Source: an archaeon
GTDB taxonomy: Archaea; Nanobdellota; Nanobdellia; SCGC-AAA011-G17; GW2011-AR17
Direction: 5' to 3'
DNA length: 64,000 bases
Assembly (NCBI GenBank): GCA_043825775.1
Contig: JBDRRK010000008.1
Location: 61,978 to 125,977, forward strand
The number at the start of each line of letters is the position of its first letter. Position 1 is the stretch's first letter. This document shows, one piece after another, positions 1 through 64,000 of the stretch. Below the pieces are notes generated by a model. The model saw nothing but the letters and a program-made list of their open reading frames with translations, was not told the DNA's origin and did not search any database. A program made the translations under genes and the position numbers.

Positions 1-330
1 GGAATACTGTTACATGTGGACCTCCAACAATTATTTTTTGATTAGGTATGTTTTCCTTTATTATAGAAATCATTTCTTTTGTTTTCATATACCAAGGCGT
101 CATTATTGTTAAACCTACAATATCTGGTTTTTGTTCCTTTAGAATTTTGATGATATCTTCATATGAGTAGTGGAAAGCAGGGACATCTATTATTGAAACT
201 TCGTGTTTATCTCTAATTGCAGCTGCTAAATAGGCTAGGCCTAATGGTTCGCATGTTGGACCCATTTTTCCTAGTGCTTTTCCATATCTGTCTGCGGCAA
301 ACAACCCTGGATTTATTAGAGTTACTTTCA
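1..330 (-). CDS. B12-binding radical SAM domain protein, N-terminal part (partial; runs off window start)
   Basis: Reverse-complement translation from ATG at 330..328 gives MKVTLINPGLFAADRYGKALGKMGPTCEPLGLAYLAAAIRDKHEVSIIDVPAFHY...IVGGPHVTVF. This is the same N-terminal cobalamin-binding Rossmann architecture as the three full B12-rSAM ORFs in this window. No stop inside the window. Confidence 0.5.
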
Positions 331-418
331 TTAGATTTTAGATTAATCACTTATTTATAAAATTTTAGTAGGTTAGACCTAAATAACCTTTTTAAATAGA
401 AAACTTTTTTTTGAATCG

Positions 419-2059
419 ATGAAAAAGGAGATAAAGGGATTGCTATTATTGTTCTTAGTAATTACTTTAGTTAAGATTATATTTAGTTATTTCACTCCTG
501 CTCCAAGTGCCTTTTCTGATAATTATATCTATATTAGAACTGCTTGGGAGTTTTTTCATAATGGTGGCCTTTTTGTGAATGGAATTTCTTCATCTCCTCC
601 CCTTTATTCAATGTTGATTAGTATTGCTTATGTGTTTGAAGATATGGAAAATGTTTTTATTGCTATGAAAGTAATAAATTCCATTGTTTCTTCATTAGTT
701 GTTTTTCCTATTTACTTTTTGGCTAGAGATTTTTTGAGTTCAAAGAAAAGTAGAATTGTTGTTGTTTTGAGTGCTTTAATTGTTCCACACTTTCTTTTTC
801 CAAACTTTATCATGGCTGAAAATTTGTTTTTTCCTTTAGTTGCTTTTGTTATTTACTTTTTGTATTTGTCATTTAAGAAACAGAATTCAATGTTCTTTGT
901 TATTTCTGGTTTATTAATTGGTTTGAGTATTTTAACAAAAGCAATTGGATATGCGTTGATTCCTGCTTGTTTCTTTATATTTTTATTTTTACGAGGAAAG
1001 TTTAAGAATGTTATTTATCATTATTTAGCATTAGGGCTTTTGTTCATTCCTTACCAATATTGGAAAGCTGTTTCTAATCCTAAAATGCCCTTGGGCTATA
1101 GCAATTCTGGAACTATTGGGAAGGTTATTGCTAACCTTACAACAAATATTGCTTCTTTTATTAATTGGAATATAAATTATATTGGGTTTATTATGTTAGC
1201 TTTAGGGGTTGTGTTTGTTATTGTATTTTTAGCATTAATATTTACAAAGAAAGAGAAAGATTTTAAGACACTGTTTAGTGTTGTTGTGGTTGTTAGTTTT
1301 TTTACTGTGTTGCTGGCTGTAAATTCTAGTGCATTTAGTGTTAATGGAGCTCCTTACATTACTTGGCATGGTTTTACTTGGTATCTTGGAAGGCCTTTAG
1401 GTCGTTACATTGCTTCTGTATTGCCTTTTATTTTTTTAGTAGGGTTTATTGGTTTTCAAAAAAGGTTGATTAGTTATAGAAAATTTAAGATCTTTGCCTT
1501 GATATCAATTATTGTTTTGGCTATATCTACTTATCTCACATTGTCTTCATTGTTTCCTGTAAATAATAGTTCTCTTACTTTATTTGGTACTTTACAGTTA
1601 GGATTGAAGTATGTTTTTGCAGATTGGAGTTATTTCTTAATTGGATTAATATTTATACTGTTACCTTTAATTGCTATTTTTATTTACAAAAAGAAAAAAA
1701 TAGTTATTGGATTAGTATTTTTTTTTCTTTTAGTTAGTTGTTTATTAGCCTATAGTATTCATTTGTATAATATGGAGAGTTATTGGGCAAATAATGATCA
1801 GGTTATATTGGGAAAATGGATTGATGATAATTTAGAAGGGATTATTGTAATTGATACAAGAGATTGTGAATGGCATTCAAAAGAAGATATGAACAATTAT
1901 TTATGTACAGGAGATGATACTAGAAGTTCTGTTGTTGGGATGTGGGTGAACAATCCTGTTATTGTAAGTGATACTCCTGATGGAGATTATTTTGTTACAA
2001 TTAGAGATATGAATATGGAATTAGTAAAAGAAGTTGGTAAGTTTAAAGTTTATTCTTGA
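419..2059 (+). CDS. GT-C-type integral membrane glycosyltransferase (GT39/ArnT/PMT-like), putative
   Basis: 546 aa with more than 10 predicted TM helices followed by a soluble C-terminal domain of ~100 aa. The architecture is typical of lipid-linked-sugar-dependent GT-C enzymes. No specific motif confirmed. Confidence 0.45.
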   Translation: MKKEIKGLLLLFLVITLVKIIFSYFTPAPSAFSDNYIYIRTAWEFFHNGGLFVNGISSSPPLYSMLISIAYVFEDMENVFIAMKVINSIVSSLVVFPIYFLARDFLSSKKSRIVVVLSALIVPHFLFPNFIMAENLFFPLVAFVIYFLYLSFKKQNSMFFVISGLLIGLSILTKAIGYALIPACFFIFLFLRGKFKNVIYHYLALGLLFIPYQYWKAVSNPKMPLGYSNSGTIGKVIANLTTNIASFINWNINYIGFIMLALGVVFVIVFLALIFTKKEKDFKTLFSVVVVVSFFTVLLAVNSSAFSVNGAPYITWHGFTWYLGRPLGRYIASVLPFIFLVGFIGFQKRLISYRKFKIFALISIIVLAISTYLTLSSLFPVNNSSLTLFGTLQLGLKYVFADWSYFLIGLIFILLPLIAIFIYKKKKIVIGLVFFFLLVSCLLAYSIHLYNMESYWANNDQVILGKWIDDNLEGIIVIDTRDCEWHSKEDMNNYLCTGDDTRSSVVGMWVNNPVIVSDTPDGDYFVTIRDMNMELVKEVGKFKVYS

Positions 2060-2781
2060 ACTTTTGGTTTTTTTAGAAGTCTATAAGACATCATAAACCA
2101 TTGTGCTATTGCAAATAATACTGTCCAAACTGTTAGAATTACTACTAACCAATACATTTTATTTATGAATGCTGCTAGAGCAATTACAGCTGTTAATTGT
2201 GGATCTGTTGGAAAGAATTGTATGAATAACTTCAAGTACCATTTTGATTTTTCATTTTCAGCCATATCATTTGCAGCAGGTAGTCTCATAAATATTTGAT
2301 ATGTTAGGCTTCCATAGAAATAAAAAGCCATTATCAGTAATCCCATGATTAAAACCAAAGAATCTGTTGTTGCATAATAAACACCCAAGATAATTCCTAA
2401 AAATACTGCTAATTTACCAAACTCATCTGCATGATGATCAAACCAGTATCCAGTCATACTTGCTGTGTTCTTTACTCTTGCTAATGATCCATCAACAAAA
2501 TCAAATATATATCTAAGAATAATTAAAATTCCTCCTGCAACTAGGAACCAGTAGGAATATTCAGGTGGGAAAAAATAAGGATATAAACCTTCGAAAAAGA
2601 AGTATCCGTTTAAAATTGATAGTAAACCTACTGCCAATGTAATCTGATTAGGAGTCAGTTTTGTGTGTTTATGAATAAACCAAACCAAAGGTATTGTAAT
2701 TCTTCTTCCTAACTGCCTAAAGATTGGACCCTTCAAGTCGGCTTCCTTCACCATAGGATGATTCTTGTCTAGTATCGGCAT
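2050..2781 (-). CDS. CDP-alcohol phosphatidyltransferase family protein
   Basis: Signature D-G-x2-A-R-x8-G-x3-D-x3-D is present as DFVDGSLARVKNTASMTGYWFDHHADE. Multi-TM protein. Confidence 0.7.
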   Translation of the reverse strand: MPILDKNHPMVKEADLKGPIFRQLGRRITIPLVWFIHKHTKLTPNQITLAVGLLSILNGYFFFEGLYPYFFPPEYSYWFLVAGGILIILRYIFDFVDGSLARVKNTASMTGYWFDHHADEFGKLAVFLGIILGVYYATTDSLVLIMGLLIMAFYFYGSLTYQIFMRLPAANDMAENEKSKWYLKLFIQFFPTDPQLTAVIALAAFINKMYWLVVILTVWTVLFAIAQWFMMSYRLLKKPKVQE

Positions 2782-3541
2782 TTATATCACTTTGAGGTTT
2801 TTCTTTAAAAAGTTTTCTAAAATAATCTAATTCCGCATGAAAATCAACTTCAATCCATTTTTCACCATCAATTTCATGTGTATGGACATCATATCCCTTT
2901 TCATGTAAATGTGTAAAGGTTTCTAACCAAAAATTATTCATGTGTTGTTGACTCCTAACTAACTCTTCAAGAATATCTTTATAGACTTTAATATGTCTTT
3001 CTCCTGAGACCTTTACTAGTCCTGGAGATTCAGCATGTATTTCTGGATGTTCTATTTCTTTACTTACTCTTGAAGCTGTATTCCTTTCTGTTAGAGTCAC
3101 TTTCATATCAGAGGCTTGGTATTTTGCTAAATCTTTTTTTCTTATTGATAAGATTATTCCTTCACTTGAGTTTTGTACGAAATCTCTGAAAACTTCTGGT
3201 TCAAAAACATTATCCCCATTTGTTATCATAAAATCTCCAGTCATTTCTGGTTTTGCAAACCAAAGAGACACTAAATTGTTGGAAGTAGCATAAAAAGGAT
3301 TGTATATTGTTTTAATTTTTAATCCATTTTTTTCATAAGAAGATATTTTTGCTTCAATTTGATGAGCTAGATAACCTACAACTAAAACAACTTCATCTAT
3401 AACTCCTGATTTTTGTATACTATCTAATTGTCTTTCAAGAAGAGTCATACCTTCACCAAAGTCCACTAATGGTTTTGGAGTATTTCTTGTCAAAGGCATT
3501 AATCTTGTGCCTATTCCTGCTGCTAGAATTATTAGTTTCAT
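2717..3541 (-). CDS. Sugar/alcohol-phosphate nucleotidyltransferase (cytidylyltransferase-like)
   Basis: N-terminus MKLIILAAGIGTRLMPLTRNTPKPLV is the canonical G-x-G-T-R-L nucleotidyltransferase motif. Its 3' end overlaps the downstream CDP-alcohol phosphatidyltransferase by 65 nt. Confidence 0.65.
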   Translation of the reverse strand: MKLIILAAGIGTRLMPLTRNTPKPLVDFGEGMTLLERQLDSIQKSGVIDEVVLVVGYLAHQIEAKISSYEKNGLKIKTIYNPFYATSNNLVSLWFAKPEMTGDFMITNGDNVFEPEVFRDFVQNSSEGIILSIRKKDLAKYQASDMKVTLTERNTASRVSKEIEHPEIHAESPGLVKVSGERHIKVYKDILEELVRSQQHMNNFWLETFTHLHEKGYDVHTHEIDGEKWIEVDFHAELDYFRKLFKEKPQSDINADTRQESSYGEGSRLEGSNL

Positions 3542-3623
3542 TTCCCTCTTTAAAGGTTAGTAAAAAATTTATTTATAAGTTTTTCTCATCTATAATCTTG
3601 TTATTAAAGAAAAAGTAAAAAAA

Positions 3624-4547
3624 TTAAAGAGATTGGAGGTAGAGTTCTAATGCTCCTATCCCTATTGGTGCATGTGCTCCAGGCTGTGAATCAATAAATG
3701 ACCTTATTGATCTAGGATTGTCTCTCACAGGGATTAAAGGAAAGTGTTCCCATGCATCATGGGGTAGACCTCTTTCTTGCATGATTTCCCTTTTAGCTTT
3801 TGTATCATAGCCTTGTCCAGTCAATATTTGATAAGTTGCATTAGCATTTTCATTAAGTTGAATTAATTGTTCTGCTGTTGCTTTTGCTTCTACTAAACCA
3901 ACAAATTTTATTCCGGTTGGTCCAAGTAATGGCTGTGTTGCTTCAAAAACTCCAATCAACCCTTTGTATTCACAATCAATTTTATCTCCACCAAGCTCTC
4001 CTTTAAATTCATCTATTGCTGTAACTTCTAAAGGGTCTGCTTCAAGATTAGAAGGGAATGATACGGAACCACCAGGTGGAAGCCCATATAAACCACAAGC
4101 AAATCTTCTAATTCTTAATTCATTAACTTCTCCACCTCTAATTCCAACTAAAATCTTATTATCTCTTGTTCTTGTTACTCCAATCATTGCTAATTGGTAG
4201 AAAGGATTTTTTCCAAAAGCTCCGCCTCTTGCAGCTTGTATTTCATAAGATGGGATTCTCATTCCTTCTAAAGCTAAATGATTTCCAGGTTGTGTTAATG
4301 CTTCTGGATTTGTAAGTGTTAATACTTCTTCTTTCCAAGCAAGATCTTTTTCTGCTGTTATTCCTCTTAATTCTGCTAATGCTTCCCAATTAGTAGGATC
4401 ATATAAAGAAGAGTCTGCTTTTCCTTCAAAATCTACAGTTCTATCTTCTACTTCAAAAGAAGTGGTTGTGTCTTTTAATGATCTAATAATCCTAAATGAG
4501 TTGTCTTGTATAATTTTTAAGACTTGTTCTTGTGTTGCCTGTGCCAT
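3624..4547 (-). CDS. Hypothetical protein (compositionally GC-richer than its neighbours)
   Basis: 307-aa ORF, Gly/Pro-rich. No motif I can name from sequence. Confidence 0.4.
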   Translation of the reverse strand: MAQATQEQVLKIIQDNSFRIIRSLKDTTTSFEVEDRTVDFEGKADSSLYDPTNWEALAELRGITAEKDLAWKEEVLTLTNPEALTQPGNHLALEGMRIPSYEIQAARGGAFGKNPFYQLAMIGVTRTRDNKILVGIRGGEVNELRIRRFACGLYGLPPGGSVSFPSNLEADPLEVTAIDEFKGELGGDKIDCEYKGLIGVFEATQPLLGPTGIKFVGLVEAKATAEQLIQLNENANATYQILTGQGYDTKAKREIMQERGLPHDAWEHFPLIPVRDNPRSIRSFIDSQPGAHAPIGIGALELYLQSL

Positions 4548-4645
4548 TTTAGTGGAGGGTTTAAATGGTAATTTATTAATGTTATGTTTTAATAGTAGTC
4601 ATAGTTAGTAACTCTTATAAATAAAGTGTAAATATTGTTAATAAA

Positions 4646-5032
4646 ATGGAAGATGGAATAGATCCCAAATCAACAATGAGCGAAGAAGAAAGAATAGCTG
4701 CTATAGCCACTTTGCAAGAATATGTAAGTAAAAAAGTAGAAGTTTTATATTATTATAGGGAGAGTGTTTACTCAGGTAATTTTCCAATAGTAGAATTAAA
4801 ACCTGAAGGGATTGTATTTCAGTATAGCTCTATTGATGACTATATGGATACTCCTCCTAATGAAGAAATTCCAACACATGAAGGATTATGGAAATTTGTT
4901 GGTGAAAAAAGATTTGAAATAATAATAATGAAAATAAAGGAGTTTGAAACAGGAAAACTTCTCTATGAGAATAGAGAGGTTGGTCCAAATCAGGATGAGG
5001 ATCTTGAAGATAGAACTTTGAGTTCTAGTTAG
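4646..5032 (+). CDS. Hypothetical acidic protein
   Basis: 128-aa ORF in an intergenic slot. No recognisable motif. Confidence 0.3.
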   Translation: MEDGIDPKSTMSEEERIAAIATLQEYVSKKVEVLYYYRESVYSGNFPIVELKPEGIVFQYSSIDDYMDTPPNEEIPTHEGLWKFVGEKRFEIIIMKIKEFETGKLLYENREVGPNQDEDLEDRTLSSS

Positions 5033-5045
5033 TTCTAAAATAATT

Positions 5046-6857
5046 TTAATTTATATTATAATTCTCTTTTATATAAGACAACCAAATTTCCAGACTGTAA
5101 ATCATCCATAATCTTTGACCAAACATAGGGTCTTCCTTGTTCTGTTCTATCCAGCTGTTTAAATTATCAAGATTAAAGTATTTAGAAACACAATTGTTTG
5201 GATTTAGAATAACTATTTTCATCTTTTTAATAAAGTCCTCTCCAAACCATTTATTCAAAGGTAAAGGAAAGCCTTGTTTTTTTCTGTTAATTATTTCTTC
5301 AGGAATGTAGGTTTGTGCTATTCTCTTTAACATGAACTTAGGGATGTCATGATTTTCAGAAATTTCATTAAAAATTAAATTTAAAGATTCTTTTATTGAT
5401 TCTTTATTTTTGAATCTATTTTTGTGTTCAAATGGTAAGGAATAGACTTGTTGTACAAAATTATGATCCAAAAAAGGAACTCTTGCTTCTACTGCATTAG
5501 CCATACTAGATACATCACTTCTTAATAATAATCCAGGTAAGTGGACTTTTAAAAATAAGTAAGATATTTTATTGTAGTAATCCCTTGGACACTTTTCAAG
5601 ATAATATGAAAAAGTTTCTTTGAACTCTTTATAATATTCTGGTTTTAGTATTTGTTTTAAGTTATCGTCTTTAAAATATCCATAATTGTTCATAAAAAAA
5701 TCTAAAAAATTTGAATCATCATTGTGCTCTTTCATATAATCAAATGGAGACCTAAATATTCTTCCGTATCCAGCAAATATTTCATCTGCTCCTTCTCCAG
5801 CCAAAACTACTGTTGCTGTTTTTTTAATCTGTCTGAATAATAAGAATAAAGCAACTTCATTTGGAACTCCAATTGGTTCATCTTTGTATTTTAAGTATTC
5901 GTGCATACTTGAAAGATAATCTTCATTTTTTATTTCCAGTTCATTATGTAGTGTTTCATATTGATCTGCTACTTTCTTTGCAAATGGAGTTTCATCATAA
6001 CCTTCTTCTGAGAATTTTACAGTATAGGTGTTTATTTTCTTATTACTCTGTTTAGCCATTATTGCTGAGAGTAAACTTGAATCTAATCCACCAGATAATA
6101 TTGAACCGACCTCAACATCTGCAAGCATTCTGTATTCAGTGCTTTTAATTAACCCTTTTTCTATTTCATTTATCTGTGAATTAAAGGAAAGTAATGTTTC
6201 TTTATGGTGTACATCCCAATATTGATTTATTTCTAAAGAATTATTTGTTAAATCGTAAGTTAAAGAATATCCAGGTTTTAGTTTTTTTATTCCTGTAAAG
6301 AATGTATCTTCTTCTAAGACATACCTATATCTTAAGAATGAAGATATTGCCGATGGATTTATTCGAGTTGGTAGTTTGTGGGTTAATATGGCTTTTATTT
6401 CTGAAGAAAAGATAAATTTTTCTCCTTGTTTTTGATAGTAAAAAGGTTTTATCCCTAATCTGTCTCTTGAACAGAATAAAATATTTTTATTTTTATCATA
6501 AATACAAAAAGCCCACATACCATTGAAATGTTGTACACAATCTTGTCCAAATTTCTCGTACATGGCCAGGATTACTTCTGTGTCTGTGTTTGATTTGAAA
6601 TTGTAATCTTGGCAGTATTTTTCTTTTAATTCTTTAAAATTGTAAATCTCTCCATTAAAAACAATGTAAAAATTGTTGTTAAACATTGGCTGATTACCTT
6701 TTTCTGATAAGTCTATAATAGATAATCTTGTATGACCTAAAGAGAGATTTTCAAATATCATAGAATCGTTAAAATCAGGACCCCTATGAAGAATCTTTTG
6801 ATTCATAGAATTGATTAATTCTTTATCAGACCAGTTAAAACCATTAATCCCACACAT
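5046..6857 (-). CDS. asnB: Asparagine synthetase (glutamine-hydrolysing), AsnB family
   Basis: N-terminal MCGI (class II glutamine amidotransferase nucleophile Cys2). PP-loop SGGLDSS is present. 603 aa. Confidence 0.85.
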   Translation of the reverse strand: MCGINGFNWSDKELINSMNQKILHRGPDFNDSMIFENLSLGHTRLSIIDLSEKGNQPMFNNNFYIVFNGEIYNFKELKEKYCQDYNFKSNTDTEVILAMYEKFGQDCVQHFNGMWAFCIYDKNKNILFCSRDRLGIKPFYYQKQGEKFIFSSEIKAILTHKLPTRINPSAISSFLRYRYVLEEDTFFTGIKKLKPGYSLTYDLTNNSLEINQYWDVHHKETLLSFNSQINEIEKGLIKSTEYRMLADVEVGSILSGGLDSSLLSAIMAKQSNKKINTYTVKFSEEGYDETPFAKKVADQYETLHNELEIKNEDYLSSMHEYLKYKDEPIGVPNEVALFLLFRQIKKTATVVLAGEGADEIFAGYGRIFRSPFDYMKEHNDDSNFLDFFMNNYGYFKDDNLKQILKPEYYKEFKETFSYYLEKCPRDYYNKISYLFLKVHLPGLLLRSDVSSMANAVEARVPFLDHNFVQQVYSLPFEHKNRFKNKESIKESLNLIFNEISENHDIPKFMLKRIAQTYIPEEIINRKKQGFPLPLNKWFGEDFIKKMKIVILNPNNCVSKYFNLDNLNSWIEQNKEDPMFGQRLWMIYSLEIWLSYIKENYNIN

Positions 6858-6948
6858 ATCATTTTATTTTAGAGTTTGATTTATAAATATATTGAAGGTT
6901 TAATAGAGTTACAAAAACTATTTAAATAAGAATTTAGGATTTTTAAAG

Positions 6949-8505
6949 ATGAAAGTTTCATTTATTAATTTTTCAGCATTTGCATTTGGTACAAGGGCAA
7001 TTTCTAGTTATTTGAAGTCAAAAGGCCATAAAACCCAGATGTTATTCTTCCCGAATGTTAGTGACAGACAGATTAATGAGAAACTTCTAGAGAATATTTA
7101 TGAGATTGTAAAAGATTCTGATGTTATTGGTATATCTATTATGTGTTCTGATTACTTTGAGTCAATAAAGATTACAAAATACCTTAAAAAAAGGTTAAAT
7201 GTTCCAATTATTTGGGGTGGGCCACAACCAATAGCTGATCCTGAAGAGTGTATAAAACATTGTGATGGAGTTTGTATTGGGGAAGGAGAAGAAGCTTTTT
7301 TAGAATTAGTTGGAAAAATAAAGGGAAAAAAAGATTATTCAAAAGTTTCTAATTTTTGGTTTAAGAATAGTAAGAATCATCCTATGGAATTAGTTACTGA
7401 TTTAGATAAATACCCTTTTCCTGATTATGATTTTGAAAATCATTTTATTTATGATGAAAAAAAAAGAGTATTTAAGAAAATAGATAAGAATGATTTGATT
7501 AAGCATGTTTTTCTTAATAACTTTGTACAATATGGAAATTATAAGATGTATCATTTTGTTTCTACAAGGGGATGTCCTCATAATTGTACATATTGTGGGA
7601 ATAGTATTTTGAGAAGAAAGTATAAAGGGACATATGTTAGAAAAAGAAGTAATGTAAATGTTATTGCTGAGTTAAAATGGATTAAACAAAAATTTCCTTT
7701 TATCAATTATATTGCTTTTGAAGATGATACCTTTACAATAAGGAGTGATGAGGAGATTATTGAGTTCTCTAGAATGTACAAAAGAGAGATTGATTTACCT
7801 TTTCATCTATCAAGTACTGCTTTGACTCTAAATGAGACAAAGTTGAAGACTCTTTTGGATTGTGGTTTGACATCTGTAAGAATAGGAATACAGTCTGGAA
7901 GTGAAAGAATTTTGAAAGAAGTGTATAAAAGAAATATTCCTAATACAGCTACGATAAGATGTGCTAAGCTTTTACATAAATATAGGAAGAGGTTCAAGCA
8001 TCTAAATATATATGATTTTATTTTTGATAATCCTTTTGAAACTACTGAAGATTATATTGAAACAATAAAGTTAATTTCTAAATTGCCTAAACCTTATGTT
8101 GCTTTATATCATTCTCTGTCTTTTTATCCTGGTACTGAATTGTTGGATATGGCAAGGGATGCAGGATATATTCATGATGAAAAGGGGCAGGTATATAACA
8201 AGAGTACTAGAGCTGGTGAGTTCAATTATATTAGATTTTTTGCTACTAGCTATCCAATTATTCCAATTAGATTTCCAAAGTGGTTTTTAAGATATCTAAC
8301 TCGAGAAAAAAGGGTAAAAAATTGGAACAGAAAAAAGTTCAATCAATTATTCAGACCTCTTACTATCTTTGTTTTGTTTTCATCATACAGTATACAAAAA
8401 TTAAAAGGGGTTATAAGAAATGGAATAACTATTGATGAAATTAAAACCATCTCTCAAAGGGTTAAAGAACATTTCTTTACAAAATCTGTTGCTAGGAAGT
8501 TATAG
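6949..8505 (+). CDS. Cobalamin (B12)-binding radical SAM protein
   Basis: N-terminal B12-binding domain (…IGISIMCSDYF…PIIWGGPQP…). Radical SAM cluster motif CPHNCTYCGN is present. Confidence 0.8.
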   Translation: MKVSFINFSAFAFGTRAISSYLKSKGHKTQMLFFPNVSDRQINEKLLENIYEIVKDSDVIGISIMCSDYFESIKITKYLKKRLNVPIIWGGPQPIADPEECIKHCDGVCIGEGEEAFLELVGKIKGKKDYSKVSNFWFKNSKNHPMELVTDLDKYPFPDYDFENHFIYDEKKRVFKKIDKNDLIKHVFLNNFVQYGNYKMYHFVSTRGCPHNCTYCGNSILRRKYKGTYVRKRSNVNVIAELKWIKQKFPFINYIAFEDDTFTIRSDEEIIEFSRMYKREIDLPFHLSSTALTLNETKLKTLLDCGLTSVRIGIQSGSERILKEVYKRNIPNTATIRCAKLLHKYRKRFKHLNIYDFIFDNPFETTEDYIETIKLISKLPKPYVALYHSLSFYPGTELLDMARDAGYIHDEKGQVYNKSTRAGEFNYIRFFATSYPIIPIRFPKWFLRYLTREKRVKNWNRKKFNQLFRPLTIFVLFSSYSIQKLKGVIRNGITIDEIKTISQRVKEHFFTKSVARKL

Positions 8506-8552
8506 ATTCTTTTTAGCAGAAGAAGAGTTACAAAAACTATTTAAATATAAAT

Positions 8553-9404
8553 ATGAGAATAGGTAAAATGAAACCCAAAACTAATGTTTTTGTTGTATTC
8601 TGGTTGATTGGAATGATTAGTAGCCTTTTGGTTTTATTATATGTCAATAAGATTGTAGGTATAATTGGTTTGGTTTTCTTCAATATCCTCATTTTGTATG
8701 TTTTGTATAAGTATAGCTTTTTAATTGTTATTCATTCACATAAATATGGCTTGTTGAATAAAAAATTCTTTGAATCAAAATCAAAAGGATACATGAACGA
8801 GGATAATAGATGGAAAATTGCAAGAAAGACTATTATTGAGTTAGTAAATCCAAAAAAAGGTGAAAAAATCTTAGATATTGCTTGTGGTTATGGTTTTTCT
8901 TCAATAGAATGTGCTGTTAAGGGTGCTGATGTTACTTCTTTAGATATTTCAAAAACTGCTTTGGAGTGGACAAAGAGAATTGGCAAGAAAAAAGGAGTTA
9001 ATTTGAAAATAATTGAATCAGATGCTGTAAGCTTGAAAGGAGTTGAAGAAAAAAATTTTGATAAAGCTATCTATGCTAATATTACTGAACATCTGCTTAA
9101 TGAAGATACACTTAAATCATTTAAAAATTGTAATAAAATTTTAAAAGATAAAGGATATGTTTTTATCTACTGCCCAAATGGAAATCATTATTCTGAATAT
9201 ATTAGGTTAAAACCTATAGAAGGACATATTGGTTTAAAGAGTATGGAAGAATTAGTTGATTTATTAGAAAAAGCTGATTTTGATATTGTAAAAAAATATT
9301 ATAAACCTGGAGCTGTACCTATACTAAAGGAATTAGACATTTTATTTCAAGATTATATTCCAATCTTTAGAAAAAGATTGTGTATTGTTGCAAGGAAAAG
9401 ATGA
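8553..9404 (+). CDS. Class I SAM-dependent methyltransferase with N-terminal TM segment
   Basis: Motif I ILDIACGYGFSS is present. Hydrophobic N-terminus. Confidence 0.6.
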   Translation: MRIGKMKPKTNVFVVFWLIGMISSLLVLLYVNKIVGIIGLVFFNILILYVLYKYSFLIVIHSHKYGLLNKKFFESKSKGYMNEDNRWKIARKTIIELVNPKKGEKILDIACGYGFSSIECAVKGADVTSLDISKTALEWTKRIGKKKGVNLKIIESDAVSLKGVEEKNFDKAIYANITEHLLNEDTLKSFKNCNKILKDKGYVFIYCPNGNHYSEYIRLKPIEGHIGLKSMEELVDLLEKADFDIVKKYYKPGAVPILKELDILFQDYIPIFRKRLCIVARKR

Positions 9405-10330
9405 AAATTAAAAAAATTATATGGCCAGTAATCTCTATTATAATAATACTCGCTTTTGGGTATATTATCTATCAAAATTTTGCAGAGTTTAGTAAAATTT
9501 TAGACTATCCTTGGATTATTTTAATATTGGTCTTACTTAGTTCTATAGGTTTTTTTTTTAATGGTATGAAAATAAAATTTCTTGTAAAAAATTTTGGTGT
9601 TGATCTTGGAGTTATGGAATCTTATTGGCTTTCTGTTGTTACTTCTCTTGGAAATTATCTTACTCCATTTAGAGGAGGGGCGGCCTTAAGAGCATATTAC
9701 TTGAAAAAAAAATATCAATTTAGTTATATTGATTTTTTTGTTACTATGGCTGGAACTTATGTTATTATCCTGTTTGTAACTGCAATTTTAGGTCTGATTT
9801 GTCTTTTAGTGATGTATTTATTAAATATACCAACACCAAAAGAATTTATTATTTTATTTTTAGGAATTTTAGTTTTAACCATTTTAGTATTATTTGTAAA
9901 AATACCTCATAAAATAAACTCATCTAATTTTATTCTTCGTAAAATAAGCAAAGTTATCAAAGGTTGGAATCTAATTAAAAAAGATAAAAAATTAATATTA
10001 AAAGTAGGTTTAATGGATACTTTTTGTTATGTTATAGTTATATTAAAAGTATATATTTTGTTTGAAGTTTTAGATCAAGGAATCAGTTTTATTTCTAGTA
10101 CCTTATTAGGATTAATCCATGGTATTTCTACACTTATCACTATTACTCCTGCTGCTTTAGGGATTAGAGAAGTGGCTATTGCATATTCTGCTGAGCTACT
10201 TGGAATTGGTTTAAATGTTGGAGCTGTTGTTTCTATTATTGACAGAGTTATTTTAATCCTTACTTTGTTATTATTAGGTTTGATTTTTGGTAAGAAGTAT
10301 GTTGTTAAAAAGAATAGTGTAGTTCCATAA
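9380..10330 (+). CDS. Flippase-like multi-TM membrane protein (UPF0104 / lysyl-PG synthase TM-domain family)
   Basis: 316 aa with 8 or more TM helices. The AALGIREVA-type segment is typical of this family. Confidence 0.45.
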   Translation: MYCCKEKMKIKKIIWPVISIIIILAFGYIIYQNFAEFSKILDYPWIILILVLLSSIGFFFNGMKIKFLVKNFGVDLGVMESYWLSVVTSLGNYLTPFRGGAALRAYYLKKKYQFSYIDFFVTMAGTYVIILFVTAILGLICLLVMYLLNIPTPKEFIILFLGILVLTILVLFVKIPHKINSSNFILRKISKVIKGWNLIKKDKKLILKVGLMDTFCYVIVILKVYILFEVLDQGISFISSTLLGLIHGISTLITITPAALGIREVAIAYSAELLGIGLNVGAVVSIIDRVILILTLLLLGLIFGKKYVVKKNSVVP

Positions 10331-10347
10331 ACCTTTTAATATAGAAA

Positions 10348-11424
10348 TTGAAGAAAAAATACATGAAAGTTTGTTATGCTCCTACTTATGATTCTGAATA
10401 TTCCAGAGTTAAAATAATAAAACAAAGTTTGATTGATAATGGGGTTGAAATAATTGATTGTTCCTCTAAAAACAACACAGTTATTGGAAGAGGTATTGGT
10501 GCTTTCTTTAAACTATTGAAGAATAAAAGTAAATGTGATGTAATATTATTCGGTTTCTTTGGGCAACCATTAGTTCCCTTGATTAGACCATTTACTAAGA
10601 AGAAGATTGTTCTTGATGCTTTTATGTCAACTTATAATACTTATGTAGAAGATAAAAAGAAAGTTAAAAAAGGGGGCTTATTAAGTAAATTTCTTTTTTA
10701 TATGGATAAAGTATCATGTGAGAAGTCTGATTTGATTTTATTAGAGAATGATATTCATATATTATATTTTTGTAAGACATTTGGAATAAAAAGAGATAAG
10801 TTTTCAAGTGCTCTTGTTGGAGCTGATCAATCTTTATTCTACCCAAAACCTTCAAAAACAAATAAAAGGTTTACAGTAGAATTTCATGGTCTGTTTATTC
10901 CTTTACAAGGAGTAGAATATATTGTCGAAGCTGCGCATATTCTTAAGGATGAAGATATATTGTTTAAAATGGTTGGAAATGGACAGACATTTGATGCTTC
11001 AGTAGCTTTAGCTAATAAATTAGGTTTAAAAAATATGAAGTTTGAAGGTAGAAAGCCTTTAGAAGAGATGCCAAACTATATTTCAGGTGCAGATGTAGGT
11101 TTGGGTATTTTTGGTGAGACAAAGAAAACACAGTTTGTGATTCCTAATAAGGCATATGAAATAATGGCTATGGGAAAGCCATGTATTACTGCTGATACTC
11201 CTGCAATAAGGGAGATATTAGTAAATAAAAAAAGTGCAATGTTATGTCCTGCAAAGGATTCAAAAGCATTAGCAAAAGCAATACTTGAGTTAAAAAATAA
11301 CAAAGAGTTAAGAGATAAAATTGCAAAAGAAGGGTACAAGGTTTTTCAGGAACAATGTACCTATAAACAAATAGGTAAAAAATTAAAAAAAGATATGAAA
11401 AAATTAATTGAGGTGAAAAAATGA
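10348..11424 (+). CDS. Glycosyltransferase, GT-B fold (GT4-like)
   Basis: C-terminal half resembles GT4 donor-binding domains (…NKAYEIMAMGKPCITADTPAIREIL…). Overlaps the rmlD start by 4 nt. Confidence 0.5.
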   Translation: MKKKYMKVCYAPTYDSEYSRVKIIKQSLIDNGVEIIDCSSKNNTVIGRGIGAFFKLLKNKSKCDVILFGFFGQPLVPLIRPFTKKKIVLDAFMSTYNTYVEDKKKVKKGGLLSKFLFYMDKVSCEKSDLILLENDIHILYFCKTFGIKRDKFSSALVGADQSLFYPKPSKTNKRFTVEFHGLFIPLQGVEYIVEAAHILKDEDILFKMVGNGQTFDASVALANKLGLKNMKFEGRKPLEEMPNYISGADVGLGIFGETKKTQFVIPNKAYEIMAMGKPCITADTPAIREILVNKKSAMLCPAKDSKALAKAILELKNNKELRDKIAKEGYKVFQEQCTYKQIGKKLKKDMKKLIEVKK

Positions 11425-12281
11425 AAGTTTTAGTATTAGGTTCAGGAGGCCAACTTGGCCAGGATTTAGTTAAAGTATTACAAGAGAATAATGAAGATTA
11501 CTATGCAGCTACAAGAGAGGATGCAAATGTTACAAAAAAAGAAGAAATAAATAAACTTTTAGAAAGAGAAAATCCAAGTGCTGTTGTAAATTGTTCTGCT
11601 TTCCATGATTGTAATGTTTGTGAAGAAGAACCTGAAAATGCAATGGAAGTTAATGCTAAGAGTGTTATGAATATTGCAAAGAAATGTAAAGAAATGAATA
11701 TTAAATTTATGACAATAAGCACTGATTATGTTTTTAATGGTGAAAATGTTGAAGGTTATAGTGAAGATGATAAAGTTGATCCTATAATGTGGTATGGTAA
11801 AAGTAAATTAGCGGGTGAATGGTTATCAGCTGCATATAATGATAAAACTTTTGTTGTTAGAACCCAAAGTTTGTATGGACTGGCAGGACCAAAAGGAAAA
11901 GGGTTACATTTTGTTGATTTAATGCTTAAACTTTCTAAGGAAAGAGATGAATTGAAAGTTGATCAATGTAGAATGGCTCCAACTTGGACATACCCTCTTG
12001 CAAAGAATATGTATGAATTGTTGAAAACTGAACATTATGGGACATACCACATGAGTTGTCAAGGAATTACAACTTGGTATGAATTTGCTAAGAAGATTAT
12101 GGAATTGACAAACAATCCAGTAAAGATAACTCCAGTAGATAATAATTTTTATCCGAGAAAATTCAAAAGACCTGAGAATAGTTATTTAATCAATAAAAAA
12201 TTAAAAGAAATAAACCTTGATTTAATGCCATCTTGGGAAGATGCCTTAAAGGGTTATCTTCAACTTAAAGGTTTATTATAA
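11421..12281 (+). CDS. rmlD: dTDP-4-dehydrorhamnose reductase
   Basis: MKVLVLGSGGQLGQDL N-terminal Rossmann motif. Size and family match RmlD. Adjacent to rmlC. Confidence 0.7.
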   Translation: MKVLVLGSGGQLGQDLVKVLQENNEDYYAATREDANVTKKEEINKLLERENPSAVVNCSAFHDCNVCEEEPENAMEVNAKSVMNIAKKCKEMNIKFMTISTDYVFNGENVEGYSEDDKVDPIMWYGKSKLAGEWLSAAYNDKTFVVRTQSLYGLAGPKGKGLHFVDLMLKLSKERDELKVDQCRMAPTWTYPLAKNMYELLKTEHYGTYHMSCQGITTWYEFAKKIMELTNNPVKITPVDNNFYPRKFKRPENSYLINKKLKEINLDLMPSWEDALKGYLQLKGLL

Positions 12282-12904
12282 AGGAAGTTTTCAGATCTTT
12301 CATCGTCTGTCCAGGTTTTTATAGACAGACCTTCTTTATCTTTTTCAGTTATTAACTCTGTTGTTAGTGCTATTTCCTCAAATAATTGTTTAAGTTTTGG
12401 TTTGCATAAAGACCAATCAATATCTTTTGCTAATGGTGAAAGACCTGCTTCACATCCAGGACTATATTCTCCTGAACAAAAGTATTCAATTGCTGATTCT
12501 TCTGTAAAAAAGTTTCCGTGAGCAAAACCAGCTGGAACCCAAATCCATTCATCATAATCAGCTTCATGGTTTGCTGGCATATCATAAGCAATAATTTTAC
12601 TATAGGTTGGTGAACCTTTTCTAATATCAATAACCATATCTACCATTCTTCCCCTTAATGTTCGAACTAATTTACCCATATAAGGATTCCATTGAAAGTG
12701 CATTCCCCTTATTGTACCTTTTTTTGAATAACTTTCATTGGATTGAAAGAACTCAACTCCTTTCATAAAATCCAATTCTGGATGATTAGCAAAATCACTT
12801 TTTCTAAAATGCTCAGTAAAATATCCTCTATGATCGCAAAACCTAGCAAATCTTATTACTTTTACTTCAGGTATTTCCAAACTTTTTATTTCTAGAATTT
12901 TCAT
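12260..12904 (-). CDS. rmlC: dTDP-4-dehydrorhamnose 3,5-epimerase
   Basis: Cupin fold with RGMHFQ motif (RmlC RGLHFQ signature). About 210 aa. Confidence 0.8.
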   Translation of the reverse strand: MKILEIKSLEIPEVKVIRFARFCDHRGYFTEHFRKSDFANHPELDFMKGVEFFQSNESYSKKGTIRGMHFQWNPYMGKLVRTLRGRMVDMVIDIRKGSPTYSKIIAYDMPANHEADYDEWIWVPAGFAHGNFFTEESAIEYFCSGEYSPGCEAGLSPLAKDIDWSLCKPKLKQLFEEIALTTELITEKDKEGLSIKTWTDDERSENFLYNKPLS

Positions 12905-13038
12905 TTTATCCCTCCAGTATATCTGAAATTATATCTCTTTTTAAGAATTGCGAATTTACAATTAATATTTAATGCTAAATACATATGGAGTCTACATAAA
13001 TTTTATAAGTAGATATGGTAGAGAAATAAAAGGAGGGA

Positions 13039-14103
13039 TTGAATATGGCAAATATACTCGTTACCGGTGGAGCTGGTTATATAGGAATTGAGCTCTGTCG
13101 TCAACTTATTGAAAAGGGTCATAGTGTTACTATTGTAGATTTATGTTTCTTTGGTGAAAAAGCACTTGAAGTTTTAGATGGAAGATATAAATTAATTAAA
13201 GAAGATATTAGAGAACCAAGAAAAGAATGGTTTGAAGGTATTGATTATGTTTGTCATTTAGCTGGATTTAGTAATGATCCTATGGCTGCATTCAATCCGA
13301 ATGCAAATATGGAGATTAATCATATTGGAACTGTTAGGGTTGCTGAACTTGCAAAAGAGAGGGGTGTGAAAAAGTTTGTTTTTGCTTCTAGTGCAAGTGT
13401 TTATGATAAAGGTTTGGTGGAAAATCATGATGTAATGTATTTTGAGGACTCTGAAGTTGATCCATTACCAACATATTATTATTCAATAGCAAAAGTTAGA
13501 GCTGAGAATGATCTTAAGAGTATGGCTTCAAAGGATTTTTCTGTTTATGTTTTGAGACAAGGGACTATCTTTGGTTGGAGTGAGAAAATGAGATATGATC
13601 TTGTTGTTAATACTATGATTAAGACTGCAATATGTGAAGGTAAAATGAATGTTTTCCATGGAGGAGTTATGTGGAGACCTTTAGTAGATGTTTCAGATTG
13701 TGCAAGAGCTTATATTGCTTGTATGGAAATACATCATCCAAATGAAGTTGATTATTTTAATATTTTTAATATTGTTCAAGAAAACTATAGGATACTTGAT
13801 TTAGCTCATTATATTAAGCACGAACTGAAACAAGAAGGAATGGATGTAGAAGTTAATGTTCTGTATTCTAATGAACCTCAGAGGAGTTATAGAATGTCTG
13901 GGGCAAGAATTGAAAAGGCATTATCTTTCAAGCCTTTAATTGATGTTAGAACTTCAGTTAGAAAGATTATTCTAGAAATGAAGAATAAAAATATGAATAA
14001 TCAAAAAACATTGCATAATCCAATGTACTATAACATAGAATGGATGAAACATCTTGAAGAGATTAAAAAGATTCTAAAGCATGCAGATAGGATTCTTGAT
14101 TGA
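13039..14103 (+). CDS. NAD-dependent sugar epimerase/dehydratase (SDR family)
   Basis: ILVTGGAGYIGIEL Rossmann motif. Catalytic YxxxK context (YYYSIAK) is present. Confidence 0.75.
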   Translation: MNMANILVTGGAGYIGIELCRQLIEKGHSVTIVDLCFFGEKALEVLDGRYKLIKEDIREPRKEWFEGIDYVCHLAGFSNDPMAAFNPNANMEINHIGTVRVAELAKERGVKKFVFASSASVYDKGLVENHDVMYFEDSEVDPLPTYYYSIAKVRAENDLKSMASKDFSVYVLRQGTIFGWSEKMRYDLVVNTMIKTAICEGKMNVFHGGVMWRPLVDVSDCARAYIACMEIHHPNEVDYFNIFNIVQENYRILDLAHYIKHELKQEGMDVEVNVLYSNEPQRSYRMSGARIEKALSFKPLIDVRTSVRKIILEMKNKNMNNQKTLHNPMYYNIEWMKHLEEIKKILKHADRILD

Positions 14104-14127
14104 ACCATAAGATTATTAAATAGGGGT

Positions 14128-15078
14128 TTGTTAACGAAAAAGATGAAATTTGTTAAAGAGAAAATCAGAAATTTTTTAAAGATGTTTAAAGAGGATGAAG
14201 TAAATATACAAATCCAAACTACATCTATATGTAATGGTAAGTGTATTATTTGCCCTTATGTTGGTTCTTGGTATGATTCAAATCCTGGAGTTATGAGTGA
14301 TGAGGTGTTTGATAAGGTTTTAGAGGAGATTAAACCTTTGAAGATTGATAAATTTTGTCCTTATTTGATGAATGAGCCTCTTGCTGATCCAAAGATATTT
14401 GAAAGATTGGAGAAGATTAAAGAGCTGAAAAATTTTAATTATATTGAGTTTGCTACTAATGGCATATTACTTAATGAAGAAAGAGCTGAAAAATTGATTG
14501 ATGCTTTAAAGGATATTGAGCATAAGGTTTGTATTTCTTTTCATGGGACTAATAAAGAAAATTATAATGAAATAATGAAACTGGATTTTGATAAATCTAT
14601 TCATAATATCTGTAATTTTTTAGTAAAAGCTGATGGTAAGTTAAAAATTTGGGTTAGAGGTGGAGGTATGCCTTTGAAGAATGGTGCTCCTACTTGGTTT
14701 TCTGAAAAAGAATATAAAGATTTTTGGGAGAAGAAGTTTGAAAGTTTAAATTTGAAAAAACCACCTAAAATTGATTTCTTTACTTATATTGACAGAGCTG
14801 ATAATTTAACTGATAAAAGATTGTCTGCTAATTTTAGAAGAAAGTCTATGAAAGGGTTTAAATGTGATAGGATTGGGGGATGGTTGCATTTTAATTATGA
14901 AGGAGATATGATTATTTGTTGTATGGATTACCATAAAGAAGAGGTTTTAGGAAATATAACCAAGAATACACTTAATGAAATAAAGAATTCTTCAAGGATG
15001 AAAGAAGTTTTTGGTAAGGCTAAAGGAGAAATAGAAAGTTCTGATAATTTTATCTGCAAGAGATGCCTATTCCGATAA
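14128..15078 (+). CDS. Radical SAM protein
   Basis: CxxxCxxC motif SICNGKCIICPY. Additional C-terminal Cys cluster (CCMDYH…CKRC), possibly an auxiliary cluster. Confidence 0.65.
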   Translation: MLTKKMKFVKEKIRNFLKMFKEDEVNIQIQTTSICNGKCIICPYVGSWYDSNPGVMSDEVFDKVLEEIKPLKIDKFCPYLMNEPLADPKIFERLEKIKELKNFNYIEFATNGILLNEERAEKLIDALKDIEHKVCISFHGTNKENYNEIMKLDFDKSIHNICNFLVKADGKLKIWVRGGGMPLKNGAPTWFSEKEYKDFWEKKFESLNLKKPPKIDFFTYIDRADNLTDKRLSANFRRKSMKGFKCDRIGGWLHFNYEGDMIICCMDYHKEEVLGNITKNTLNEIKNSSRMKEVFGKAKGEIESSDNFICKRCLFR

Positions 15079-16183
15079 ATCTACTTACTCTTTTTGCTAT
15101 TGCTAATGATGAAGTTAATCCTGGAGAGCAAATTCCAACTAAGTTTATCATTCTATGATATTTAGTATCTGTAGCAATATGAAAGTCTTGTCCATTTGCA
15201 AGTACTGCTTGCATTCCTGCTTGATGTAAGTGTAATCTATCTTCTTTTATTCCTGGAAAGAAACCTACAATCTGTTCAAGAAAGAATGAGGTGGGTTTAA
15301 GATCTGAGCTAAGATCTGTGTGGCCTCCTTCATTATAAGGGCCTACTGTTATTTCTTTTCCGAAAGTAGGTGTTAGGTGTACTCCTACTGTTAATTGATT
15401 TGTTCCATCTGGTTTTGAAATGGTTGTTGGTGTAGGATAGACAAGTCTGGATACTCTTGTATTATTTGTTGGATAATATTTTGCAGATTCTCCTCTAACC
15501 TGGAATATTCTTAAAGGAAATTCAGGATTGACCATAAGTGCTATTTTGTCACTATCTAAACCTGCTGCATTTACTATATATCTTGTTGTGAATTTATATT
15601 CTCCAGATAGATTTTTTACTGCAATAATAAATTCTTTTCTAGTAGGAGTTATATCTATAACTTCTGTTCCTTTAAGATATAAATTATTAATGTTGGAAAG
15701 ATGTTGTAATCTTCTAACTAAAGAAGTTGGATCAATGATTCCAGATTTTGGAACATAAAGGGCAGAATAGACTTTTATATTGGGTTCTATCTCATTTACA
15801 TCTCTTCTATCTACTTCTACTGCCTCTACATTGTTTTCTTCTGCTCTTTGTAAAAGAGTTTCTAAAGTTTTATCTTCTTCTTTTTTTGTTGCTATAATTA
15901 GTTTACCTGTTCTTTTTGCAGGAATATTATGAGTTCTACAAAACTGATATAGAAGTTCGTTTCCTTCTACACATAATTCAACTTTTAATGGAGTTACTTC
16001 CTTATCATAATAAATACCTGCATGAATTACTCCAGAATTTCTTGAGGTTTGATTTTCTCCAGGAAAAGATTTATTTCTTTCTACTAAACATATTGGTTCA
16101 TCTGGTATATCTTCAGAAAGTTGATATGCTACTGCATTACCAATTACTCCTCCACCAATAATTGTAACATAACAATCTGTCAT
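15050..16183 (-). CDS. FAD-dependent oxidoreductase (DAO / L-2-hydroxyglutarate oxidase-like)
   Basis: N-terminal FAD Rossmann motif VTIIGGGVIGNAVAYQL. 377 aa. Confidence 0.6.
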   Translation of the reverse strand: MTDCYVTIIGGGVIGNAVAYQLSEDIPDEPICLVERNKSFPGENQTSRNSGVIHAGIYYDKEVTPLKVELCVEGNELLYQFCRTHNIPAKRTGKLIIATKKEEDKTLETLLQRAEENNVEAVEVDRRDVNEIEPNIKVYSALYVPKSGIIDPTSLVRRLQHLSNINNLYLKGTEVIDITPTRKEFIIAVKNLSGEYKFTTRYIVNAAGLDSDKIALMVNPEFPLRIFQVRGESAKYYPTNNTRVSRLVYPTPTTISKPDGTNQLTVGVHLTPTFGKEITVGPYNEGGHTDLSSDLKPTSFFLEQIVGFFPGIKEDRLHLHQAGMQAVLANGQDFHIATDTKYHRMINLVGICSPGLTSSLAIAKRVSRFIGIGISCR

Positions 16184-16992
16184 TCCTTTAATTTGCTCCC
16201 TTGTTCACAAGTTTTACATAATTCTAGATTGTATATTCCTTTTTTTGTGCCTTCTCTTATTTTTTGGTAGAAAGGTTTGTTCCAGATATCCATTAATTTT
16301 TCAGATTTTACGTTTCCGTACTTAACTTTACTTAAATAATCATTACAACATAAGATAACATTTCCATCATAGTCAATTGTGATGTTTGTCGAAGGGAAAA
16401 GACAATAATCATTCTTTATTTTTTCTTCAACTTTTATTAAATCTCCTCTGTTGAAGTAGGTTTTTAACTTGTTATATACTACTTTTACTCCATCTTCATG
16501 AATTTTCTTATATTCAATTAATTCATTGACATTTTCAAGTTCATCTTTAGAATGTTGAGCTATCATGAATCTGTTTGTTCCAGCCTTTACTAGTTCATTA
16601 TATTTTTCTATATTGATTAAATCACCATTTGTAAATATAACCAATTCTACTTTGGGGAGTTTTTCTTTTGCATACCTTATTAATTCTGGAAGTCTTTTAT
16701 CTAATAAAGGTTCTCCATAGAAATGTGGATGGATAGCTCCTTTGTAGTTTATTTCTGCTAGTTCATTGATTATTTTCTTGAATAGTTCAATATCCATCTC
16801 TTTTTTGTTTTCAATTAATCCTCTATCATAAATAGCATTTGGGCAGTATGAACATCTCCTATTGCACACTGTTGTTGTCTCTATTTCCACAATTGAAAAG
16901 GAATCAAATTTGTGATGCTTAAAGAAAATTCTACCTAAAAAAGGCTTTATCTTATTTGGTACAAGTCTTTTAGCAAAATTATATATTCCCAT
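16180..16992 (-). CDS. Radical SAM protein
   Basis: CNRRCSYCPN motif. C-terminal Cys pairs (CCNDY…CKTC). Confidence 0.7.
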   Translation of the reverse strand: MGIYNFAKRLVPNKIKPFLGRIFFKHHKFDSFSIVEIETTTVCNRRCSYCPNAIYDRGLIENKKEMDIELFKKIINELAEINYKGAIHPHFYGEPLLDKRLPELIRYAKEKLPKVELVIFTNGDLINIEKYNELVKAGTNRFMIAQHSKDELENVNELIEYKKIHEDGVKVVYNKLKTYFNRGDLIKVEEKIKNDYCLFPSTNITIDYDGNVILCCNDYLSKVKYGNVKSEKLMDIWNKPFYQKIREGTKKGIYNLELCKTCEQGSKLKE

Positions 16993-17015
16993 TATGTTGT
17001 ATCCATTTACTTCTT

Positions 17016-17651
17016 TTAAAAAGATTCTGTATTCTTTATGCAGAGTATTTGAAATGCTTTTTTTGGATTATTTCTTGTGATTAATTGAGTCAAATCTGAG
17101 ATAATCCTCCAAACAAATGTAGGTTTGTATTTAATATTTGTAAATTCTCCTCTTAATTGTTTCCATCCATTAATCCCTATTACCTTGTAGCCTCTTTTTT
17201 TCATTTCTTCTGCTGTCCATCCTGATTTGTGTATTTGGTAAGCATTGTTGTCATATTCTCCTTGATGAAGGAATCCATTTGGTGTAAATATTATTACTTT
17301 CTTTTTTGCAATCTTTTCCATTGAATCAATAAGTTTATTTCCTTCTTCTTTTGTTAAATGTTCAATTAGATCTGATGCAAGAACACAATCAAAAGAATTT
17401 TCATCAAAATTTTTATTTATCTCAAGGACATTTATTTGTTTGTAGGCATTATGGATTTGTTTTTGCTTGCTTTTTTCTATACTTGGAAAAAAATCATCAA
17501 CACCTACTGTTGAAAGGTTTTTTGAAAAGGGGTGTATTGGTGAATTGGAGCCACAGCCTACATCTAATAAAGATGAAGAATTGCCAACTGCTTTTTTCAA
17601 TTCATCTTCATATGTTTTAAAAATGCCCTTATAAATTCCTTTTAATCCCAT
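17016..17651 (-). CDS. Class I SAM-dependent methyltransferase
   Basis: Motif I LLDVGCGSNSPI is present. Confidence 0.6.
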   Translation of the reverse strand: MGLKGIYKGIFKTYEDELKKAVGNSSSLLDVGCGSNSPIHPFSKNLSTVGVDDFFPSIEKSKQKQIHNAYKQINVLEINKNFDENSFDCVLASDLIEHLTKEEGNKLIDSMEKIAKKKVIIFTPNGFLHQGEYDNNAYQIHKSGWTAEEMKKRGYKVIGINGWKQLRGEFTNIKYKPTFVWRIISDLTQLITRNNPKKAFQILCIKNTESF

Positions 17652-17726
17652 AAGGTTTCAGAAAAAGTTGACATTAATAAATATATCTACATAAGCTTTT
17701 TATACCCCTAATATAGAAAAAGAAAT

Positions 17727-19226
17727 ATGAGTGAGATTGATGGTTCTTTAAAAACCTTAGCCAAGGGAGCTGGTTTTGTGTTCTTTGGAATGATTTTTTC
17801 TAAGATTCTTACTTATTTATATAGGATAATTATTGCTAGGATAGGCCCTGAGGAATATGGTTTATTGTCTTTAGGATTGGCTTTTTTAGGGTTTATTACC
17901 TTATTTTCTATTTTTGGAATGCATTCAGGTATATTGAGATATGCCTCATATTATAGGGCTACAAAAGAAAAGGATAAACTAATGGGAGCTTTGCTTTCAG
18001 TTATTATTTTTGTATTGCCAGTTAGCATATTTCTTTCATTTTTAGGATTTATATTTGCGGAGAATATTGCAGTTTCAATATTTCACAATCCAGCTTTAAC
18101 TGGTATATTGAAGGTTTTGATGTTTAGTGCTCCTTTTATTGTTCTTAGTTCTATATTTTTGAATGTTACAAACGCATTTGAAAAAGCAGAATATGATATT
18201 ATTTCGAGGAGTTTTTTAGAAAATGTTCTTAAAGTTATTGGAACCTTTATTTTAGTCTATCTTGGATTTGGTATAATTGGTGCTACTTATGCCTATGTTA
18301 TTGCTGTGATGTGTGCTTTTTTGTTATCAGTTTTCTTTTTGAGGAAGGTTTTGAAAAGTTATAAATTTGAATTTAAAACAAGGGGACAATTAAGCCCAAT
18401 CTTTACTTATTCTTGGCCCTTATTATTGAATGGTTTTTTAGTATTTATCTACCAATGGACTGATACTTTTATGTTAGGTTATTTCAAAGATGTAGCACAG
18501 GTTGGAATTTATAACGTTGCTTTACCTACTGTAAATCTAATTCAGATGTTCCCTTATGGTATTACAGTTCTTTTTATTCCTATAATGACTAATTTTTATG
18601 TAAATGGAGATAAGGAAAAGTTTAATGAATTGTACTTTGCAACAACAAAGTGGATTTTGTTGGTAAATTCCTTAATTTTAGTTTGGTTGTTGTTTTTAGG
18701 AAAAGATATTCTTACTTACTTATTTGGAGTTGAGTATGTGGGTGGATATATTCCATTAATTATTCTCTCTATAGGTTATTTTATATTCTTCATTTCCCAT
18801 AATTCTTATAATTTGTTTTTAGTGTATAAGAAGACTAAATTATTATTCTTTATTACTTTCTTGGCTAGTATTTTGAATATTGTTTTGAATCTCTTATTAA
18901 TTCCAGATTATGGTTTAATTGGTGCTGCAATTGCAACAGGTATTTCATATATGTTTATTGGAATCCTTGTTTCTTATCAAGCATATAAATTTACTGGAGT
19001 TTTCCCCTTTAAAAAAGGTTTTTTTCCTATATTGCTAATGGCTTTTGTTAGTGGCGGAATAGTTTTCTTTATTTCCAGATTTGTTCCATCTAATCTTGTT
19101 TCTTTTATTGTATCTATTATTATTATTGGATTGTTGTATCTTTTGATGTTAATTATTTTCAAAGTCTTTGACAAAAATGACAGAATAATCATCGACGCAA
19201 TAAAGAGAAAAATTGGATTTGCATAA
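17727..19226 (+). CDS. Oligosaccharide/polysaccharide flippase (Wzx-like, MOP superfamily)
   Basis: 499 aa with about 12–14 TM helices. Located in a glycan cluster. Confidence 0.65.
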   Translation: MSEIDGSLKTLAKGAGFVFFGMIFSKILTYLYRIIIARIGPEEYGLLSLGLAFLGFITLFSIFGMHSGILRYASYYRATKEKDKLMGALLSVIIFVLPVSIFLSFLGFIFAENIAVSIFHNPALTGILKVLMFSAPFIVLSSIFLNVTNAFEKAEYDIISRSFLENVLKVIGTFILVYLGFGIIGATYAYVIAVMCAFLLSVFFLRKVLKSYKFEFKTRGQLSPIFTYSWPLLLNGFLVFIYQWTDTFMLGYFKDVAQVGIYNVALPTVNLIQMFPYGITVLFIPIMTNFYVNGDKEKFNELYFATTKWILLVNSLILVWLLFLGKDILTYLFGVEYVGGYIPLIILSIGYFIFFISHNSYNLFLVYKKTKLLFFITFLASILNIVLNLLLIPDYGLIGAAIATGISYMFIGILVSYQAYKFTGVFPFKKGFFPILLMAFVSGGIVFFISRFVPSNLVSFIVSIIIIGLLYLLMLIIFKVFDKNDRIIIDAIKRKIGFA

Positions 19227-19258
19227 TATTTAAAAAGGAAATTGCAAAAAATAAACTT

Positions 19259-20473
19259 ATGATAAAGGTTGTTTGCTTAACTGCTTCTGGAGTTATACAT
19301 GATCATCATGGTTGGTTTAATAACATGGCTAAAAACCCCCATATTGACCTTACAGCTATCATAGCTCCTAATTGGCCTTATCACAGAGGTGGAACTTCCT
19401 TTTTTAAATCCTTATTTGGTACATATAAGAGTGTAAATGCCGATGAGATGTATTTTAATAAAAAAGATAGAGTTTATGAGATTATTAAGAAAATGCCTTT
19501 ATTTCCAGGTAAGACTTTTTATTTTTATCCTACTTTGTTTTTTATGTTGAATAGATTAAATCCGGATGTTATTCATATTTCTTGTGAACCAGAATATGCT
19601 ATTTTGACACAGACTATTCTATGGAAGAAATTATTTAGGAAGAAAACAAAAATAGTTGTTTTTACTCATGAGAATATGTATTATCCTTACAAAGATAGAT
19701 TGTTTTACAATTTGTTTATTTACAAAGTTTTGGAAAGGTTTAATCTTAAGAATTTTGATGGAGCTACCTTAGCAACTAATGAAGTTGGTGGATTGTTAAG
19801 ATTAAAAGGGTTTCATAAACCAACAATAGTCGTTGGTAATCAGGTTGATGTTGATTTTTTTAAGAAGAAAGATGTTTCAAAATTAAAGAAAAGATTGGGA
19901 TTTAAAGATGAGATTGTGATCGGTTATTTTTCTAGGATAGAAGAGTCAAAAGGAATTCTTACTATTATAAGAGCGTTAGGTAAGATAAAAGACAAGAAAT
20001 TTAAGTTATTGGTTGTTGGTAGATGTGAAGAAGATTTTATGATAGAACTTAAAGAAAAAATTAGTTCTGTTGGTATTACTGATAAAGTTGTGTTTGTATC
20101 TGAAGTTCCTAGAAAAGAGGTTGTTGATTATATGAATTGTTCAGATATGATTATTATGGGAGGGTTGAGTACTAAGACTTGGGTTGAACAGTTTGGAAGA
20201 GTTAATGCTGAATCTATGGCTTGTGAAGTTCCAGTTATTGGAAGTAGTTCGGGAGGGATTCCAGAGGCTGTTAGTGAAGGAGGTTTGATTTTTAAAGAGG
20301 ATAATGATGAAGATTTAAAAAATAAAATTGGCAAGTTAATGGAGGATGCAGGATTAAGAAAAAAGTTAGGAAAATTAGGTAGGCAAAGAGTTCTAAATAA
20401 TTATTCAAATAAAAAATCAGCTGAGAATACATTAAAATTGTTTGAAAGGTTGTTACATAAAAAACTTTTTTGA
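19259..20473 (+). CDS. Glycosyltransferase family 4 (GT-B)
   Basis: C-terminal E-x7-E-like donor-binding region (EQFGRVNAESMACEVPVIGSSSGGIPE). Confidence 0.65.
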   Translation: MIKVVCLTASGVIHDHHGWFNNMAKNPHIDLTAIIAPNWPYHRGGTSFFKSLFGTYKSVNADEMYFNKKDRVYEIIKKMPLFPGKTFYFYPTLFFMLNRLNPDVIHISCEPEYAILTQTILWKKLFRKKTKIVVFTHENMYYPYKDRLFYNLFIYKVLERFNLKNFDGATLATNEVGGLLRLKGFHKPTIVVGNQVDVDFFKKKDVSKLKKRLGFKDEIVIGYFSRIEESKGILTIIRALGKIKDKKFKLLVVGRCEEDFMIELKEKISSVGITDKVVFVSEVPRKEVVDYMNCSDMIIMGGLSTKTWVEQFGRVNAESMACEVPVIGSSSGGIPEAVSEGGLIFKEDNDEDLKNKIGKLMEDAGLRKKLGKLGRQRVLNNYSNKKSAENTLKLFERLLHKKLF

Positions 20474-21412
20474 TTTTAGAAGAGATTCTACTTCTTTTGA
20501 AGAAAGAGTTCTGCTCTTTTGAATTATTCTTCTTTTTTTCAACATCTTTGGTAAAAGTTTTATTACTGCTATCCTTGATTTAATTGGAGTTAGGTTAAAT
20601 TTAGTTAAGTAGTAGAAAATTGATATAAATTGTCTAAGGATTATCTTTGGAGATTTTTTTATTAATAAGGAAGTAGGATAGTTCTTTAAGATTAAGAATA
20701 TCTTATTTTTATGTCCATGATATACTCCGACATTTGGAATTTTTTTAGTTGTTGCATTAACCTTATGATACACTTTAGCATTAGGAACGTATTGACATTT
20801 CCAGCCTCTTAATTGTAATCTAAATGCTAGATCTGTATCTTCTGCATATAGAAAAAAGTCAGAATCCAAGTAATCATCTTCAATTTTTATATCCTCTAAT
20901 GCTTCCTTCTTAAATAAAGCAGCTCCACCACAAGGGCCAAAAACTTCCTTAGAAGAATTAAAACCTTTGTCTATTTCATTGAATGCCTCATCAATAGAAC
21001 TTCCATCATCATAAAGGTTTAATCCGATTGAATTAATCCCATTCCTCCTATTGAAAAAAAGCATCTTGCAAGAGAACATACCCACATCTTTTTCTGATTG
21101 TTCTGCAAATTCTACATAATTCTTTAGAAAATCTCTATCTAACTCCGTATCATTATTTAATAATAAGATATACTCTCCTTTAGCAATGTGAATGCCTTGG
21201 TTATTTGGTTTAGGAAATCCAAGATTTTTATTATTCTTAATTATTTTATATTGTGGGAAATTCTTCTCTACATAGTCTATACCCTCATCAATGCTTCCAT
21301 TATCTACTATTATTACTTCATAATCTCTATATGATTGTTTCTCTATAGAGGGCAGACAATCCTTTAAATGGTCTAATCCATTCCAATTAACTATTATTAT
21401 TGAGACTTTCAT
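20453..21412 (-). CDS. Glycosyltransferase family 2
   Basis: MKVSIIIVNWNGLDHLKDCLPS, DNGS, and DxD-like (EDTDLAF) motifs are present. Confidence 0.75.
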   Translation of the reverse strand: MKVSIIIVNWNGLDHLKDCLPSIEKQSYRDYEVIIVDNGSIDEGIDYVEKNFPQYKIIKNNKNLGFPKPNNQGIHIAKGEYILLLNNDTELDRDFLKNYVEFAEQSEKDVGMFSCKMLFFNRRNGINSIGLNLYDDGSSIDEAFNEIDKGFNSSKEVFGPCGGAALFKKEALEDIKIEDDYLDSDFFLYAEDTDLAFRLQLRGWKCQYVPNAKVYHKVNATTKKIPNVGVYHGHKNKIFLILKNYPTSLLIKKSPKIILRQFISIFYYLTKFNLTPIKSRIAVIKLLPKMLKKRRIIQKSRTLSSKEVESLLKSKKFFM

Positions 21413-22812
21413 TTTTCCTCATATACACACAATACCCTATAACATTTCAATTCTGAAAAATTACCTCTTTGTATTTTATTACTCTCAAAAATAAATAAGG
21501 GTTGTTCAGGTAATTCCTGTATATTTCTTTTGTATCCAAAAGTAAAGAAGATTATCCTTAAATTCTCAAGTTTGGGTTTTTCTTCAAAATTGACTTCAAC
21601 ATAATTTTCTTCATTTGTAACATACTCATCCCACCAATAAAATTTATAGGTATTATCAAAATATCTTGAAATATATGAAGCATCAGGACCAAAAATAAAT
21701 TCTTTTTCTTCAAAATCAATTTTAATTTGAGCTGTGTCCTGCTCAAGTTGTTCATAATTCTCCCTGTATTCTTTGGATATTGACAACCCCCTATAAGCAA
21801 ATATAGACGATAAAACTATAAAAGAGATTAAAATAATTATAATTGTTTTCTTACTAGGCTTTGATCTTATAACCATTAGTATTAATAATGGAGAAAATAT
21901 AAATGCAAAATAGGAGAATCCTCCAAAAACTACCACTATGGTGGATACAAGACAAAGAAAAATTGTTTCATTAGCATATTTTTTAAATCTAAATCTTTTG
22001 ATTATGGCCCACAAAGATATTCCTAGTGCTGGAACTAAAACAATATACTCAAAATTATAAATAAAATATCTTAAGAATTTTCCAAAATCTGTAAATAACA
22101 TTAGTAATGGTGATGAACCTGAATTAGTGCTTGATGCTAAAACCCTTGCTACTATATTAGATGCAATTAATCTTGTCATTGAATGGAAAGGGTAACCAAA
22201 TAGTAAATAATCAAATATTAATTTAGGTAATAAACCAATACTAAATAATCCTAAAAATATAATGAGATATTTTAGTTCTATATCCCTAAAGAAGATTAAA
22301 ATAAATAAGAATACATAAATAAAAGTTAAAAAGTAAAATCCACAAGCAAAACCTAATAATAATCCAGATACTATCAAAGGAAATATTTTTTTAGTTTTAA
22401 TGAATTTTTCCAAAAAAAGATAAGATGAGATAAAAAATAATCCTGAAAAGAGCATAGGACTGTTTGTACCAATAATCCCTACTACTACAGGAAATAATAA
22501 AAATAATAATAATGCTAATTCGTTTTTTGTCTCCTTATAAAGAACTATTCCTATCAATAAGAGTATGATAAACCCTACCAGTTTAAATAAAAAATCTGAA
22601 TAATAGCTATTAAGAAGCTTCCCAATTAAAAAAGGAGAAAAGGCTGAATGGGCTGCAAATAATTGAATATTTGTTTCTCCTGTTGCTGCAAATTCAGCCA
22701 ATTTAAAATATTCATCAATATCACTTGTTGTGTATGCGTTTTCACTATAAATTAATTGAAAGAATAGTAATATTATTACTGCTGCTATTAATATAAAATA
22801 GACTTTTTTCAT
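21409..22812 (-). CDS. Multi-TM membrane protein with soluble C-terminal domain (possible GT-C-like)
   Basis: 467 aa. About 10 TM helices, then a C-terminal domain of ~150 aa. No motif I can name. Confidence 0.4.
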   Translation of the reverse strand: MKKVYFILIAAVIILLFFQLIYSENAYTTSDIDEYFKLAEFAATGETNIQLFAAHSAFSPFLIGKLLNSYYSDFLFKLVGFIILLLIGIVLYKETKNELALLLFLLFPVVVGIIGTNSPMLFSGLFFISSYLFLEKFIKTKKIFPLIVSGLLLGFACGFYFLTFIYVFLFILIFFRDIELKYLIIFLGLFSIGLLPKLIFDYLLFGYPFHSMTRLIASNIVARVLASSTNSGSSPLLMLFTDFGKFLRYFIYNFEYIVLVPALGISLWAIIKRFRFKKYANETIFLCLVSTIVVVFGGFSYFAFIFSPLLILMVIRSKPSKKTIIIILISFIVLSSIFAYRGLSISKEYRENYEQLEQDTAQIKIDFEEKEFIFGPDASYISRYFDNTYKFYWWDEYVTNEENYVEVNFEEKPKLENLRIIFFTFGYKRNIQELPEQPLFIFESNKIQRGNFSELKCYRVLCVYEEK

Positions 22813-22852
22813 TAAGGTTTTTGAATTATATCCATTTAAAACATTTATTAAT

Positions 22853-24076
22853 CTAAGAAGTATCTTTTAATATCAATCCTGCTACCTCTCTGCCAGAAAG
22901 AAGAGCTGTATTCATATTTCTTATTTTTGGGTAGGTTACTGCAATCCCTGAAAAATAAATATTATTTACCTGTTTTGGAGGCATATTTCTATGAAAATCC
23001 TTATCATAAATAGGACTTGCATACTTTTCCCTAAAAACTTTTGTCCATTTTATTTCAACGGGGAATTGTTCTGTTACCATATTCATGTATTCTTTGACAA
23101 TCTGTTCATCTGTTAGTTCTAGATCTTCCTCAGATCCTCCATATCTTAAAGCCCAAGTCACTTTGGTGTCATAACCATCATAGAGATAAGAATGTTGCAT
23201 TAGCATATGTACTCTTTTATTCAAAATATTTATCCAATAATGATCTGATAATAATTTTTCAGTTCCGAAAACTACAGATACACAAGGGCAGTACTTTATT
23301 TTTGATATTTTACTTACTATTTCTTCATCAAGATTTTTTTGTCTTTTCAAGAATGAAGGAAGAGGTATTGTTATTACTATTTTATCAAATTTTTCTCCAT
23401 CAATTGTTGTATTCTTACAGTCTATCTCTTGGATTGTTGCATTTTTTATTATTTTAACATTATTTTTCAGTAAAGTTTCTTCAAATGCATCAATAATTGC
23501 ATCAAGACCTTCAGTAGGATATCCAAAGTTGCCTGTTGCTTCTTTTGCAGTTAATCTGTTTGCAAACTGTTTTGCTGATATTTGTGATAATGGTATGTTA
23601 AACTTATTTCTTGCATACAAAGGAGTAAATAACTTCTCAGTTACTTCTTTTCCAGCTACTTGATTCAACCATTCTTCTGCGTTTTGGTCTTCTGGAATGT
23701 TATCAGGATTCAATAATGTGTATACATAAGATCCAAACATTCCATATCTCATCCTTCCATACAGAGTTAAGTAACTGAAATTCATTAGAGCAAGGGGGTT
23801 TGTAAAATTGTATATCTTTTCATTAACTAAAATTCCCATCTTAATCTTCTTCCATGTTAAATTTAAACCATATTTTTGCATATATTCTTTAGTTGTGTTA
23901 TCATGAGCAAATACATGATGATAGTGCATTGGAATTTTCTTTCCTTTATATTCAAAAGAAGAAGCCAAACCACCAAGATAAGAATTTTTTTCAAAAAGAG
24001 TTATTTCATGATTATTTGAAAGTATTTCTGCTGCAGATAATCCTGTCAATCCCCCACCTATAATAGCTATTTTCAT
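22853..24076 (-). CDS. FAD/NAD(P)-binding oxidoreductase (amine-oxidase / UDP-galactopyranose mutase-like)
   Basis: MKIAIIGGGLTGLSAAEIL dinucleotide-binding motif. 407 aa. Confidence 0.55.
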   Translation of the reverse strand: MKIAIIGGGLTGLSAAEILSNNHEITLFEKNSYLGGLASSFEYKGKKIPMHYHHVFAHDNTTKEYMQKYGLNLTWKKIKMGILVNEKIYNFTNPLALMNFSYLTLYGRMRYGMFGSYVYTLLNPDNIPEDQNAEEWLNQVAGKEVTEKLFTPLYARNKFNIPLSQISAKQFANRLTAKEATGNFGYPTEGLDAIIDAFEETLLKNNVKIIKNATIQEIDCKNTTIDGEKFDKIVITIPLPSFLKRQKNLDEEIVSKISKIKYCPCVSVVFGTEKLLSDHYWINILNKRVHMLMQHSYLYDGYDTKVTWALRYGGSEEDLELTDEQIVKEYMNMVTEQFPVEIKWTKVFREKYASPIYDKDFHRNMPPKQVNNIYFSGIAVTYPKIRNMNTALLSGREVAGLILKDTS

Positions 24077-25422
24077 TTTTCAAATGCATAATCAACTGAT
24101 CTTTTTAATAATGATTTAAAATGTGTCCAGGAGTTTACTTCTTTCATCATGAAGTATACAATTTTTGGACGGAAGTAGAATTCTAAGAAAGCTTTTCTTT
24201 GTAATTTTTTAAGTTCTTCTGATGTCATTCCTTCTGGAGCTAGTGGTGCTTTTGTATAGAATAATGAAGACCAATCTATTTTTGTTATTTTTCCTGATTC
24301 ACATAGTTGTTTTGTTGCTTCTGTTCCAGGTAAAGGCAAGAAAGTTGTAAAATGTGCTCTCTTTATATTAAGTTCTTTTGCAAATTTTATTGTTTGATTA
24401 ATAGTTTCCTTTGTTTCTGTAGGATACCCTAAGATAAAGAAAGCCATGATGTCAATGTTGTATTTGTTGATTAGATCTACTTTTTCTTTTATTGTTTCTA
24501 TTTTTAGATTCTTTTTCATGTCATTTAATATTTTTTGTGAACCTGATTCTATTCCTAATGTTATTGCATAACAACCACAGTCTTTTAGAGCTTGTAAAAC
24601 TTCATCATCTAATGTGTCTAAACGAACTCCATTTGGAAATGTTAGTGAAAATTTTAATCCTCTTTTCTTTACCTCTTCTGTGAATTCAAGAACTCTTGAT
24701 TTTAATTGTGTAAAAGTATCGTCTATAATATGTATTTCTTTAACTCCATATTTGTTTTGAAGCATTTCTATTTCATCTACAACATTTTGTGTTGATCTTG
24801 CTCTTAGTTTTCTTCCTGTTACCACATGACCCGCACAATAAGTACATTGATATGGGCAACCTCTTGAAGTTAATATTGGAGCTATTGGAAAGTTTCTATA
24901 TACCGCACCTTGTGGAGCTGTTGGGTATTTTGATGGATCCATCAGTTCCCAAATTGGCCAACCCAAAGAATCTAAGTCAGTTTCAAAATAAGATTCATTA
25001 ATTCCTTCCTTCCAAATTAAACCAGGAATTGTTTCTTTTGGTTCATTGTTTAACAACATTGGAAGACCTTTTTCTGCTTCTCCATGAAATGCAAAGTCTG
25101 CATCTGGAAAATCTTCAAAGATTTTTTCTTTTACACCAGATACATGTGCACCACCAAGAAGAATTTTTGATTTTCCTTTAATTGCTTCAATATACTTTTT
25201 TGTTGTTGCAACATCACAAGAAAACACTTGAAAACCTACATAATCTGGATTTTCTTTTTCATGGATTTTTTTTAATTGTTCTGGTGTTAATCTTTCCTTA
25301 ATCCCATCAATTATTACTGGTTCATGATCTGCATTTTTAACTGCTCTGGCTAGATATCCTAAGCTAACTGGTGGAACTACATAATGTGTATCACTGTTTG
25401 GACAGATTAAGAGTATTTTCAT
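24073..25422 (-). CDS. Cobalamin (B12)-binding radical SAM protein
   Basis: N-terminal B12-binding domain (MKILLICPN…). CPYQCTYCAG cluster motif is present. Confidence 0.8.
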   Translation of the reverse strand: MKILLICPNSDTHYVVPPVSLGYLARAVKNADHEPVIIDGIKERLTPEQLKKIHEKENPDYVGFQVFSCDVATTKKYIEAIKGKSKILLGGAHVSGVKEKIFEDFPDADFAFHGEAEKGLPMLLNNEPKETIPGLIWKEGINESYFETDLDSLGWPIWELMDPSKYPTAPQGAVYRNFPIAPILTSRGCPYQCTYCAGHVVTGRKLRARSTQNVVDEIEMLQNKYGVKEIHIIDDTFTQLKSRVLEFTEEVKKRGLKFSLTFPNGVRLDTLDDEVLQALKDCGCYAITLGIESGSQKILNDMKKNLKIETIKEKVDLINKYNIDIMAFFILGYPTETKETINQTIKFAKELNIKRAHFTTFLPLPGTEATKQLCESGKITKIDWSSLFYTKAPLAPEGMTSEELKKLQRKAFLEFYFRPKIVYFMMKEVNSWTHFKSLLKRSVDYAFEK

Positions 25423-25519
25423 GTTTTATTGCTTTGATTTGGGATATTTAAATAATTTGTGATGTTTAAAGATGCTCGAAAACCCAAATATATAAAAATT
25501 TAAAAAAAATCAATAAAGT

Positions 25520-27043
25520 ATGAAAAATAAGTATATCTACATTTTTTTGATTGTATTAATTTTATTTGGATGTTTTTTGAGATTTTACCATTTAGATCAA
25601 GAAACTTTATGGAATGATGAGCCTTATTATATGATTAGTGCTTTAAAATTTCATCATGAAAGTTATGAGGCTGGAAGTTTTTATGTTATGGAACATCCTC
25701 CATTGGCAAGGTGGATTTTAGGAATTCCAACAAAATGGATTGATTTAGATTATAGTGGTTTAAAAAATCTTGGAGCAAATATGTATGCTTCTGGTTTTTA
25801 TGTTAGTGACCTTTTGAAAGAAACTTATGTTCCTATTCGTTTTATGAATGCAATTATTGGAACTTTGGGAGTTTTGTTTATTATTTTAATTACTAGAAAA
25901 ATATTTGGTTTGTATGCTGGATTGTGGGCTGGTGCTTTGGCTGCTCTTTCATTTGATTTGATATCATATAGTAGACATACACTTACTGATGGTTGTGCTT
26001 TTACTTTTGCCCTAGGGACATTATTATTTTTTATATATTATTTGTATAACAAAACTGATAGAAGATATTGGTATCTTGTTTTATCTTTGTTATTTTTAAT
26101 TTTGGCTTTAGATAGCAGGAATTTTCATCCTTTGTTTTTAATTCCTATCTTGATAATTAGTCTATTTGTTATTAAAAGAAATAAAGAAGAAAGAGCAGAA
26201 AATATATTTGTTTCTGGATTAATCTTTGCTGCAACTTATGTTGCTTTGAAAGTAATATATCTTCCAGAAGCATTTAAGGCTGGACAAGAATTGTATGATG
26301 TTACAATTTTTAGTATATTGCAGTTTAATCTTCATAATATCTTCATTACTTTGTTCTTTAGAAATTCATACTTATTTATCCTTGTTTTATTGTTATTGTT
26401 GTTTGAGCTTTATTTGATTTATACTAATAATAAAGATAATTTGAAAGGTTTATTTTTGAGTAAAAAACCGGAAATGGTCGTGTTCATATTTTTTGTTATT
26501 TATTTCTTTGGTTTAGGGATTACAGAGTTTAGTTTGCAAGCAAGGCACTTACTTGTTGTATTTATTCCCTTGTTTATCTTTGGAGGATATATTTTAAAAA
26601 AATATTCTACTAAAAAGTTTTTTCTTGCTGTTATAGTTGGTTTATTGATATTGAATGTTTATTTGTTAATTTCTTATTTTCCTCATGAGACAAGTAATTA
26701 CATTAATTTTGGGGTGGATAAATATATTTCAGAAGGTTCTGATGATCCTGAGTATCTAGATGCTATTGCATTTTTGGAGAACGATGGAAATCCTAAGATA
26801 ATAACCAGCTTACCTAATATGTTAATATTCTATGAAAATGTAGATCCACTTGTCATGGCTTCTGATTCTAGATGTACTGAGGCTTTTTTTGAACAAATGA
26901 AAGAAGATGGCACATATATGATTGTTACTCATGGTTTTATTGAAAGATGTATTGAATTACAGATAGTTTGTCCAGGTGTTGATTTATATGAAAGAGAAAT
27001 TGTTTATACGACACAAAATTTAGAAGTTTCTCATTTCAAATAA
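25520..27043 (+). CDS. GT-C-type integral membrane glycosyltransferase (GT39/ArnT-like), putative
   Basis: 507 aa. Multi-TM N-terminal region plus soluble C-terminal domain. Architecture is similar to the 419..2059 ORF. Confidence 0.45.
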   Translation: MKNKYIYIFLIVLILFGCFLRFYHLDQETLWNDEPYYMISALKFHHESYEAGSFYVMEHPPLARWILGIPTKWIDLDYSGLKNLGANMYASGFYVSDLLKETYVPIRFMNAIIGTLGVLFIILITRKIFGLYAGLWAGALAALSFDLISYSRHTLTDGCAFTFALGTLLFFIYYLYNKTDRRYWYLVLSLLFLILALDSRNFHPLFLIPILIISLFVIKRNKEERAENIFVSGLIFAATYVALKVIYLPEAFKAGQELYDVTIFSILQFNLHNIFITLFFRNSYLFILVLLLLLFELYLIYTNNKDNLKGLFLSKKPEMVVFIFFVIYFFGLGITEFSLQARHLLVVFIPLFIFGGYILKKYSTKKFFLAVIVGLLILNVYLLISYFPHETSNYINFGVDKYISEGSDDPEYLDAIAFLENDGNPKIITSLPNMLIFYENVDPLVMASDSRCTEAFFEQMKEDGTYMIVTHGFIERCIELQIVCPGVDLYEREIVYTTQNLEVSHFK

Positions 27044-28194
27044 AGTTTTTCGAAATCTTTTACTACATTAGAAACTAAGTATTGTTTTGCTTTTTCTTTG
27101 TTATGTTCTTTTATTTGTTCTCTTAATTCTGTATTTTTTATCAATTTAGTTAGTGCCTGTTTTAATTGTTCTAAGTTTTTGTAATCATAAAGAAAACCTT
27201 CCTTTTCTGAGATTAAAAAAGATCCACCCTCTGTTTTTGTTGAAACTAAAGCACAAGATCTAGCCATTGCTTCTATTAGAACAATTCCGAATGCTTCCCA
27301 TTCACTAGGCAAGATAAATATTTCAGTTAAATCTAAATATTGTAATCTTTCTGTTTCTCCTACTCTTCCTGTAAATTTTATATGGTTTTCAACTCCTAGT
27401 TCTTTTGCTATATTTGTTAATCTGTTTATTTCATTATCAACTTCATTACCCATAATTAAGAATTGGATGTTTGGTTGAATTTTGATTAAATCTGGAAGAA
27501 CCCTTATTACTTGATCCATTCCTTTATATTTTTGAACTCTTCCTAAATAGGAAATTATAAATTTGTTTGTTATTTGGGGTTTAACTCTCTTGAAAATTGA
27601 TTCTGGTATTGAGTTTGGAATGAACTTTATATTTTTTAATCCAAATTTATTCATCCATTGGTATTGAGTTGGGTTTACTTGCACTGACTTGTGGTAGAGA
27701 AGGTTTATTGGATATTCTAATGTTCTGTAAATATCTCTTAATACTTTTTGCCACCAAGGATATGTATCCAAGGCCATGAAAGGTCCATGAGGGGTGTTGA
27801 TTAGTTTTGTTTTTGTAAATATTCTTCTTAATAGAACTGCTAAATCTTGGAATGGAAATCCAATGCTTTGTACATGTAAGACATCTAAATTATATTTCAA
27901 ATGTTTAAATGATAATCCTGGATTAAATTTTAAGTAGTATTTATATTTGAAGAACAGTCTGCTTCTGTGAAAGTATATTCCATCAATTGTTTCCTCTTTT
28001 TTAAAAATATTATTTTCTTTTCTGTCTGAAGTGAATATATGTATTTCATGTCCTCTTTTCTTTAGTTCTTTTGCTATGTTAAATGTTAATTCTTCCATCC
28101 CTCCTGTTGCAGGGTAGAAATAATTGGCCATGAATCCTATTTTCATAATGAAGAATTTTGGTTTTTTATTTATAAAGTTTAAGTAGAACTGCAC
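27031..28194 (-). CDS. Glycosyltransferase family 4
   Basis: EAFGIVLIEAMARSCALVSTKTEGG donor-binding motif is present. Confidence 0.7.
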   Translation of the reverse strand: MQFYLNFINKKPKFFIMKIGFMANYFYPATGGMEELTFNIAKELKKRGHEIHIFTSDRKENNIFKKEETIDGIYFHRSRLFFKYKYYLKFNPGLSFKHLKYNLDVLHVQSIGFPFQDLAVLLRRIFTKTKLINTPHGPFMALDTYPWWQKVLRDIYRTLEYPINLLYHKSVQVNPTQYQWMNKFGLKNIKFIPNSIPESIFKRVKPQITNKFIISYLGRVQKYKGMDQVIRVLPDLIKIQPNIQFLIMGNEVDNEINRLTNIAKELGVENHIKFTGRVGETERLQYLDLTEIFILPSEWEAFGIVLIEAMARSCALVSTKTEGGSFLISEKEGFLYDYKNLEQLKQALTKLIKNTELREQIKEHNKEKAKQYLVSNVVKDFEKLYLK

Positions 28195-28228
28195 AATCTT
28201 TATAAATTAAATTTCTAAAAATTACTCT

Positions 28229-29368
28229 ATGAGGATTGCAATTGTTAGTATGTTCTATAAACCTACTATTGGAGGCGTAGAGAAAGTAATTGAGGTTTTA
28301 GCAAAAAATTATATTTCTAAAGGACACAGTGTTGATGTTTATTGTTGTGATTGTGATAAAAATAAGAGAATTAAAAAGAAGTTTGAAATTATTGAAGGAG
28401 TTAGGGTTTATAGATCAAGGTACTGGTTAAGGTTATCATTTAATACACATATTTTTCCAGGAGTTATATGGGATTTAATGACAAAGAAATATGATGTTAT
28501 TCATTCCCATGTTGGTGCACATGATTATGTTCTTTTCGCTGGATTGGCATCAAAGTTAAAAGGGGTTCCACATGTTCATACTACTCACTGTCCTTGGACT
28601 GATAAGTTTAGACCTTTAGCTGTTCGTATTCCTCTCTTCTTTACTGATAATTTTTTTAATTATATTTCTTTTAATTTGTGTGATAAGATTATTGCAATTA
28701 CACCTTGGGAAGTTCCTATTTTGAAGAAATGGGTTAAGGAAGATAAAATACAAGTGTTGCATAATGGTATGGATGGAAGATTGTTCAAGAAAGTTGATGG
28801 AAGTTCTTTTAGGAAGAAAGTTATGAAAGATCCCAATAATAAGTTAGTTTTGTTTTTTGGTCGTTTACATCCAACAAAAGCCCCTGATAATTTTGCTAAG
28901 GTTGCAAGAATGATTTGTAATGAAAGAAATGATATTGAGTTTGCCATAATTGGTCCTGATGAAGGTGAAATGGAAAAAGTAAAAAAAATAGTTAATAATC
29001 ATGATAGGATACATGTTACAGGACCTTGGCCTTATGAGGAAATTGAATATATGTATCAAGGTTCTGATCTTTATGTTTTAAGCTCTTATAGAGAGGGTTT
29101 GCCTTTAACATTGTTTGAGGCTATGGCCTCTGGGTTACCAGTAGTTGCAACTCCTGTTAATGGTGTTCCTTATGAAATGAAGGAGGGAGTTAATGGTTAT
29201 TTGGTAGAGTATGGAGATTTAGAAGCTATGAAAGAAAAGATATTGAAGATATTAGGTGATGAGAAATTAGCAAAGAAGTTTTCAGAGAATAATATTGAAA
29301 AAGTTAGAGGATATACTTGGGATAATATTGCTGCTGCAACTTTGAAAATTTATCAGGAGGAAATATGA
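28229..29368 (+). CDS. Glycosyltransferase family 4
   Basis: REGLPLTLFEAMASGLPVVATPVNG motif is present. Confidence 0.75.
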   Translation: MRIAIVSMFYKPTIGGVEKVIEVLAKNYISKGHSVDVYCCDCDKNKRIKKKFEIIEGVRVYRSRYWLRLSFNTHIFPGVIWDLMTKKYDVIHSHVGAHDYVLFAGLASKLKGVPHVHTTHCPWTDKFRPLAVRIPLFFTDNFFNYISFNLCDKIIAITPWEVPILKKWVKEDKIQVLHNGMDGRLFKKVDGSSFRKKVMKDPNNKLVLFFGRLHPTKAPDNFAKVARMICNERNDIEFAIIGPDEGEMEKVKKIVNNHDRIHVTGPWPYEEIEYMYQGSDLYVLSSYREGLPLTLFEAMASGLPVVATPVNGVPYEMKEGVNGYLVEYGDLEAMKEKILKILGDEKLAKKFSENNIEKVRGYTWDNIAAATLKIYQEEI

Positions 29369-30738
29369 AAGTTTTGTTAGTCTATCCAAACATTGTAGAA
29401 TCTCCTAAAGATATCTCTATTGGTTTAGGCATATTGTCATCGTTGTTGAAGAAGAATAATCATGAGGTTGATTTAATTGATTGTACATTTGGAATCGATG
29501 ATGAGGAAATTGAAGATAAGGTTAAAGAGTTTAATCCTGATTTGGTTGGAGTTAGTGCAGCTACTAATGATTTTAATAATGCCATTAGAATTTGTAAATT
29601 AATTAAGAAGGTTAAAGATGTGAAAATAGTTTGTGGAGGTTATCATGCAACTGTTGCTCCGGAAGATATTTTTATGTATGACTGTTTTGATGTTGTTGCT
29701 ATTGGTGAAGCTGAGCGTTCTTTTTTGGAGTTGGTTGAGAATTTAGATAAAACTAATATTAAAAATATGTGGTTTAGGAATGATGGTGAAGTGATAAAAA
29801 ATGATGTGGGTGATTTGTTACAAGATTTAGATTCATTGCCTTTTCCAGATAGAGAACTGTTTGATTATCAAAAATATATTAATTCTAACAGAGGTTTGGC
29901 TACTTTTATGTCTAGTAAAGGTTGTCCATTCTTGTGTACTTATTGCATAAATAAAGTTTTAATTGGTAAGTATAAAGGCAAGGGAAAGTTTTTGAGGTTT
30001 AGAAGTGTTGACAATGTTTTAAAGGAGATTAAGGAAGTTGTTTCAGAATATAAAGTTAAAGAGATTGAATTTTATGATGATACTTTTACATTGGATAAAG
30101 AAAGGTTGAAAGATTTTTGTAAGAGATATAAGGAAGAGGTTGGTTTGCCTTTTTACATTAATGCTAGAGTTAATGCTGTTACTAAGGAAGATTTTGAACA
30201 TTTAAAAGATGCTGGTTGTGTTAGAGTTTCTATTGGTATTGAGGCTGGTGATGATTATATTAGAAATAAAGTATTGAAAAGAAACCAGAAAGAAGAAGAT
30301 ATAATTAATACATTTAAATGGGCTAAAGAGGTTAGTTTGAAGACATATTCTTTTAATATGATTGGTATTCCTTTTGAGGATATGGCTAGTATAAAGAAAA
30401 CAATTGCATTAAATAAAAAAATAAAACCTGATTATGTAGGTGTTTCAATATTTAATGCGTTTAAAGGAACTGAATTGTATGATCTTTGTTTGAAAAATGG
30501 TTGGTTAGCACAGGGTTATTCAAAATCTTATTTTCAGTCTACAAATGTAAAACATCCTAATTTTACATTGAAGAGGTTGAAGAAGATTAGAGATAGGTTT
30601 GGTTTTGAGGTGTATAAAGATTCAGACAAGAAAAGAGCTTATATTGATTTAATTGATAAGAAGATGACTAGAGTTCCAATGTATACTAAATTAAGAAGTG
30701 TTTTGATTGAAAAGGGAGTTAAGAAATGGGTGGAATAA
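29365..30738 (+). CDS. Cobalamin (B12)-binding radical SAM protein
   Basis: N-terminal B12-binding domain (MKVLLVYPN…GGYHAT). CPFLCTYCIN motif is present. Confidence 0.8.
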   Translation: MKVLLVYPNIVESPKDISIGLGILSSLLKKNNHEVDLIDCTFGIDDEEIEDKVKEFNPDLVGVSAATNDFNNAIRICKLIKKVKDVKIVCGGYHATVAPEDIFMYDCFDVVAIGEAERSFLELVENLDKTNIKNMWFRNDGEVIKNDVGDLLQDLDSLPFPDRELFDYQKYINSNRGLATFMSSKGCPFLCTYCINKVLIGKYKGKGKFLRFRSVDNVLKEIKEVVSEYKVKEIEFYDDTFTLDKERLKDFCKRYKEEVGLPFYINARVNAVTKEDFEHLKDAGCVRVSIGIEAGDDYIRNKVLKRNQKEEDIINTFKWAKEVSLKTYSFNMIGIPFEDMASIKKTIALNKKIKPDYVGVSIFNAFKGTELYDLCLKNGWLAQGYSKSYFQSTNVKHPNFTLKRLKKIRDRFGFEVYKDSDKKRAYIDLIDKKMTRVPMYTKLRSVLIEKGVKKWVE

Positions 30739-31604
30739 TAAGTGTTATAATTACTGCATATAAAGAAGAGAAAACTGTTGGAAAGGCAATTGAACAGTTT
30801 TTGAAACAAGATGTTCATGAAGTTATTGTTGCTTGTCCTGATGAAGGAACTAGAGAGGTTGTTGAGAGTTTTACTGATGAAAGAGTTAAATGGGTAAAAG
30901 ATCCAGGTAAAGGAAAGCCGATTGCGTTGAATATTTGTTTTTCAATTGCAGGAGGAGATTATTTGATATTGAGTGATGGTGATGTTTATGTTTCTGATAA
31001 TGCTGTTCAAGAGCTAATGAAAGAATTAGAGAAGGGTTATGGTGCTGTTACTGGAAGGCCTGTTTCTTTAAATTCAAGAGCTTCAATGATGGGATATTTT
31101 TCTCATTTACTGACTGATGTTGGTGCTCATGATACTAGAATGAAATATGTTAAGGATAAGAAGTTTATTGATGTCTCTGGATATTTGTATGGGATGAAGA
31201 AAGTTATTAAAGAAATTCCAGAAGATGCTCTTTCTGATGATGCTGTTATTTCACAGATGATTTCTATGAAAGGATATAGAATAGGTTATGCTCCTGAAGC
31301 TAAAGTGTTTATTAAATATCCTTCCAACTTTAAGGATTGGGTTATTCAGAAGAAAAGGAGTGCTGGGGGTTATAATCAATTGAAAGAATATTTTCCTGGG
31401 AATGAGAGAATGAGATCATTTTCTAAAGAGATTAAAGAGGGTTGGTACAAACCTTTTACTTATCCAAGGAGTGTTAAAGAGGTTGTTTGGACTGGATGGT
31501 TGTATGTTTGTAGATTGTATTTGTGGTTTAAGATTTACAAGGATATTGATGTTGGAAAGCAGGAATTTAGCAAAGTATGGGTTAGAGTGGATAGTACAAA
31601 GTAG
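30726..31604 (+). CDS. Glycosyltransferase family 2
   Basis: ISVIITAYKEEKTV N-terminus and SDGD (DxD) motif are present. Confidence 0.7.
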   Translation: MGGIISVIITAYKEEKTVGKAIEQFLKQDVHEVIVACPDEGTREVVESFTDERVKWVKDPGKGKPIALNICFSIAGGDYLILSDGDVYVSDNAVQELMKELEKGYGAVTGRPVSLNSRASMMGYFSHLLTDVGAHDTRMKYVKDKKFIDVSGYLYGMKKVIKEIPEDALSDDAVISQMISMKGYRIGYAPEAKVFIKYPSNFKDWVIQKKRSAGGYNQLKEYFPGNERMRSFSKEIKEGWYKPFTYPRSVKEVVWTGWLYVCRLYLWFKIYKDIDVGKQEFSKVWVRVDSTK

Positions 31605-31641
31605 GAAAAGTTTTATATATCTCAATAATTAATTCTATTCT

Positions 31642-33354
31642 ATGGAAATTGAAACTTTGAGACATAGTGCTGCTCATTTATTAGCAATGGCTGTAAAGGA
31701 ATTGTTCCCAGATGTTAAACTTGGAATAGGTCCGGCTATTGAGAATGGTTTCTATTATGATTTTGAGAAGGATGAACCTTTTACTCCTGAAGATTTAAAA
31801 AAAATAGAGGAGAAGATGAATGAGCTTTCAAGAAAGAATTTAAGTATAGAACAGGTTTCAATGTCTGATAAAGATTTAGAAGATTATTATGCAAAAGAAC
31901 CATATAAGAAAGAATTGGCTGAGGAATTAGATAAACCTACTTTTTACAAACAAGGAGATTTTATTGATTTGTGTAAAGGACCCCATGTTGAGAATACTAA
32001 GTATCTTAAATATTTTAAACTTATGAAAGTTTCTGGAGCATATTGGAAAGGTGATGCAAAAAATAAACAATTGCAAAGGATTTATGGTGTTGTTTTTGAA
32101 ACTAAAGAGCAGTTGAAAGAATACCTGACTTTATTAGAAGAATCTGAGAAAAGAAATCACATTAAACTAGGAAAAGAATTAGGATTGTTTTCATTTCACA
32201 AAGAAGGTCCAGGTTTTCCTTTTATGCAACCAAATGGGATGATTATTTGGAATGAAATTATGCATTTGTGGAAAACAAAACATAATGAATATGGTTATGA
32301 GGAAGTTAAAACTCCTATTATACTAAATAAGGAGTTATGGGTTACTTCTGGACATTGGGAAAATTATAGAGAGAATATGTATGAGACTAAGATTGATGAT
32401 ACTGAAGTTGCTATAAAACCAATGAATTGTCCAGGTGGAATATTGATGTATAATGAACGTTTACATTCTTATAGAGAGTTTCCTTTGAGGATTGCAGAGG
32501 TTGGTTTGGTTCATAGGCATGAGCTATCTGGAGTTTTAAATGGAATGTTTAGAGTTAGAGCATTTCACCAAGATGATGCTCATATTTACATGGAACAAAA
32601 ACAGATTCAGAAAGAAGTTTTGAATGTCTTAAAATTAACTGAGGAAATTTATGGTGCTTTTGGATTAGGTTTTGAATTAGAGTTAAGTACAAGGCCTGAG
32701 AAGTTTATTGGAGAAAAAAATAATTGGGATAAATCAGAAAAAGCATTGAAGAGTGCTTTGGAGAAATATGGTAAGGAATATAGATTGAATGAGGGAGATG
32801 GTGCTTTTTATGGTCCTAAGATTGATGTTCATATTAAAGATGCTTTAGGTAGAACTTGGCAGTGTGCTACAATACAATTAGATATGAACTTACCAGAAAG
32901 GTTTGATATGACCTATGAAGGTAAAGATGGAAAGAGACATAGACCAGTTATGATCCATAGAACAATATTAGGTTCAGTGGAAAGATTTATGGGAATATTG
33001 GTTGAACATTTTGGTGGGAAGTTTCCATTGTGGCTAAGTCCTGTTCAAGTGGTATTAATGAATGTTACTGATAGAAATTTGAAGTTTGCTAATTCTCTTG
33101 CTAAGAAGATGCAGAAAAAAGGAATTAGAGCTGAAGTTGATGATAGGAATGAAGGAATTTCTAAAAAAGTTAGAGATGCTCAAATGAAAAAAATACCCCT
33201 TATGATTACAATTGGTGATAAAGAGCAAGAAGCTAAAACACTTGCAGTTAGAACTAGAGATGGAAAGGTTAAGTTTGGAATGGATGTTAATGAGTTTATT
33301 AAGAAAGTTTCTAAGAATATTAAAGATGGCTCTTTAGAGTTTATTCTGGAATAA
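31642..33354 (+). CDS. thrS: Threonine--tRNA ligase, bacterial-type (N2 editing + catalytic + anticodon domains; no TGS domain)
   Basis: Starts in the editing domain (RHSAAHLLAMAV). Class II aaRS motifs are present (…FRVRAFHQDDAHIY…, …GGKFPLWLSP…). 570 aa. Confidence 0.9.
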   Translation: MEIETLRHSAAHLLAMAVKELFPDVKLGIGPAIENGFYYDFEKDEPFTPEDLKKIEEKMNELSRKNLSIEQVSMSDKDLEDYYAKEPYKKELAEELDKPTFYKQGDFIDLCKGPHVENTKYLKYFKLMKVSGAYWKGDAKNKQLQRIYGVVFETKEQLKEYLTLLEESEKRNHIKLGKELGLFSFHKEGPGFPFMQPNGMIIWNEIMHLWKTKHNEYGYEEVKTPIILNKELWVTSGHWENYRENMYETKIDDTEVAIKPMNCPGGILMYNERLHSYREFPLRIAEVGLVHRHELSGVLNGMFRVRAFHQDDAHIYMEQKQIQKEVLNVLKLTEEIYGAFGLGFELELSTRPEKFIGEKNNWDKSEKALKSALEKYGKEYRLNEGDGAFYGPKIDVHIKDALGRTWQCATIQLDMNLPERFDMTYEGKDGKRHRPVMIHRTILGSVERFMGILVEHFGGKFPLWLSPVQVVLMNVTDRNLKFANSLAKKMQKKGIRAEVDDRNEGISKKVRDAQMKKIPLMITIGDKEQEAKTLAVRTRDGKVKFGMDVNEFIKKVSKNIKDGSLEFILE

Positions 33355-33389
33355 CAAACTTTAAATATAATGCTAATAAAATTAATTCT

Positions 33390-33836
33390 ATGTTAGAAGA
33401 TATCAAAGAAAGGCTTGAAGTAGCAAAAGAGAAGAAAATAGAGGGAAAGTTTGTTTCTGCATTTTATATGGGTGAATTGAGTAATATTGAATGGCAGATT
33501 GATTTTTTTGATGGTAAAAAAATATATAGCCTGTTGCCAAATGGTGATATCAAAGAAGATACTCTATTTGGAGATGAGGAGTTAAAAGAGTTAGATTTGG
33601 ATGAAATAAAAGTTGATTTATTGCATGCTGAACAAGCTGTTGAAAAGATAAGAGATGAGAAGTATCCTCATATTGAAGCTGATAAGGTAATTGTTATTTT
33701 GAATAAAACTGATCAAACAATGTGGAATATTACTTGGTTGACTAAAGATTTTAAAATATTTAATGTTAAGATAGATGCTGATTCTGGTAAAGTGTTAAAA
33801 GAGAAGTGTGAAAGTGTTTTGAAGTTTAAAAGTTAA
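33390..33836 (+). CDS. Hypothetical acidic protein
   Basis: 148-aa ORF in an intergenic slot. No motif recognised. Confidence 0.3.
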   Translation: MLEDIKERLEVAKEKKIEGKFVSAFYMGELSNIEWQIDFFDGKKIYSLLPNGDIKEDTLFGDEELKELDLDEIKVDLLHAEQAVEKIRDEKYPHIEADKVIVILNKTDQTMWNITWLTKDFKIFNVKIDADSGKVLKEKCESVLKFKS

Positions 33837-33868
33837 GATTTATAAATAGATAATAAATTTCTTGGAGT

Positions 33869-34204
33869 ATGGAAATAACAATTTATGAACGAGGAGTGGC
33901 TCCAGAACAAAGTAATCCTTTTTATTGGGGAAATATTGAAGAAGCATTATTATCAGAAGGGATTGCACCTATAGATGATAGAGAATTGAGAGGTTTTACT
34001 TATGTGCTTGATGGTGTGAAGATTATTTGTGATTTATATTTTAATGGAGAGGATGAAGAACAAAGGATAAGATTTGATGGTGAAGATGAAGCAAGTATTA
34101 GGCAAGCTGAAGCTAAATTGAAAGTACTTATTCAGAATACTCCACAAAATAAAGGTTCAAATCCTAGTTTACTTGATATTCTTTTAAAATTTAAAGAAAA
34201 TTAA
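33869..34204 (+). CDS. Hypothetical acidic protein
   Basis: 111-aa ORF. No motif recognised. Confidence 0.3.
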   Translation: MEITIYERGVAPEQSNPFYWGNIEEALLSEGIAPIDDRELRGFTYVLDGVKIICDLYFNGEDEEQRIRFDGEDEASIRQAEAKLKVLIQNTPQNKGSNPSLLDILLKFKEN

Positions 34205-34584
34205 AGAAAAAAGATTGTATATATTACCCAAAGTAATAATACTATCCAGACAAGTATCAAAAGCCATGATTTCTTCATTAACTTCTTATCTTTAAGCATT
34301 TTCTTTGCCCAAGCTGTTGTATCTTTTCCGTATGCTGCAAATCCCATTAGGAATAAAGGCATTAGGAATAACATTGATGCAAATATATGAACTATTGTCA
34401 TTTCTTGTAATAGGATTACTAGTACAACAGCTGCCCAAACAAAAGCTACTATTAGGGTTAGAGCAGGTTTTGCAAATACTGCCTCAACAACTTTCATCCA
34501 CTTGCTTGGATTGATAAACAAAACTACAATTTTTATTAGTGCGAAACCAATAACAATCAAAGCCATTATTTCGATTGGTGTCAT
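34201..34584 (-). CDS. Small membrane protein (4 TM)
   Basis: 127 aa, strongly hydrophobic. Confidence 0.35.
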   Translation of the reverse strand: MTPIEIMALIVIGFALIKIVVLFINPSKWMKVVEAVFAKPALTLIVAFVWAAVVLVILLQEMTIVHIFASMLFLMPLFLMGFAAYGKDTTAWAKKMLKDKKLMKKSWLLILVWIVLLLWVIYTIFFL

Positions 34585-34618
34585 TATATCTCCTCCTTTT
34601 GTATTATAATATGTTTTG

Positions 34619-34819
34619 TTAATATAAATCTATTGTTTTTTCCTTAGAAGTAAATCCTTTCTTAATTCTTACATCTTTCTTAAAATGTTTTTTCAGAACT
34701 TTTAATAATTCTAGGTTTGCTTTTCCTTTTTCTGGTTGTGATTTTAAGTAAACAATGTAATGGTCTCCTTCCTTCTTTACTTCTTTTTTTCCTGAATTTG
34801 GTTTTACCCTAACTTTCAT
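34619..34819 (-). CDS. DUF167 (YggU/UPF0235)-like small protein
   Basis: MKVRVKPNSGKK…GKANLELLKVLKKHFKKDVRIKKGFTSKEKTIDL matches the DUF167 pattern (V.V.P…GKAN.eli..L…v.i..G..s..K.i.i). Confidence 0.5.
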   Translation of the reverse strand: MKVRVKPNSGKKEVKKEGDHYIVYLKSQPEKGKANLELLKVLKKHFKKDVRIKKGFTSKEKTIDLY

Positions 34820-34838
34820 ATTAATTTATAAATCTCTG

Positions 34839-35141
34839 ATGTTTATAAAAGTTAGAGGTGATATTATGAAACATGGTCAATTAAACAATCTGGCTTTTGC
34901 TTGGGTTTTTGCTATTTTTGGTGCTGTTGGTACTTTTGTCATTGGAGTTCTAGGACAACTAGGGATGTATATGGAAGGAGTTGTAGCTAATCAATTTTTA
35001 GAAGTTATGAATATTTCAAATCCATTTTATATCTTTGATTTGAGTACTTGGTATGGAACTTTGTTAGGAACTGTAGAAGCATTTGTGTTTTGGTTTTTGA
35101 TGGGTTATGTATTTGCTTTGTTATATAACAAATTTATTTAG
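34839..35141 (+). CDS. Small membrane protein
   Basis: 100 aa with 3 TM helices. Confidence 0.3.
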   Translation: MFIKVRGDIMKHGQLNNLAFAWVFAIFGAVGTFVIGVLGQLGMYMEGVVANQFLEVMNISNPFYIFDLSTWYGTLLGTVEAFVFWFLMGYVFALLYNKFI

Positions 35142-35852
35142 AAATTCCTCTTCAACAAAATGTAAATCTCCTGGGATGATTAAACATTGAGGATATTTTT
35201 TTATTTCTTTTACATTCTTTGCTTCTGTGTAGATTATAGTTGGTTCTTTTGATCCTAATTGTGCACAGACAATTACTTTTGTATCTTCTGTTAATACATT
35301 CTCTTTTCTTTTGGATTCTATATTTAATAAGAAGTTAATTGCTTCTTTAGCTTCCATGAACTTATCTTCTTTTGGTGCTAAATCTAATAAACATAATGTG
35401 TGTAAAGGTTTATTATTCTTAATTACCTCATAAGGAGCTTCAACATTTTCATTGTGGAATGGAATTGATGTTGTTTTTCCATATTTGTATAGTTCTAATC
35501 CCACAATGCCTACTGCTGTTAAAACTGAAGCATTTCCAATTATATTTACTTCAATGTTTTGTGCTTGTTGTAATAATGATAAATGAGTTGTTGCTGAAAA
35601 AGGATCTCCTATAACTAATAAAGATACATTTTTTTCTTTAGCTTCTGCGATAAGTTCTTCACCAGATTCAACAAAAGCTCTTTCTACTAGCTTGATTTCT
35701 TTGCCATATAATTCTTCTAATTTTTCTTTAGGAACTTGTAGTTTAGAGGTGTAGTTTTCCAAATAAATGGAGTCAGAGTTTTTGACTAGCTCTAGACCTT
35801 TTAGAGTTATATCCTTCTCGTCGTTAAGTCCTATACCAATTATGTTTAGCAT
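35121..35852 (-). CDS. dph5: Diphthine synthase (diphthamide biosynthesis methyltransferase)
   Basis: MLNIIGIGLNDEKDITLKGLELVKNSDSIYLENYTS tetrapyrrole-methylase-fold N-terminus typical of archaeal DphB. 243 aa. Confidence 0.85.
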   Translation of the reverse strand: MLNIIGIGLNDEKDITLKGLELVKNSDSIYLENYTSKLQVPKEKLEELYGKEIKLVERAFVESGEELIAEAKEKNVSLLVIGDPFSATTHLSLLQQAQNIEVNIIGNASVLTAVGIVGLELYKYGKTTSIPFHNENVEAPYEVIKNNKPLHTLCLLDLAPKEDKFMEAKEAINFLLNIESKRKENVLTEDTKVIVCAQLGSKEPTIIYTEAKNVKEIKKYPQCLIIPGDLHFVEEEFLNKFVI

Positions 35853-35928
35853 ATAGTTTTGAGAAAAATAATAGTTTATAAGGGTTTTGTAGTGACTTTG
35901 ACTCCTTTTTATGTGTTTAGTACTATTC

Positions 35929-37047
35929 TTACTTGACGCTACGCTCCGAGTTGTAAAGTTTTAAGTATCTGTTTATTTCTTTAGTTGATATTTCTTTTGA
36001 AAATCTATTTTCAAATTCAGTTAAAATACCTTTTCTAAATTTGTAAGTATCTGCATGCTTTGAATAGGCTAACCAGCCCTCTAAAAAATCATAGATTTTA
36101 TCATACTCAATAACTCCCTTTTTATATTTAATTGTATATAATTTAAATTTGGATTTAAATCTTCTTTTATTTTTCTTTTGAATAATCTTATGATTTGGAA
36201 AAATCTTGAAACCTAAAAAGTCTGTTCCTCCTTGTAATGGAAATATTTTTGTTTTATCTGGATGTAGTTCTATATCTAATTTATTCATTAGAAATGATTC
36301 TATTTTCTCTTTGTAATTTTCTAAGCTTTCTTTTGATTTGTCAAGAATGACGAAATCATCAACATAACGAATGTAGTATTTTACTTTAAGTTTATGTTTT
36401 ACAAAAGAATCCAGTTCATTGAGGTAAAGATTCGCAAAGAATTGGGAGGTTAAGTTGCCAAGAGGCATGCTTTTTTCTGTTCGCCCCCTCCCCCCAATTG
36501 GATTTTGAAGGATAATTTTTATTAACCACAAAACTCTTGAATCTTTGATTTTCTTTTGTATTATTTCAAATAAAATTTTGTGATTAATATTCTCAAAATA
36601 CTTTTTTATATCTGCCTTAAGTACATATGCTTTTGAAATGTTATTATTTGTTACTTTTCTCTTGAAATAATCAAACCTTTCAATTGCTTTTAAAGAACCC
36701 TTGTTAATTTGATTTGCATATGAATCTAAGATAAAACCTTTTTCAAATATTGGGGCTATTATACTGTAGAGTGCGTGATGGATAACTCTATCTCTAAAAA
36801 TAGATTTGCTGATTTTTCTTGTTTTTGGATCTCTTATTATGAAATTTACAAGAGGCTTGGGCCTATAGATATGAAAAATTAATTCTGAATGGAGCAAAGA
36901 GAGATTGTTTTTAAGATTTCTTTTGAATTCAATTACATAGTCCTTTGTTGTCTTATTCTTTCTTGCTCTTTTGAATGCAAGTTTTAGGTTTTGAATACTA
37001 CACAATTCCTGCCATAAATCTCTTGTCATTATGAAATGCCTCAGCAT
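35929..37047 (-). CDS. Diversity-generating retroelement reverse transcriptase (DGR RT)
   Basis: RT motifs ADIKKYFENINH (domain 2), IRYVDDFVIL (YxDD) and the DGR-specific LGNLTSQ ([I/L]GxxxSQ) are present. The six-frame ORF runs to 37182 only because it reads through the template repeat. The likely true start is the ATG at 37047 (MLRHFIMT…), 13 nt downstream of the TR. Confidence 0.85.
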   Translation of the reverse strand: MLRHFIMTRDLWQELCSIQNLKLAFKRARKNKTTKDYVIEFKRNLKNNLSLLHSELIFHIYRPKPLVNFIIRDPKTRKISKSIFRDRVIHHALYSIIAPIFEKGFILDSYANQINKGSLKAIERFDYFKRKVTNNNISKAYVLKADIKKYFENINHKILFEIIQKKIKDSRVLWLIKIILQNPIGGRGRTEKSMPLGNLTSQFFANLYLNELDSFVKHKLKVKYYIRYVDDFVILDKSKESLENYKEKIESFLMNKLDIELHPDKTKIFPLQGGTDFLGFKIFPNHKIIQKKNKRRFKSKFKLYTIKYKKGVIEYDKIYDFLEGWLAYSKHADTYKFRKGILTEFENRFSKEISTKEINRYLKLYNSERSVK

Positions 37048-37060
37048 ATCTTGGACTATT

Positions 37061-37157
37061 CCACGAAGCCAATTGTTAGCATTGTCAACGTTCCTGTCAT
37101 TAGCATTGAAGTTGGAATCGTTGTCAAAGTTGTTCAACCTGCAAAGCCTCGCAACAG
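37061..37157 (-). repeat. DGR template repeat (TR), 97 nt
   Basis: 97-nt imperfect direct repeat of 37499..37595. It retains adenines on the coding (minus) strand and encodes 10 Asn AAY codons (…LCRLNNFDNDSNFNANDRNVDNANNWLRG). Confidence 0.8.
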
Positions 37158-37338
37158 ATAGCTCATTTACTGTATTTTGCACTGCTGTTTCAACCCTATA
37201 ATTCGAAAATTATGTGTCACAGCTGTATTTCATGACAGATTAACTGCCTTAGCAAAAGAGCATGTAGTCCAACACTACTACTCCATAAGAGAAGCAATGC
37301 TGAGACAAAGAAAATAAAAAGATAATAGTTAATAAAAA

Positions 37339-38154
37339 TTATTGTTTTTTTAGCTCTAATAAAATCATTTCTTCCAATCCGGATAGATTCAAATCTTTCA
37401 ATACTAAACTTATCTGTTCTGAAGAATATGTTTCTGATTTAGGCTGTGAAATTTCCTGCGGAGTTTTTTGCGTGTCGCCTACGGCGCTGTTAGGTACCCC
37501 ACGAAGCCAATCGCCAGCATTGTCAACGTCCCTGCCATTCGCAACGAAGTTGGAATCGAAGACAAAGCCGTTCAACCCGCAAAGCCCCGCAACAGCACCA
37601 TCTTCTGGAATTGTATCCATAACATATGTGTGTGTTGAAGTCCAGATTCTTGTTGACCTTTTTCCTGCATCTTTTAACATTTTAAAATTAGCTGCAAGAG
37701 TTTTATCTCTACCAAAAGGGACATGAACTAATTTTTGCTCTTCTGGATTTAAATCAGAAAGTGAAGGATCTGAAATATTCACTTCAAATCTATCATAAGC
37801 ATTATTCGGTTTTATGAACCTCACTTTTGAAAGATCTACTGTTACTATCCCCTGTCCAAGAGCCTTTCTTAACTCTTGTTGTGCAGGGTTATAACTTCCA
37901 GTTGTTCTCAGCTGGGAAATTGCATCATCTAAATTTCTTAGTATTAATGGATATTTTGAAAAAGTCAAACCTTGCCTTGTGTATATAGGATTGTCTCCAG
38001 TTATGTACCATTTGTTTTTCGTAACTGCATTATCCAAACCTACATTGTTAATTTCTCTTCTTCTTGCATTTGTTATTTTCAAAGCTCTGTCCAGACTTTT
38101 GAATTTGTCTGCATTTTGTGCAAACGAACCTTGTATCTCATATGTTTGTGCCAT
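37339..38154 (-). CDS. DGR target (variable) protein with C-terminal variable repeat
   Basis: 271-aa ORF on the same strand as the RT. Its 3' region contains the VR (…LCGLNGFVFDSNFVANGRDVDNAGDWLRG…). The WLRG end and Asn/Asp-rich variable scaffold resemble C-type-lectin/FGE-fold DGR targets. Confidence 0.75.
   Translation of the reverse strand: MAQTYEIQGSFAQNADKFKSLDRALKITNARRREINNVGLDNAVTKNKWYITGDNPIYTRQGLTFSKYPLILRNLDDAISQLRTTGSYNPAQQELRKALGQGIVTVDLSKVRFIKPNNAYDRFEVNISDPSLSDLNPEEQKLVHVPFGRDKTLAANFKMLKDAGKRSTRIWTSTHTYVMDTIPEDGAVAGLCGLNGFVFDSNFVANGRDVDNAGDWLRGVPNSAVGDTQKTPQEISQPKSETYSSEQISLVLKDLNLSGLEEMILLELKKQ
37499..37595 (-). repeat. DGR variable repeat (VR), 97 nt, inside the target gene
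   Basis: 82/97 identical to the TR. Fourteen of the 15 mismatches are at positions that are A in the TR coding strand. The first 13 nt on the plus strand (3' end on the coding strand, GGCTTCGTGG) are identical. Confidence 0.8.
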
Positions 38155-38305
38155 TTTCTTTTATTTGGGGAGATTTTACTCATTTATAAAAGTTTTGTTT
38201 TTGTTACCACTTTAATATTACAACTCTCTCCAAAGGAGAGCTGGTAACAAACACTAATCGAGCATAAAAAAGACTCAAAGGCTACTCTCTCTACCAATCC
38301 AAAAG

Positions 38306-38315
38306 CTATATAAAT
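38306..38315 (+). promoter_or_regulatory. Putative archaeal TATA box upstream of the Pop5–psmA–exosome operon
   Basis: ctatataaat lies about 66 nt upstream of the Pop5 ATG. No TSS data. Confidence 0.25.
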
Positions 38316-38380
38316 GATGATATATTCTTTGCTCGAGTAAAGAGAAAGAGAATAAGAATAACAAATATTCTCGTTTTAAA

Positions 38381-38728
38381 ATGAAATTAAAACCGTTGAT
38401 GCCCAGTTTAAGGGAAAAGAAGCGTTATATTGCTTTTGAAATTAAATCAAAGGAAAAATTATCCTTTAATGAGGCAAAACAGGCTATAGAGGACAAGATG
38501 AAGGAATTTATCGGTACACTAGGTATGGCAAATGCTGGACCAATATTCCTAAATGATTGGGAAGATAATAAAGGAATTGTTCGAGTTAATTCGAAATTCG
38601 TTGATCATACTAAAGCTTCATTGGCTTTGATTAAAGAAGTTAATGGTAAAAAAGTTTTATTCCAGAGCATAGGTGTTTCTGGAGTTATTGACAGATTAAG
38701 AAAGTCATATTTTAAAGGAGGAAAATAA
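38381..38728 (+). CDS. rnp2: RNase P protein component Pop5 (Rpp14 homologue)
   Basis: MKLKPLMPSLREKKRYIAFEI… matches the archaeal Pop5 N-terminus (LPP(S/T)LREK.RY.AFE). Sits in the conserved position upstream of psmA in the exosome superoperon. Confidence 0.75.
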   Translation: MKLKPLMPSLREKKRYIAFEIKSKEKLSFNEAKQAIEDKMKEFIGTLGMANAGPIFLNDWEDNKGIVRVNSKFVDHTKASLALIKEVNGKKVLFQSIGVSGVIDRLRKSYFKGGK

Positions 38729-38729
38729 A

Positions 38730-39434
38730 ATGCAAGAAGGTTCACATCAAATGATGGGTTACGACAGGGCTTCAACAATGTTCAGTCCTGATGGTAGATT
38801 ATTACAGGTAGAGTATGCTAAAGAGGCTGTAAAACAAGGTTCAACTGCAATTGGAATAGTGTGTAAAGATGGTGCTATTTTAATCGCTGATAAGAGAGTT
38901 TCTGATGAATTGATTATTTCAGATGCTGTTGAAAAGATTTTTCAAGTGGATAAGCATATTGGTGCTACTGCTGTTGGTTATGTTATGGACGGTAGAGTAT
39001 TGATTGAAAGAGCTCAATTAATTGCACAACAACACATGGTTACTTATTCAGTTCCAATGGAAACATTGAATTTGGTAAAAGAAGTTTCTGATATAAAACA
39101 GTCTTATACACAGTATGGTGGAGCAAGACCTTTTGGTGTTTCAGTATTGTTTGTAGGTGTTGATGATACAGGACCTTTACTGTATGTTACAGAACCAACT
39201 GGTATATTTTTTCAGTACAAAGCTACTGCTGTTGGAGAAAACTCAGATGCAATCAAACAAATTTTGAGAAAAGAGTATAATGAAAATATGTCTGTTGAGG
39301 ATGGTATCAAATTAGCAGTTAAAGCATTGAAAAAAGTTATGGTAAAAGATTTTGATGCAAAAAGAATTGATGGTGCTCTAATTTCACAGGCAACAAAAGA
39401 ATATTCAGTTATTGATAGGAAGAAGTTGAAATAA
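38730..39434 (+). CDS. psmA: Proteasome subunit alpha
   Basis: GYDRASTMFSPDGRLLQVEYA α-subunit signature is present. 234 aa. Confidence 0.9.
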   Translation: MQEGSHQMMGYDRASTMFSPDGRLLQVEYAKEAVKQGSTAIGIVCKDGAILIADKRVSDELIISDAVEKIFQVDKHIGATAVGYVMDGRVLIERAQLIAQQHMVTYSVPMETLNLVKEVSDIKQSYTQYGGARPFGVSVLFVGVDDTGPLLYVTEPTGIFFQYKATAVGENSDAIKQILRKEYNENMSVEDGIKLAVKALKKVMVKDFDAKRIDGALISQATKEYSVIDRKKLK

Positions 39435-39435
39435 A

Positions 39436-40137
39436 ATGGTAAATGTAGACAAAGCAATAATTGCAAGGATAAAGAAAGAAGGAGAGATCTTTGAGATTTT
39501 AGTAGATTGTGACAATGCTTTGGCTTATAGAGCAGGTACTATCGAGAGCCTAGATGATGTTCTTGCAACAAAAGATATATTTAAAGATGTAAAAAAAGGT
39601 GAAAAGGCATCAGAAACGGATATGCAGAAGTTGTTTCATACAACAGATGCTATTGAAGTTGCTAAAATCATTCTAAAAAAAGGTGATATACAATTAACTG
39701 CAGATTATAGAAATAATTTAAGAGAAGAAAAAAGAAAACAAATTATTTCTTTTATTCACAGAAATGCAGTTGATGCAAAAACAGGTTTTCCACATCCTCC
39801 ACAAAGAATTGAAGATGCAATCGAGCATTGTAAATGTAAGGTTGATGAATTTAAATCTGTTGATGCACAAGTTCAAGAAATTGTGAACAAAATTAGAGAA
39901 ATATTACCCATTAGATTTGAAGTTAGAGAATTACAAATAACTATTCCTGCTGCTTATACTGGGCAGGCTTATGGTGTTTTGAAAAAGTTTGGTAAGGTTT
40001 TAAAAGAAGATTGGTTGAATGATGGAAAGCTAAGTATGGTTTTAGAAATACCAGCTGGTTTGCAAGAGAATCTTGAAAATGAAATGAATGGTTTAACAAA
40101 AGGTGATGTTGATATTAAGATTTTAAAGAAAAAATAG
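39436..40137 (+). CDS. Ribosome maturation protein SDO1/SBDS homologue
   Basis: MVNVDKAIIARIKKEGEIFEILVDCDNALAYRAG is typical of the SBDS N-terminal FYSH domain. Conserved superoperon position. Confidence 0.8.
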   Translation: MVNVDKAIIARIKKEGEIFEILVDCDNALAYRAGTIESLDDVLATKDIFKDVKKGEKASETDMQKLFHTTDAIEVAKIILKKGDIQLTADYRNNLREEKRKQIISFIHRNAVDAKTGFPHPPQRIEDAIEHCKCKVDEFKSVDAQVQEIVNKIREILPIRFEVRELQITIPAAYTGQAYGVLKKFGKVLKEDWLNDGKLSMVLEIPAGLQENLENEMNGLTKGDVDIKILKKK

Positions 40138-40148
40138 GAGACAAAAAA

Positions 40149-40850
40149 ATGAGTAAATTATTAGTAGAAGACAAACAAATTGTGGTTCCAGGGGATATCC
40201 TAGCTGAAGGAATGGATTATCTACCATCATATGGAGCTACTAGAGACAATGATAAAATTGTTTCAATGCAAGTGGGATTGGCTAGTATTAATGGAAGAGT
40301 AATTAAAATTATTCCTCTAAGTGGAAGATATGTTCCAAAAAAAGACGACACAGTTATTGGTTATGTTAAGGATCTAACTTTTAGTTCTTGGTTTATTGAT
40401 GTAGGCTATGCTTATGATGGAAACTTAAACATGAAAGAAGCTACCTCTGATTTTATTGAAAGAGGAGCAAGTTTGAGTAAATATTTCAAACCAGGAGATA
40501 TATTAATAACAAAGATAGTTAATGTGACAAAAGAAAAAGCAATTGATCTATCAATGAAAGGACCAGGCTTAAGAAAAATAACTTCCGGAAAGGTTATTGA
40601 AATTACTCCTTCAAAGGTTCCAAGAGTTGTTGGAAAACAAGGAAGCATGATTTCAATGATTAAAGAGAAAACAGGTTGCTCAATATTTGCTGGTCAGAAT
40701 GGAAGAATTTGGATTAGTGGTGAGAATCCTGAAATGGAACTTGTTGCAACTAAGGCAATTAATTTGATTGATGAAAGGTCACATGTAACAGGCTTAACTG
40801 ATTTAGTTAAAGAGTTCTTAGACAGTAATGTTAAGGAGAATAAAAAATGA
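40149..40850 (+). CDS. rrp4: Exosome complex RNA-binding subunit Rrp4 (S1 + KH)
   Basis: N-terminal VVPGDILAEG, S1 and KH (GKQGSMISMIKEKTG) segments are present. Confidence 0.85.
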   Translation: MSKLLVEDKQIVVPGDILAEGMDYLPSYGATRDNDKIVSMQVGLASINGRVIKIIPLSGRYVPKKDDTVIGYVKDLTFSSWFIDVGYAYDGNLNMKEATSDFIERGASLSKYFKPGDILITKIVNVTKEKAIDLSMKGPGLRKITSGKVIEITPSKVPRVVGKQGSMISMIKEKTGCSIFAGQNGRIWISGENPEMELVATKAINLIDERSHVTGLTDLVKEFLDSNVKENKK

Positions 40851-41554
40851 AATATACAAAAAGGCATGATGGAAGGAAATTTGATGAAATTCGGCCTATA
40901 GAAGCTAAAGTTGGTGTTGTGAAAAATGCTTTAGGTTCTGCAATGTTTAAATGTGGAAAAACTATTGCAGTAGCTGCTGTTTATGGACCAAAAGAATTGT
41001 TTCCTAAACCTTTACAAGATCCTAATAAGGGTAAATTAAGATGTACATATAATATGATGGCTTTTTCAGGTGCTGGAGACAGAGTTAGACCTGGACCAAG
41101 CAGAAGGAGTAAGGAAATTGGTGTAGTAACTGAAAATGCATTAAATACTGTTTTAGATTTATCAGCATTTCCAAAAACAATTGTTGATGTACACATTGAA
41201 TTGATTCAAACAGATGCAGGAACAAGATGTGCAGGTATTACTGCTGCTGCAATGGCATTAGCTGATGCAGGATTTAGAATGAAAGATATGGTTGCTGCAG
41301 TTGCTTGTGGTGTTGTTGGTGGAACTCCTTTAGTAGACTTAGATAAAGTTGAAGAGGATTATGAACATGGTTCTGTTGATATACCAATCGCAATGATGCC
41401 AAGAACTGGAGAAATAACTTTACTTCAGTTAGATGGTGAAGTGGATAAAGAAGACTTAATGAAAGCTATTGAACTTGCTAAAGTTGGATGTATGCAAGTT
41501 TATGAAGTACAGAAAAAAGCCTTGAAAGCAAAATATGAGGGGGCAAAAAAATGA
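40847..41554 (+). CDS. rrp41: Exosome complex exonuclease Rrp41 (RNase PH family)
   Basis: RNase PH fold (…RHDGRKFDEIRPIEAKVGVV…DAGTRCAGITAA…). Translationally coupled to rrp4 and rrp42. Confidence 0.85.
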   Translation: MKYTKRHDGRKFDEIRPIEAKVGVVKNALGSAMFKCGKTIAVAAVYGPKELFPKPLQDPNKGKLRCTYNMMAFSGAGDRVRPGPSRRSKEIGVVTENALNTVLDLSAFPKTIVDVHIELIQTDAGTRCAGITAAAMALADAGFRMKDMVAAVACGVVGGTPLVDLDKVEEDYEHGSVDIPIAMMPRTGEITLLQLDGEVDKEDLMKAIELAKVGCMQVYEVQKKALKAKYEGAKK

Positions 41555-42321
41555 TATCAAAAGCATATATCCAAGATATTGTAAAAAAAGGATTTAGAGA
41601 AGATGGAAGAAAATTTGATGAATATAGGTCTATTGAAATTGAATATGGTATTTCTTCAAAATCTGCAGAAGGTAGTGCAAGAGTAAAAATTGGAGATACT
41701 GAAGTTGTTGCAGGAGTAAAAATGGATACTGGTAAGCCATATCCTGACAAACCTAATGAAGGTTCAATAATGGTTAATGTTGAATTAGTACCTTTAGCTT
41801 CTGAATTATATGAGGCTGGTCCTCCAGATATTAATGCAATTGAATTGTCAAGAGTTGTTGACAGAGGAATTAGAGAATGTCATGCAATTAACTTTGAAAA
41901 ATTGTGCATTGAAGAAGGAGAAAAAGTTTGGATGATTTTCATAGACATCTATCCAATAAATGCAGATGGTAATTTAGCAGATGCTTGTGCATTAGCTGCT
42001 ATGGCTGCTTTGAAAGATGCAAAGTTTCCAACATTAACTGATGGAATTGTTGATTATAAAACAAAAACCAATAATCCATTACCTCTACAAAAAGATCCAG
42101 TAGAGTGTACAGTATGGAAAGTAGCTGATAATTTTTTAATAGACCCAACTATTGATGAAGAATTCGCATCTGATGCAAGATTAACCTTTGCTTTCACTAA
42201 TGAAGGTAAAATTGCTGCTATGCAAAAGGGTGGACAGAGTCCATTAACTGCAGAAGACATTGATAGGATGGCTATACTTGCTGCTAAAAAAACAGAAGAG
42301 TTAAGGAGTAAACTGAAATAA
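41551..42321 (+). CDS. rrp42: Exosome complex subunit Rrp42 (inactive RNase PH-like)
   Basis: …[18 protein letters not shown]… RNase PH-like. Follows rrp41. Confidence 0.85.
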
Positions 42322-42530
42322 TGGAAAAACTAACAAAATACGAAAAAGCTAGAATAATTGGTGCAAGGGCATTGCAAATTGCTATGGGTGCTCCAATCTT
42401 GTTAAAGATGAAAAAAGCGGATTTTGAAGCTTTGAGGTTTAATCCAATAGAGATTGCAAAGGAAGAGTTTGACAAAGATATATTGCCCTTAACAATAAGA
42501 AGACCTTTACCTGATAAATTAGGTAAATAA
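42321..42530 (+). CDS. rpoK: DNA-directed RNA polymerase subunit K (Rpo6/Rpb6 homologue)
   Basis: [21 protein letters not shown] is the Rpb6/RpoK signature. 69 aa. Confidence 0.8.
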
Positions 42531-43160
42531 TTATTTTTTTCTTTTCTTAATTTTAGATAATTTTTTCTTAAATTCTTCTATTTCTTTTTTAGCTTTATAA
42601 GAAATCTTTTCGTGTTCTAAAGGAAATTTTTTTACTTTTTTACCCCATTTATCAAAATAACAGAAATATTTTATTTGATCTCTTATTTGTTCTGCTTTCA
42701 TATCTTGAGAATATCCTAAAGTTATTATTATTTCTGGGTCAATATCGTCAGGAATTTCTAATAATTGTTGTACTTTTTCATTGTCAAATGCTCCAACCCA
42801 ACATGAGCCTAAACCTAAATCATAAGCTGCTAATTGGATTGCATATGCTACATTTGCACAGTTTTGTATTGAATACATCTTTCCCAATTCAGCATAGTGA
42901 TCCTTAACTGTTTTGTAATCATTGCAGATAACTATGTATATTGGTGCTTCAACCATCCAATATTGTTCTAATGCTGCTTCTGCTAATTGTTGTCTCATTT
43001 CTGAGTCTGTAACTATAACAAATTTCCAGTTTTGTAAATTTCCAGAAGAAGGTGCATGTTTTGCTAAATCAAGAATCTCACCTACTAAAGATAATGGAAC
43101 TTTTTTATCTTTATACCTTCTAATTGATCTTCTTCCCCGAATAGTATCTTCAAAATGCAT
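42531..43160 (-). CDS. Nitroreductase family protein
   Basis: RRSIRRY…APSSGNLQNWKFVIV is typical of NADH/FMN nitroreductase. Confidence 0.7.
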   Translation of the reverse strand: MHFEDTIRGRRSIRRYKDKKVPLSLVGEILDLAKHAPSSGNLQNWKFVIVTDSEMRQQLAEAALEQYWMVEAPIYIVICNDYKTVKDHYAELGKMYSIQNCANVAYAIQLAAYDLGLGSCWVGAFDNEKVQQLLEIPDDIDPEIIITLGYSQDMKAEQIRDQIKYFCYFDKWGKKVKKFPLEHEKISYKAKKEIEEFKKKLSKIKKRKK

Positions 43161-43195
43161 ATTTTAATTATATCTCAGAAAGTATTTAAAGGTTT

Positions 43196-44068
43196 TTATG
43201 GATTTTGAATTGCTTCTTTAAGTTGTTGTGCACTTGCATTTTCTTGTTTTTTTGCAACTTTAACTGCTTGTTTTGCTTGATTTACCCTATTTTTTATATC
43301 TTTTTCTAAATTATCAAGTTGTGAACTCAATTGGCTAATATTATTTAAAAATTGTTTTCTTTCATCCTGCATCTGTCTTGCTTCTATTTCAAGTGATTGT
43401 AATTCTGTTAATTTCTGTACAAAATTATCTAGTGTATCTTGAGGATTTGTCTCTTGTATTGCTAAATCAATATCATACATTGCTTTGGGTATTAATGCCT
43501 CTATCTCTGCAACCTTTTTTCTAATATTATCTACATCTTGTTGATCATTAAGCTCCATTGATTGTAAGGTCATTAAAAGACTATTATATTTACCAATTTT
43601 TTCAGAAACATTATTCTTTACAGGATTTACTATATGTGCGTAATCCAACCCATTTAAAGAGTTTTGTTCTTTTTCAAGATCTGAAAGATTGGATATTGTT
43701 TTTCTTTTTAGTAAAGATATTGTTTTTCTGTCTTCATTTAAACTTTTTCTTAAAGACTGTACATTAGAGTCAATTTTTTTTATTCCTTCTTTATATACCT
43801 TTAATGAATTTGTATCAACTTTTGATGGAGGTTTCTCTATTTTTCCAGAAGGCCTTACAAATTCTGCATGACCTAATCCTTCTAAAATACTTGAAGTGGT
43901 ATTACTAATACTGGAAAAAAATCCATCCTCTCTTTTAGATCTTCTAATTTCAAGTTTTGCAAGTCGGCTAACACTTCTACCTACCCTTGTAAAAAAACCC
44001 CAGAATATTATAAATGCAATAAATATTACAATAAAAATTAATATATTACTGACAAAACTTGAGGCCAT
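43196..44068 (-). CDS. Membrane-anchored coiled-coil protein, function unknown
   Basis: N-terminal TM (ILIFIVIFIAFIIFWGFF), then about 240 aa of heptad-like Q/E/K/L-rich sequence. Confidence 0.4.
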   Translation of the reverse strand: MASSFVSNILIFIVIFIAFIIFWGFFTRVGRSVSRLAKLEIRRSKREDGFFSSISNTTSSILEGLGHAEFVRPSGKIEKPPSKVDTNSLKVYKEGIKKIDSNVQSLRKSLNEDRKTISLLKRKTISNLSDLEKEQNSLNGLDYAHIVNPVKNNVSEKIGKYNSLLMTLQSMELNDQQDVDNIRKKVAEIEALIPKAMYDIDLAIQETNPQDTLDNFVQKLTELQSLEIEARQMQDERKQFLNNISQLSSQLDNLEKDIKNRVNQAKQAVKVAKKQENASAQQLKEAIQNP

Positions 44069-44106
44069 AACAAGTTTTAAATACCTCTTGATTTATAATT
44101 ATTTCT

Positions 44107-45870
44107 ATGAAATACGCAGATTTAGTTAGTATTTATCTAGCTTTAGAAAAGACAAGTAAAAGACTAGAAAAGACTTACATAATCTCTGAATTTTTAAAAA
44201 AAGTGCCTAAAGGAGATATAAGAGAGGTAATTTATTTGCTTCAGGGCAAGGTATTTGCTCCTTGGGATGATAGAAAATTAGGAATGAGTTCTAGACTATT
44301 GGTTAAAGTTATTGCACAATCAACTGGTAATTCCACTCAAAAGATTGAGAAGATGTGGAGTAAAAAAGGAGATTTAGGAAAGGTTGCTGAAGAGATGATG
44401 GAAAATAAGAAGCAAAAAACATTATTTTCAACTTCATTGACTCTAAGGAAAGTTGTGGATAATATTTCTAAATTGTCTGAGATGGAAGGACAGGGAACTG
44501 TGAATAGAAAAGTAGGGTTGATATCTGAGTTATTAAGTGGTGCTACAAAAGATGAAGCAAGGTTTATTATCAGAACTGTTTTAGAGGATTTAAGAACTGG
44601 TGTTGGGGATGGAACAATAAGAGATGCTATTGTTTGGGCCTTTAATCCTGAAATTGTTAAAGAATTATTTGAAATTGGAGAAAATGTTGAACAGAAGAAG
44701 AAAATAAAAGAGGATGCAAGAGAAAGATATAATAAAATACTTAGTGAAGTGCAAGATGCTTTTGATGTTACTAATGATTTTGGTTTGATTATTGAAAGAA
44801 TGCAAGAGAAAGGAATGGATGGTTTGAAAGGTTTAGATATGATTGTTGGTAAGCCCATTAAAGTTATGTTGTATCAAAAAGCAAAAGATATTGAAGATGG
44901 TTTTAATATTGTTGGTAAACCAGCTATGATTGAGCCTAAAATTGATGGTTTTCGTATGCAAATACATAGGAATAAAGAGGAAATAAGATGTTTTACAAGG
45001 AGATTGGAAGATGTTTCTAAACAATTTCCAGATGTTATTAAATTAGTAAAAACACATGTTCGTTCTAAAGATTATATACTAGATTGTGAAATATTAGGTA
45101 TAGACCCTGAAACAAAAAGAGCTATTCCTTTTCAAAATATTTCTCAAAGGATTAAGAGAAAGTATGATATTGAAAAAATGATTAAAACACTCCCTGTAGT
45201 AATTAATATTTTTGATATTATTGAATTGAATGGAGAGAACTTACTTTCTAAAGAATTTGAATATAGAAGAAAGAAGCTTAATGCAATTATAAAATCAGAA
45301 AAGGGTAAAATAGAATTAATTGAGCAGTTAATAACTTCTGATGTAAAGAAAGCTGAAAAGTATTATCAAGATTGTTTACAGAAAGGACATGAAGGAATAA
45401 TGATGAAAAATACCAAAGGAATTTATAAACCTGGAAGTAGAGTTGGTTATGGTGTTAAAGTAAAGCCAGTTATGGAATCTTTAGATCTTGTAATTACAAA
45501 AGCTGAATGGGGTGAAGGTAAAAGATCTAAATGGTTAAGTTCGTTTACACTTGCTTGTAGAAGTGATGATAAGTTATTAGAAATTGGTAAGGTTGGAACT
45601 GGGATTAAAGAGAAGACTGAAGAAGGAGTTAGTTTTCAAGAACTTACTGATGAATTAAAACCTTTAATTATTGAAGAGCATGGTAAAAGTATTAGTGTAA
45701 AACCTAGGTTAGTTGTTGAAATTAACTTTGAGGAGATACAAAAGAGTCCAAGTTATAATTCCGGATATGCTTTAAGGTTCCCAAGAGTGATTAGATTAAG
45801 GGAAGATAAAGGGGTTAGAGATATTAGCACTTTAAAAGAAATTGAAAGGTTTTATCGAGAGCAAAAATAG
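44107..45870 (+). CDS. lig: ATP-dependent DNA ligase
   Basis: Adenylation motif I EPKIDGFR (KxDG) is present. Archaeal/eukaryotic ligase length (587 aa). Motifs EGIMMK and C-terminal OB domain are present. Confidence 0.9.
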   Translation: MKYADLVSIYLALEKTSKRLEKTYIISEFLKKVPKGDIREVIYLLQGKVFAPWDDRKLGMSSRLLVKVIAQSTGNSTQKIEKMWSKKGDLGKVAEEMMENKKQKTLFSTSLTLRKVVDNISKLSEMEGQGTVNRKVGLISELLSGATKDEARFIIRTVLEDLRTGVGDGTIRDAIVWAFNPEIVKELFEIGENVEQKKKIKEDARERYNKILSEVQDAFDVTNDFGLIIERMQEKGMDGLKGLDMIVGKPIKVMLYQKAKDIEDGFNIVGKPAMIEPKIDGFRMQIHRNKEEIRCFTRRLEDVSKQFPDVIKLVKTHVRSKDYILDCEILGIDPETKRAIPFQNISQRIKRKYDIEKMIKTLPVVINIFDIIELNGENLLSKEFEYRRKKLNAIIKSEKGKIELIEQLITSDVKKAEKYYQDCLQKGHEGIMMKNTKGIYKPGSRVGYGVKVKPVMESLDLVITKAEWGEGKRSKWLSSFTLACRSDDKLLEIGKVGTGIKEKTEEGVSFQELTDELKPLIIEEHGKSISVKPRLVVEINFEEIQKSPSYNSGYALRFPRVIRLREDKGVRDISTLKEIERFYREQK

Positions 45871-45964
45871 ATTTTCATCTGAGGTTTGGATGAATTTTCC
45901 TTATTTTAAGTGGTAAAAAATAGATAGGTTTAAATATGAGTTTTCATTCTCCAGATATAGTTGT

Positions 45965-46834
45965 GTGTTACAACTGAAAAGAGGGGTTTTCCCAAGAGGA
46001 GGGATTTATATGATTGTCAAAGAAGACTTTTTAAACAATTTAAGGCAACTATTCAGCTTAAATTTATATGAAGTAAAAATTTGGACTGCTTTGTTGTCAA
46101 GAGGAATTTCTACTGCTGGTGAACTATCTGAAATAGGTGATGTTCCAAGAAGTAGGGCATATGATATTCTTGAGAGTTTAGAGAAAAAAGGATTTATTGT
46201 AATGAAGTTAGGTAAACCAATTAATTATATTGCAGTTGAACCTCAAGAAGTTCTTGAAAGAGCAAAAAAACTTGTAAATAAAAATGCAAAAGATCAAGTT
46301 AAGAAATTGGATAGTTTGAAAGGTGGAGAACTATTGAAAGAACTAGATTTGTTGCATAAACAAGGTGTAGAATTTATTGAACCAAGTGATTTAAGTGGAG
46401 CTCTAAGAGGTAGACATAATATTTATACACATATGGAAACTTTAGTAAAAAATGCAAAACAATCTGTTTATATTATGACTTCATCTAAAGGTATGGTTAG
46501 AAAAGTTGAAGCAATGAAACCAGTATTGCAAGCACTTGCTAAGAAAGGAGTTGATATTAGAATTGCAGCTCCAATTGATAAAGAAGATATGGAAGTTGCT
46601 AAAGAGTTAATGGAGTTTTCTAAAGTTAGACATACTGATAAGGTTAATGCTAGATTTTGTGTTGTAGACAACAAAGAATTGATGTTTATGGTAACAGATG
46701 ATAAAGAAGTACATCCAAGCTATGATATTGGAGTTTGGGTAACTACTCCTTTCTTTGCAGAAGCTCTTGGAAATATGTATGATATTTCCTGGAAAAACAT
46801 GAAAGATGCAAATACTAAAGTGAAAACCTTATAA
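45965..46834 (+). CDS. TrmB-family transcriptional regulator (winged HTH), putative
   Basis: YEVKIWTALLSRGISTAGELSEIGDVPRSRAYDILESLEKKGFI is a TrmB-type wHTH. The true start may be the internal Met at 46010. Confidence 0.55.
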   Translation: MLQLKRGVFPRGGIYMIVKEDFLNNLRQLFSLNLYEVKIWTALLSRGISTAGELSEIGDVPRSRAYDILESLEKKGFIVMKLGKPINYIAVEPQEVLERAKKLVNKNAKDQVKKLDSLKGGELLKELDLLHKQGVEFIEPSDLSGALRGRHNIYTHMETLVKNAKQSVYIMTSSKGMVRKVEAMKPVLQALAKKGVDIRIAAPIDKEDMEVAKELMEFSKVRHTDKVNARFCVVDNKELMFMVTDDKEVHPSYDIGVWVTTPFFAEALGNMYDISWKNMKDANTKVKTL

Positions 46835-46857
46835 ATTTCTTTTTCTTCTTAATTTAT

Positions 46858-47745
46858 ATGAAAGTAAATAATTATTTCTTTGCAGGATTAGATTTTATAT
46901 TTGATAAAAATGATAATATATGGTTTTTAGAAGCAAACTATGCTCCACATGGTGCTAAGAATATTAAAAAAACTAGTGGTAAGGAAGAGATTACTAAAGA
47001 AATTGCAAGATTAATGAATAAAGATAAAGGTGAAAAGTGTGTTTTGGTCTCTAGAAGCTTAACTGGTAAAGAAGAGGGAGAGAATAGTGCCTGGTTTGCA
47101 TTGGAACTAGCTAAATATGTAAAAAATTTAAGATTATGTTATTGTGATGAAAATCAAAATAGAAAAGGTAAAATGAAAGATATTAATGGGAATTTTTTTA
47201 GTCCAAGTATTATTTTTAGGTATAATAGACCTTTAACAAGTGCTTTTGAGAAAAAAGCATTGGTTATTAATTCTAATAAGGTTAGAAATTTAGTTAATAA
47301 TAAGATGTTGACCTTAAAAGTTGTTAGAGAGAATACAAAGGTTAATGTTCCAAAAACATTTTATGTTAAAGATACAAAAGAATTGAAAGAGTTGATTTCT
47401 GTTAATAGGGATGTGTTTAAAGAGGGTTATGTTGTAAAACCCATTGACCAAAGTCAAGGAAGAGGGGTTTATGTACTGAAAAAAGGAGAAAGAGTCCCGC
47501 AAATTAAAGAAAAAGAAATTGTTGAAGAGAGAATTGTTCCTAAATTGTTACATCAACATTATTGGGACGTTAGAGTGTTTGTGATAAATGGCAAGTACAT
47601 AGGTGGGGAAATGCGTAAGTCTAGAACAAGGGTTACTAATGTTTCTAGAGGTGGAAAACCTTCAAAATTACCAAAAAAACTACATGATAGATTGAAAAAA
47701 CCAGCCCTAGAAATTGTTAAAGCTATTGATAGGTATTGTGAATAA
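46858..47745 (+). CDS. ATP-grasp-like protein (RimK/GshB-type motifs in apparently permuted order)
   Basis: YVVKPIDQSQGRGVYVLK, DVRVFVING and NVSRGGK are central ATP-grasp motifs. The usual C-terminal …iwFLEANyaPhG strand-motif occurs at the N-terminus (residues 11–33). Confidence 0.45.
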   Translation: MKVNNYFFAGLDFIFDKNDNIWFLEANYAPHGAKNIKKTSGKEEITKEIARLMNKDKGEKCVLVSRSLTGKEEGENSAWFALELAKYVKNLRLCYCDENQNRKGKMKDINGNFFSPSIIFRYNRPLTSAFEKKALVINSNKVRNLVNNKMLTLKVVRENTKVNVPKTFYVKDTKELKELISVNRDVFKEGYVVKPIDQSQGRGVYVLKKGERVPQIKEKEIVEERIVPKLLHQHYWDVRVFVINGKYIGGEMRKSRTRVTNVSRGGKPSKLPKKLHDRLKKPALEIVKAIDRYCE

Positions 47746-48760
47746 TTATAGACCTTTGTTTAATCACTTCTGATTTTAATTGTTTTAACTTTGCAGCTTC
47801 TGTTTTTGGCCTTGGAGCAAATTTGGATGTGTTTAGTACTTCTGGTTTAATTTCTTTTATAAGATTTAGAGTTGCTTGAAAATCTAATTTACTTTCTGTG
47901 GGATAGCCAAGAATAATATCTGTTAAAATATGAATCTCTGGTATTTCTTTTCTAAATGTCTTTACTATTTTTTTGAATTGTTCTACTGTGTATTTTCTTT
48001 TCATTTCCTTTAGAACTTTATTTGATCCTGATTGTACTGGAATATGTAAAATTTTAATTATTCTATCAGATTTGTAAACTTCTATTAATTCATTTAGGAT
48101 AGGCAGAACATGTTCTGGATTCGCCATTCCCATTTTTACTTTAAAATTTCCTCCAAGGGATATTATTTTTTTTAGTAAAGATATTATATTTGTGTTAATA
48201 TCTTTTCCATAACAACCACAATCTTGAGATGTTAAATGTATTATTTTGTAATCCTTTACTTGCTCTATTTCTTTTAATATTTCTTCTTCTGTATAGGACT
48301 TTAATGACCCTCTTGCAAATTTTACACTACAATAAGCACAGTTTCCTAAGCATCCTTGAGAGATAGGAATAATTGCAATGTCTTTAGAGCTTCTGACTAG
48401 GGGAATATTTAATCTATTTTCCTTTTGGGTTGAAAAGTTTTCTAGAAGATTATCTTTTATTTGTGAAGCTATTTTTGTTATTGTGTTTGTGTCAAAAAAA
48501 CCTTTAACTTTAGGAGTTAATTCCTTTAAATCTATCATTTTTGGTAAACAACCACCAACATAGACTGGCTTTTTATGCTGATTTATGTAAGAGATTACTC
48601 TATTTTGAGTTCTGGATTTGACTCCACAAGTATTTACTATTATTATATCAGCTTTTTTTTCTTCTGTAAGTTCAAATCCTTGTTCTTTTAGAATTCCTTC
48701 TATATTTTCTGAATCCCTTTTGTTTAATGCACAGCCAAAGGTTTTTACGAATACTTTCAT
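47723..48760 (-). CDS. Radical SAM methylthiotransferase (MiaB/MtaB/RimO family)
   Basis: MTTase N-terminal domain (MKVFVKTFGCALNKRDSE…). Radical SAM motif CLGNCAYCSV is present. Short (345 aa). Confidence 0.7.
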   Translation of the reverse strand: MKVFVKTFGCALNKRDSENIEGILKEQGFELTEEKKADIIIVNTCGVKSRTQNRVISYINQHKKPVYVGGCLPKMIDLKELTPKVKGFFDTNTITKIASQIKDNLLENFSTQKENRLNIPLVRSSKDIAIIPISQGCLGNCAYCSVKFARGSLKSYTEEEILKEIEQVKDYKIIHLTSQDCGCYGKDINTNIISLLKKIISLGGNFKVKMGMANPEHVLPILNELIEVYKSDRIIKILHIPVQSGSNKVLKEMKRKYTVEQFKKIVKTFRKEIPEIHILTDIILGYPTESKLDFQATLNLIKEIKPEVLNTSKFAPRPKTEAAKLKQLKSEVIKQRSIIIHNTYQ

Positions 48761-48807
48761 GAGGGTATGTTCTTGAGTGTATATTTAAAAAAGTTTGGGG
48801 CGAAAGA

Positions 48808-48817
48808 TTTATAAATA
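48808..48817 (+). promoter_or_regulatory. Putative TATA box upstream of the Tfx-like regulator and giant surface protein gene
   Basis: tttataaata lies about 36 nt upstream of the 48853 ATG. Confidence 0.3.
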
Positions 48818-48852
48818 ATGATATAAGTATTATAAGTTATATTACTTATACT

Positions 48853-49044
48853 ATGAGTCTGACAAAGAAAGAATTGGAAGTATTGGAGTTAAAGAAAAAA
48901 GGGTTTACTCAGATTCAAATAGCTAAGAAGCTGAATATTTCACAGCCAGCTGTTTCTTCATTTTATAGAAATGCAATGTTGAAGATTAAGGATAGTTATG
49001 AAACTGTAAAGCTAGCAAAAAAACTTAGGATAAAAGATGAATAG
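48853..49044 (+). CDS. Tfx-like / sigma70-region-4-type HTH DNA-binding protein
   Basis: LTKKELEVLELKKKGFTQIQIAKKLNISQPAVSSF is a LuxR/Tfx-type HTH. Overlaps the start of the giant ORF by 8 nt. Confidence 0.5.
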   Translation: MSLTKKELEVLELKKKGFTQIQIAKKLNISQPAVSSFYRNAMLKIKDSYETVKLAKKLRIKDE

Positions 49045-52000
49045 GGAACTAATGAAATACATGATTGTATTGATTTTGGTAGTTGGAGGCGTATTAGTTT
49101 TCTTTGGAGACTTTACGGGTTATACTTTCATTGAGCCAAATACTATTGAGTTTGATATTAATAATTCTTGGAATCTTTCAAATGGGTTTACAAGAGTTAG
49201 TCAGGGAATAGATATATTTGATAATGATATTATTATTGTAGAAAATAAATCAGTTGTTGATTTAACTAGTTATAATTTAACTAATGGAACTATTTATGTT
49301 GATTTAGTTATTGATGAAATGGTTGTTGATAGTGAGATAGTTAATTATGGTTCTAATGAGACTACACCTCCCAAAATTGTTGAAGAACCAGTGAATGAAA
49401 CCATTGTTGATACTGAACCAGTGAATGAAACAATTCCTGAAGAACCTTTAATTATTCTTGATGAGATAATAGAAACTCTAGATGGAACTAATGCTCCAAC
49501 ACATACACAGCCTCTGTTGAATGCTTCAAGTAATAATAATTTAACAACTGATAACTTAACAGTATATAACCAATCAACTGCTGATTTGGATGGTGATTCT
49601 GTTAAAAATATTTACAACTGGTATATGAATGGAAGTTCAATTACTGTTTTGAACATGCCTTTTGAAGGAGGTTCTTTGAATGGAAGTGGTGTTGCTGATG
49701 GTGCAAAGGATTATTCTGGATATAATAATAATGGTACAATCAATGGACCTGTTTGGTTAAGAGATGGAGGCTATGATGGATTTGGAGCTTACAAGTTTAA
49801 TGGAATTGATGAAGAGATAGATATTCCTTATGATAGTTCTTTTGATTTCAATAAAACTGGGGAGTTTACAGTTATGGCTTGGATTAAAACTGATACTTTA
49901 GTTAATGATAATGGAGATATTGTAAATCATTATATTATTACTAATAATAATCGTTCTTGGTCTCTACAGATTAGAACTAATGTTGCTAGATTTGTTGCTT
50001 GTGAAAATGGTTCTCTAGTAAGTTGTCAATATGCTACTGGAACAACCAGTATTGGTAGTAATAGCCCTTGGATTCATCTTACAGGAAAATGGGATGGAAG
50101 TAATATTTATGTTTATGTTAATGGGGAAAGTGATGATGCTACTCCTCCGGCTTTAACCTCATTGTATCCTATTGATTCTAGTAGATCTTTAGAAATTGGT
50201 TTTGATAGAGTTTCTGATGATTTTAATGGAAGTATTGATCAAGTTATGATTTTTAATAGAAGTTTATCTGATGAACAGATTAGATTAATGTATCAAAATA
50301 GAACAGATATGATACATTCAGCTGAAACTAAATTGAATGAAAATTGGACTTCAATTATTACTCCAAATGATGGTTGGGTTGATGGTACTTCTCTAATAAG
50401 TAATTCATTAGTTATAACTGGTGCGGCTAATAATGTTCCAAGGGTATCTAGTATTTTGTTGAACTCTACTTCAAGTAGGAATAATACAAATGGTTCATTG
50501 CAAGTATCATGGGTTTTCTCAGATGATGATGGTGGAGATTCTGAAATGGATAATGAAACTCAATGGTATCAAAGAATGACTAATGGAAGTGTTATTAAAA
50601 ATACTACATTTACTAATCTTACATTTATTAGTGCTGGAAATCTGACTCCAACAGAGACTTTGAATTTCTCAGTAAGAGTTTATGATGGAACAGACTGGAG
50701 TGCATGGAGTTCCAATGCTAGTATTTATATTACAAAGTATAATAATTTATCAAATGTATCCTTAGGGATATATCCTAGTCCATTAAATATAAATCAGAAT
50801 ATATATGGATATTGTAATTTTACTGATATTGATGGGGATTATGAAGGCTTAGGAAAATATAGATGGTGGAAAAATGGAACTACACTACTTGAAGAAAGAG
50901 ATCTTTCACAATTATTTTTGATGCACTTTGATTTAGAAGGTTCTGCTTATAACAATACAGTGGATAATGAAAGTGCTGTAAATGTTACTGGACTGACTAA
51001 CTTTGTTGGAAAATATGATAGAGATGCATTTGTAACTACAGGAGATAGACTTCAGTTTAGAAGTGCTGGAAATATAAACAAAAGTTCTGGAACCATATTG
51101 TTCTGGCTACAACCTAATTGGAATGATACTGATGAGATTAATGAAAGGCCATTTATAGAAGATTCTAATGGTGATTTTTATATTTACTTTGAACCAGTTT
51201 CAGATCAAATAAAAGTTAATATTACTGTTAATACTACTTATATATTAACAACAAACACAAGTGCATTGAGTGGAGTATTGAATGATAATGAATGGATACA
51301 TGTTGCTATAATGTGGAATTTGAGTACTGATTTAGTTCAGGTTTATTTGAATAATACATTATATGCTAATAATACTGAAGATGTTGATTGGAATACTTCT
51401 TATCCAAATATTGGAACAAATATTGATATTGGACAGACAAATACTGGATCAAGAAGTATAAACTCTCATTTAGATGAATATGCAATATATGATAAACCAT
51501 TGTTGAGGAAACACCTAAGTGATTTTATTAATAGAAGTTTCCCAATAATGAATAATGAAATTTTCTTAGATAGTATCAATATCCAAGATGGAGATAATAT
51601 TACATTTGAATGTGTTCCTTATGATGACATTGAATATGGATTAGGAATTAATTATACAGTAACCATACCAAGCAATACTATTAGTAACACATATGCAAAT
51701 TTAGCTAAATCTATTATTGCTGGAGATGGTGTTGTAGAGTTTGTTGCAAATTTCAGTTCAAATTATGGAATTGAGGCTATATGGCTTGAAATAAATGAGA
51801 GTGGAACTACAACTGCAACAAATGAAAGAGAATTTGGGTATTTAATTGATGATTTAAGTTACTTTGATTGGGCAAATGATTTCAGAACAAATGAAAGTGA
51901 TGATGTTAATATTGTAGAAACTACATCTGGATATATCTTGTATGCAGGAAATATTTCATATAATTTTACAACACCAAATACAGATTATGTTTATGTACGA

Positions 52001-54832
52001 AGATATATAGACTCTATAAATCTAAGTGATTATTTCCAATTACATTATTATATGAAGGCTGATACTGCAAATGTAGTCCAAACAAGAATAAATGTTTATA
52101 ATACAAGTTCGGATGGAACTATGACTTCTTGTGATTACCCTAATTATCCAAATATAGGTACAACTGGATGGCAAAAAGTAACTTTAAACATTTCCTCTTT
52201 TAATAAAACAGACTGTGATTTAGGGAGTATTAGCTTGATAAAACTTACAGTTAATGATATAACTGATACTGATACTTTTAGTGGCTCCTTTTTAATAGAT
52301 GAAATTTATCTTACCAATGGAAGCAATAAACCTACTGATGGCCAGATTAAATTTAATTATAAACCATTAACTGATTTAAGTTCCAATGAAAATGTTACAT
52401 TGAGAATATTTGCAAGGGATGTTACTGGATATAATACTTCTACTGTTTGGTATAATCTAACTGTTGATGGAGATGTTCCTAACCTCCTTAATTTTACATA
52501 TTCCAATGATTATGGTTATTCATATAATACAATTATCTTAAATGGTACTTTTAATGATACTACAACACCTGATTATTTTTGGTTTGAAGTTGAAATAGAT
52601 GGTGCAAGGCATAATACTAGTTCAAGGCCTATTGGTTATTATCTTGATACTTTTGATGATCCTAATTGGTTGTATGCCTCTGGATTGGTTAAAGGAACAA
52701 ATGTAAGTGTTGAAAGGGTTGAATCAGGATTTATAGATAAGGGTATGAATATTAGTTATAATTACCCTGATTCTGAAGCAACTGATTACTTCTTTTTAGA
52801 ACATAAAATGAACCCAATGGTTGTTGCTGATTATGATGAATTAAAATTCCAAATAAAATCTGATAATTTGAAGTATCACCAAATGAGAATGGATTTATGG
52901 TGCGAAGATGAAAAAGCTCCTGAAGAATATAGAGTTGTAGCAAGACAACATTTAGCAAGAACTACTGATTGGGAAGAGGTTGATTTCAAAGAAGCTGAAT
53001 TCTTTGTTGATTCTCCAACATGTTCAATAAACTCAACTAATATAACCACAATGAAATTACAGTTTGGGGATTATAATAATAGTGATAGTGGGGGGGGTAA
53101 TTTAACTATAGATGAAATGTATTTTATTAAAAGAGATAAACCTATTTCTAATATAGGCCAAGTTCCTTTTATATTTGAATGGGTAAATCATAATGAATCT
53201 GGAAACTTTTCATTTAGGATTTGGTTTAATGATAGTACTGGACATGAAAACAAAAGTAATTGGATAAATATTACTCAAAAAACATTTAGTTCTGCTACAG
53301 GAATTATTGCAGTTGATAATGGCTCAATATTAGATGAAATCTCAAATTGGAAGGATAATACTATACAAACTAATTATACCTCTCCAAGTTATGAAGAAAA
53401 ATTAAAATTTAAGAATATAACTCTTGATTTATTAGATGGAATTAAAAATAATAATATAAATGAAAGTAAATTAAATGATGTTGCAGGACAGTTAGATTCA
53501 TTTGGATATGAACTAGTAAATTATAGTGATAATGTTACAGGATATAATTATTATATTATAAGGGAGAATAGTATAAGTAAGGGTTGGGGTGGCTTTGTCT
53601 TTAATCCTCACACATATTCAAATTTAATTTTAGAATCTCCACATCCAATTTGGGATACAAATTCAAGTATTGTTAGCTCAATTATTTTCACAGAGATGTT
53701 TCCTAAGGCATTAGTTGTTTCTACATCTTATAGATATGCGAATCCAAATGATATTAGTGATGCGGGGCATAGTGAGGATATGCTATTTGCTGCAGTTCAT
53801 GACGCATTGATTGAAAATACAACTGATTCAATTGTTATGCAAATACATGGGTATAGTGCAAGTGGATTGAATGATTCTACTTGGCAAGTTATTATTAGTG
53901 ATGGAGTTGGTTTAGAAAAAACCCAAGAAATGAATGATTTGGTTAATAATCTTTCTAATGCACAATACAAAACCTGTGTTTGGAATTACAATTGTAGTTT
54001 CTATAGTGCTACTAATGAGGCTAGTGCCCATGATACAAAAAGATCAGGTGGACAGTTTATACATGTTGAGTTAAATACATCAATTAGAGTTTATGATAAT
54101 GAAAGAGAAAACATAACTAGGATATTGACTGACTTTAGAGAATGGTTACCTCCTAATGTTACTTTAGTTAGCCCTAGTGATACTGCAACATTTAATACAA
54201 GCAATATTACTTTTGAATGTAATGCTACTGATGCAAAGAATGTTACAAAGATTACTCTTTATATCAATAGTAGTACTGGTTTTGATAGCAATAGTTCAAG
54301 TATAATGAATACAAATATTACAAATGTAAGCTTTGTTGAATATTTACCTGCTGGATCTTATACTTGGAATTGTTTGGGAAGAGATTTAAGTGGTAATGTT
54401 AATTTTGCAAGTAGTAATTTTACATTTACTATAAATGGAAGTGCTGTCACTGAAACTACTACTCCTGAAACAACAACTGGATCTTCAAGCTCTTCAGGTA
54501 CTGAATCAAGAGATATCTCTGAAAATAAAACAGAAAAAGAGGAGTTTATTGAAGAGGAAGAGAAGGAAATTAAAGAAGATGAAAGTATTGTTGAAGAGAT
54601 TATTGAAGAAGAAATTGAGGAAGAGGGAAGAATTTTAGAAAATTATTATTCTCAAATTGGAGCAGGGGTAATTGTAATTTTCCTTATTGTCATTTTATTA
54701 TTTTTAGTTATAATACTAATCAAGAGATTGAAAAATAGAAAGAAATCTGATTCATTACATAGGAAATTAGTTCTTTACTTAAAGAAAAGAAAAAGAAATA
54801 AGAGAAAGGTTAAGAGAAAGATATCTTATTGA
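49037..54832 (+). CDS. Giant N-glycosylation-sequon-rich cell-surface protein with LamG/ConA-like lectin domains, N- and C-terminal TM segments
   Basis: 1931 aa. N-terminal hydrophobic segment (YMIVLILVVGGVLVFFG) and C-terminal TM (GAGVIVIFLIVILLFLVIILI) followed by a K/R-rich tail. Thr/Ser linker and acidic EEE stalk precede it. At least two LamG-like jelly-roll regions (…FTVMAWIKTD…WIHLTGKWDG…VYVNGE… and …GTILFWLQPNW…WIHVAIMWN…VYLNNTLY…). Dozens of N-x-S/T sequons. Confidence 0.7.
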   Translation: MNRELMKYMIVLILVVGGVLVFFGDFTGYTFIEPNTIEFDINNSWNLSNGFTRVSQGIDIFDNDIIIVENKSVVDLTSYNLTNGTIYVDLVIDEMVVDSEIVNYGSNETTPPKIVEEPVNETIVDTEPVNETIPEEPLIILDEIIETLDGTNAPTHTQPLLNASSNNNLTTDNLTVYNQSTADLDGDSVKNIYNWYMNGSSITVLNMPFEGGSLNGSGVADGAKDYSGYNNNGTINGPVWLRDGGYDGFGAYKFNGIDEEIDIPYDSSFDFNKTGEFTVMAWIKTDTLVNDNGDIVNHYIITNNNRSWSLQIRTNVARFVACENGSLVSCQYATGTTSIGSNSPWIHLTGKWDGSNIYVYVNGESDDATPPALTSLYPIDSSRSLEIGFDRVSDDFNGSIDQVMIFNRSLSDEQIRLMYQNRTDMIHSAETKLNENWTSIITPNDGWVDGTSLISNSLVITGAANNVPRVSSILLNSTSSRNNTNGSLQVSWVFSDDDGGDSEMDNETQWYQRMTNGSVIKNTTFTNLTFISAGNLTPTETLNFSVRVYDGTDWSAWSSNASIYITKYNNLSNVSLGIYPSPLNINQNIYGYCNFTDIDGDYEGLGKYRWWKNGTTLLEERDLSQLFLMHFDLEGSAYNNTVDNESAVNVTGLTNFVGKYDRDAFVTTGDRLQFRSAGNINKSSGTILFWLQPNWNDTDEINERPFIEDSNGDFYIYFEPVSDQIKVNITVNTTYILTTNTSALSGVLNDNEWIHVAIMWNLSTDLVQVYLNNTLYANNTEDVDWNTSYPNIGTNIDIGQTNTGSRSINSHLDEYAIYDKPLLRKHLSDFINRSFPIMNNEIFLDSINIQDGDNITFECVPYDDIEYGLGINYTVTIPSNTISNTYANLAKSIIAGDGVVEFVANFSSNYGIEAIWLEINESGTTTATNEREFGYLIDDLSYFDWANDFRTNESDDVNIVETTSGYILYAGNISYNFTTPNTDYVYVRRYIDSINLSDYFQLHYYMKADTANVVQTRINVYNTSSDGTMTSCDYPNYPNIGTTGWQKVTLNISSFNKTDCDLGSISLIKLTVNDITDTDTFSGSFLIDEIYLTNGSNKPTDGQIKFNYKPLTDLSSNENVTLRIFARDVTGYNTSTVWYNLTVDGDVPNLLNFTYSNDYGYSYNTIILNGTFNDTTTPDYFWFEVEIDGARHNTSSRPIGYYLDTFDDPNWLYASGLVKGTNVSVERVESGFIDKGMNISYNYPDSEATDYFFLEHKMNPMVVADYDELKFQIKSDNLKYHQMRMDLWCEDEKAPEEYRVVARQHLARTTDWEEVDFKEAEFFVDSPTCSINSTNITTMKLQFGDYNNSDSGGGNLTIDEMYFIKRDKPISNIGQVPFIFEWVNHNESGNFSFRIWFNDSTGHENKSNWINITQKTFSSATGIIAVDNGSILDEISNWKDNTIQTNYTSPSYEEKLKFKNITLDLLDGIKNNNINESKLNDVAGQLDSFGYELVNYSDNVTGYNYYIIRENSISKGWGGFVFNPHTYSNLILESPHPIWDTNSSIVSSIIFTEMFPKALVVSTSYRYANPNDISDAGHSEDMLFAAVHDALIENTTDSIVMQIHGYSASGLNDSTWQVIISDGVGLEKTQEMNDLVNNLSNAQYKTCVWNYNCSFYSATNEASAHDTKRSGGQFIHVELNTSIRVYDNERENITRILTDFREWLPPNVTLVSPSDTATFNTSNITFECNATDAKNVTKITLYINSSTGFDSNSSSIMNTNITNVSFVEYLPAGSYTWNCLGRDLSGNVNFASSNFTFTINGSAVTETTTPETTTGSSSSSGTESRDISENKTEKEEFIEEEEKEIKEDESIVEEIIEEEIEEEGRILENYYSQIGAGVIVIFLIVILLFLVIILIKRLKNRKKSDSLHRKLVLYLKKRKRNKRKVKRKISY

Positions 54833-54996
54833 GGAAAAGAATAGAAAAAAGAGAATCAAACAAAAAATAGCAAGACTAAAAGAAAATAGAAAGATTGAAT
54901 TAGCAGAATTAGATAAAAAGATTAGAAATTCCAAATCTATGATAAATAAAGAGAAAAAATCAATTAAAAAAAGAATAAAAGAACAGATTAAGTATC

Positions 54997-55734
54997 TTAA
55001 ATCAAAGGTCTAAGTATTAATTTATCTTCATCATATTCTTTTATATTTTTTATTGTGTCATTAACAACTAAAGCAAAAACATCTTCTTTGGTTCCATAAT
55101 CTAATCTAAACCCATATTCATATTGTTTTAATTTTTCTATATTGATATCTTTTTCTTTAATTAGAATTAAATCGCAACCTCTTTTCATTAGTTTTATTCC
55201 TGCTTCTATTGAAGATTCATCTTGTAGTAAAAGCCCTACTGTTCCTTGTATTCCTACTGGAAGTCCACCTAGGCCCATATGTTTTTTATTGTAGATATGA
55301 GCTTGATTGTTAAATACCTCTATAAAAATTTCAGTTTCTGGATTTTTTAGTTTAACTTTTGCATTTGTTTTCTCTACTATATATGCTCCTACCTCTCTCT
55401 CTATTTCTGGAGATTTTAAGAATATTTTATCTGATCTTTTACAGCTTACTCTAAAAGTTCCTTTTTCATAAAGTTTTAGAGCTTCTTTTTTCATTATTTC
55501 TAAATCTAATGTAATAGGCTTTATGTATGAGAAAGAGTGGATTCCAAAAACATCTTTTAATTTTGGACATTCTTGTTCTGTAATAATTAATATTCGTCCT
55601 CTTACTCTTTGAACTTTTTCATACTCTACATTATTCTTTTTTAGGCAGGATTTTATGTTGTTTTGGAGTTTTTTTTCAAATAAATGTCTGTTTCCACCTT
55701 TCAAGGCTATTTCTCCATATTTTACTAGTATCAT
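54997..55734 (-). CDS. THUMP-domain protein related to the ThiI N-terminal half (PP-loop degenerate)
   Basis: MILVKYGEIALKGGNRHLFEKKL is a ThiI-type N-terminus. The segment aligning to the PP-loop (vLLSGGIDS…MKRG) reads GLLLQDESSIEAGIKLMKRG. The ORF stops about 130 aa short of a full ThiI. Confidence 0.5.
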   Translation of the reverse strand: MILVKYGEIALKGGNRHLFEKKLQNNIKSCLKKNNVEYEKVQRVRGRILIITEQECPKLKDVFGIHSFSYIKPITLDLEIMKKEALKLYEKGTFRVSCKRSDKIFLKSPEIEREVGAYIVEKTNAKVKLKNPETEIFIEVFNNQAHIYNKKHMGLGGLPVGIQGTVGLLLQDESSIEAGIKLMKRGCDLILIKEKDINIEKLKQYEYGFRLDYGTKEDVFALVVNDTIKNIKEYDEDKLILRPLI

Positions 55735-56750
55735 TTTATCTCTGTTTCAATTTCATCTAAATCACAGAAGTTTGTTGTGAAGTTGTAAGCTCCTGTGTTT
55801 AGGAATGTTATCGTGTCTCCAATTTTTGGGTTTTCTAAATATACTTTGTATCTAAATAGATCCATTGAACAAGGAGTTAATCCTTTAATTACATAAGGTT
55901 TTCCATTTCCTTCTCCTTCTACTAGGAGTTTTACAGGGACTATTAAAGCATCCATATCTGAATTATATACAGATGCATTTACTGTTATGTTGTTTTCATC
56001 TATTGATAAAATTTCAGTTTGTAATTTTATTGCTGGTGCTGAAATAAACCTTCCAGGTTCAATTATTAGTTTTATATTATTTTTAGTTAAGAATGTTCTG
56101 AATTCTTGGATTTTTGTTATTATTGAATCTATTACTTTTACATTTGTATTTGCATAATCTGATGGTAATCCTCCACCAATGTTGATGTAATCTATATCAT
56201 TTAGTGTTTGTTGTTCTAGAAGGTTTTCTATTTCATATTTTAGAGACCATTCAGCCATGTTTTGTGTTTTTCTGTGAAAATGTATCCCTAGTTTGTCTAT
56301 GTTTGTGTTTGCTCTTAGTAATGGGATTAATTCATTAATTCTTTTTGAAGTCATTCCAAAAACAAAGTATTTTTCTGTCTTCAATGTTCTTTCTTTTAGC
56401 TTTAATCTTAGTAGAAGATATACTGGAGTAGGATTTTTTTCTAAGTAAGATAGTAATGTGTTTAAATCTGTCTCATTATCTACTATAAAGAATGTAATGT
56501 TTTGTTGTATTAATTCATTAATATCTTGTTCATTCCAGGCTTGTGCTAAAAATATTACTTTGCTTTTATCTTGAATATGTTTTAATTCATTCTTGAAGTG
56601 TATTGAGAAAAAAGACTTAGTGTTTTCCTCTAATATCTTAGTAATTAAAGGATTTGTTTTAGAACTGTATGAAACTAGATCACAGAGGTTTTCAACTACT
56701 TTATATTGTTTTAATGCTATTTCCTTAGATAGTATAAATTTTGGTTTCAT
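55731..56750 (-). CDS. PLP-dependent decarboxylase, fold-type III (Orn/Arg/DAP/carboxy(nor)spermidine decarboxylase family)
   Basis: INIGGGLP (Gly-rich loop), EPGRF and GLTPCSMD (GxxCxxxD active-site Cys) motifs are present. Translationally coupled to deoxyhypusine synthase. Confidence 0.6.
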   Translation of the reverse strand: MKPKFILSKEIALKQYKVVENLCDLVSYSSKTNPLITKILEENTKSFFSIHFKNELKHIQDKSKVIFLAQAWNEQDINELIQQNITFFIVDNETDLNTLLSYLEKNPTPVYLLLRLKLKERTLKTEKYFVFGMTSKRINELIPLLRANTNIDKLGIHFHRKTQNMAEWSLKYEIENLLEQQTLNDIDYINIGGGLPSDYANTNVKVIDSIITKIQEFRTFLTKNNIKLIIEPGRFISAPAIKLQTEILSIDENNITVNASVYNSDMDALIVPVKLLVEGEGNGKPYVIKGLTPCSMDLFRYKVYLENPKIGDTITFLNTGAYNFTTNFCDLDEIETEIK

Positions 56751-57679
56751 AGTAGTCCTTCTTCTTGTAGTTGTTCTAGTGATTTTATCATTGCTAATGG
56801 AAATGTAAAGGTTACATCTCCTATTACAGTTGCAATGTCTGAATCATCTTTTACTTTACCCCAAGACTTTGCTTCATTTGTAGTTGCTCCTGACATTGAA
56901 CCAGATGTTTTGTGAGCTGTTGTCATGTAGACTGCATACTCAGCTCCACCATTTAATAGAGTACATAAAATTGCATGGTGCTTTGATATTGAGCCTCCAA
57001 GAGCTATAACTCCTTTCTTTTCATCTTGAGATGTTGTTAATAAAATATTTCCAAAGTCTTTTACTACATCAATTACAAAGTCTGGATGGTTTTGTTGGAA
57101 AAGATATAAATGGAATCCAAAAGCTCCATCTGTTATTGCAGGACAGAAGATTGGAATGTTGTTCTTTGCTGCTTGGTATAGAATAGAGTTTTCATCTTCA
57201 AGTCTTAAACCTAATTCTCTAAATAATTCAGAAGGAGTCCATCTTTTTTGTTTTTGGTATAATTCAGTAAATATTGGGTTTATCTTATCTTCAAAGTTCA
57301 TATAGGCCTCAGTGTTAATGTTGATGTTCCCTATTCTATTGATTCCTTGTTCATGAAGTTCTACATCATCTGCTTCAAAGTTTCCTACTTCAAATTTCTC
57401 TCCTGTTGCTTTCATGAAATCTTCTTCTAAACCACCTACTGTCGTTACTATAACATCAGCCATTTTTAATTGGATTAATTGTGCAAAAAAACCACGTAAT
57501 CCAGATGTAACCATGTTTGAAGTGAATGTTAGATATATTTTTGCATTGTCTTTCTTCATTTTAACAATAACATCAGATGCTCTTGATAGTTCTATACTCT
57601 GGAATCCTAAGTGTTTAAAGCTACCAACTAGTTCATTCACAGATATTCCTTTTTTCCATTTTAGATCTTGTACTTTCAT
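56747..57679 (-). CDS. dys: Deoxyhypusine synthase
   Basis: 310-aa protein with DHS-type sequence (…GGLEEDFMKATG…; …ALGGSISKHHAI… NAD/spermidine-binding region). Confidence 0.8.
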   Translation of the reverse strand: MKVQDLKWKKGISVNELVGSFKHLGFQSIELSRASDVIVKMKKDNAKIYLTFTSNMVTSGLRGFFAQLIQLKMADVIVTTVGGLEEDFMKATGEKFEVGNFEADDVELHEQGINRIGNININTEAYMNFEDKINPIFTELYQKQKRWTPSELFRELGLRLEDENSILYQAAKNNIPIFCPAITDGAFGFHLYLFQQNHPDFVIDVVKDFGNILLTTSQDEKKGVIALGGSISKHHAILCTLLNGGAEYAVYMTTAHKTSGSMSGATTNEAKSWGKVKDDSDIATVIGDVTFTFPLAMIKSLEQLQEEGLL

Positions 57680-57827
57680 TTTATAGAAACCTCACTAAGT
57701 AAATTAATAAAGAATTAACTTCCGGACTTTCTAACTGAATCCATATAGTGGAGAATATAGGTTCTGTTTAAAAAGGTTTCTAAAAAGTAAATTATTTAAA
57801 GTATTCAACTATAGATTATATAGTGGG

Positions 57828-59900
57828 GTGATTAGATTCTTAAAGATTAAAAAAAGAAGTGGTAAAATAGTTAGGTTTCAGAGGAATAAAATAAAGAATT
57901 CTATCTTAAATGCTATGAAGGATTTAAATAGAATTGATGCTAATGTTGCTGAAGAATTAACTAAAGAGAGTATAAGGAGATTGGATGCTAGATTTGTTAA
58001 AACTACCCCTACAACTGAAGATGTTCAAGATATTGCTGAAGATGTATTAATTTCTTATGATTTAAGTGATTTAGCTAAAAGTTATATACTATACAGGGCC
58101 CGGCACAAGGGGTTCCAGGATGTAAAAAATTTAATTGGAATAAAAAAGGATGTGTTGAAGTTATCTATTAATGCGATAACAGTGTTGGAGAAACGATATT
58201 TATTGAGAAATACTAAAGGAGAGTTAATTGAGACGCCGAAACAGATGTTTCAGCGAGTAGCGAAGCATGTTGCTTCTATTGAAAAAGAGAAATTGAGAAA
58301 GAGATACTCGAAAGAGTTTTATGAGATTATGAGTAATCTGGAATTCCTGCCGAATACGCCCTGTTTAGTAAATTCAGGTAATAAAATGGGGCAGTTAGCT
58401 GCTTGTTTTGTATTACCTATAGAAGATTCTATGGAAAGTATTTATGAAAGTTTAAAAAATTCCGCTTTGATTTTTCAATCTGGTGGGGGAGTGGGTTATG
58501 ATTTTTCTAAATTGAGAAGAAAAGGTGCTTTAATTAATAGCACAAATGGTCAAAGTTCTGGACCTGTTTCCTTTATGAATATTTTTGACAAAAGCTCTGA
58601 TGTTATTAAAAGAGGTGGAATAAGAAGAGGTGCTTCAATTGGAGTGTTAAGAGTAGACCATCCAGATATCTTAGAATTTGTTAATGCTAAAGCATATGGG
58701 GGTTTTGAAAATTTTAATATTTCTGTTGCTGTTACTGATGATTTTATGAAAAAAGTAATTTCTAATGAGTATTATTATCTCAAATATCCTTGGAGTGAAT
58801 TTGGAAATGAGAAGGTATCAAAACTAAAGGCAAGGGATGTTTTTGAAATGATTTGTGCGAATGCATGGAGTAATGGTGATCCCGGACTTGTTTTTATTGA
58901 TGAAATAAATAGAAAACATGTTTTAAAAAAATTAGGAAGAATAAGGACTACAAATCCTTGTGGGGCTGTTGATTTACTTGACAATGAATCTTGTGTGTTG
59001 GGTTCTGTAAATCTTTCAAAGATGATTAAAGATGGAAGGGTTGATTGGATTAAACTGGATAGGACTATTAGATTAGGTGTTAGATTTTTAGATAATATGA
59101 TTGATGTTAATAAATATCCTTTAAAAGAAGTTGAAAAGATTACCAAAGCAAATAGAAAGATTGGTTTAGGGATTATGGGTTGGGCTGATTTTTTGCTTGA
59201 ACTAGAAGTGAAATATGATTCTTATGAAGGCTTAGAATTGGCAAAAAAAGTTATGAGTTTTATTAAAAAAACAGCTGAAGAGGAGTCTATAAGCCTGGGA
59301 AAAGAAAAAGGTTTTTTTAAGAATTACAAAAAAAGTTCTTTAAAGAAAAAAAGAAGGAATGCTACTTTGTTGTCTATTGCACCTACTGGAAGTATTAGTT
59401 TAATTGCAGGTTGTAGTTCTGGTATTGAACCTCTATTTGGTTTAGCTTATGTTAGAAGCATTTTATCTGGTGCAGACTTATTTGAAATGAATAAAAGATT
59501 TGAAGAATATTTAAGATATAGAGGATTGTATAGCAAAGACTTAGTTACAAATGTTGCTAAGGCAGGTTCTTTGAAAAATTTAAATGTTCCAAAAGAAGTT
59601 AAAAATTTATTTGTAACTGCATTTGATGTCAAACCTGAATGGCATGTAAAGATGCAAGCTGTTTTCCAGAAATATGTTGATAATGCAGTTTCAAAGACTG
59701 TAAATTTACCTAAGAGTGCTACTGTAGAGGATATTAAAAGAATTTATGTTCAAGCCTTTAGATTAAATTGTAAAGGAATTACTGTTTATAGGGATGGAAG
59801 TAGGGATAATCAGGTGTTAAATTTGGGAGATAAAAAAGATTTGATTAGAGTCAATGAAGATTATTCTGGTGGATGCTTATTTAGAGATTGTCATTTTTAA
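57828..59900 (+). CDS. nrdJ: Adenosylcobalamin-dependent ribonucleotide reductase (class II) with N-terminal ATP-cone
   Basis: ATP-cone (IKKRSGKIVRFQRNKI), catalytic TNPCGA… and class II RNR core (…NPCGAVDL…, …GGGVGYDFS…) are present. 690 aa. Confidence 0.85.
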   Translation: MIRFLKIKKRSGKIVRFQRNKIKNSILNAMKDLNRIDANVAEELTKESIRRLDARFVKTTPTTEDVQDIAEDVLISYDLSDLAKSYILYRARHKGFQDVKNLIGIKKDVLKLSINAITVLEKRYLLRNTKGELIETPKQMFQRVAKHVASIEKEKLRKRYSKEFYEIMSNLEFLPNTPCLVNSGNKMGQLAACFVLPIEDSMESIYESLKNSALIFQSGGGVGYDFSKLRRKGALINSTNGQSSGPVSFMNIFDKSSDVIKRGGIRRGASIGVLRVDHPDILEFVNAKAYGGFENFNISVAVTDDFMKKVISNEYYYLKYPWSEFGNEKVSKLKARDVFEMICANAWSNGDPGLVFIDEINRKHVLKKLGRIRTTNPCGAVDLLDNESCVLGSVNLSKMIKDGRVDWIKLDRTIRLGVRFLDNMIDVNKYPLKEVEKITKANRKIGLGIMGWADFLLELEVKYDSYEGLELAKKVMSFIKKTAEEESISLGKEKGFFKNYKKSSLKKKRRNATLLSIAPTGSISLIAGCSSGIEPLFGLAYVRSILSGADLFEMNKRFEEYLRYRGLYSKDLVTNVAKAGSLKNLNVPKEVKNLFVTAFDVKPEWHVKMQAVFQKYVDNAVSKTVNLPKSATVEDIKRIYVQAFRLNCKGITVYRDGSRDNQVLNLGDKKDLIRVNEDYSGGCLFRDCHF

Positions 59901-59988
59901 AAAAGGAGGTATTCAAAATGGAATGTGGATGTTGTTCAGCAAAGAAGAAGGTTAAAAAGAAGAAGAAATAAAAAAAATAGAAAAAGAT

Positions 59989-60342
59989 TTATCTTTTCTT
60001 TTTCTTCACTTTTCTTTTAACTGTTTTCTTAGCTTTCTTTTTAGCGGATTTTTTCTTCACTGCTTTTTTCTTTACTGCTTTTTTCTTAGCTTTTTTCTTT
60101 CGTTTCTTGCCGCCTCTAGCCATTTTAGCTTCAGCTACATTTCCTTGCTTGTCAATGTAGTACAAGAATCCAGATTTTCTTTCTACACCTGATTTGTATA
60201 CTACTTCTTGTTTGAAACTGCCTTTCATTCCTGGCCTTTTCATTTTTACTCTAGCTACATTACCTTTTTTATCTAAGAAGTATAAGTAACCAGACTCTCT
60301 TTTTATATTACATTTACATACAACTTTTCCCATAGGGTTCAC
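59989..60342 (-). CDS. Small tandem-repeat protein with Lys-rich tail (candidate nucleic-acid-binding protein)
   Basis: Two copies of an ~40-aa unit (ESGYLYFLDKKGNVARVKM / KSGFLYYIDKQGNVAEAKM), followed by KKRKKKAKKKAVKKKAVKKKSAKKKAKK. Confidence 0.5.
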   Translation of the reverse strand: MNPMGKVVCKCNIKRESGYLYFLDKKGNVARVKMKRPGMKGSFKQEVVYKSGVERKSGFLYYIDKQGNVAEAKMARGGKKRKKKAKKKAVKKKAVKKKSAKKKAKKTVKRKVKKKKR

Positions 60343-60441
60343 CTCGAAGTTTAATAATATTTTATATGTCTAAATAGTTTATAAAGTTTGTGATTTCTCG
60401 TCGGAGGAAGTTTTATATATGTTTTAGTATTCCTCAGTAGT

Positions 60442-61203
60442 ATGTGGGTACACAATATTAATCCAGTTTTAGTAACTCTCTTTGGAATGGAGATTAGATA
60501 TTATGGTCTCGTCTATGTATTAGGGTTTTTATTTGGGATTTGGTGGTTGATTAGGAATAGGAAAGAGATTGGATTTTCTAAAGATGAAGTTTATGACCTT
60601 ATGTTTTATGTTATGTTAGGTGGGGTTATTGGAGCTAGGTTAATCCATGTTTTTATTTGGGAACCTTCATATTATTTGAGTAATCCCCTCGAGATATTGA
60701 TGTTTTGGAAAGGTGGTATGGCTTTTCATGGTGGTTTAATTGGTGGCTTATTTGGAGGTTGGTTGTATCATAGAAAGAAGAAATTTAGGTTTTTACAGGT
60801 AGCTGATATGTTATCTTTTCCATTACTCATTGCTGGAGCATTAGGTAGAATTGCTAATTTTATTAATGGGGAACTGGTTGGTACTTATAGCAATCTACCT
60901 TGGTGTGTTGATTTTGGAGATGGTTGTAGACATCCAGTACAGTTGTATAGTTCCTTGAAAAGGTTTGTTATTGCAGGTATTGTTTTGTTGATTTCTAGAG
61001 GGAAACATAAAGATGGATTTGTATTTTTCTTAACTATTATGTTATTAGGGTTAGGGAGGTTTGGTATTGATTTTCTTAGAGAGGATATATTATATTTGTG
61101 GCTTAGTATAGGCCAGTGGAGTTCTGCTTTGATATTTATTGTTGGTTTGGTTGTGTTAATTAAATGGTATAGGGTGGAAATAGTAAAGCTTTTAAAGAAA
61201 TAA
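60442..61203 (+). CDS. lgt: Prolipoprotein diacylglyceryl transferase homologue
   Basis: YGLVYVLGFLFGIWW and HPVQLYSSL (Lgt signature H-P-x-x-L-Y-E/S region) are present. 7-TM, 253 aa. Confidence 0.65.
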   Translation: MWVHNINPVLVTLFGMEIRYYGLVYVLGFLFGIWWLIRNRKEIGFSKDEVYDLMFYVMLGGVIGARLIHVFIWEPSYYLSNPLEILMFWKGGMAFHGGLIGGLFGGWLYHRKKKFRFLQVADMLSFPLLIAGALGRIANFINGELVGTYSNLPWCVDFGDGCRHPVQLYSSLKRFVIAGIVLLISRGKHKDGFVFFLTIMLLGLGRFGIDFLREDILYLWLSIGQWSSALIFIVGLVVLIKWYRVEIVKLLKK

Positions 61204-61215
61204 TTCTCAGAGAAA

Positions 61216-61614
61216 TTGATGGTAACTTGTGATCAATGTGATGGAGAATGCTGTAGAGATGTTACGGTAGAGTTAGACGAACCAGAAGATATGAAAGATT
61301 GGGAAGATATTAGATGGATGGTTGCTCATGAAAATGTTTCTGTATATCTTGATAATGAAGATGATTGGGTTGTTGAGTTTAGAACACCTTGTACACAATT
61401 GGATAAAAATAATAAATGTAAGATTTATAACAAAAGGCCTGATATGTGTAAAAATCATGAAGAGGATAATTGTGTAAAGAATGGAGAAGGAGATGTACAC
61501 AAACTTAAATTTGATACTATTGAAGAAGTTGATGAGTATATTGAGAAAGTTGCTAAACCTAAGATTGAATATGTCAAATCTGTAAAGGCTAAAAAAGCTA
61601 AGAAGTCCCAGTAG
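61216..61614 (+). CDS. YkgJ/UPF0153-type Cys-rich (CxxCxxCC) putative Zn/Fe-binding protein
   Basis: CDQCDGECC N-terminal motif and additional downstream Cys residues (CTQ…CKIYNKRPDMCKNHEEDNC). Confidence 0.5.
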   Translation: MMVTCDQCDGECCRDVTVELDEPEDMKDWEDIRWMVAHENVSVYLDNEDDWVVEFRTPCTQLDKNNKCKIYNKRPDMCKNHEEDNCVKNGEGDVHKLKFDTIEEVDEYIEKVAKPKIEYVKSVKAKKAKKSQ

Positions 61615-62029
61615 AACCAAAAGCATTTCCACTTCTTTTTGTTTCTTCAAGATCTTCTACTGGTTCCCATTCAACTCTTTCATGTTTATTGATTATCATT
61701 TGGGCTATTCTATCTCCTTTTTTTATTTCAAAAGGTTGTTCTCCCCAATTGATTAGAATTGCATGTATTTCACCACGATAATCAGCATCAATTGTTCCAA
61801 CTCCATTAACACATCCTATCCCTTTGTGAAAGGCATGTCCTGATCTAGGCCTTATCTGTGCTTCATAACCTTGAGGCATTGCAATTTTAATTCCAGTTGG
61901 TATTCCCTTAAATTTTCCAGGTTCTAATGTGAAATCTATTCTTGATCTTAAATCTACAGCTGCTGCCCCTTCTGTTTCGTAAAAAGGGGTTGGTAAATCC
62001 TTGTCTATATTTACTATTTTTACTTTCAT
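61598..62029 (-). CDS. dut: dUTP diphosphatase
   Basis: dUTPase motifs RSG, GTIDADYRGE and C-terminal R..GAFGSTG are present. Confidence 0.8.
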   Translation of the reverse strand: MKVKIVNIDKDLPTPFYETEGAAAVDLRSRIDFTLEPGKFKGIPTGIKIAMPQGYEAQIRPRSGHAFHKGIGCVNGVGTIDADYRGEIHAILINWGEQPFEIKKGDRIAQMIINKHERVEWEPVEDLEETKRSGNAFGSTGTS

Positions 62030-63792
62030 TGGTAATAATACCTTCCTTGTTTTCTTTGAGTTTTATCAAGCTGTGAATCAATTTTATTTATTCTTGGTCT
62101 TTGTGTTTCTTGATCCATTCTATAAGTAATATCTAACATTTTTAGGACTTCATTCATTCCTTCTTTCTTTGACAGAGGACCTAGGACATGACCCTCTTTT
62201 CCTGGCTTACCTTTAAAGACAAGCATTGAATCTCCTACATAATCAATGAATTGCACGTCATGGTCTACTACAATAGCACATTTTTCTTTTTTTATCATAA
62301 AATCTTTTATTATTTCTGCTACTTTTAATCTATCTTCTACGTCAATGAATGCTGAAGGCTCATCAAAAGCATATACATCTGCATCTTTAGATAATGTGAT
62401 TGCAATATGTAATTTTTGTAATTCTCCTCCAGAGAGTTTAAAGGCATCATTATCTAAAATATTTTGTAAGTTTAATTTTTCAAGAACATTTTGTTTATAC
62501 CAACCTGAAGAGAATAAATCCTTTGCCTCTTCCATTAATATTTGACGAACTGTTCCTTGTATTCCTTTAATATACTGAGGTTTATAAGAAATTTTTATTC
62601 CTTCAATCTGTCCTTTTGTTGGTTTTTCAATTCCTGCCAATAATTTTAAGAATGTTGTTTTTCCTAATCCATTTGCTCCCATCACTGCTAGGATTTCTCC
62701 TTTTTGAACATTTCCAGAATTTATCTTTAATTTAAAAGTTTCAAATTCTTTTTCTAGTTCTGGGAATGTAAATAAAATTGGTTGATTTGCTCTTCTTTCT
62801 GCTGATCCTGAGAATTTTATTGCATAGTCTCTGAATCTTATATTATCGTCAGGAAGATATCCATCTAAATATTCATTAATTCCTCTTCTAACTGATTTTG
62901 ATTGTGAAATTATTCCGTAAGCTGCTGGCTCTCCATAAACAATTTGTATTTCATCTGAAATATAGTCTAAAGTTGCTAAGTCATGTTCTACAACCATTAC
63001 TGAGACTTCAGGAGTTGCAAGTCTCCTTAATAACTTAGCTACTTTTATTCTTGTGGTTATATCTAAAAAAGAGGCTGGCTCATCAAAGAATAAAAAGTTT
63101 GCATCTTTGATTGCTGTTGCTATTATTGCGAGTTTTTGTAATTCTCCTCCAGAGAGCTTTGCAATATCCCTATCTTTTAAATGATCTAATGCGAGTTCTT
63201 TTAGTAAGTCGTTTCCTGTTCCTTTTGTATCTATTTTTTTTACTAATTCACTTACAGTTCCCTTGAATAATTCTGGAATTAATTCTATTCTTTGGGGTTT
63301 GTAAGCAATTTTTATTTCTTTATTGTATAATTTTTTAAAATATTCTCCTAACGAAACAGTAGAATAATTGTTTATTACTTGCTGAGCCAAAGGATCTACA
63401 TTAAGCTCTCCTAAATTAGGGATGAATGCTCCAGATAATATTTGTAATGCTGTTGATTTACCAATCCCATTTCTTCCAAGTATTCCTACGACCTTTCCTT
63501 CTTTAGGTATTGGTAAGTGAAATAATTCAAATGCGTTTTTTCCATATCTGTGGATGGGTTCTTCTTTTAGTGCTTCTGGTAAGTTTATTATTTTAATACA
63601 TTCAGTAGGACAACGTTTTGGACATATTCCACAACCTGTGCAGAGTTGTTCATCAATTATTGGTTTCTTATCTATTCCTTCTAGAATACATTCTCCTCCA
63701 GTTCTATTTACAGGGCAGTATTTGGCACATAATAAAACACAACCCTTGCCATTGATACATTTTGATTTTTCAATAATTGCTATTCTTGACAT
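62026..63792 (-). CDS. abcE1: ABCE1 (RNase L inhibitor homologue, ribosome-recycling ATPase)
   Basis: N-terminal 2×[4Fe-4S] ferredoxin-like domain (CxxCxxC…CP repeated) followed by two ABC ATPase domains (GRNGIGKST / [16 protein letters not shown] ×2). Confidence 0.9.
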
Positions 63793-63865
63793 GGTTTTTA
63801 GGGAGAAATAAGAATTTATAAGGGTTGGGGTAAGTTATTTAAAGCATAGATAGTTATTTTTTCTT

Positions 63866-64000
63866 ATGAAATGTGCGATTTGTAAGGAAAAGGTTGAGAA
63901 GACTTTTCTAGGAAAGATTAGAGGAACTTTTGTTGGAAAAAAAGTTGTTTGTCCTAAATGTCAGAAAGAGCATGGTGACAAGATTAAAGAAAAGATTTGA
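63866..64000 (+). CDS. Small zinc-ribbon protein (2× CxxC), putative
   Basis: MKCAICKEKVEKTFLGKIRGTFVGKKVVCPKCQKEHGDKIKEKI* is 44 aa with two CxxC pairs. Below the ORF-track size cut-off; ends at the window edge. Confidence 0.3.
   Translation: MKCAICKEKVEKTFLGKIRGTFVGKKVVCPKCQKEHGDKIKEKI

Follow-up and report, generated by a model that had tools for sequence, protein, structure and literature searches.

We identified in the window (the whole 64,000-nt stretch of archaeal DNA analyzed here) what is almost certainly a compact, chromosomal diversity-generating retroelement (DGR) of the Nanoarchaeota/DPANN type that lacks Avd (positions 35929-38154, minus strand). A target gene carrying a variable repeat (VR) is followed by an RNA motif (RT-16), a template repeat (TR), and a reverse transcriptase (RT) gene. 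The RT-16 motif adjoins the TR, and this link between RT-16 and DGRs, together with helices that would close the TR, looks unreported. The initial annotation had proposed a DGR on the basis of a TR/VR pair, an IMH-like anchor, and a downstream hairpin, and this reading is supported by the RT, the boundary motifs, and the relatives described below. The main components are as follows.

37339..38154, minus strand: target gene, 271-aa AvpA-type C-type-lectin-fold variable protein.
37495..37595, minus strand: VR, 97 nt plus the GGTA boundary (97-nt core, 37499-37595).
37153..37306, minus strand: RT-16 RNA motif (Rfam RF03019), 3' end abutting the TR; 73.3 bits by cmscan.
37057..37157, minus strand: TR, 97 nt plus AATA (97-nt core, 37061-37157).
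35929..37029, minus strand: DGR reverse transcriptase, 366 aa from the ATG at 37029 (MTRDLWQE...); RVT_1, bRT-like.

DGRs of Nanoarchaeota (DUSEL4) and their variable protein AvpA (PDB 5ioo) were described by Paul et al. (2015; PMC4372165) and Handa et al. (2016; PMC5006420). The cassette agrees with these descriptions, and the DGR itself is thus of an already described type. Compared with the DUSEL4 elements, the window element sits between housekeeping genes, i.e., diphthine synthase on one side and an RNase P/proteasome/exosome operon on the other. Thousands of DGRs have already been catalogued in DPANN and CPR genomes, and the DGR itself is one more chromosomal example.

Ungapped comparison of the two 97-nt repeats reproduced the 15 mismatches (85% identity) of the initial annotation. 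On the minus (coding) strand, 14 of these differences are at TR adenines (10 A>G and 4 A>T), and the remaining one is T>G. With 27 adenines in the 97-nt TR, chance alone would place 14 or more of the 15 mismatches on A with a hypergeometric probability of 9.2e-9. The recoded codons (TR>VR: AGG>GGG twice, AAC>GGC twice, GAC>GTC, AAC>TTC, AAT>GTT, GAC>GGC, AAC>GAC, and AAT>GAT) are exactly those listed earlier, as is the silent GCT>GCG, which is the single non-adenine change. The 10 recoded codons comprise 6 Asn, 2 Asp, and 2 Arg, i.e., one Asn fewer than the seven given in the title of that annotation. Homology reaches 4 nt past the 97-nt core (AATA in the TR and GGTA in the VR), giving a full repeat of 101 nt, and this extension brings two extra A>G differences (16 of 17 then at adenine sites). 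The 101-nt TR contains 29 adenines and 10 AAY codons, without any codon mutable to a stop. The target open reading frame (ORF) carries the VR toward its 3' end, and the TR is a separate, nontarget copy between RT-16 and the RT start. A search of the 64-kb window with the TR as a query (A replaced by N) yielded no further VR-like copies.

Two direct repeats on the same strand, 438 nt apart, could also result from an ordinary tandem or segmental duplication that was altered by random mutation or gene conversion and has an RT nearby by chance. We give this explanation next to no probability and consider it refuted by the mismatch spectrum itself. The differences fall on the adenines of one copy only in 14 of 15 cases, and this bias survived realignment (P = 9e-9) instead of dissolving into the even spread over four bases that the initial annotation had raised as a test. 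The longer simple duplication that it had likewise raised was not found, because the homology stops sharply at both ends, with no similarity past the ends of the 101-nt repeat. Furthermore, the pattern is repeated beside homologous RTs in about 65 independent loci; in our sample of relatives, which comprised 80 retained loci with related RTs from DPANN and CPR genomes, adenine-biased repeat pairs accompanied the related RTs in about 65 to 70 loci.

The 3' boundaries of the two repeats and the adjacent hairpin are located as follows.

37495..37511, minus strand: IMH, 13 invariant nt ATTGGCTTCGTGG plus GGTA, with TGGGGT at 37496-37501.
37057..37073, minus strand: IMH*, the same 13 nt plus AATA, with TGGAAT at 37058-37063.
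37476..37486, minus strand: GC-rich hairpin CGCC-GTA-GGCG, 9 nt past the VR boundary on its downstream side, inside the target ORF and encoding A-V-G.

The last 13 coding-strand nucleotides do not differ between the TR and VR, as expected from the IMH-like anchor first noted there, and the boundary can now be refined to include TGGGGT versus TGGAAT. The VR thus ends in an IMH and the TR in a nonidentical IMH*, with the same hexamers that Paul et al. (2015; PMC4372165) reported as IMH (VR) and IMH* (TR) in Nanoarchaeota DGRs. The AA>GG change at the TR/VR boundary is present in about 19 of 22 related pairs. The GC-rich patch just 3' of the VR proved real: its 32 nt have a GC content of 59% (window, 30%), a value reached by only 0.11% of 32-nt windows. 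The fold of the VR 3' flank alone, as a single sequence, was no better than those of shuffled sequences (z = +0.69). In related loci, a conserved, covarying hairpin was present at 21 of 30 VR flanks versus 0 of 30 TR flanks. The significance of the hairpin therefore derives from its conservation in related loci and not from its own folding energy; the stem-loop seen in the initial annotation holds as a conserved, VR-only element but not as a significant fold by itself. In the window element it is a weak hairpin, with a 4-bp stem of the shortest length in the family. Regarding the published consensus, the TGGGGT/TGGAAT pair matches that of Nanoarchaeota, whereas the GTA loop is outside the GRA rule of the DUSEL4 DGRs; across the relatives, GNA or AGA describes the loops better than GRA. 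GC-rich inverted repeats downstream of the IMH occur in a minority of DGRs and are not strictly defining.

The VR corresponds to residues 186 to 220 (approximately) of the 271-aa target protein and is followed by a C-terminal tail of 51 aa, for which two helices are predicted. The target has the C-type-lectin fold of the AvpA subclass, in which the VR forms the binding face and a flexible C-terminal extension follows, and the variable codons would lie in the ligand-binding face. The VR has 33 codons, 17 of them variable (AvpA, 27 and 12, respectively). Recoding of up to these 17 codons, which include the 10 AAY codons, would allow about 4e15 possible protein variants with zero stops. In a structural alignment, the target was 11% identical to AvpA, and neither phmmer nor a 61-sequence profile of the target family detected 5ioo among PDB sequences. 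No family was found for the target in Pfam, NCBIfam, or PDB with either the single sequence or the profile. Matches of the profile to 4D2, a designed repeat protein, were spurious. A word-indexed protein search returned only the target itself and one homologue, and the family became visible only by exhaustive HMMER search, which revealed at least 331 cluster representatives that are without a Pfam model. Thus, a divergent target family obeys the published Nanoarchaeota rules, namely, TGGGGT/TGGAAT, an in-ORF hairpin with a trinucleotide loop, and an AvpA fold extended by a C-terminal tail.

The RT gene is located directly downstream of the TR and encodes an RVT_1 domain (E = 7.6e-21) with YVDD and LGNLTSQ motifs. 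Its closest solved structure is Bordetella phage bRT (8ub7; E = 2.1e-42; residues 9 to 337), with group II intron RTs scoring behind it (E = 2.5e-26). On the basis of homology search and motifs, an RT of the DGR clade therefore lies beside the TR. A 417-aa RT model from a GTG at 37182, which reads in frame through the TR, is probably a gene-calling artifact and was rejected, because conservation of the N terminus begins at MTRDLWQE (with RDLWQE as the shared start) and relatives have interrupted frames upstream of it (in loci L001 and L029, the ATG located upstream is either in a different frame or cut off by a stop). No Avd or other accessory gene was detected in the cassette: no ORF of 50 aa or more occurs between the VR and RT, and seven neighboring small ORFs had no Avd or four-helix-bundle match in Pfam and NCBIfam. 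Avd is present in about 74% of DGRs and is hence not defining. In the BPP-1 paradigm, Avd is essential; the biochemical mechanism must therefore differ from that of BPP-1 on this point.

The sequence between the target gene and the TR belongs to Rfam RT-16, with a cmscan score above the gathering score (50 bits) and a match to model positions 1 to 158 of 158. The match itself spans 37153-37303 (3 nt were added at the 5' end to take in helix I, described below) and is upstream of an RT gene, as in the Rfam definition; 123 nt separate RT-16 from the likely RT start. RT-16 directly precedes the TR in the window element and likewise in about 28 related DGRs of archaea, including L001. In 22 of 24 further archaeal loci (i.e., beyond the window and L001), the junction of RT-16 with the TR falls within -5 to +4 nt, and RT-16 was always beside an adenine-biased TR in the loci examined. 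Beyond what the Rfam model describes, RT-16 is here DGR linked, with its 3' end marking the TR 5' end. Weinberg et al. (2017; PMC5737381) assigned only RT-10, the BPP-1 spacer motif, to a DGR and left RT-16 without a function; RT-11 (RF03106) is related to RT-16. This orphan family thereby gains a likely function, and computational searches could use the 3' end of RT-16 to locate TR starts precisely in archaeal DGRs.

CPR/Patescibacteria DGRs, which have architecture B3, TR-(avd)-RT (Wu et al., 2018; PMC5758913), encode RTs that are 39 to 47% identical to the window RT and have adenine-biased TR/VR pairs of 95 to 138 nt. In contrast to the window, the TR of the CPR loci ends about 430 nt before the RT, and RT-16 was detected in 0 of 6 such loci tested.

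The RT might instead belong to another retroelement (a group II intron, a retron, or a defense RT), with RT-16 as its RNA (e.g., a retron msr/msd) and the repeat being incidental. Many RT motifs have been speculated to be retron RNAs (Weinberg et al., 2017; PMC5737381), the best NCBIfam model for the RT is a group II intron RT/maturase (171 bits versus a cutoff of 300), and there are weaker matches to Drt3a and retron RTs. However, every NCBIfam match is far under its cutoff, Rfam detected zero group II intron RNA domains in the 64 kb, among solved structures the RT comes closest to bRT, a DGR enzyme, and RT-16 constantly adjoins an adenine-biased TR. We consequently rejected these readings, which are very improbable, in favor of the DGR.

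Long-range pairing around the TR involves the following segments.

37297..37306, minus strand: helix I, 5' strand GUCUCAGCAU, at the 5' edge of RT-16.
37038..37047, minus strand: helix I, 3' strand AUGCUGAGGC, 9 to 18 nt upstream of the likely RT start codon.
37265..37276, minus strand: helix II, 5' strand AGUGUUGGACUA, ending at the invariant A of RT-16 CUACAYGC; proposed primer strand.
37047..37058, minus strand: helix II, 3' strand UAGUCCAAGAUA, beginning at the UAG of GGAAUAG right after the TR; proposed template-side strand.
37161..37170, minus strand: RT-16 basal stem, 3' strand GUAAAUGAGC, with its partner at 37252-37261; ends 3 nt before the TR start.

Sequence comparisons support two long-range helices that would close the TR into a loop. 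For helix I, cognate duplexes had a mean energy of -16.7 kcal/mol versus -11.4 kcal/mol for noncognate duplexes (permutation p <= 5e-5), and RNAalifold placed it outermost in the six closest relatives. For helix II, 81.8% of cells were paired in the 22-locus set versus 65.6% in shuffles (attained by 0 of 500 shuffles), and both-sided changes occurred at 10 of 12 pairs. RNAalifold did not recover helix II in the six closest relatives; in five of them, A is opposed to C in the fourth pair. Compared with the Rfam model, the 5' end of RT-16 and the 3' strand of its P1 hairpin would pair past the TR with sequence outside the model. Helices I and II reuse both strands of the base of this P1 hairpin, and the two folds are therefore mutually exclusive; the covariation is compatible with either as the active form. 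The basal stem is backed by the Rfam structure and by compensatory changes (alignment columns 56-66 with 206-216).

These elements suggest a mechanism, modeled on that of BPP-1, whose DGR (mtd-avd-TR-Sp-brt) and RNP structure have been described (Handa et al., 2018, PMC6182149; 2024, bioRxiv 10.1101/2023.10.23.563531). A candidate upstream element is as follows.

37329-37338: TTTTTATTAA box, about 25 nt upstream of the proposed transcript start near 37306.

By analogy with BPP-1, a transcript would begin just past the target stop codon, near 37306, and carry RT-16, the 101-nt TR, and the RT mRNA. The RT would make cDNA from the TR, misincorporating opposite adenines, and the cDNA would take the place of the VR. 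Homing may be steered by two features, the IMH (ATTGGCTTCGTGG-GGTA, in which GG replaces the AA of the TR) and, 9 nt further downstream, the GC-rich hairpin; the GG and the hairpin occur on the VR side only. As judged from covariation and the BPP-1 analogy, RT-16 may prime cDNA synthesis in cis, with helix II joining its invariant ...CUA to the UAG just 3' of the TR. The invariant A of CUACAYGC (37265) would then pair with the U that immediately follows the TR and correspond to Sp A56, the priming nucleotide. A 3-nt linker would connect to the RT-16 basal stem, which ends 3 nt before the TR and would be the counterpart of the cPRT-Stop duplex, and we propose that this stem is the reverse transcription stop at which the copy is terminated. 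A third helix, between the RT-16 5' edge and the RT 5' untranslated region, would close the entire RNA. Such an element would not need Avd to prime adenine-mutagenic cDNA synthesis, set its limits, and end it, and the competing P1 hairpin could serve as an on/off switch. We tentatively propose that RT-16 acts in cis as the "DGR RNA" of DPANN DGRs that lack Avd and that it represents the BPP-1 avd/Sp scaffold in circularly permuted form, and we place the likelihood of this slightly below even. The RT-16/TR junction and the covarying helices nevertheless offer a concrete RNA model for how Avd-less DGRs may start and end cDNA synthesis.

The window element resembles BPP-1 in its adenine-specific TR-to-VR transfer, in an RT homologous to bRT over the full length (E = 2e-42), and in having an IMH and IMH*, a GC hairpin at the VR only, and a C-type-lectin-fold target. 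The proposed junction likewise consists of a primer:template duplex ending in A:U, a 2- to 3-nt linker, and a "stop" duplex, with the TR looped out between them. It differs from BPP-1, apart from lacking Avd, in that the structured RNA (RT-16) is 5' of the TR, such that the junction would be circularly permuted; in addition, the first template base would be A (G in BPP-1), and the hairpin loop is 3 nt (4 nt in BPP-1).

The present VR probably records at least one past mutagenic round, and the single silent non-adenine mismatch reflects some ordinary drift since the last homing event. The DGR may have decayed, such that the TR/VR pair shows past homing while diversification of the protein has ceased. 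That mismatch off adenine would fit this explanation, as would the minimal stem length of the hairpin and the identity of the VR in two independent assemblies of the locus: the only other copy of the window locus (L002, from a second sequencing run) has an identical VR. A metagenome scan for variant VRs of the window target gave zero matches, and a looser 16-mer scan gave 120 loci, all of which were chance matches without similarity to the cassette. Against decay, the RT ORF is complete and retains its catalytic motifs, RT-16 scores over the Rfam gathering threshold, the IMH and IMH* motifs are exact, the TR retains 10 AAY codons and no stop-prone ones, and helices I and II pair better in the window than in several relatives. 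We therefore regard decay as unlikely and favor an intact DGR. In a second DGR, the target of which is homologous to that of the window (59% identity), 16 of 16 mismatches are at A.

A repeat search of positions 34000-42000 recovered a single strong family of direct repeats, at 37061-37157 and 37499-37595 (97 nt each; 85% identical), which form the cores of the template repeat (TR) and the variable repeat (VR) of a diversity-generating retroelement (DGR). Read base by base on the minus (coding) strand, the two copies differ at 15 sites; 14 of these are adenines in the 37061-37157 copy (10 A>G and 4 A>T), and the remaining one is T>G. With 27 adenines in the 97-nt TR, the probability of at least 14 of 15 mismatches falling on A is 9e-9. 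The mismatch count and adenine bias of the initial annotation were thus reproduced, and an even spread over the four bases was not seen. In the frame of the target ORF, the differences recode R>G (twice), N>G (twice), D>V, N>F, N>V, D>G, and N>D (AAC>GAC and AAT>GAT), with one silent change (GCT>GCG). These are exactly the codon changes listed previously, except that the heading's seven recoded Asn codons are in fact six. As had been described, the two copies share their final 13 nt on the 3' side, and homology runs 4 nt further (AATA in the TR, GGTA in the VR) before stopping; the upstream limit, at CTGTTGCG, is also sharp. Because homology ends sharply on both sides, the repeat is not part of a longer simple duplication, the other reading considered at the outset. 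No further VR-like copies were found in the 64-kb window. The TR contains 10 AAY codons, and 17 of its codons can change amino acid while none can become a stop; adenine mutagenesis is predicted to yield approximately 4e15 protein variants. A second assembly of the locus was identical, and two metagenome scans returned no variant VRs. The features of the cassette and its surroundings are as follows.

Features of the DGR cassette and adjoining region
37339-38154, minus strand: target ORF carrying the VR (stop codon, 37339-37341)
37496-37501, minus strand: TGGGGT, motif within the VR 3' boundary (IMH), by sequence match to the published motif
37476-37486, minus strand: hairpin CGCC-GTA-GGCG, in frame and encoding Ala-Val-Gly
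37153-37306, minus strand: RT-16 element (Rfam motif), directly 5' of the TR; 6692-6838 in the related locus L001
37058-37063, minus strand: TGGAAT, motif within the TR counterpart of the boundary (IMH*), by sequence match to the published motif
35929-37029, minus strand: DGR reverse transcriptase (RT; RVT_1), downstream of the TR, likely start ATG 37029 (MTRDLWQE)
42321-42530, plus strand: small ORF, member of the gene cluster beside the DGR

The closest solved structure to the RT was the Bordetella phage DGR enzyme bRT (8ub7-8ube; E value, 2e-42; full length), and group II intron RTs trailed well behind it (2.5e-26). NCBIfam gave subthreshold matches only, to group II, Drt, and retron models, and no intron RNA was detected by Rfam across the 64 kb. 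Translation likely starts at ATG 37029, judging from the conserved N-terminal RDLWQE motif and from L001 and L029, in which the frame of the upstream ATG is different or interrupted by a stop. Gene-calling programs, among them Logan's for a second copy of the locus from another sequencing run, annotate a 417-aa RT starting at GTG 37182 (35929-37182, minus strand). Such a model crosses the entire TR in frame, since the stop-free frame of the target is retained in the TR; it is probably an artefact, the conserved N terminus beginning at ATG 37029.

The target protein had no sequence match in Pfam, NCBIfam, or PDB, and a deposited entry from an "archaeon" MAG, labelled a hypothetical protein, is identical to it. 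An exhaustive profile search placed it in a family of 331 representatives at 50% clustering, mostly of 220 to 300 aa. The AlphaFold2 model (61-sequence alignment; pLDDT, 90.8; pTM, 0.82) had lower confidence (50 to 74) only in the last ~50 residues, which form two predicted helices. A Foldseek search of this model against PDB returned one significant match, the Nanoarchaeota DGR variable protein AvpA (5ioo_A; E value, 8.4e-6). AvpA has 256 aa, an internal VR at residues 181 to 203, and a 46-residue extension that is predicted as two helices and within which a hairpin/cruciform is encoded (Handa et al. 2016, PMC5006420). The window target has the same anatomy (i.e., internal VR, two-helix extension, and hairpin encoded in the extension).

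The TGGGGT and TGGAAT motifs are those reported for Nanoarchaeota IMH and IMH* sites, respectively, by Paul et al. (2015, PMC4372165), who also described hairpins that all have GRA trinucleotide loops and all lie inside the target gene. The AA>GG change at the repeat boundary was present in approximately 19 of 22 related pairs, bearing out the suggested IMH-like anchor. The first of its two substitutions is silent (GGA>GGG), which implies a constraint on DNA, not protein. Among the exceptions, the VR of locus L008 (2667-2755 versus 2199-2287) retains GGAATA, and that of L012 has GGAGTA; the targets may no longer be recognisable, or the rule may be looser than published. The patch 3' of the VR, noted earlier as unusually GC-rich, has 59% GC versus 30% for the window (top 0.11% of 32-nt windows). 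As for the proposed stem-loop downstream of the VR only, the window region was not significant when folded alone, but GC-rich stems (4 bp or longer) closing a 3-nt loop occurred in 21 of 30 VR flanks and 0 of 30 TR flanks (30 VR/TR pairs from related archaeal loci). The stems covary among relatives (e.g., GGCAGC/GCTGCC, GTGTTGC/GCAACAC, and AGTGCC/GGCACT), with GAA, GGA, GTA, GCA, or AGA loops. The proposed anchor and hairpin thus both hold, and both have been published before. In many related loci, an A-run of the GCAAAAA type comes 2 to 6 nt after the hairpin: in the window it is CGCAAAAAA (37464-37472, minus strand), encoding Gln-Lys, and it holds the same position in L001, L003, L005, L016-L019, L027, L029, and L038.

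Scanning one genome per species identified 207 RT relatives; 80 were retained. Within this retained set, RTs with 51 to 73% identity came from Nanoarchaeota, Woesearchaeota, Pacearchaeota, Micrarchaeota, and Aenigmatarchaeota MAGs, and those with 39 to 47% identity came from CPR bacteria; approximately 65 of the 80 loci had an adenine-biased repeat pair. The distance from TR end to RT was 10 to 50 nt in archaeal loci, whereas that in CPR loci (~430 nt) agrees with architecture B3, TR-(avd)-RT, as described by Wu et al. (2018, PMC5758913). Neither the window cassette nor the small ORFs beside it include an ORF the size of the accessory protein Avd, matching the accessory-free architecture A of that study. 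Two VRs in two paralogous target genes accompany one TR in L012 (VRs 2269-2360 and 2964-3055), L021, L024, L055, L069, and L070 among related loci; L070 has two separate TR/VR pairs.

The window is archaeal, with genes for threonyl-tRNA synthetase, diphthine synthase, RNase P Rpp14, proteasome alpha, SBDS, and the exosome flanking the cassette, and the DGR element is chromosomal. A conserved archaeal cluster (RNase P Rpp14, proteasome alpha, SBDS, and exosome Rrp4/Rrp41/Rrp42) adjoins it at 38381-42530 (plus strand). L001, from a Logan assembly, is a second DGR of the same layout (target, 59% identical; 16 of 16 mismatches at A). Its context differs (CoA ligase, cupin, and P-type ATPase), and therefore the cassette is not bound to one genomic site. 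The adenine-specific spectrum, the bRT-like RT, the IMH/IMH* motifs, and the relatives with A-biased repeats support the DGR interpretation. We conclude that this is a further case of the known Nanoarchaeota/DPANN DGR class with an AvpA-fold target; the part worth following up is the link between RT-16 and the TR, with the permuted primer/stop model derived from it.

RT-16 (RF03019) was the only Rfam match in the window (37153-37303, minus strand; 73 bits). Motifs RT-1 to RT-19 were defined by location near RT genes; only RT-10 (the BPP-1 spacer) was assigned to a DGR, and DGR membership of other motifs was speculated to be possible (Weinberg et al. 2017, PMC5737381). Our literature search found no published link between RT-16 and DGRs. 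RT-16 was present in the window, in L001, in 15 of the first 20 RT-related loci (two more were just below threshold, and at least two were cut off by contig ends), and in all 12 further archaeal loci, i.e., in approximately 27 archaeal loci besides the window and L001 (L003-L031, L038, L063, and L065). It was absent from all six related CPR-bacterial DGR loci tested. Wherever present, RT-16 sat immediately 5' of a DGR TR. Of the 24 RT-related loci with a mapped TR and an RT-16 hit above threshold, 22 had the RT-16 3' end at -5 to +4 nt from the first TR base (L013, with a TR shortened by contig truncation, was left out). The overlaps in the window (5 nt) and L001 (2 nt) are inside this range; the outliers are L003 (15 nt) and L025, the latter solely through a short blast alignment.

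Two long-range pairings, which reach beyond the Rfam model, are proposed around the TR.

Proposed helices
37297-37306 with 37038-37047, minus strand: helix I, from duplex energies and RNAalifold
37265-37276 with 37047-37058, minus strand: helix II, from covariation

Helix II joins two 12-nt segments in a fixed register: one has the CUA of the conserved CUACAYGC as its last bases, and the other opens with the UAG of GGAAUAG. Over 22 loci, 81.8% of helix II cells were paired versus 65.6% in shuffles (0 of 500 as high) and 22 to 48% in slid controls; 10 of the 12 pairs changed on both sides, with CUA:UAG becoming CCA:UGG in four loci. In helix I, approximately 9 nt at the RT-16 5' edge pair with a segment 10 to 25 nt beyond the TR. 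Cognate duplexes averaged -16.7 kcal/mol versus -11.4 for noncognate ones (permutation P ≤ 5e-5), and RNAalifold on the six closest relatives predicted helix I as the outermost helix. Both helices formed in the window MFE fold (z = -2.0). The covariation supports a predicted structure in which helices I and II would connect RT-16 with the stretch immediately 3' of the TR, looping the TR. Since they take both strands of the Rfam P1 hairpin base, the two folds are mutually exclusive, a choice on which covariation is silent.

In the BPP-1 cryo-EM structures (bioRxiv 10.1101/2023.10.23.563531), Sp A56, the priming nucleotide, terminates a template:primer duplex (TR118-129 with Sp47-56); after 2 nt comes the cPRT-Stop duplex (avd369-379 with Sp59-70), and the TR is looped out between the two. 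The window RNA is predicted to have the same junction in a permuted order: primer strand (...GGACUA), linker CAU, basal-stem strand GCUCUUUUGC, RT-16 body, basal-stem strand GUAAAUGAGC, linker UAU, TR ending in AA, and template-side strand UAGUCCAA. We hypothesize that this layout, which resembles a circularly permuted form of the BPP-1 primer:template and cPRT-Stop junction, is such a permutation. The conservation survey in the BPP-1 paper covered only the 40 nt preceding and the 100 nt following the TR, mostly in DGRs with Avd, and would therefore miss a permuted RT-16 arrangement. A TATA-like A/T-rich box (TTTTTATTAA; 37329-37338, minus strand) lies just past the target stop codon and ~25 nt upstream of the helix I 5' strand; its position suggests that a transcript comprising RT-16, TR, and RT may start at approximately 37306.

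Follow-up and report, generated by a model that had tools for sequence, protein, structure and literature searches.

The window analysed here, a 64-kb stretch of archaeal DNA with a G+C content of ~30%, carries two overlapping genes encoding proteins of 63 and 1931 aa, sizes that the sequence-only reading had given correctly together with the length of the overlap. The stop codon of the first gene, which encodes a helix-turn-helix (HTH) protein, and the start codon of the second, giant open reading frame share the 8 nucleotides ATGAATAG, through which the giant gene would be translationally coupled to the HTH gene. Because the genes flanking the pair are housekeeping genes on the opposite strand, the operon consists of the HTH and giant genes alone. 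An identical giant protein is found in NCBI, labelled 'LamG-like jellyroll' and originating from an archaeal MAG, and the pair is best read as a two-gene operon, probably producing a single transcript, of a DPANN-type archaeon resembling Nanoarchaeota/Woesearchaeota. The genes and the elements preceding them are as follows.

48808..48816, plus strand: TATA-box-like element TTTATAAAT, candidate archaeal promoter of the operon (read from the sequence)
48824..48850, no strand assigned: candidate operator with repeated TATAAGT half-sites (motif and palindrome comparison)
48853..49044, plus strand: HTH gene, 63 aa (ORF list); GerE/LuxR-type HTH protein, Tfx-like in its N-terminal part, NCBI MFH1972271.1 (Pfam GerE)
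49037..54832, plus strand: surface-protein gene, 1931 aa, NCBI MFH1972272.1 (ORF list)

The HTH regulator, its upstream region and related cassettes

The claim of a LuxR/Tfx-type HTH holds in that the 63-aa protein matches Pfam GerE above its cutoff (43.7 bits, cutoff 23.5, E 2e-11) and has Tfx (TIGR00721) as its top NCBIfam match, yet at 42.3 bits, under the cutoff of 60.25. The alignment covers only positions 7-63 of the 137 in the Tfx model, and because the C-terminal half is missing and the score lies under the family cutoff, the protein is not a full Tfx. The HTH type is common to Tfx, a DNA-binding protein of Methanothermobacter, and to the GerE/LuxR solo HTHs; unlike Tfx, the protein described here is 63 aa long and lacks the C-terminal domain, and, in contrast to both, its gene always directly precedes and overlaps that of a surface protein. 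The HTH protein lacks a ligand-binding domain and is therefore not a quorum-sensing LuxR.

The HTH start codon lies 45 nt downstream of the TATA-box-like element, and most related loci have a TTTATA(T/A)A element 30-50 nt upstream of the HTH start. Within the candidate operator, a perfect palindrome, TATAAGTTATATTACTTATA, occupies positions 48831-48850 and ends 2 nt before the HTH ATG. The candidate operator is the sole match to TATAAG-N6-10-YTTATA in the window, and the motif is found at the equal position in loci L001, L002, L004, L005, and L009. Perfect palindromes with arms of at least 7 are present in 38 of 51 unique HTH upstream regions, drawn from related loci that are not phylogenetically independent, as compared to 9.4 +/- 2.9 in shuffles and 37 of 169 (22%) real AT-rich upstream regions (Fisher p 1e-11). 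At least two half-sites occur in 42 of the 51 HTH regions and in 5 of the 169. Since the palindrome partly overlaps TATA-like sequence, its conservation could in part reflect constraint on the promoter and not on an operator. In L007 and L008, both the recognition helix (ISPAAVSD in place of ISQPAVSS) and the arms of the palindrome (TTAACTT/AAGTTAA) are different. The HTH protein probably binds the TATAAGT/ACTTATA palindrome as a dimer, at a site flanked by the TATA-like box and the start codon of the HTH gene, and such binding, which we infer together with the sign of regulation, would make the operon autoregulated.

The pairing of this HTH with a sequon-rich secreted protein recurs in ~50 DPANN loci, with overlaps of -4, -8, or -11 nt, and the recurrence of the start/stop overlap backs the coupled expression proposed earlier; cassette loci were found in genomes (7) and metagenomes (65). 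The giant protein P0003, for instance, is preceded by an 83%-identical HTH, likewise with an 8-nt overlap. Over the cassettes the HTH remains 55-83% identical (56-83% across eight loci) while the cargo varies, and the cargos of related cassettes include beta-helix and beta-propeller proteins and range from 230 to 3063 aa. Of the unique downstream proteins, again from related loci, 48 reach 150 aa or more; 43 of these have an N-terminal hydrophobic segment and 40 have at least 3 sequons per 100 aa, and the median for cassette cargos is 4.40 sequons per 100 aa versus 0.93 for upstream ORFs. A varying cargo behind a conserved HTH and promoter palindrome suggests an autoregulated cassette. GerE-type HTH proteins are common 'solo' regulators, including in archaea (PMC5413776), and the HTH gene could on that ground be merely adjacent to the giant gene, or act in trans on other genes with no specific link to its neighbor. 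This is highly improbable, as the start/stop overlap is kept in ~50 loci despite a complete change of cargo, and the palindrome, present at a single place in the window, is a conserved feature of the HTH promoter.

Architecture of the giant protein

The following features were assigned to the 1931-aa protein.

49037..49114, plus strand: signal peptide or signal anchor, aa 1-26, hydrophobic core aa 7-24 (Kyte-Doolittle)
49115..49486, plus strand: conserved N-terminal, membrane-distal domain, aa 27-150, motif F-D/N-x-N-x-S-W (phmmer)
49604..50326, plus strand: LamG domain 1, aa ~190-430 (Pfam Laminin_G_3, best stretch aa 269-415)
50327..50956, plus strand: Ig/fn3-like spacer modules, aa 431-640 (repeated matches in P0004 and P0028)
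50957..51556, plus strand: LamG domain 2, aa ~641-840 (second Laminin_G_3 stretch)
51749..52327, plus strand: middle module A, aa 905-1097, tentatively a CBM-like beta-jelly-roll
52547..53140, plus strand: middle module B, aa 1171-1368, paralogue of module A
53330..54136, plus strand: metallo-amidohydrolase-like domain, aa 1432-1700, catalytic core ~1515-1700
54152..54364, plus strand: Big_7 bacterial-Ig-like domain, aa 1706-1776 (Pfam)
54449..54625, plus strand: Thr/Ser linker, then Glu-rich acidic stalk (read from the translation)
54656..54829, plus strand: C-terminal TM helix, aa 1874-1895, and Lys/Arg-rich cytoplasmic tail (hydropathy, composition)

A Kyte-Doolittle scan found only two hydrophobic segments, at aa ~7-24 and aa 1874-1895, the latter with a hydropathy maximum of 3.82 and followed by a 34-aa tail containing 17 K/R. 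The Thr/Ser linker TETTTPETTTGSSSSSGTES (aa 1805-1824) and an E-rich stretch (aa 1833-1863) both precede the C-terminal helix, so that the two anchors, the linker, and the acidic stalk are all present as first described. No match to PGF-CTERM or another sorting signal was found in the protein with NCBIfam. The predicted topology is that of a type-I membrane protein, exported by Sec and held by the single C-terminal helix with the basic tail inside the cell. From the membrane outward, the ectodomain would consist of the acidic helix, the Thr/Ser linker, Big_7, the amidohydrolase-like domain, the two CBM-like jelly-rolls, LamG 2, the Ig-like spacers, LamG 1, and the N-terminal tip domain.

The N-terminal domain is without a Pfam match and is similar to cargos of cassettes L001, L004, L007, and L008 (phmmer, E 1e-17 to 6e-26). 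It includes the coding tandem repeat noted earlier at 49381-49440, which is real and slight, with two 30-nt units identical at 24 of 30 positions that were not reported by TRF at a score of at least 30. Both of the proposed LamG/jelly-roll regions were detected, Laminin_G_3 matching in two stretches (E 4.9e-29, 101.9 bits, cutoff 27.6) and LamG domain 2 aligning to the LamG1 profile with an hhalign probability of 96.7% (E 3e-10). The spacer modules recur downstream of LamG domains in homologues, with a weak fn3 match (E 0.11), and Big_7 (E 1e-7, 32.9 bits, cutoff 24.1) is common to several homologues and cassette cargos. In total, 221 homologues were found at E < 1e-5, mainly LamG giants of Nanoarchaeota/Woesearchaeota; LamG domain 1 is covered by 119 of 119 homologues, and no homologue covers >38% of the protein.

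The core of the giant protein is thus of an already-known type. The SPEARE proteins of Ca. Nanohaloarchaeum antarcticus greatly exceed the giant protein in size and are defined by domains for serine protease, adhesion, and restriction endonuclease, none of which was detected in the giant protein with Pfam or NCBIfam. They too are very large DPANN surface proteins with a presumed role in host attachment (mentioned in PMC7443923). LamG-like proteins are 'generally abundant in DPANN' (PMC5498576), and large sequon-rich examples have been read as putative host-attachment glycoproteins (PMC7443923, PMC5498576), with which the adhesin proposed in the sequence-only reading agrees. The LamG/ConA-like lectins of Ca. 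Nanohalobium constans and ARMAN Mia14 are likewise secreted, large, organism-specific, and rich in sequons, and share with the giant protein the Laminin_G_3 domain(s), Ig/PKD-like spacers, and a small AT-rich archaeal genome; the giant protein differs in that its C-terminal half is unique, containing an FGase/PghP-like domain and the pair of CBM-like modules. A coupled dedicated HTH or a promoter palindrome was not found described in these DPANN LamG papers (PMC7443923, PMC5498576), and neither the conserved HTH pairing nor the hidden enzyme-like domain seems to have been reported before.

No relatives of middle modules A and B were detected, nor any sequence-level match to a CBM family. They are tentatively termed CBM-like by comparison of a low-confidence model (pLDDT 54), derived from two sequences, with the beta-jelly-rolls of CBM28, CBM30, CBM11, CBM4/6, and CIA30. 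The domain at aa 1432-1700, also without a Pfam match, yielded a confident model with an FGase/PghP/M14-like fold and belongs to a large family that has no Pfam model. The catalytic-type, family-invariant residues H1536, D1540, D1575, H1604, G1605, E1678, and R1684 are all kept. N-formylglutamate amidohydrolase (PF05013; PDB 2q7s, 2odf) and PghP/YndL (PDB 3a9l, 5onj), which belong within the Zn-dependent M14-like hydrolase fold, are 10-16% identical to the domain with TM-scores of 0.43-0.60, a relation so remote that activity and substrate are guesses. Unlike these enzymes, the domain lies outside the cell as part of a giant membrane protein and has an extra N-terminal three-helix sub-domain. 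Together, the two CBM-like modules and the amidohydrolase-like domain account for the ~40% of the protein that lay beyond the first reading, and suggest that it does more than adhere.

Sequons and the glycosylation island

The sequence-only reading had put the number of N-glycosylation sequons at well over 50, and 104 N-x(not P)-S/T motifs (51 NxT, 53 NxS) were counted, or 5.39 per 100 aa. They lie in every ectodomain module and are absent from the signal, TM helix, and tail. Composition could in principle account for such numbers, as Asn makes up 10.8% and Ser+Thr 18.4% of the protein and the genome is AT-rich; the excess would then be a by-product with no special glycosylation. However, 1000 composition shuffles gave 37.0 +/- 5.2 sequons with a maximum of 54, and the reversed motif [ST]-x-N is at expectation (38), an asymmetry also seen across the 48 cassette cargos (median 4.40 forward versus 2.09 reversed). 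The other 57 ORFs of at least 100 aa in the window average 0.52 sequons per 100 aa, with a maximum of 1.72, leaving the giant protein as the only strongly sequon-rich one. The count therefore exceeds composition by ~13 SD and the local background ~10-fold, and an origin in composition is effectively refuted by these statistics. Up to 104 ectodomain sequons would be available for N-glycosylation, which we infer to take place.

The upstream glycan-biosynthesis island postulated earlier does exist, at ~419-31604 of the window, where there are genes for two PMT_2 GT-C, four GT1/GT4, and two GT2 glycosyltransferases, RmlC, RmlD, a sugar nucleotidyltransferase, an epimerase, a Wzx-like flippase, and methyltransferases, and five radical-SAM genes. 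The AglB/STT3 signature WWDYG is absent in all frames of the window, which contains no oligosaccharyltransferase gene. The island ends 17 kb upstream of the HTH/giant unit, with housekeeping genes between, and the giant protein may be a substrate of its products.

Adhesin, envelope protein, or surface enzyme

Haloarchaeal S-layer glycoproteins (Halobacterium/Haloferax Csg) are heavily N-glycosylated and carry an N-terminal signal as well as a Thr-rich, O-glycosylated linker beside a C-terminal anchor. The giant protein shares the signal, the dense N-glycosylation potential, and a Thr-rich linker beside a C-terminal anchor, with acidic sequence near the membrane. With its standing as the sole strongly sequon-rich protein in the window, this could make it an S-layer or main envelope structural glycoprotein, its lattice held by the C-terminal helix and its glycans serving envelope stability. 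Such a role is improbable, as there is no full-length homologue and no S-layer family match in Pfam or NCBIfam. Furthermore, structural S-layer proteins are normally lineage-conserved and not mosaics of lectin, CBM, and enzyme modules, related cassettes carry very different cargos, and at least one genome, SI047_bin88, has two cassettes (L004 and L008). The giant protein also differs from Csg in having no PGF-CTERM/archaeosortase signal and in being coupled to a regulator gene.

We favor, with a probability of roughly 0.6 for the explanation as a whole, a glycan-shielded lectin-type adhesin with a surface enzyme, encoded in an HTH-autoregulated two-gene operon. The converse weighting, in which host adhesion is secondary or absent, is unlikely but the nearest of the alternatives: like modular bacterial surface hydrolases, the protein would be primarily a surface-tethered enzyme, directed by its LamG and CBM-like modules to a polymeric substrate so that the cell can scavenge nutrients or remodel its envelope. 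CBM-like modules are typically found together with enzymes, the catalytic-type residues are all kept in a membrane-proximal domain, and other family members are secreted stand-alone or lie inside giant PKD/Ig or T9SS-sorted proteins. On the other hand, the domain makes up only 14% of the protein and, like the middle modules, is found in none of the other cassette cargos, nor in the 119 best LamG homologues. These modules are thus not part of the conserved cassette logic, and the enzyme domain appears to be an accessory on what is otherwise the scaffold of an adhesin. In the favored adhesin, the enzyme domain would hydrolyse surface polymers at an amide bond (gamma-glutamyl, N-acyl-amino-acid, or of the peptide-stem type), although its position near the membrane and not at the tip is a poor match for direct attack on the wall of a host. 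Through its LamG and CBM-like modules, the protein would bind to a substrate or to the cell of a partner or host, recognizing carbohydrates or glycoproteins there, and the archaeon may live as an episymbiont.

The two-gene unit and its surface protein

The unit consists of a 63-aa helix-turn-helix (HTH) gene followed by the gene for a 1931-aa protein, here called the giant, both lying where the sequence-only reading had placed them, and a candidate operator separates the HTH start from a TATA-like box:

48808-48816, TATA-like box TTTATAAAT, upstream of the HTH start
48824-48850, candidate operator TATAAGT...TATAAGTTATATTACTTATA, between the TATA-like box and the HTH start
48853-49044 (+), HTH gene, 63 aa
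49037-54832 (+), gene for the giant, 1931 aa

The 8-nt overlap claimed for the two genes could be read directly at the junction, ...AAAGATGAATAGGG..., so that the HTH stop codon (TAG) and the ATG of the giant share the 8 nt ATGAATAG. No further gene belongs to the operon; its neighbors are a MiaB-like radical-SAM gene in divergent orientation on one side and a convergent ThiI/THUMP gene on the other. Also around it are genes for an Orn/Arg decarboxylase and a deoxyhypusine synthase and, 1-3 kb upstream, for a TrmB-family regulator (46010-46834) and a RimK-like ATP-grasp protein of the glutamate-ligase type (46858-47745). There are no tRNAs or Rfam elements around the locus, and no terminator-like sites were returned by a sigma-70 promoter/terminator scan, a bacterial model inapplicable to archaea.

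A hydropathy scan of the giant located just two hydrophobic segments, at aa ~7-24 and aa 1874-1895, in agreement with the N- and C-terminal anchors previously claimed. The elements said to precede the C-terminal transmembrane (TM) helix are also present, the Thr/Ser linker as TETTTPETTTGSSSSSGTES and the acidic stalk as a Glu-rich stretch at aa 1833-1863. Lys and Arg make up 17 of the 34 residues in the tail beyond the helix, and because the basic flank of a TM helix lies on the cytoplasmic side (the positive-inside rule), the tail is predicted to be cytoplasmic and the 1.85-kaa body to lie outside the cell. Searches of NCBIfam and Pfam found neither a PGF-CTERM nor any other sorting signal in the giant, whose C-terminus is a plain TM helix plus basic tail.

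The giant carries 104 N-x(not P)-S/T sequons, or 5.39 per 100 aa, where 'well over 50' had been estimated from the sequence. The possibility that this excess is an artefact of composition is refuted, because 1000 shuffles of the protein's own residues gave 37.0 +/- 5.2 sequons with a maximum of 54, the mirror motif S/T-x-N is present at the expected level with 38 occurrences, and the remaining ORFs of the window average 0.52 sequons per 100 aa, all far lower than what is seen. Sequons occur in every extracellular module, and there are none in the signal, the TM helix or the tail. The coding tandem repeat claimed at 49381-49440 does exist, as two 30-nt units identical at 24 of 30 positions, but it falls below the TRF reporting score and is insignificant. 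Long near-identical direct repeats involving the giant's gene, of the kind that would form DGR-type template and variable repeats, are absent between 40000 and 64000 of the window.

Pfam Laminin_G_3 matches the giant in two stretches (E 4.9e-29; 101.9 bits against a gathering threshold of 27.6), and the second of these (LamG2, aa ~640-840) aligned to a profile of homologues of the first (LamG1, aa ~190-430) with an hhalign probability of 96.7%, bearing out the earlier statement that there are at least two LamG-like regions. A Pfam Big_7 domain lies at aa 1706-1776, and aa 27-150 form a conserved tip domain common to the downstream proteins (cargos) of four related HTH cassettes. SPEARE-type serine protease and restriction-endonuclease domains were absent from the giant in Pfam and NCBIfam searches. 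A database search returned 221 homologues, most of them 1000-3300-aa proteins from Nanoarchaeota/Woesearchaeota MAGs, that match the giant at aa ~100-850 only, a few also at Big_7, with a best coverage of 38%; aa 900-1680 had no match among these homologues from the full-length search.

DPANN archaea typically have expanded, organism-specific sets of secreted LamG/ConA-like proteins with many N-glycosylation sites, which are predicted to be host-attachment systems (PMC5498576, PMC7443923). The giant, secreted, large, LamG-bearing, organism-specific and with its 104 sequons, is of this kind, its DPANN affiliation coming from its relatives, and the original reading of a LamG surface glycoprotein and host-attachment candidate fits it well. 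It is very probably an exported, membrane-anchored LamG surface protein in which sequons have been selected. The identical protein has an NCBI entry, MFH1972272.1, under the title 'MAG: LamG-like jellyroll fold domain-containing protein [archaeon]', which is correct as far as LamG is concerned, and proteins of this kind are known.

The glycosylation island asserted to lie upstream is real, occupying ~0.4-31.6 kb of the window (419-31604) and ending 17 kb upstream of the HTH gene and the giant. It encodes two PMT_2 GT-C proteins, six GT1/GT2/GT4 proteins, RmlC, RmlD, a Wzx-like flippase and methyltransferases, and for a glycan island it is unusually rich in radical-SAM enzymes, with five in all, three of them B12-binding (6949-8505, 24073-25422 and 29365-30738) and two SPASM-type (14143-15078 and 16180-16992). 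The AglB/STT3 signature WWDYG is absent from the six frames of the window, the large membrane proteins matching PMT_2, not STT3, and AglB may lie elsewhere in the genome. It is a reasonable inference that the island supplies glycans for the giant. An LPG_synthase_TM protein and an Asn synthase are also encoded there.

The HTH gene, its candidate operator and its cargos

The HTH protein matches Pfam GerE (PF00196) over residues 1-46 with E 2e-11 and 43.7 bits, above the gathering threshold of 23.5. The top NCBIfam match is Tfx (TIGR00721), at 42.3 bits and below the cutoff of 60.25, and the alignment covers model positions 7-63 only, which is the N-terminal HTH half. Full-length Tfx is ~137 aa long with a C-terminal Tfx domain, whereas the window protein has 63 aa and lacks that domain. 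The initial assignment therefore stands as LuxR/GerE-type and Tfx-like, but not as plain Tfx. The protein is identical to NCBI MFH1972271.1, a 'LuxR C-terminal-related transcriptional regulator'.

The motif TATAAG-N6-10-YTTATA, to which the candidate operator conforms, has no second match in the 64-kb window and recurs at the equivalent position in related loci. Perfect palindromes with arms of at least 7 nt were found in 38 of 51 unique HTH upstream regions, compared to 9.4 +/- 2.9 in mononucleotide shuffles and 37/169 in actual AT-rich sequences lying upstream of other ORFs at these loci (Fisher p ~1e-11), while two or more half-sites of the TATAAC[CT]/TATAAGT type are present in 42/51 HTH upstream regions and 5/169 controls. 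The TATA box and the left arm share sequence at most loci (cTTTATATAACC-N6-8-GGTTATATAA). The recognition helix is different at two loci, L007 and L008 (ISPAAVSD...), where both palindrome arms differ too (TTAACTT.../...AAGTTAA). Since dimeric binding to palindromes is typical of GerE-type proteins, and occlusion of the TATA/BRE or the transcription start site (TSS) is the usual mode of action of archaeal repressors, autoregulation is the most economical reading of these data, and on the strength of the upstream sequences we favor, with some reserve, an HTH protein that autoregulates its own promoter, be it positively or negatively.

A chance adjacency of the HTH gene and the giant is refuted. 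Among homologues of the giant the closest is P0003, a 3063-aa protein from another metagenome, and its gene too follows a GerE gene of 63 aa, overlapping it by the same 8 nt. The two HTH proteins are 83% identical, compared to ~40% identity over only a quarter of the length for the giants. Scans with an HTH alignment retrieved seven archaeal loci from GTDB species genomes (Woesearchaeota, Pacearchaeota, and 'archaeon SI047_bin88' twice) and 65 loci from metagenomes. Wherever downstream sequence is available, the HTH gene (59-66 aa) nearly always has a second gene behind it, at a spacing of -4, -8 or -11 nt or, in a few cases, +3. Among the 56 unique downstream proteins, the 48 of at least 150 aa were used for signal and sequon figures; 43 of these have an N-terminal hydrophobic segment and 40 have at least 3 sequons per 100 aa, with a median density of 4.40 against 2.09 for the reverse motif. 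Upstream ORFs in the same loci have 0.93 sequons per 100 aa. A reverse check of four more LamG homologues whose upstream sequence is available gave weaker support for the pairing: P0009 is preceded by an overlapping 155-aa gene with faint HTH matches and has the same synteny as P0003. A 98-aa overlapping gene before P0019/P0021 was rejected as a member of the HTH family (hhalign 9%; HTH_38 and Sigma70_r4_2 matches sub-threshold).

The cargos include LamG, right-handed beta-helix, beta-propeller and ALK-type glycine-rich domains as well as proteins with no Pfam match. They often end in a cytoplasmic PRC-barrel, identified by Pfam at L012, L032, L044 and L058 and through tail similarity alone at L016, and absent from the window giant. 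This diversity bears on whether the giant could instead be an S-layer glycoprotein, a reading that is disfavored: full-length orthologues are lacking, the protein is a mosaic of enzyme and lectin modules, the cargos are variable, more than one cassette occurs per genome, and neither an archaeosortase signal of the PGF-CTERM type nor an S-layer domain was found in NCBIfam or Pfam. A cassette, as it appears from these loci, is defined by a near-invariant GerE-type HTH gene of ~60 aa, by a candidate palindromic operator of that gene covering its TATA box/TSS, and by predicted translational coupling, through ATGA or ATGAnTAr overlaps, to a hypervariable, sequon-rich surface protein.

Several loci depart from this arrangement. 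At L009, L010, L035, L059 and L069 a +3/+4-nt gap replaces the overlap, and the cargo starts with a very basic extension of ~40 aa (MSFKTK..KIAKLEKKIK) with no hydrophobic segment in its first ~35 residues; these cargos may have a different topology. At L015, L023, L027 and L037 a hydrophobic mini-protein of 64-69 aa directly follows the HTH gene in place of a large cargo. In L003 (1-11878) the gene for P0004 (2625 aa) is preceded, with an 8-nt overlap, by a giant gene of >2250 aa whose product has a TM helix at its end, indicating that giant surface-protein genes also form translationally coupled tandems. Downstream of the LamG homologue P0011, a 2233-aa protein (L077, 7782-10271) with PT-HINT/Vint has a Hint-type architecture resembling polymorphic toxins. 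The synteny Peptidase_M48 - HTH - giant is shared by L001, L004 and the P0009 locus, and at L001 and the P0009 locus it continues downstream with a protein of ~620-750 aa, an OB-fold protein and an RFC-like AAA protein. The neighborhood in the window differs from these, suggesting that the cassette moves or that the locus was rearranged.

The enzyme-like domain and the middle modules

Some 40% of the giant is left unexplained by the LamG/Big_7 annotation, namely a domain at aa 1432-1700 and two middle modules at aa 905-1097 and aa 1171-1368. For such N/S/T-rich segments negative results of word-index searches are untrustworthy: queries with sub-segments (aa 880-1700, and the two-module alignment) missed even the giant itself and are uninformative, and the self protein was recovered by the full-length query and by exhaustive search.

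The domain at aa 1432-1700 has no Pfam match, and FGase (PF05013) is found in just one of 50 relatives, weakly (8e-5). An exhaustive HMMER search identified 918 relatives, 227 of them at E < 1e-10, of which most are stand-alone proteins of ~300 aa and some lie inside giant PKD/Ig proteins. An alignment of 50 relatives shows invariant H1536, D1540, D1575, H1604, G1605, E1678 and R1684, within the motifs E-x-P-H-P-x-x-D, A-D-x-A-H, Q-x-H-G-F and F-x-H-x-E-L. PDB sequence searches with the domain returned only noise and matched no solved structure. The AlphaFold2 model built from this alignment (pLDDT 94.1, pTM 0.92) shares, according to a fold search, a predicted three-layer alpha/beta/alpha fold with FGase/PghP-type metal-dependent amidohydrolases. 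In the model, the invariant His and Asp (H1536-x3-D1540) come right after strand 99-103, the second His (H1604) ends strand 168-175, and the Glu (E1678) lies within strand 242-249; M14/PghP-type enzymes have their metal ligands and catalytic Glu at such strand positions. The invariant D1575 and R1684 likewise come directly after strands or inside them. The domain is probably a metal-dependent amidohydrolase, as predicted from motifs and model, of a large uncharacterized family, and the odds that it is an active hydrolase in the giant are about even. Any particular substrate is a more doubtful proposition, and the closeness of a glutamate ligase gene to a PghP/FGase-like hydrolase domain may be a coincidence.

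Local phmmer/hmmsearch comparisons found no such domain in the 56 cassette cargos or in 119 LamG homologues. This absence from all related cargos counts against a reading in which the giant is a surface enzyme first and an adhesin second, which is plausible for the window copy in particular. The C-terminal part of the domain has a 62% identical counterpart in a partial 631-aa protein from a second archaeal MAG (P0122, NCBI MFH1456435.1), so the enzyme module is also present in one close relative or more.

The two middle modules are paralogous to each other (25% identity, E 1e-16). Their interpretation as degenerate LamG domains was rejected, with an hhalign probability of 1.5% against 96.7% for the LamG2 positive control. 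They have no Pfam match, including any CBM family, even at E <= 10, and no relatives in the metagenome scan or among the 56 cargos and 119 LamG homologues. An AF2 model from the two sequences is poor overall (pLDDT 53.7, pTM 0.56) and all-beta, and we tentatively regard the modules as orphan CBM-like modules on the basis of this model.

Proposed expression and function

Physical contact with other cells is essential to DPANN archaea, and fast-evolving giant LamG glycoproteins are leading candidates for host recognition, yet we know of nothing reported on their regulation. In the mechanism that we propose, a single promoter would produce a short-leader bicistronic mRNA, and ribosomes ending the HTH gene would re-initiate at the overlapping ATG, so that regulator output would track translation of the costly glycoprotein, while an HTH dimer would feed back on its own promoter. 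The giant would be exported, N-glycosylated and anchored via its C-terminal helix, with the acidic helix and the Thr/Ser linker, possibly O-glycosylated, serving as a stalk. Its LamG and CBM-like modules would attach to glycans on a substrate or on a partner cell, with the amidohydrolase trimming an amide-linked envelope or nutrient polymer. For this package as a whole we estimate a probability of roughly 0.6.

A broader proposal, that the pair is an instance of an apparently undescribed DPANN-wide cassette with cross-talking regulators and, in the window copy, a recruited amidohydrolase, is speculative and on balance unlikely. Cross-talk could arise because the HTH type and the half-site are common to different cassettes, two of which lie in one genome. 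If so, the cassettes would constitute a simple network in which expression of alternative adhesins is limited by feedback or mutually exclusive, as in host-range or antigenic switching. In the window copy, the recruited metallo-amidohydrolase could cleave gamma-glutamyl or peptide bonds of a partner envelope.

Compared to the annotations and literature searched, the HTH-operator-cargo cassette, the embedded, unannotated amidohydrolase family and the orphan CBM-like modules are new. No description of the HTH-giant coupling or of the enzyme domain in DPANN was found in that literature, the coverage of which was incomplete, leaving novelty unproven. A DPANN specialist would not be very surprised, and the value lies in a testable regulatory handle on host-interaction genes: a conserved 60-aa regulator and a recognizable operator before dozens of surface-protein genes offer a concrete experimental entry point, and HTH and operator together are a sequence tag for such genes in new DPANN genomes, whatever the cargo domains. 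The amidohydrolase-like family has more than 900 representatives, is extracellular, and has neither a Pfam model nor a solved structure; its tethering to a lectin scaffold here suggests activity on envelope polymers. Should all these readings fail, the giant would still document in detail what a DPANN surface glycoprotein typically looks like.

Elsewhere in the window, five tandem genes of 233-256 aa occupy 38730-42321. A diverged 51-nt repeat (at 40868 and 41602) encodes a DGRKFDE.RP-type motif that by eye resembles RNase PH/exosome subunits.
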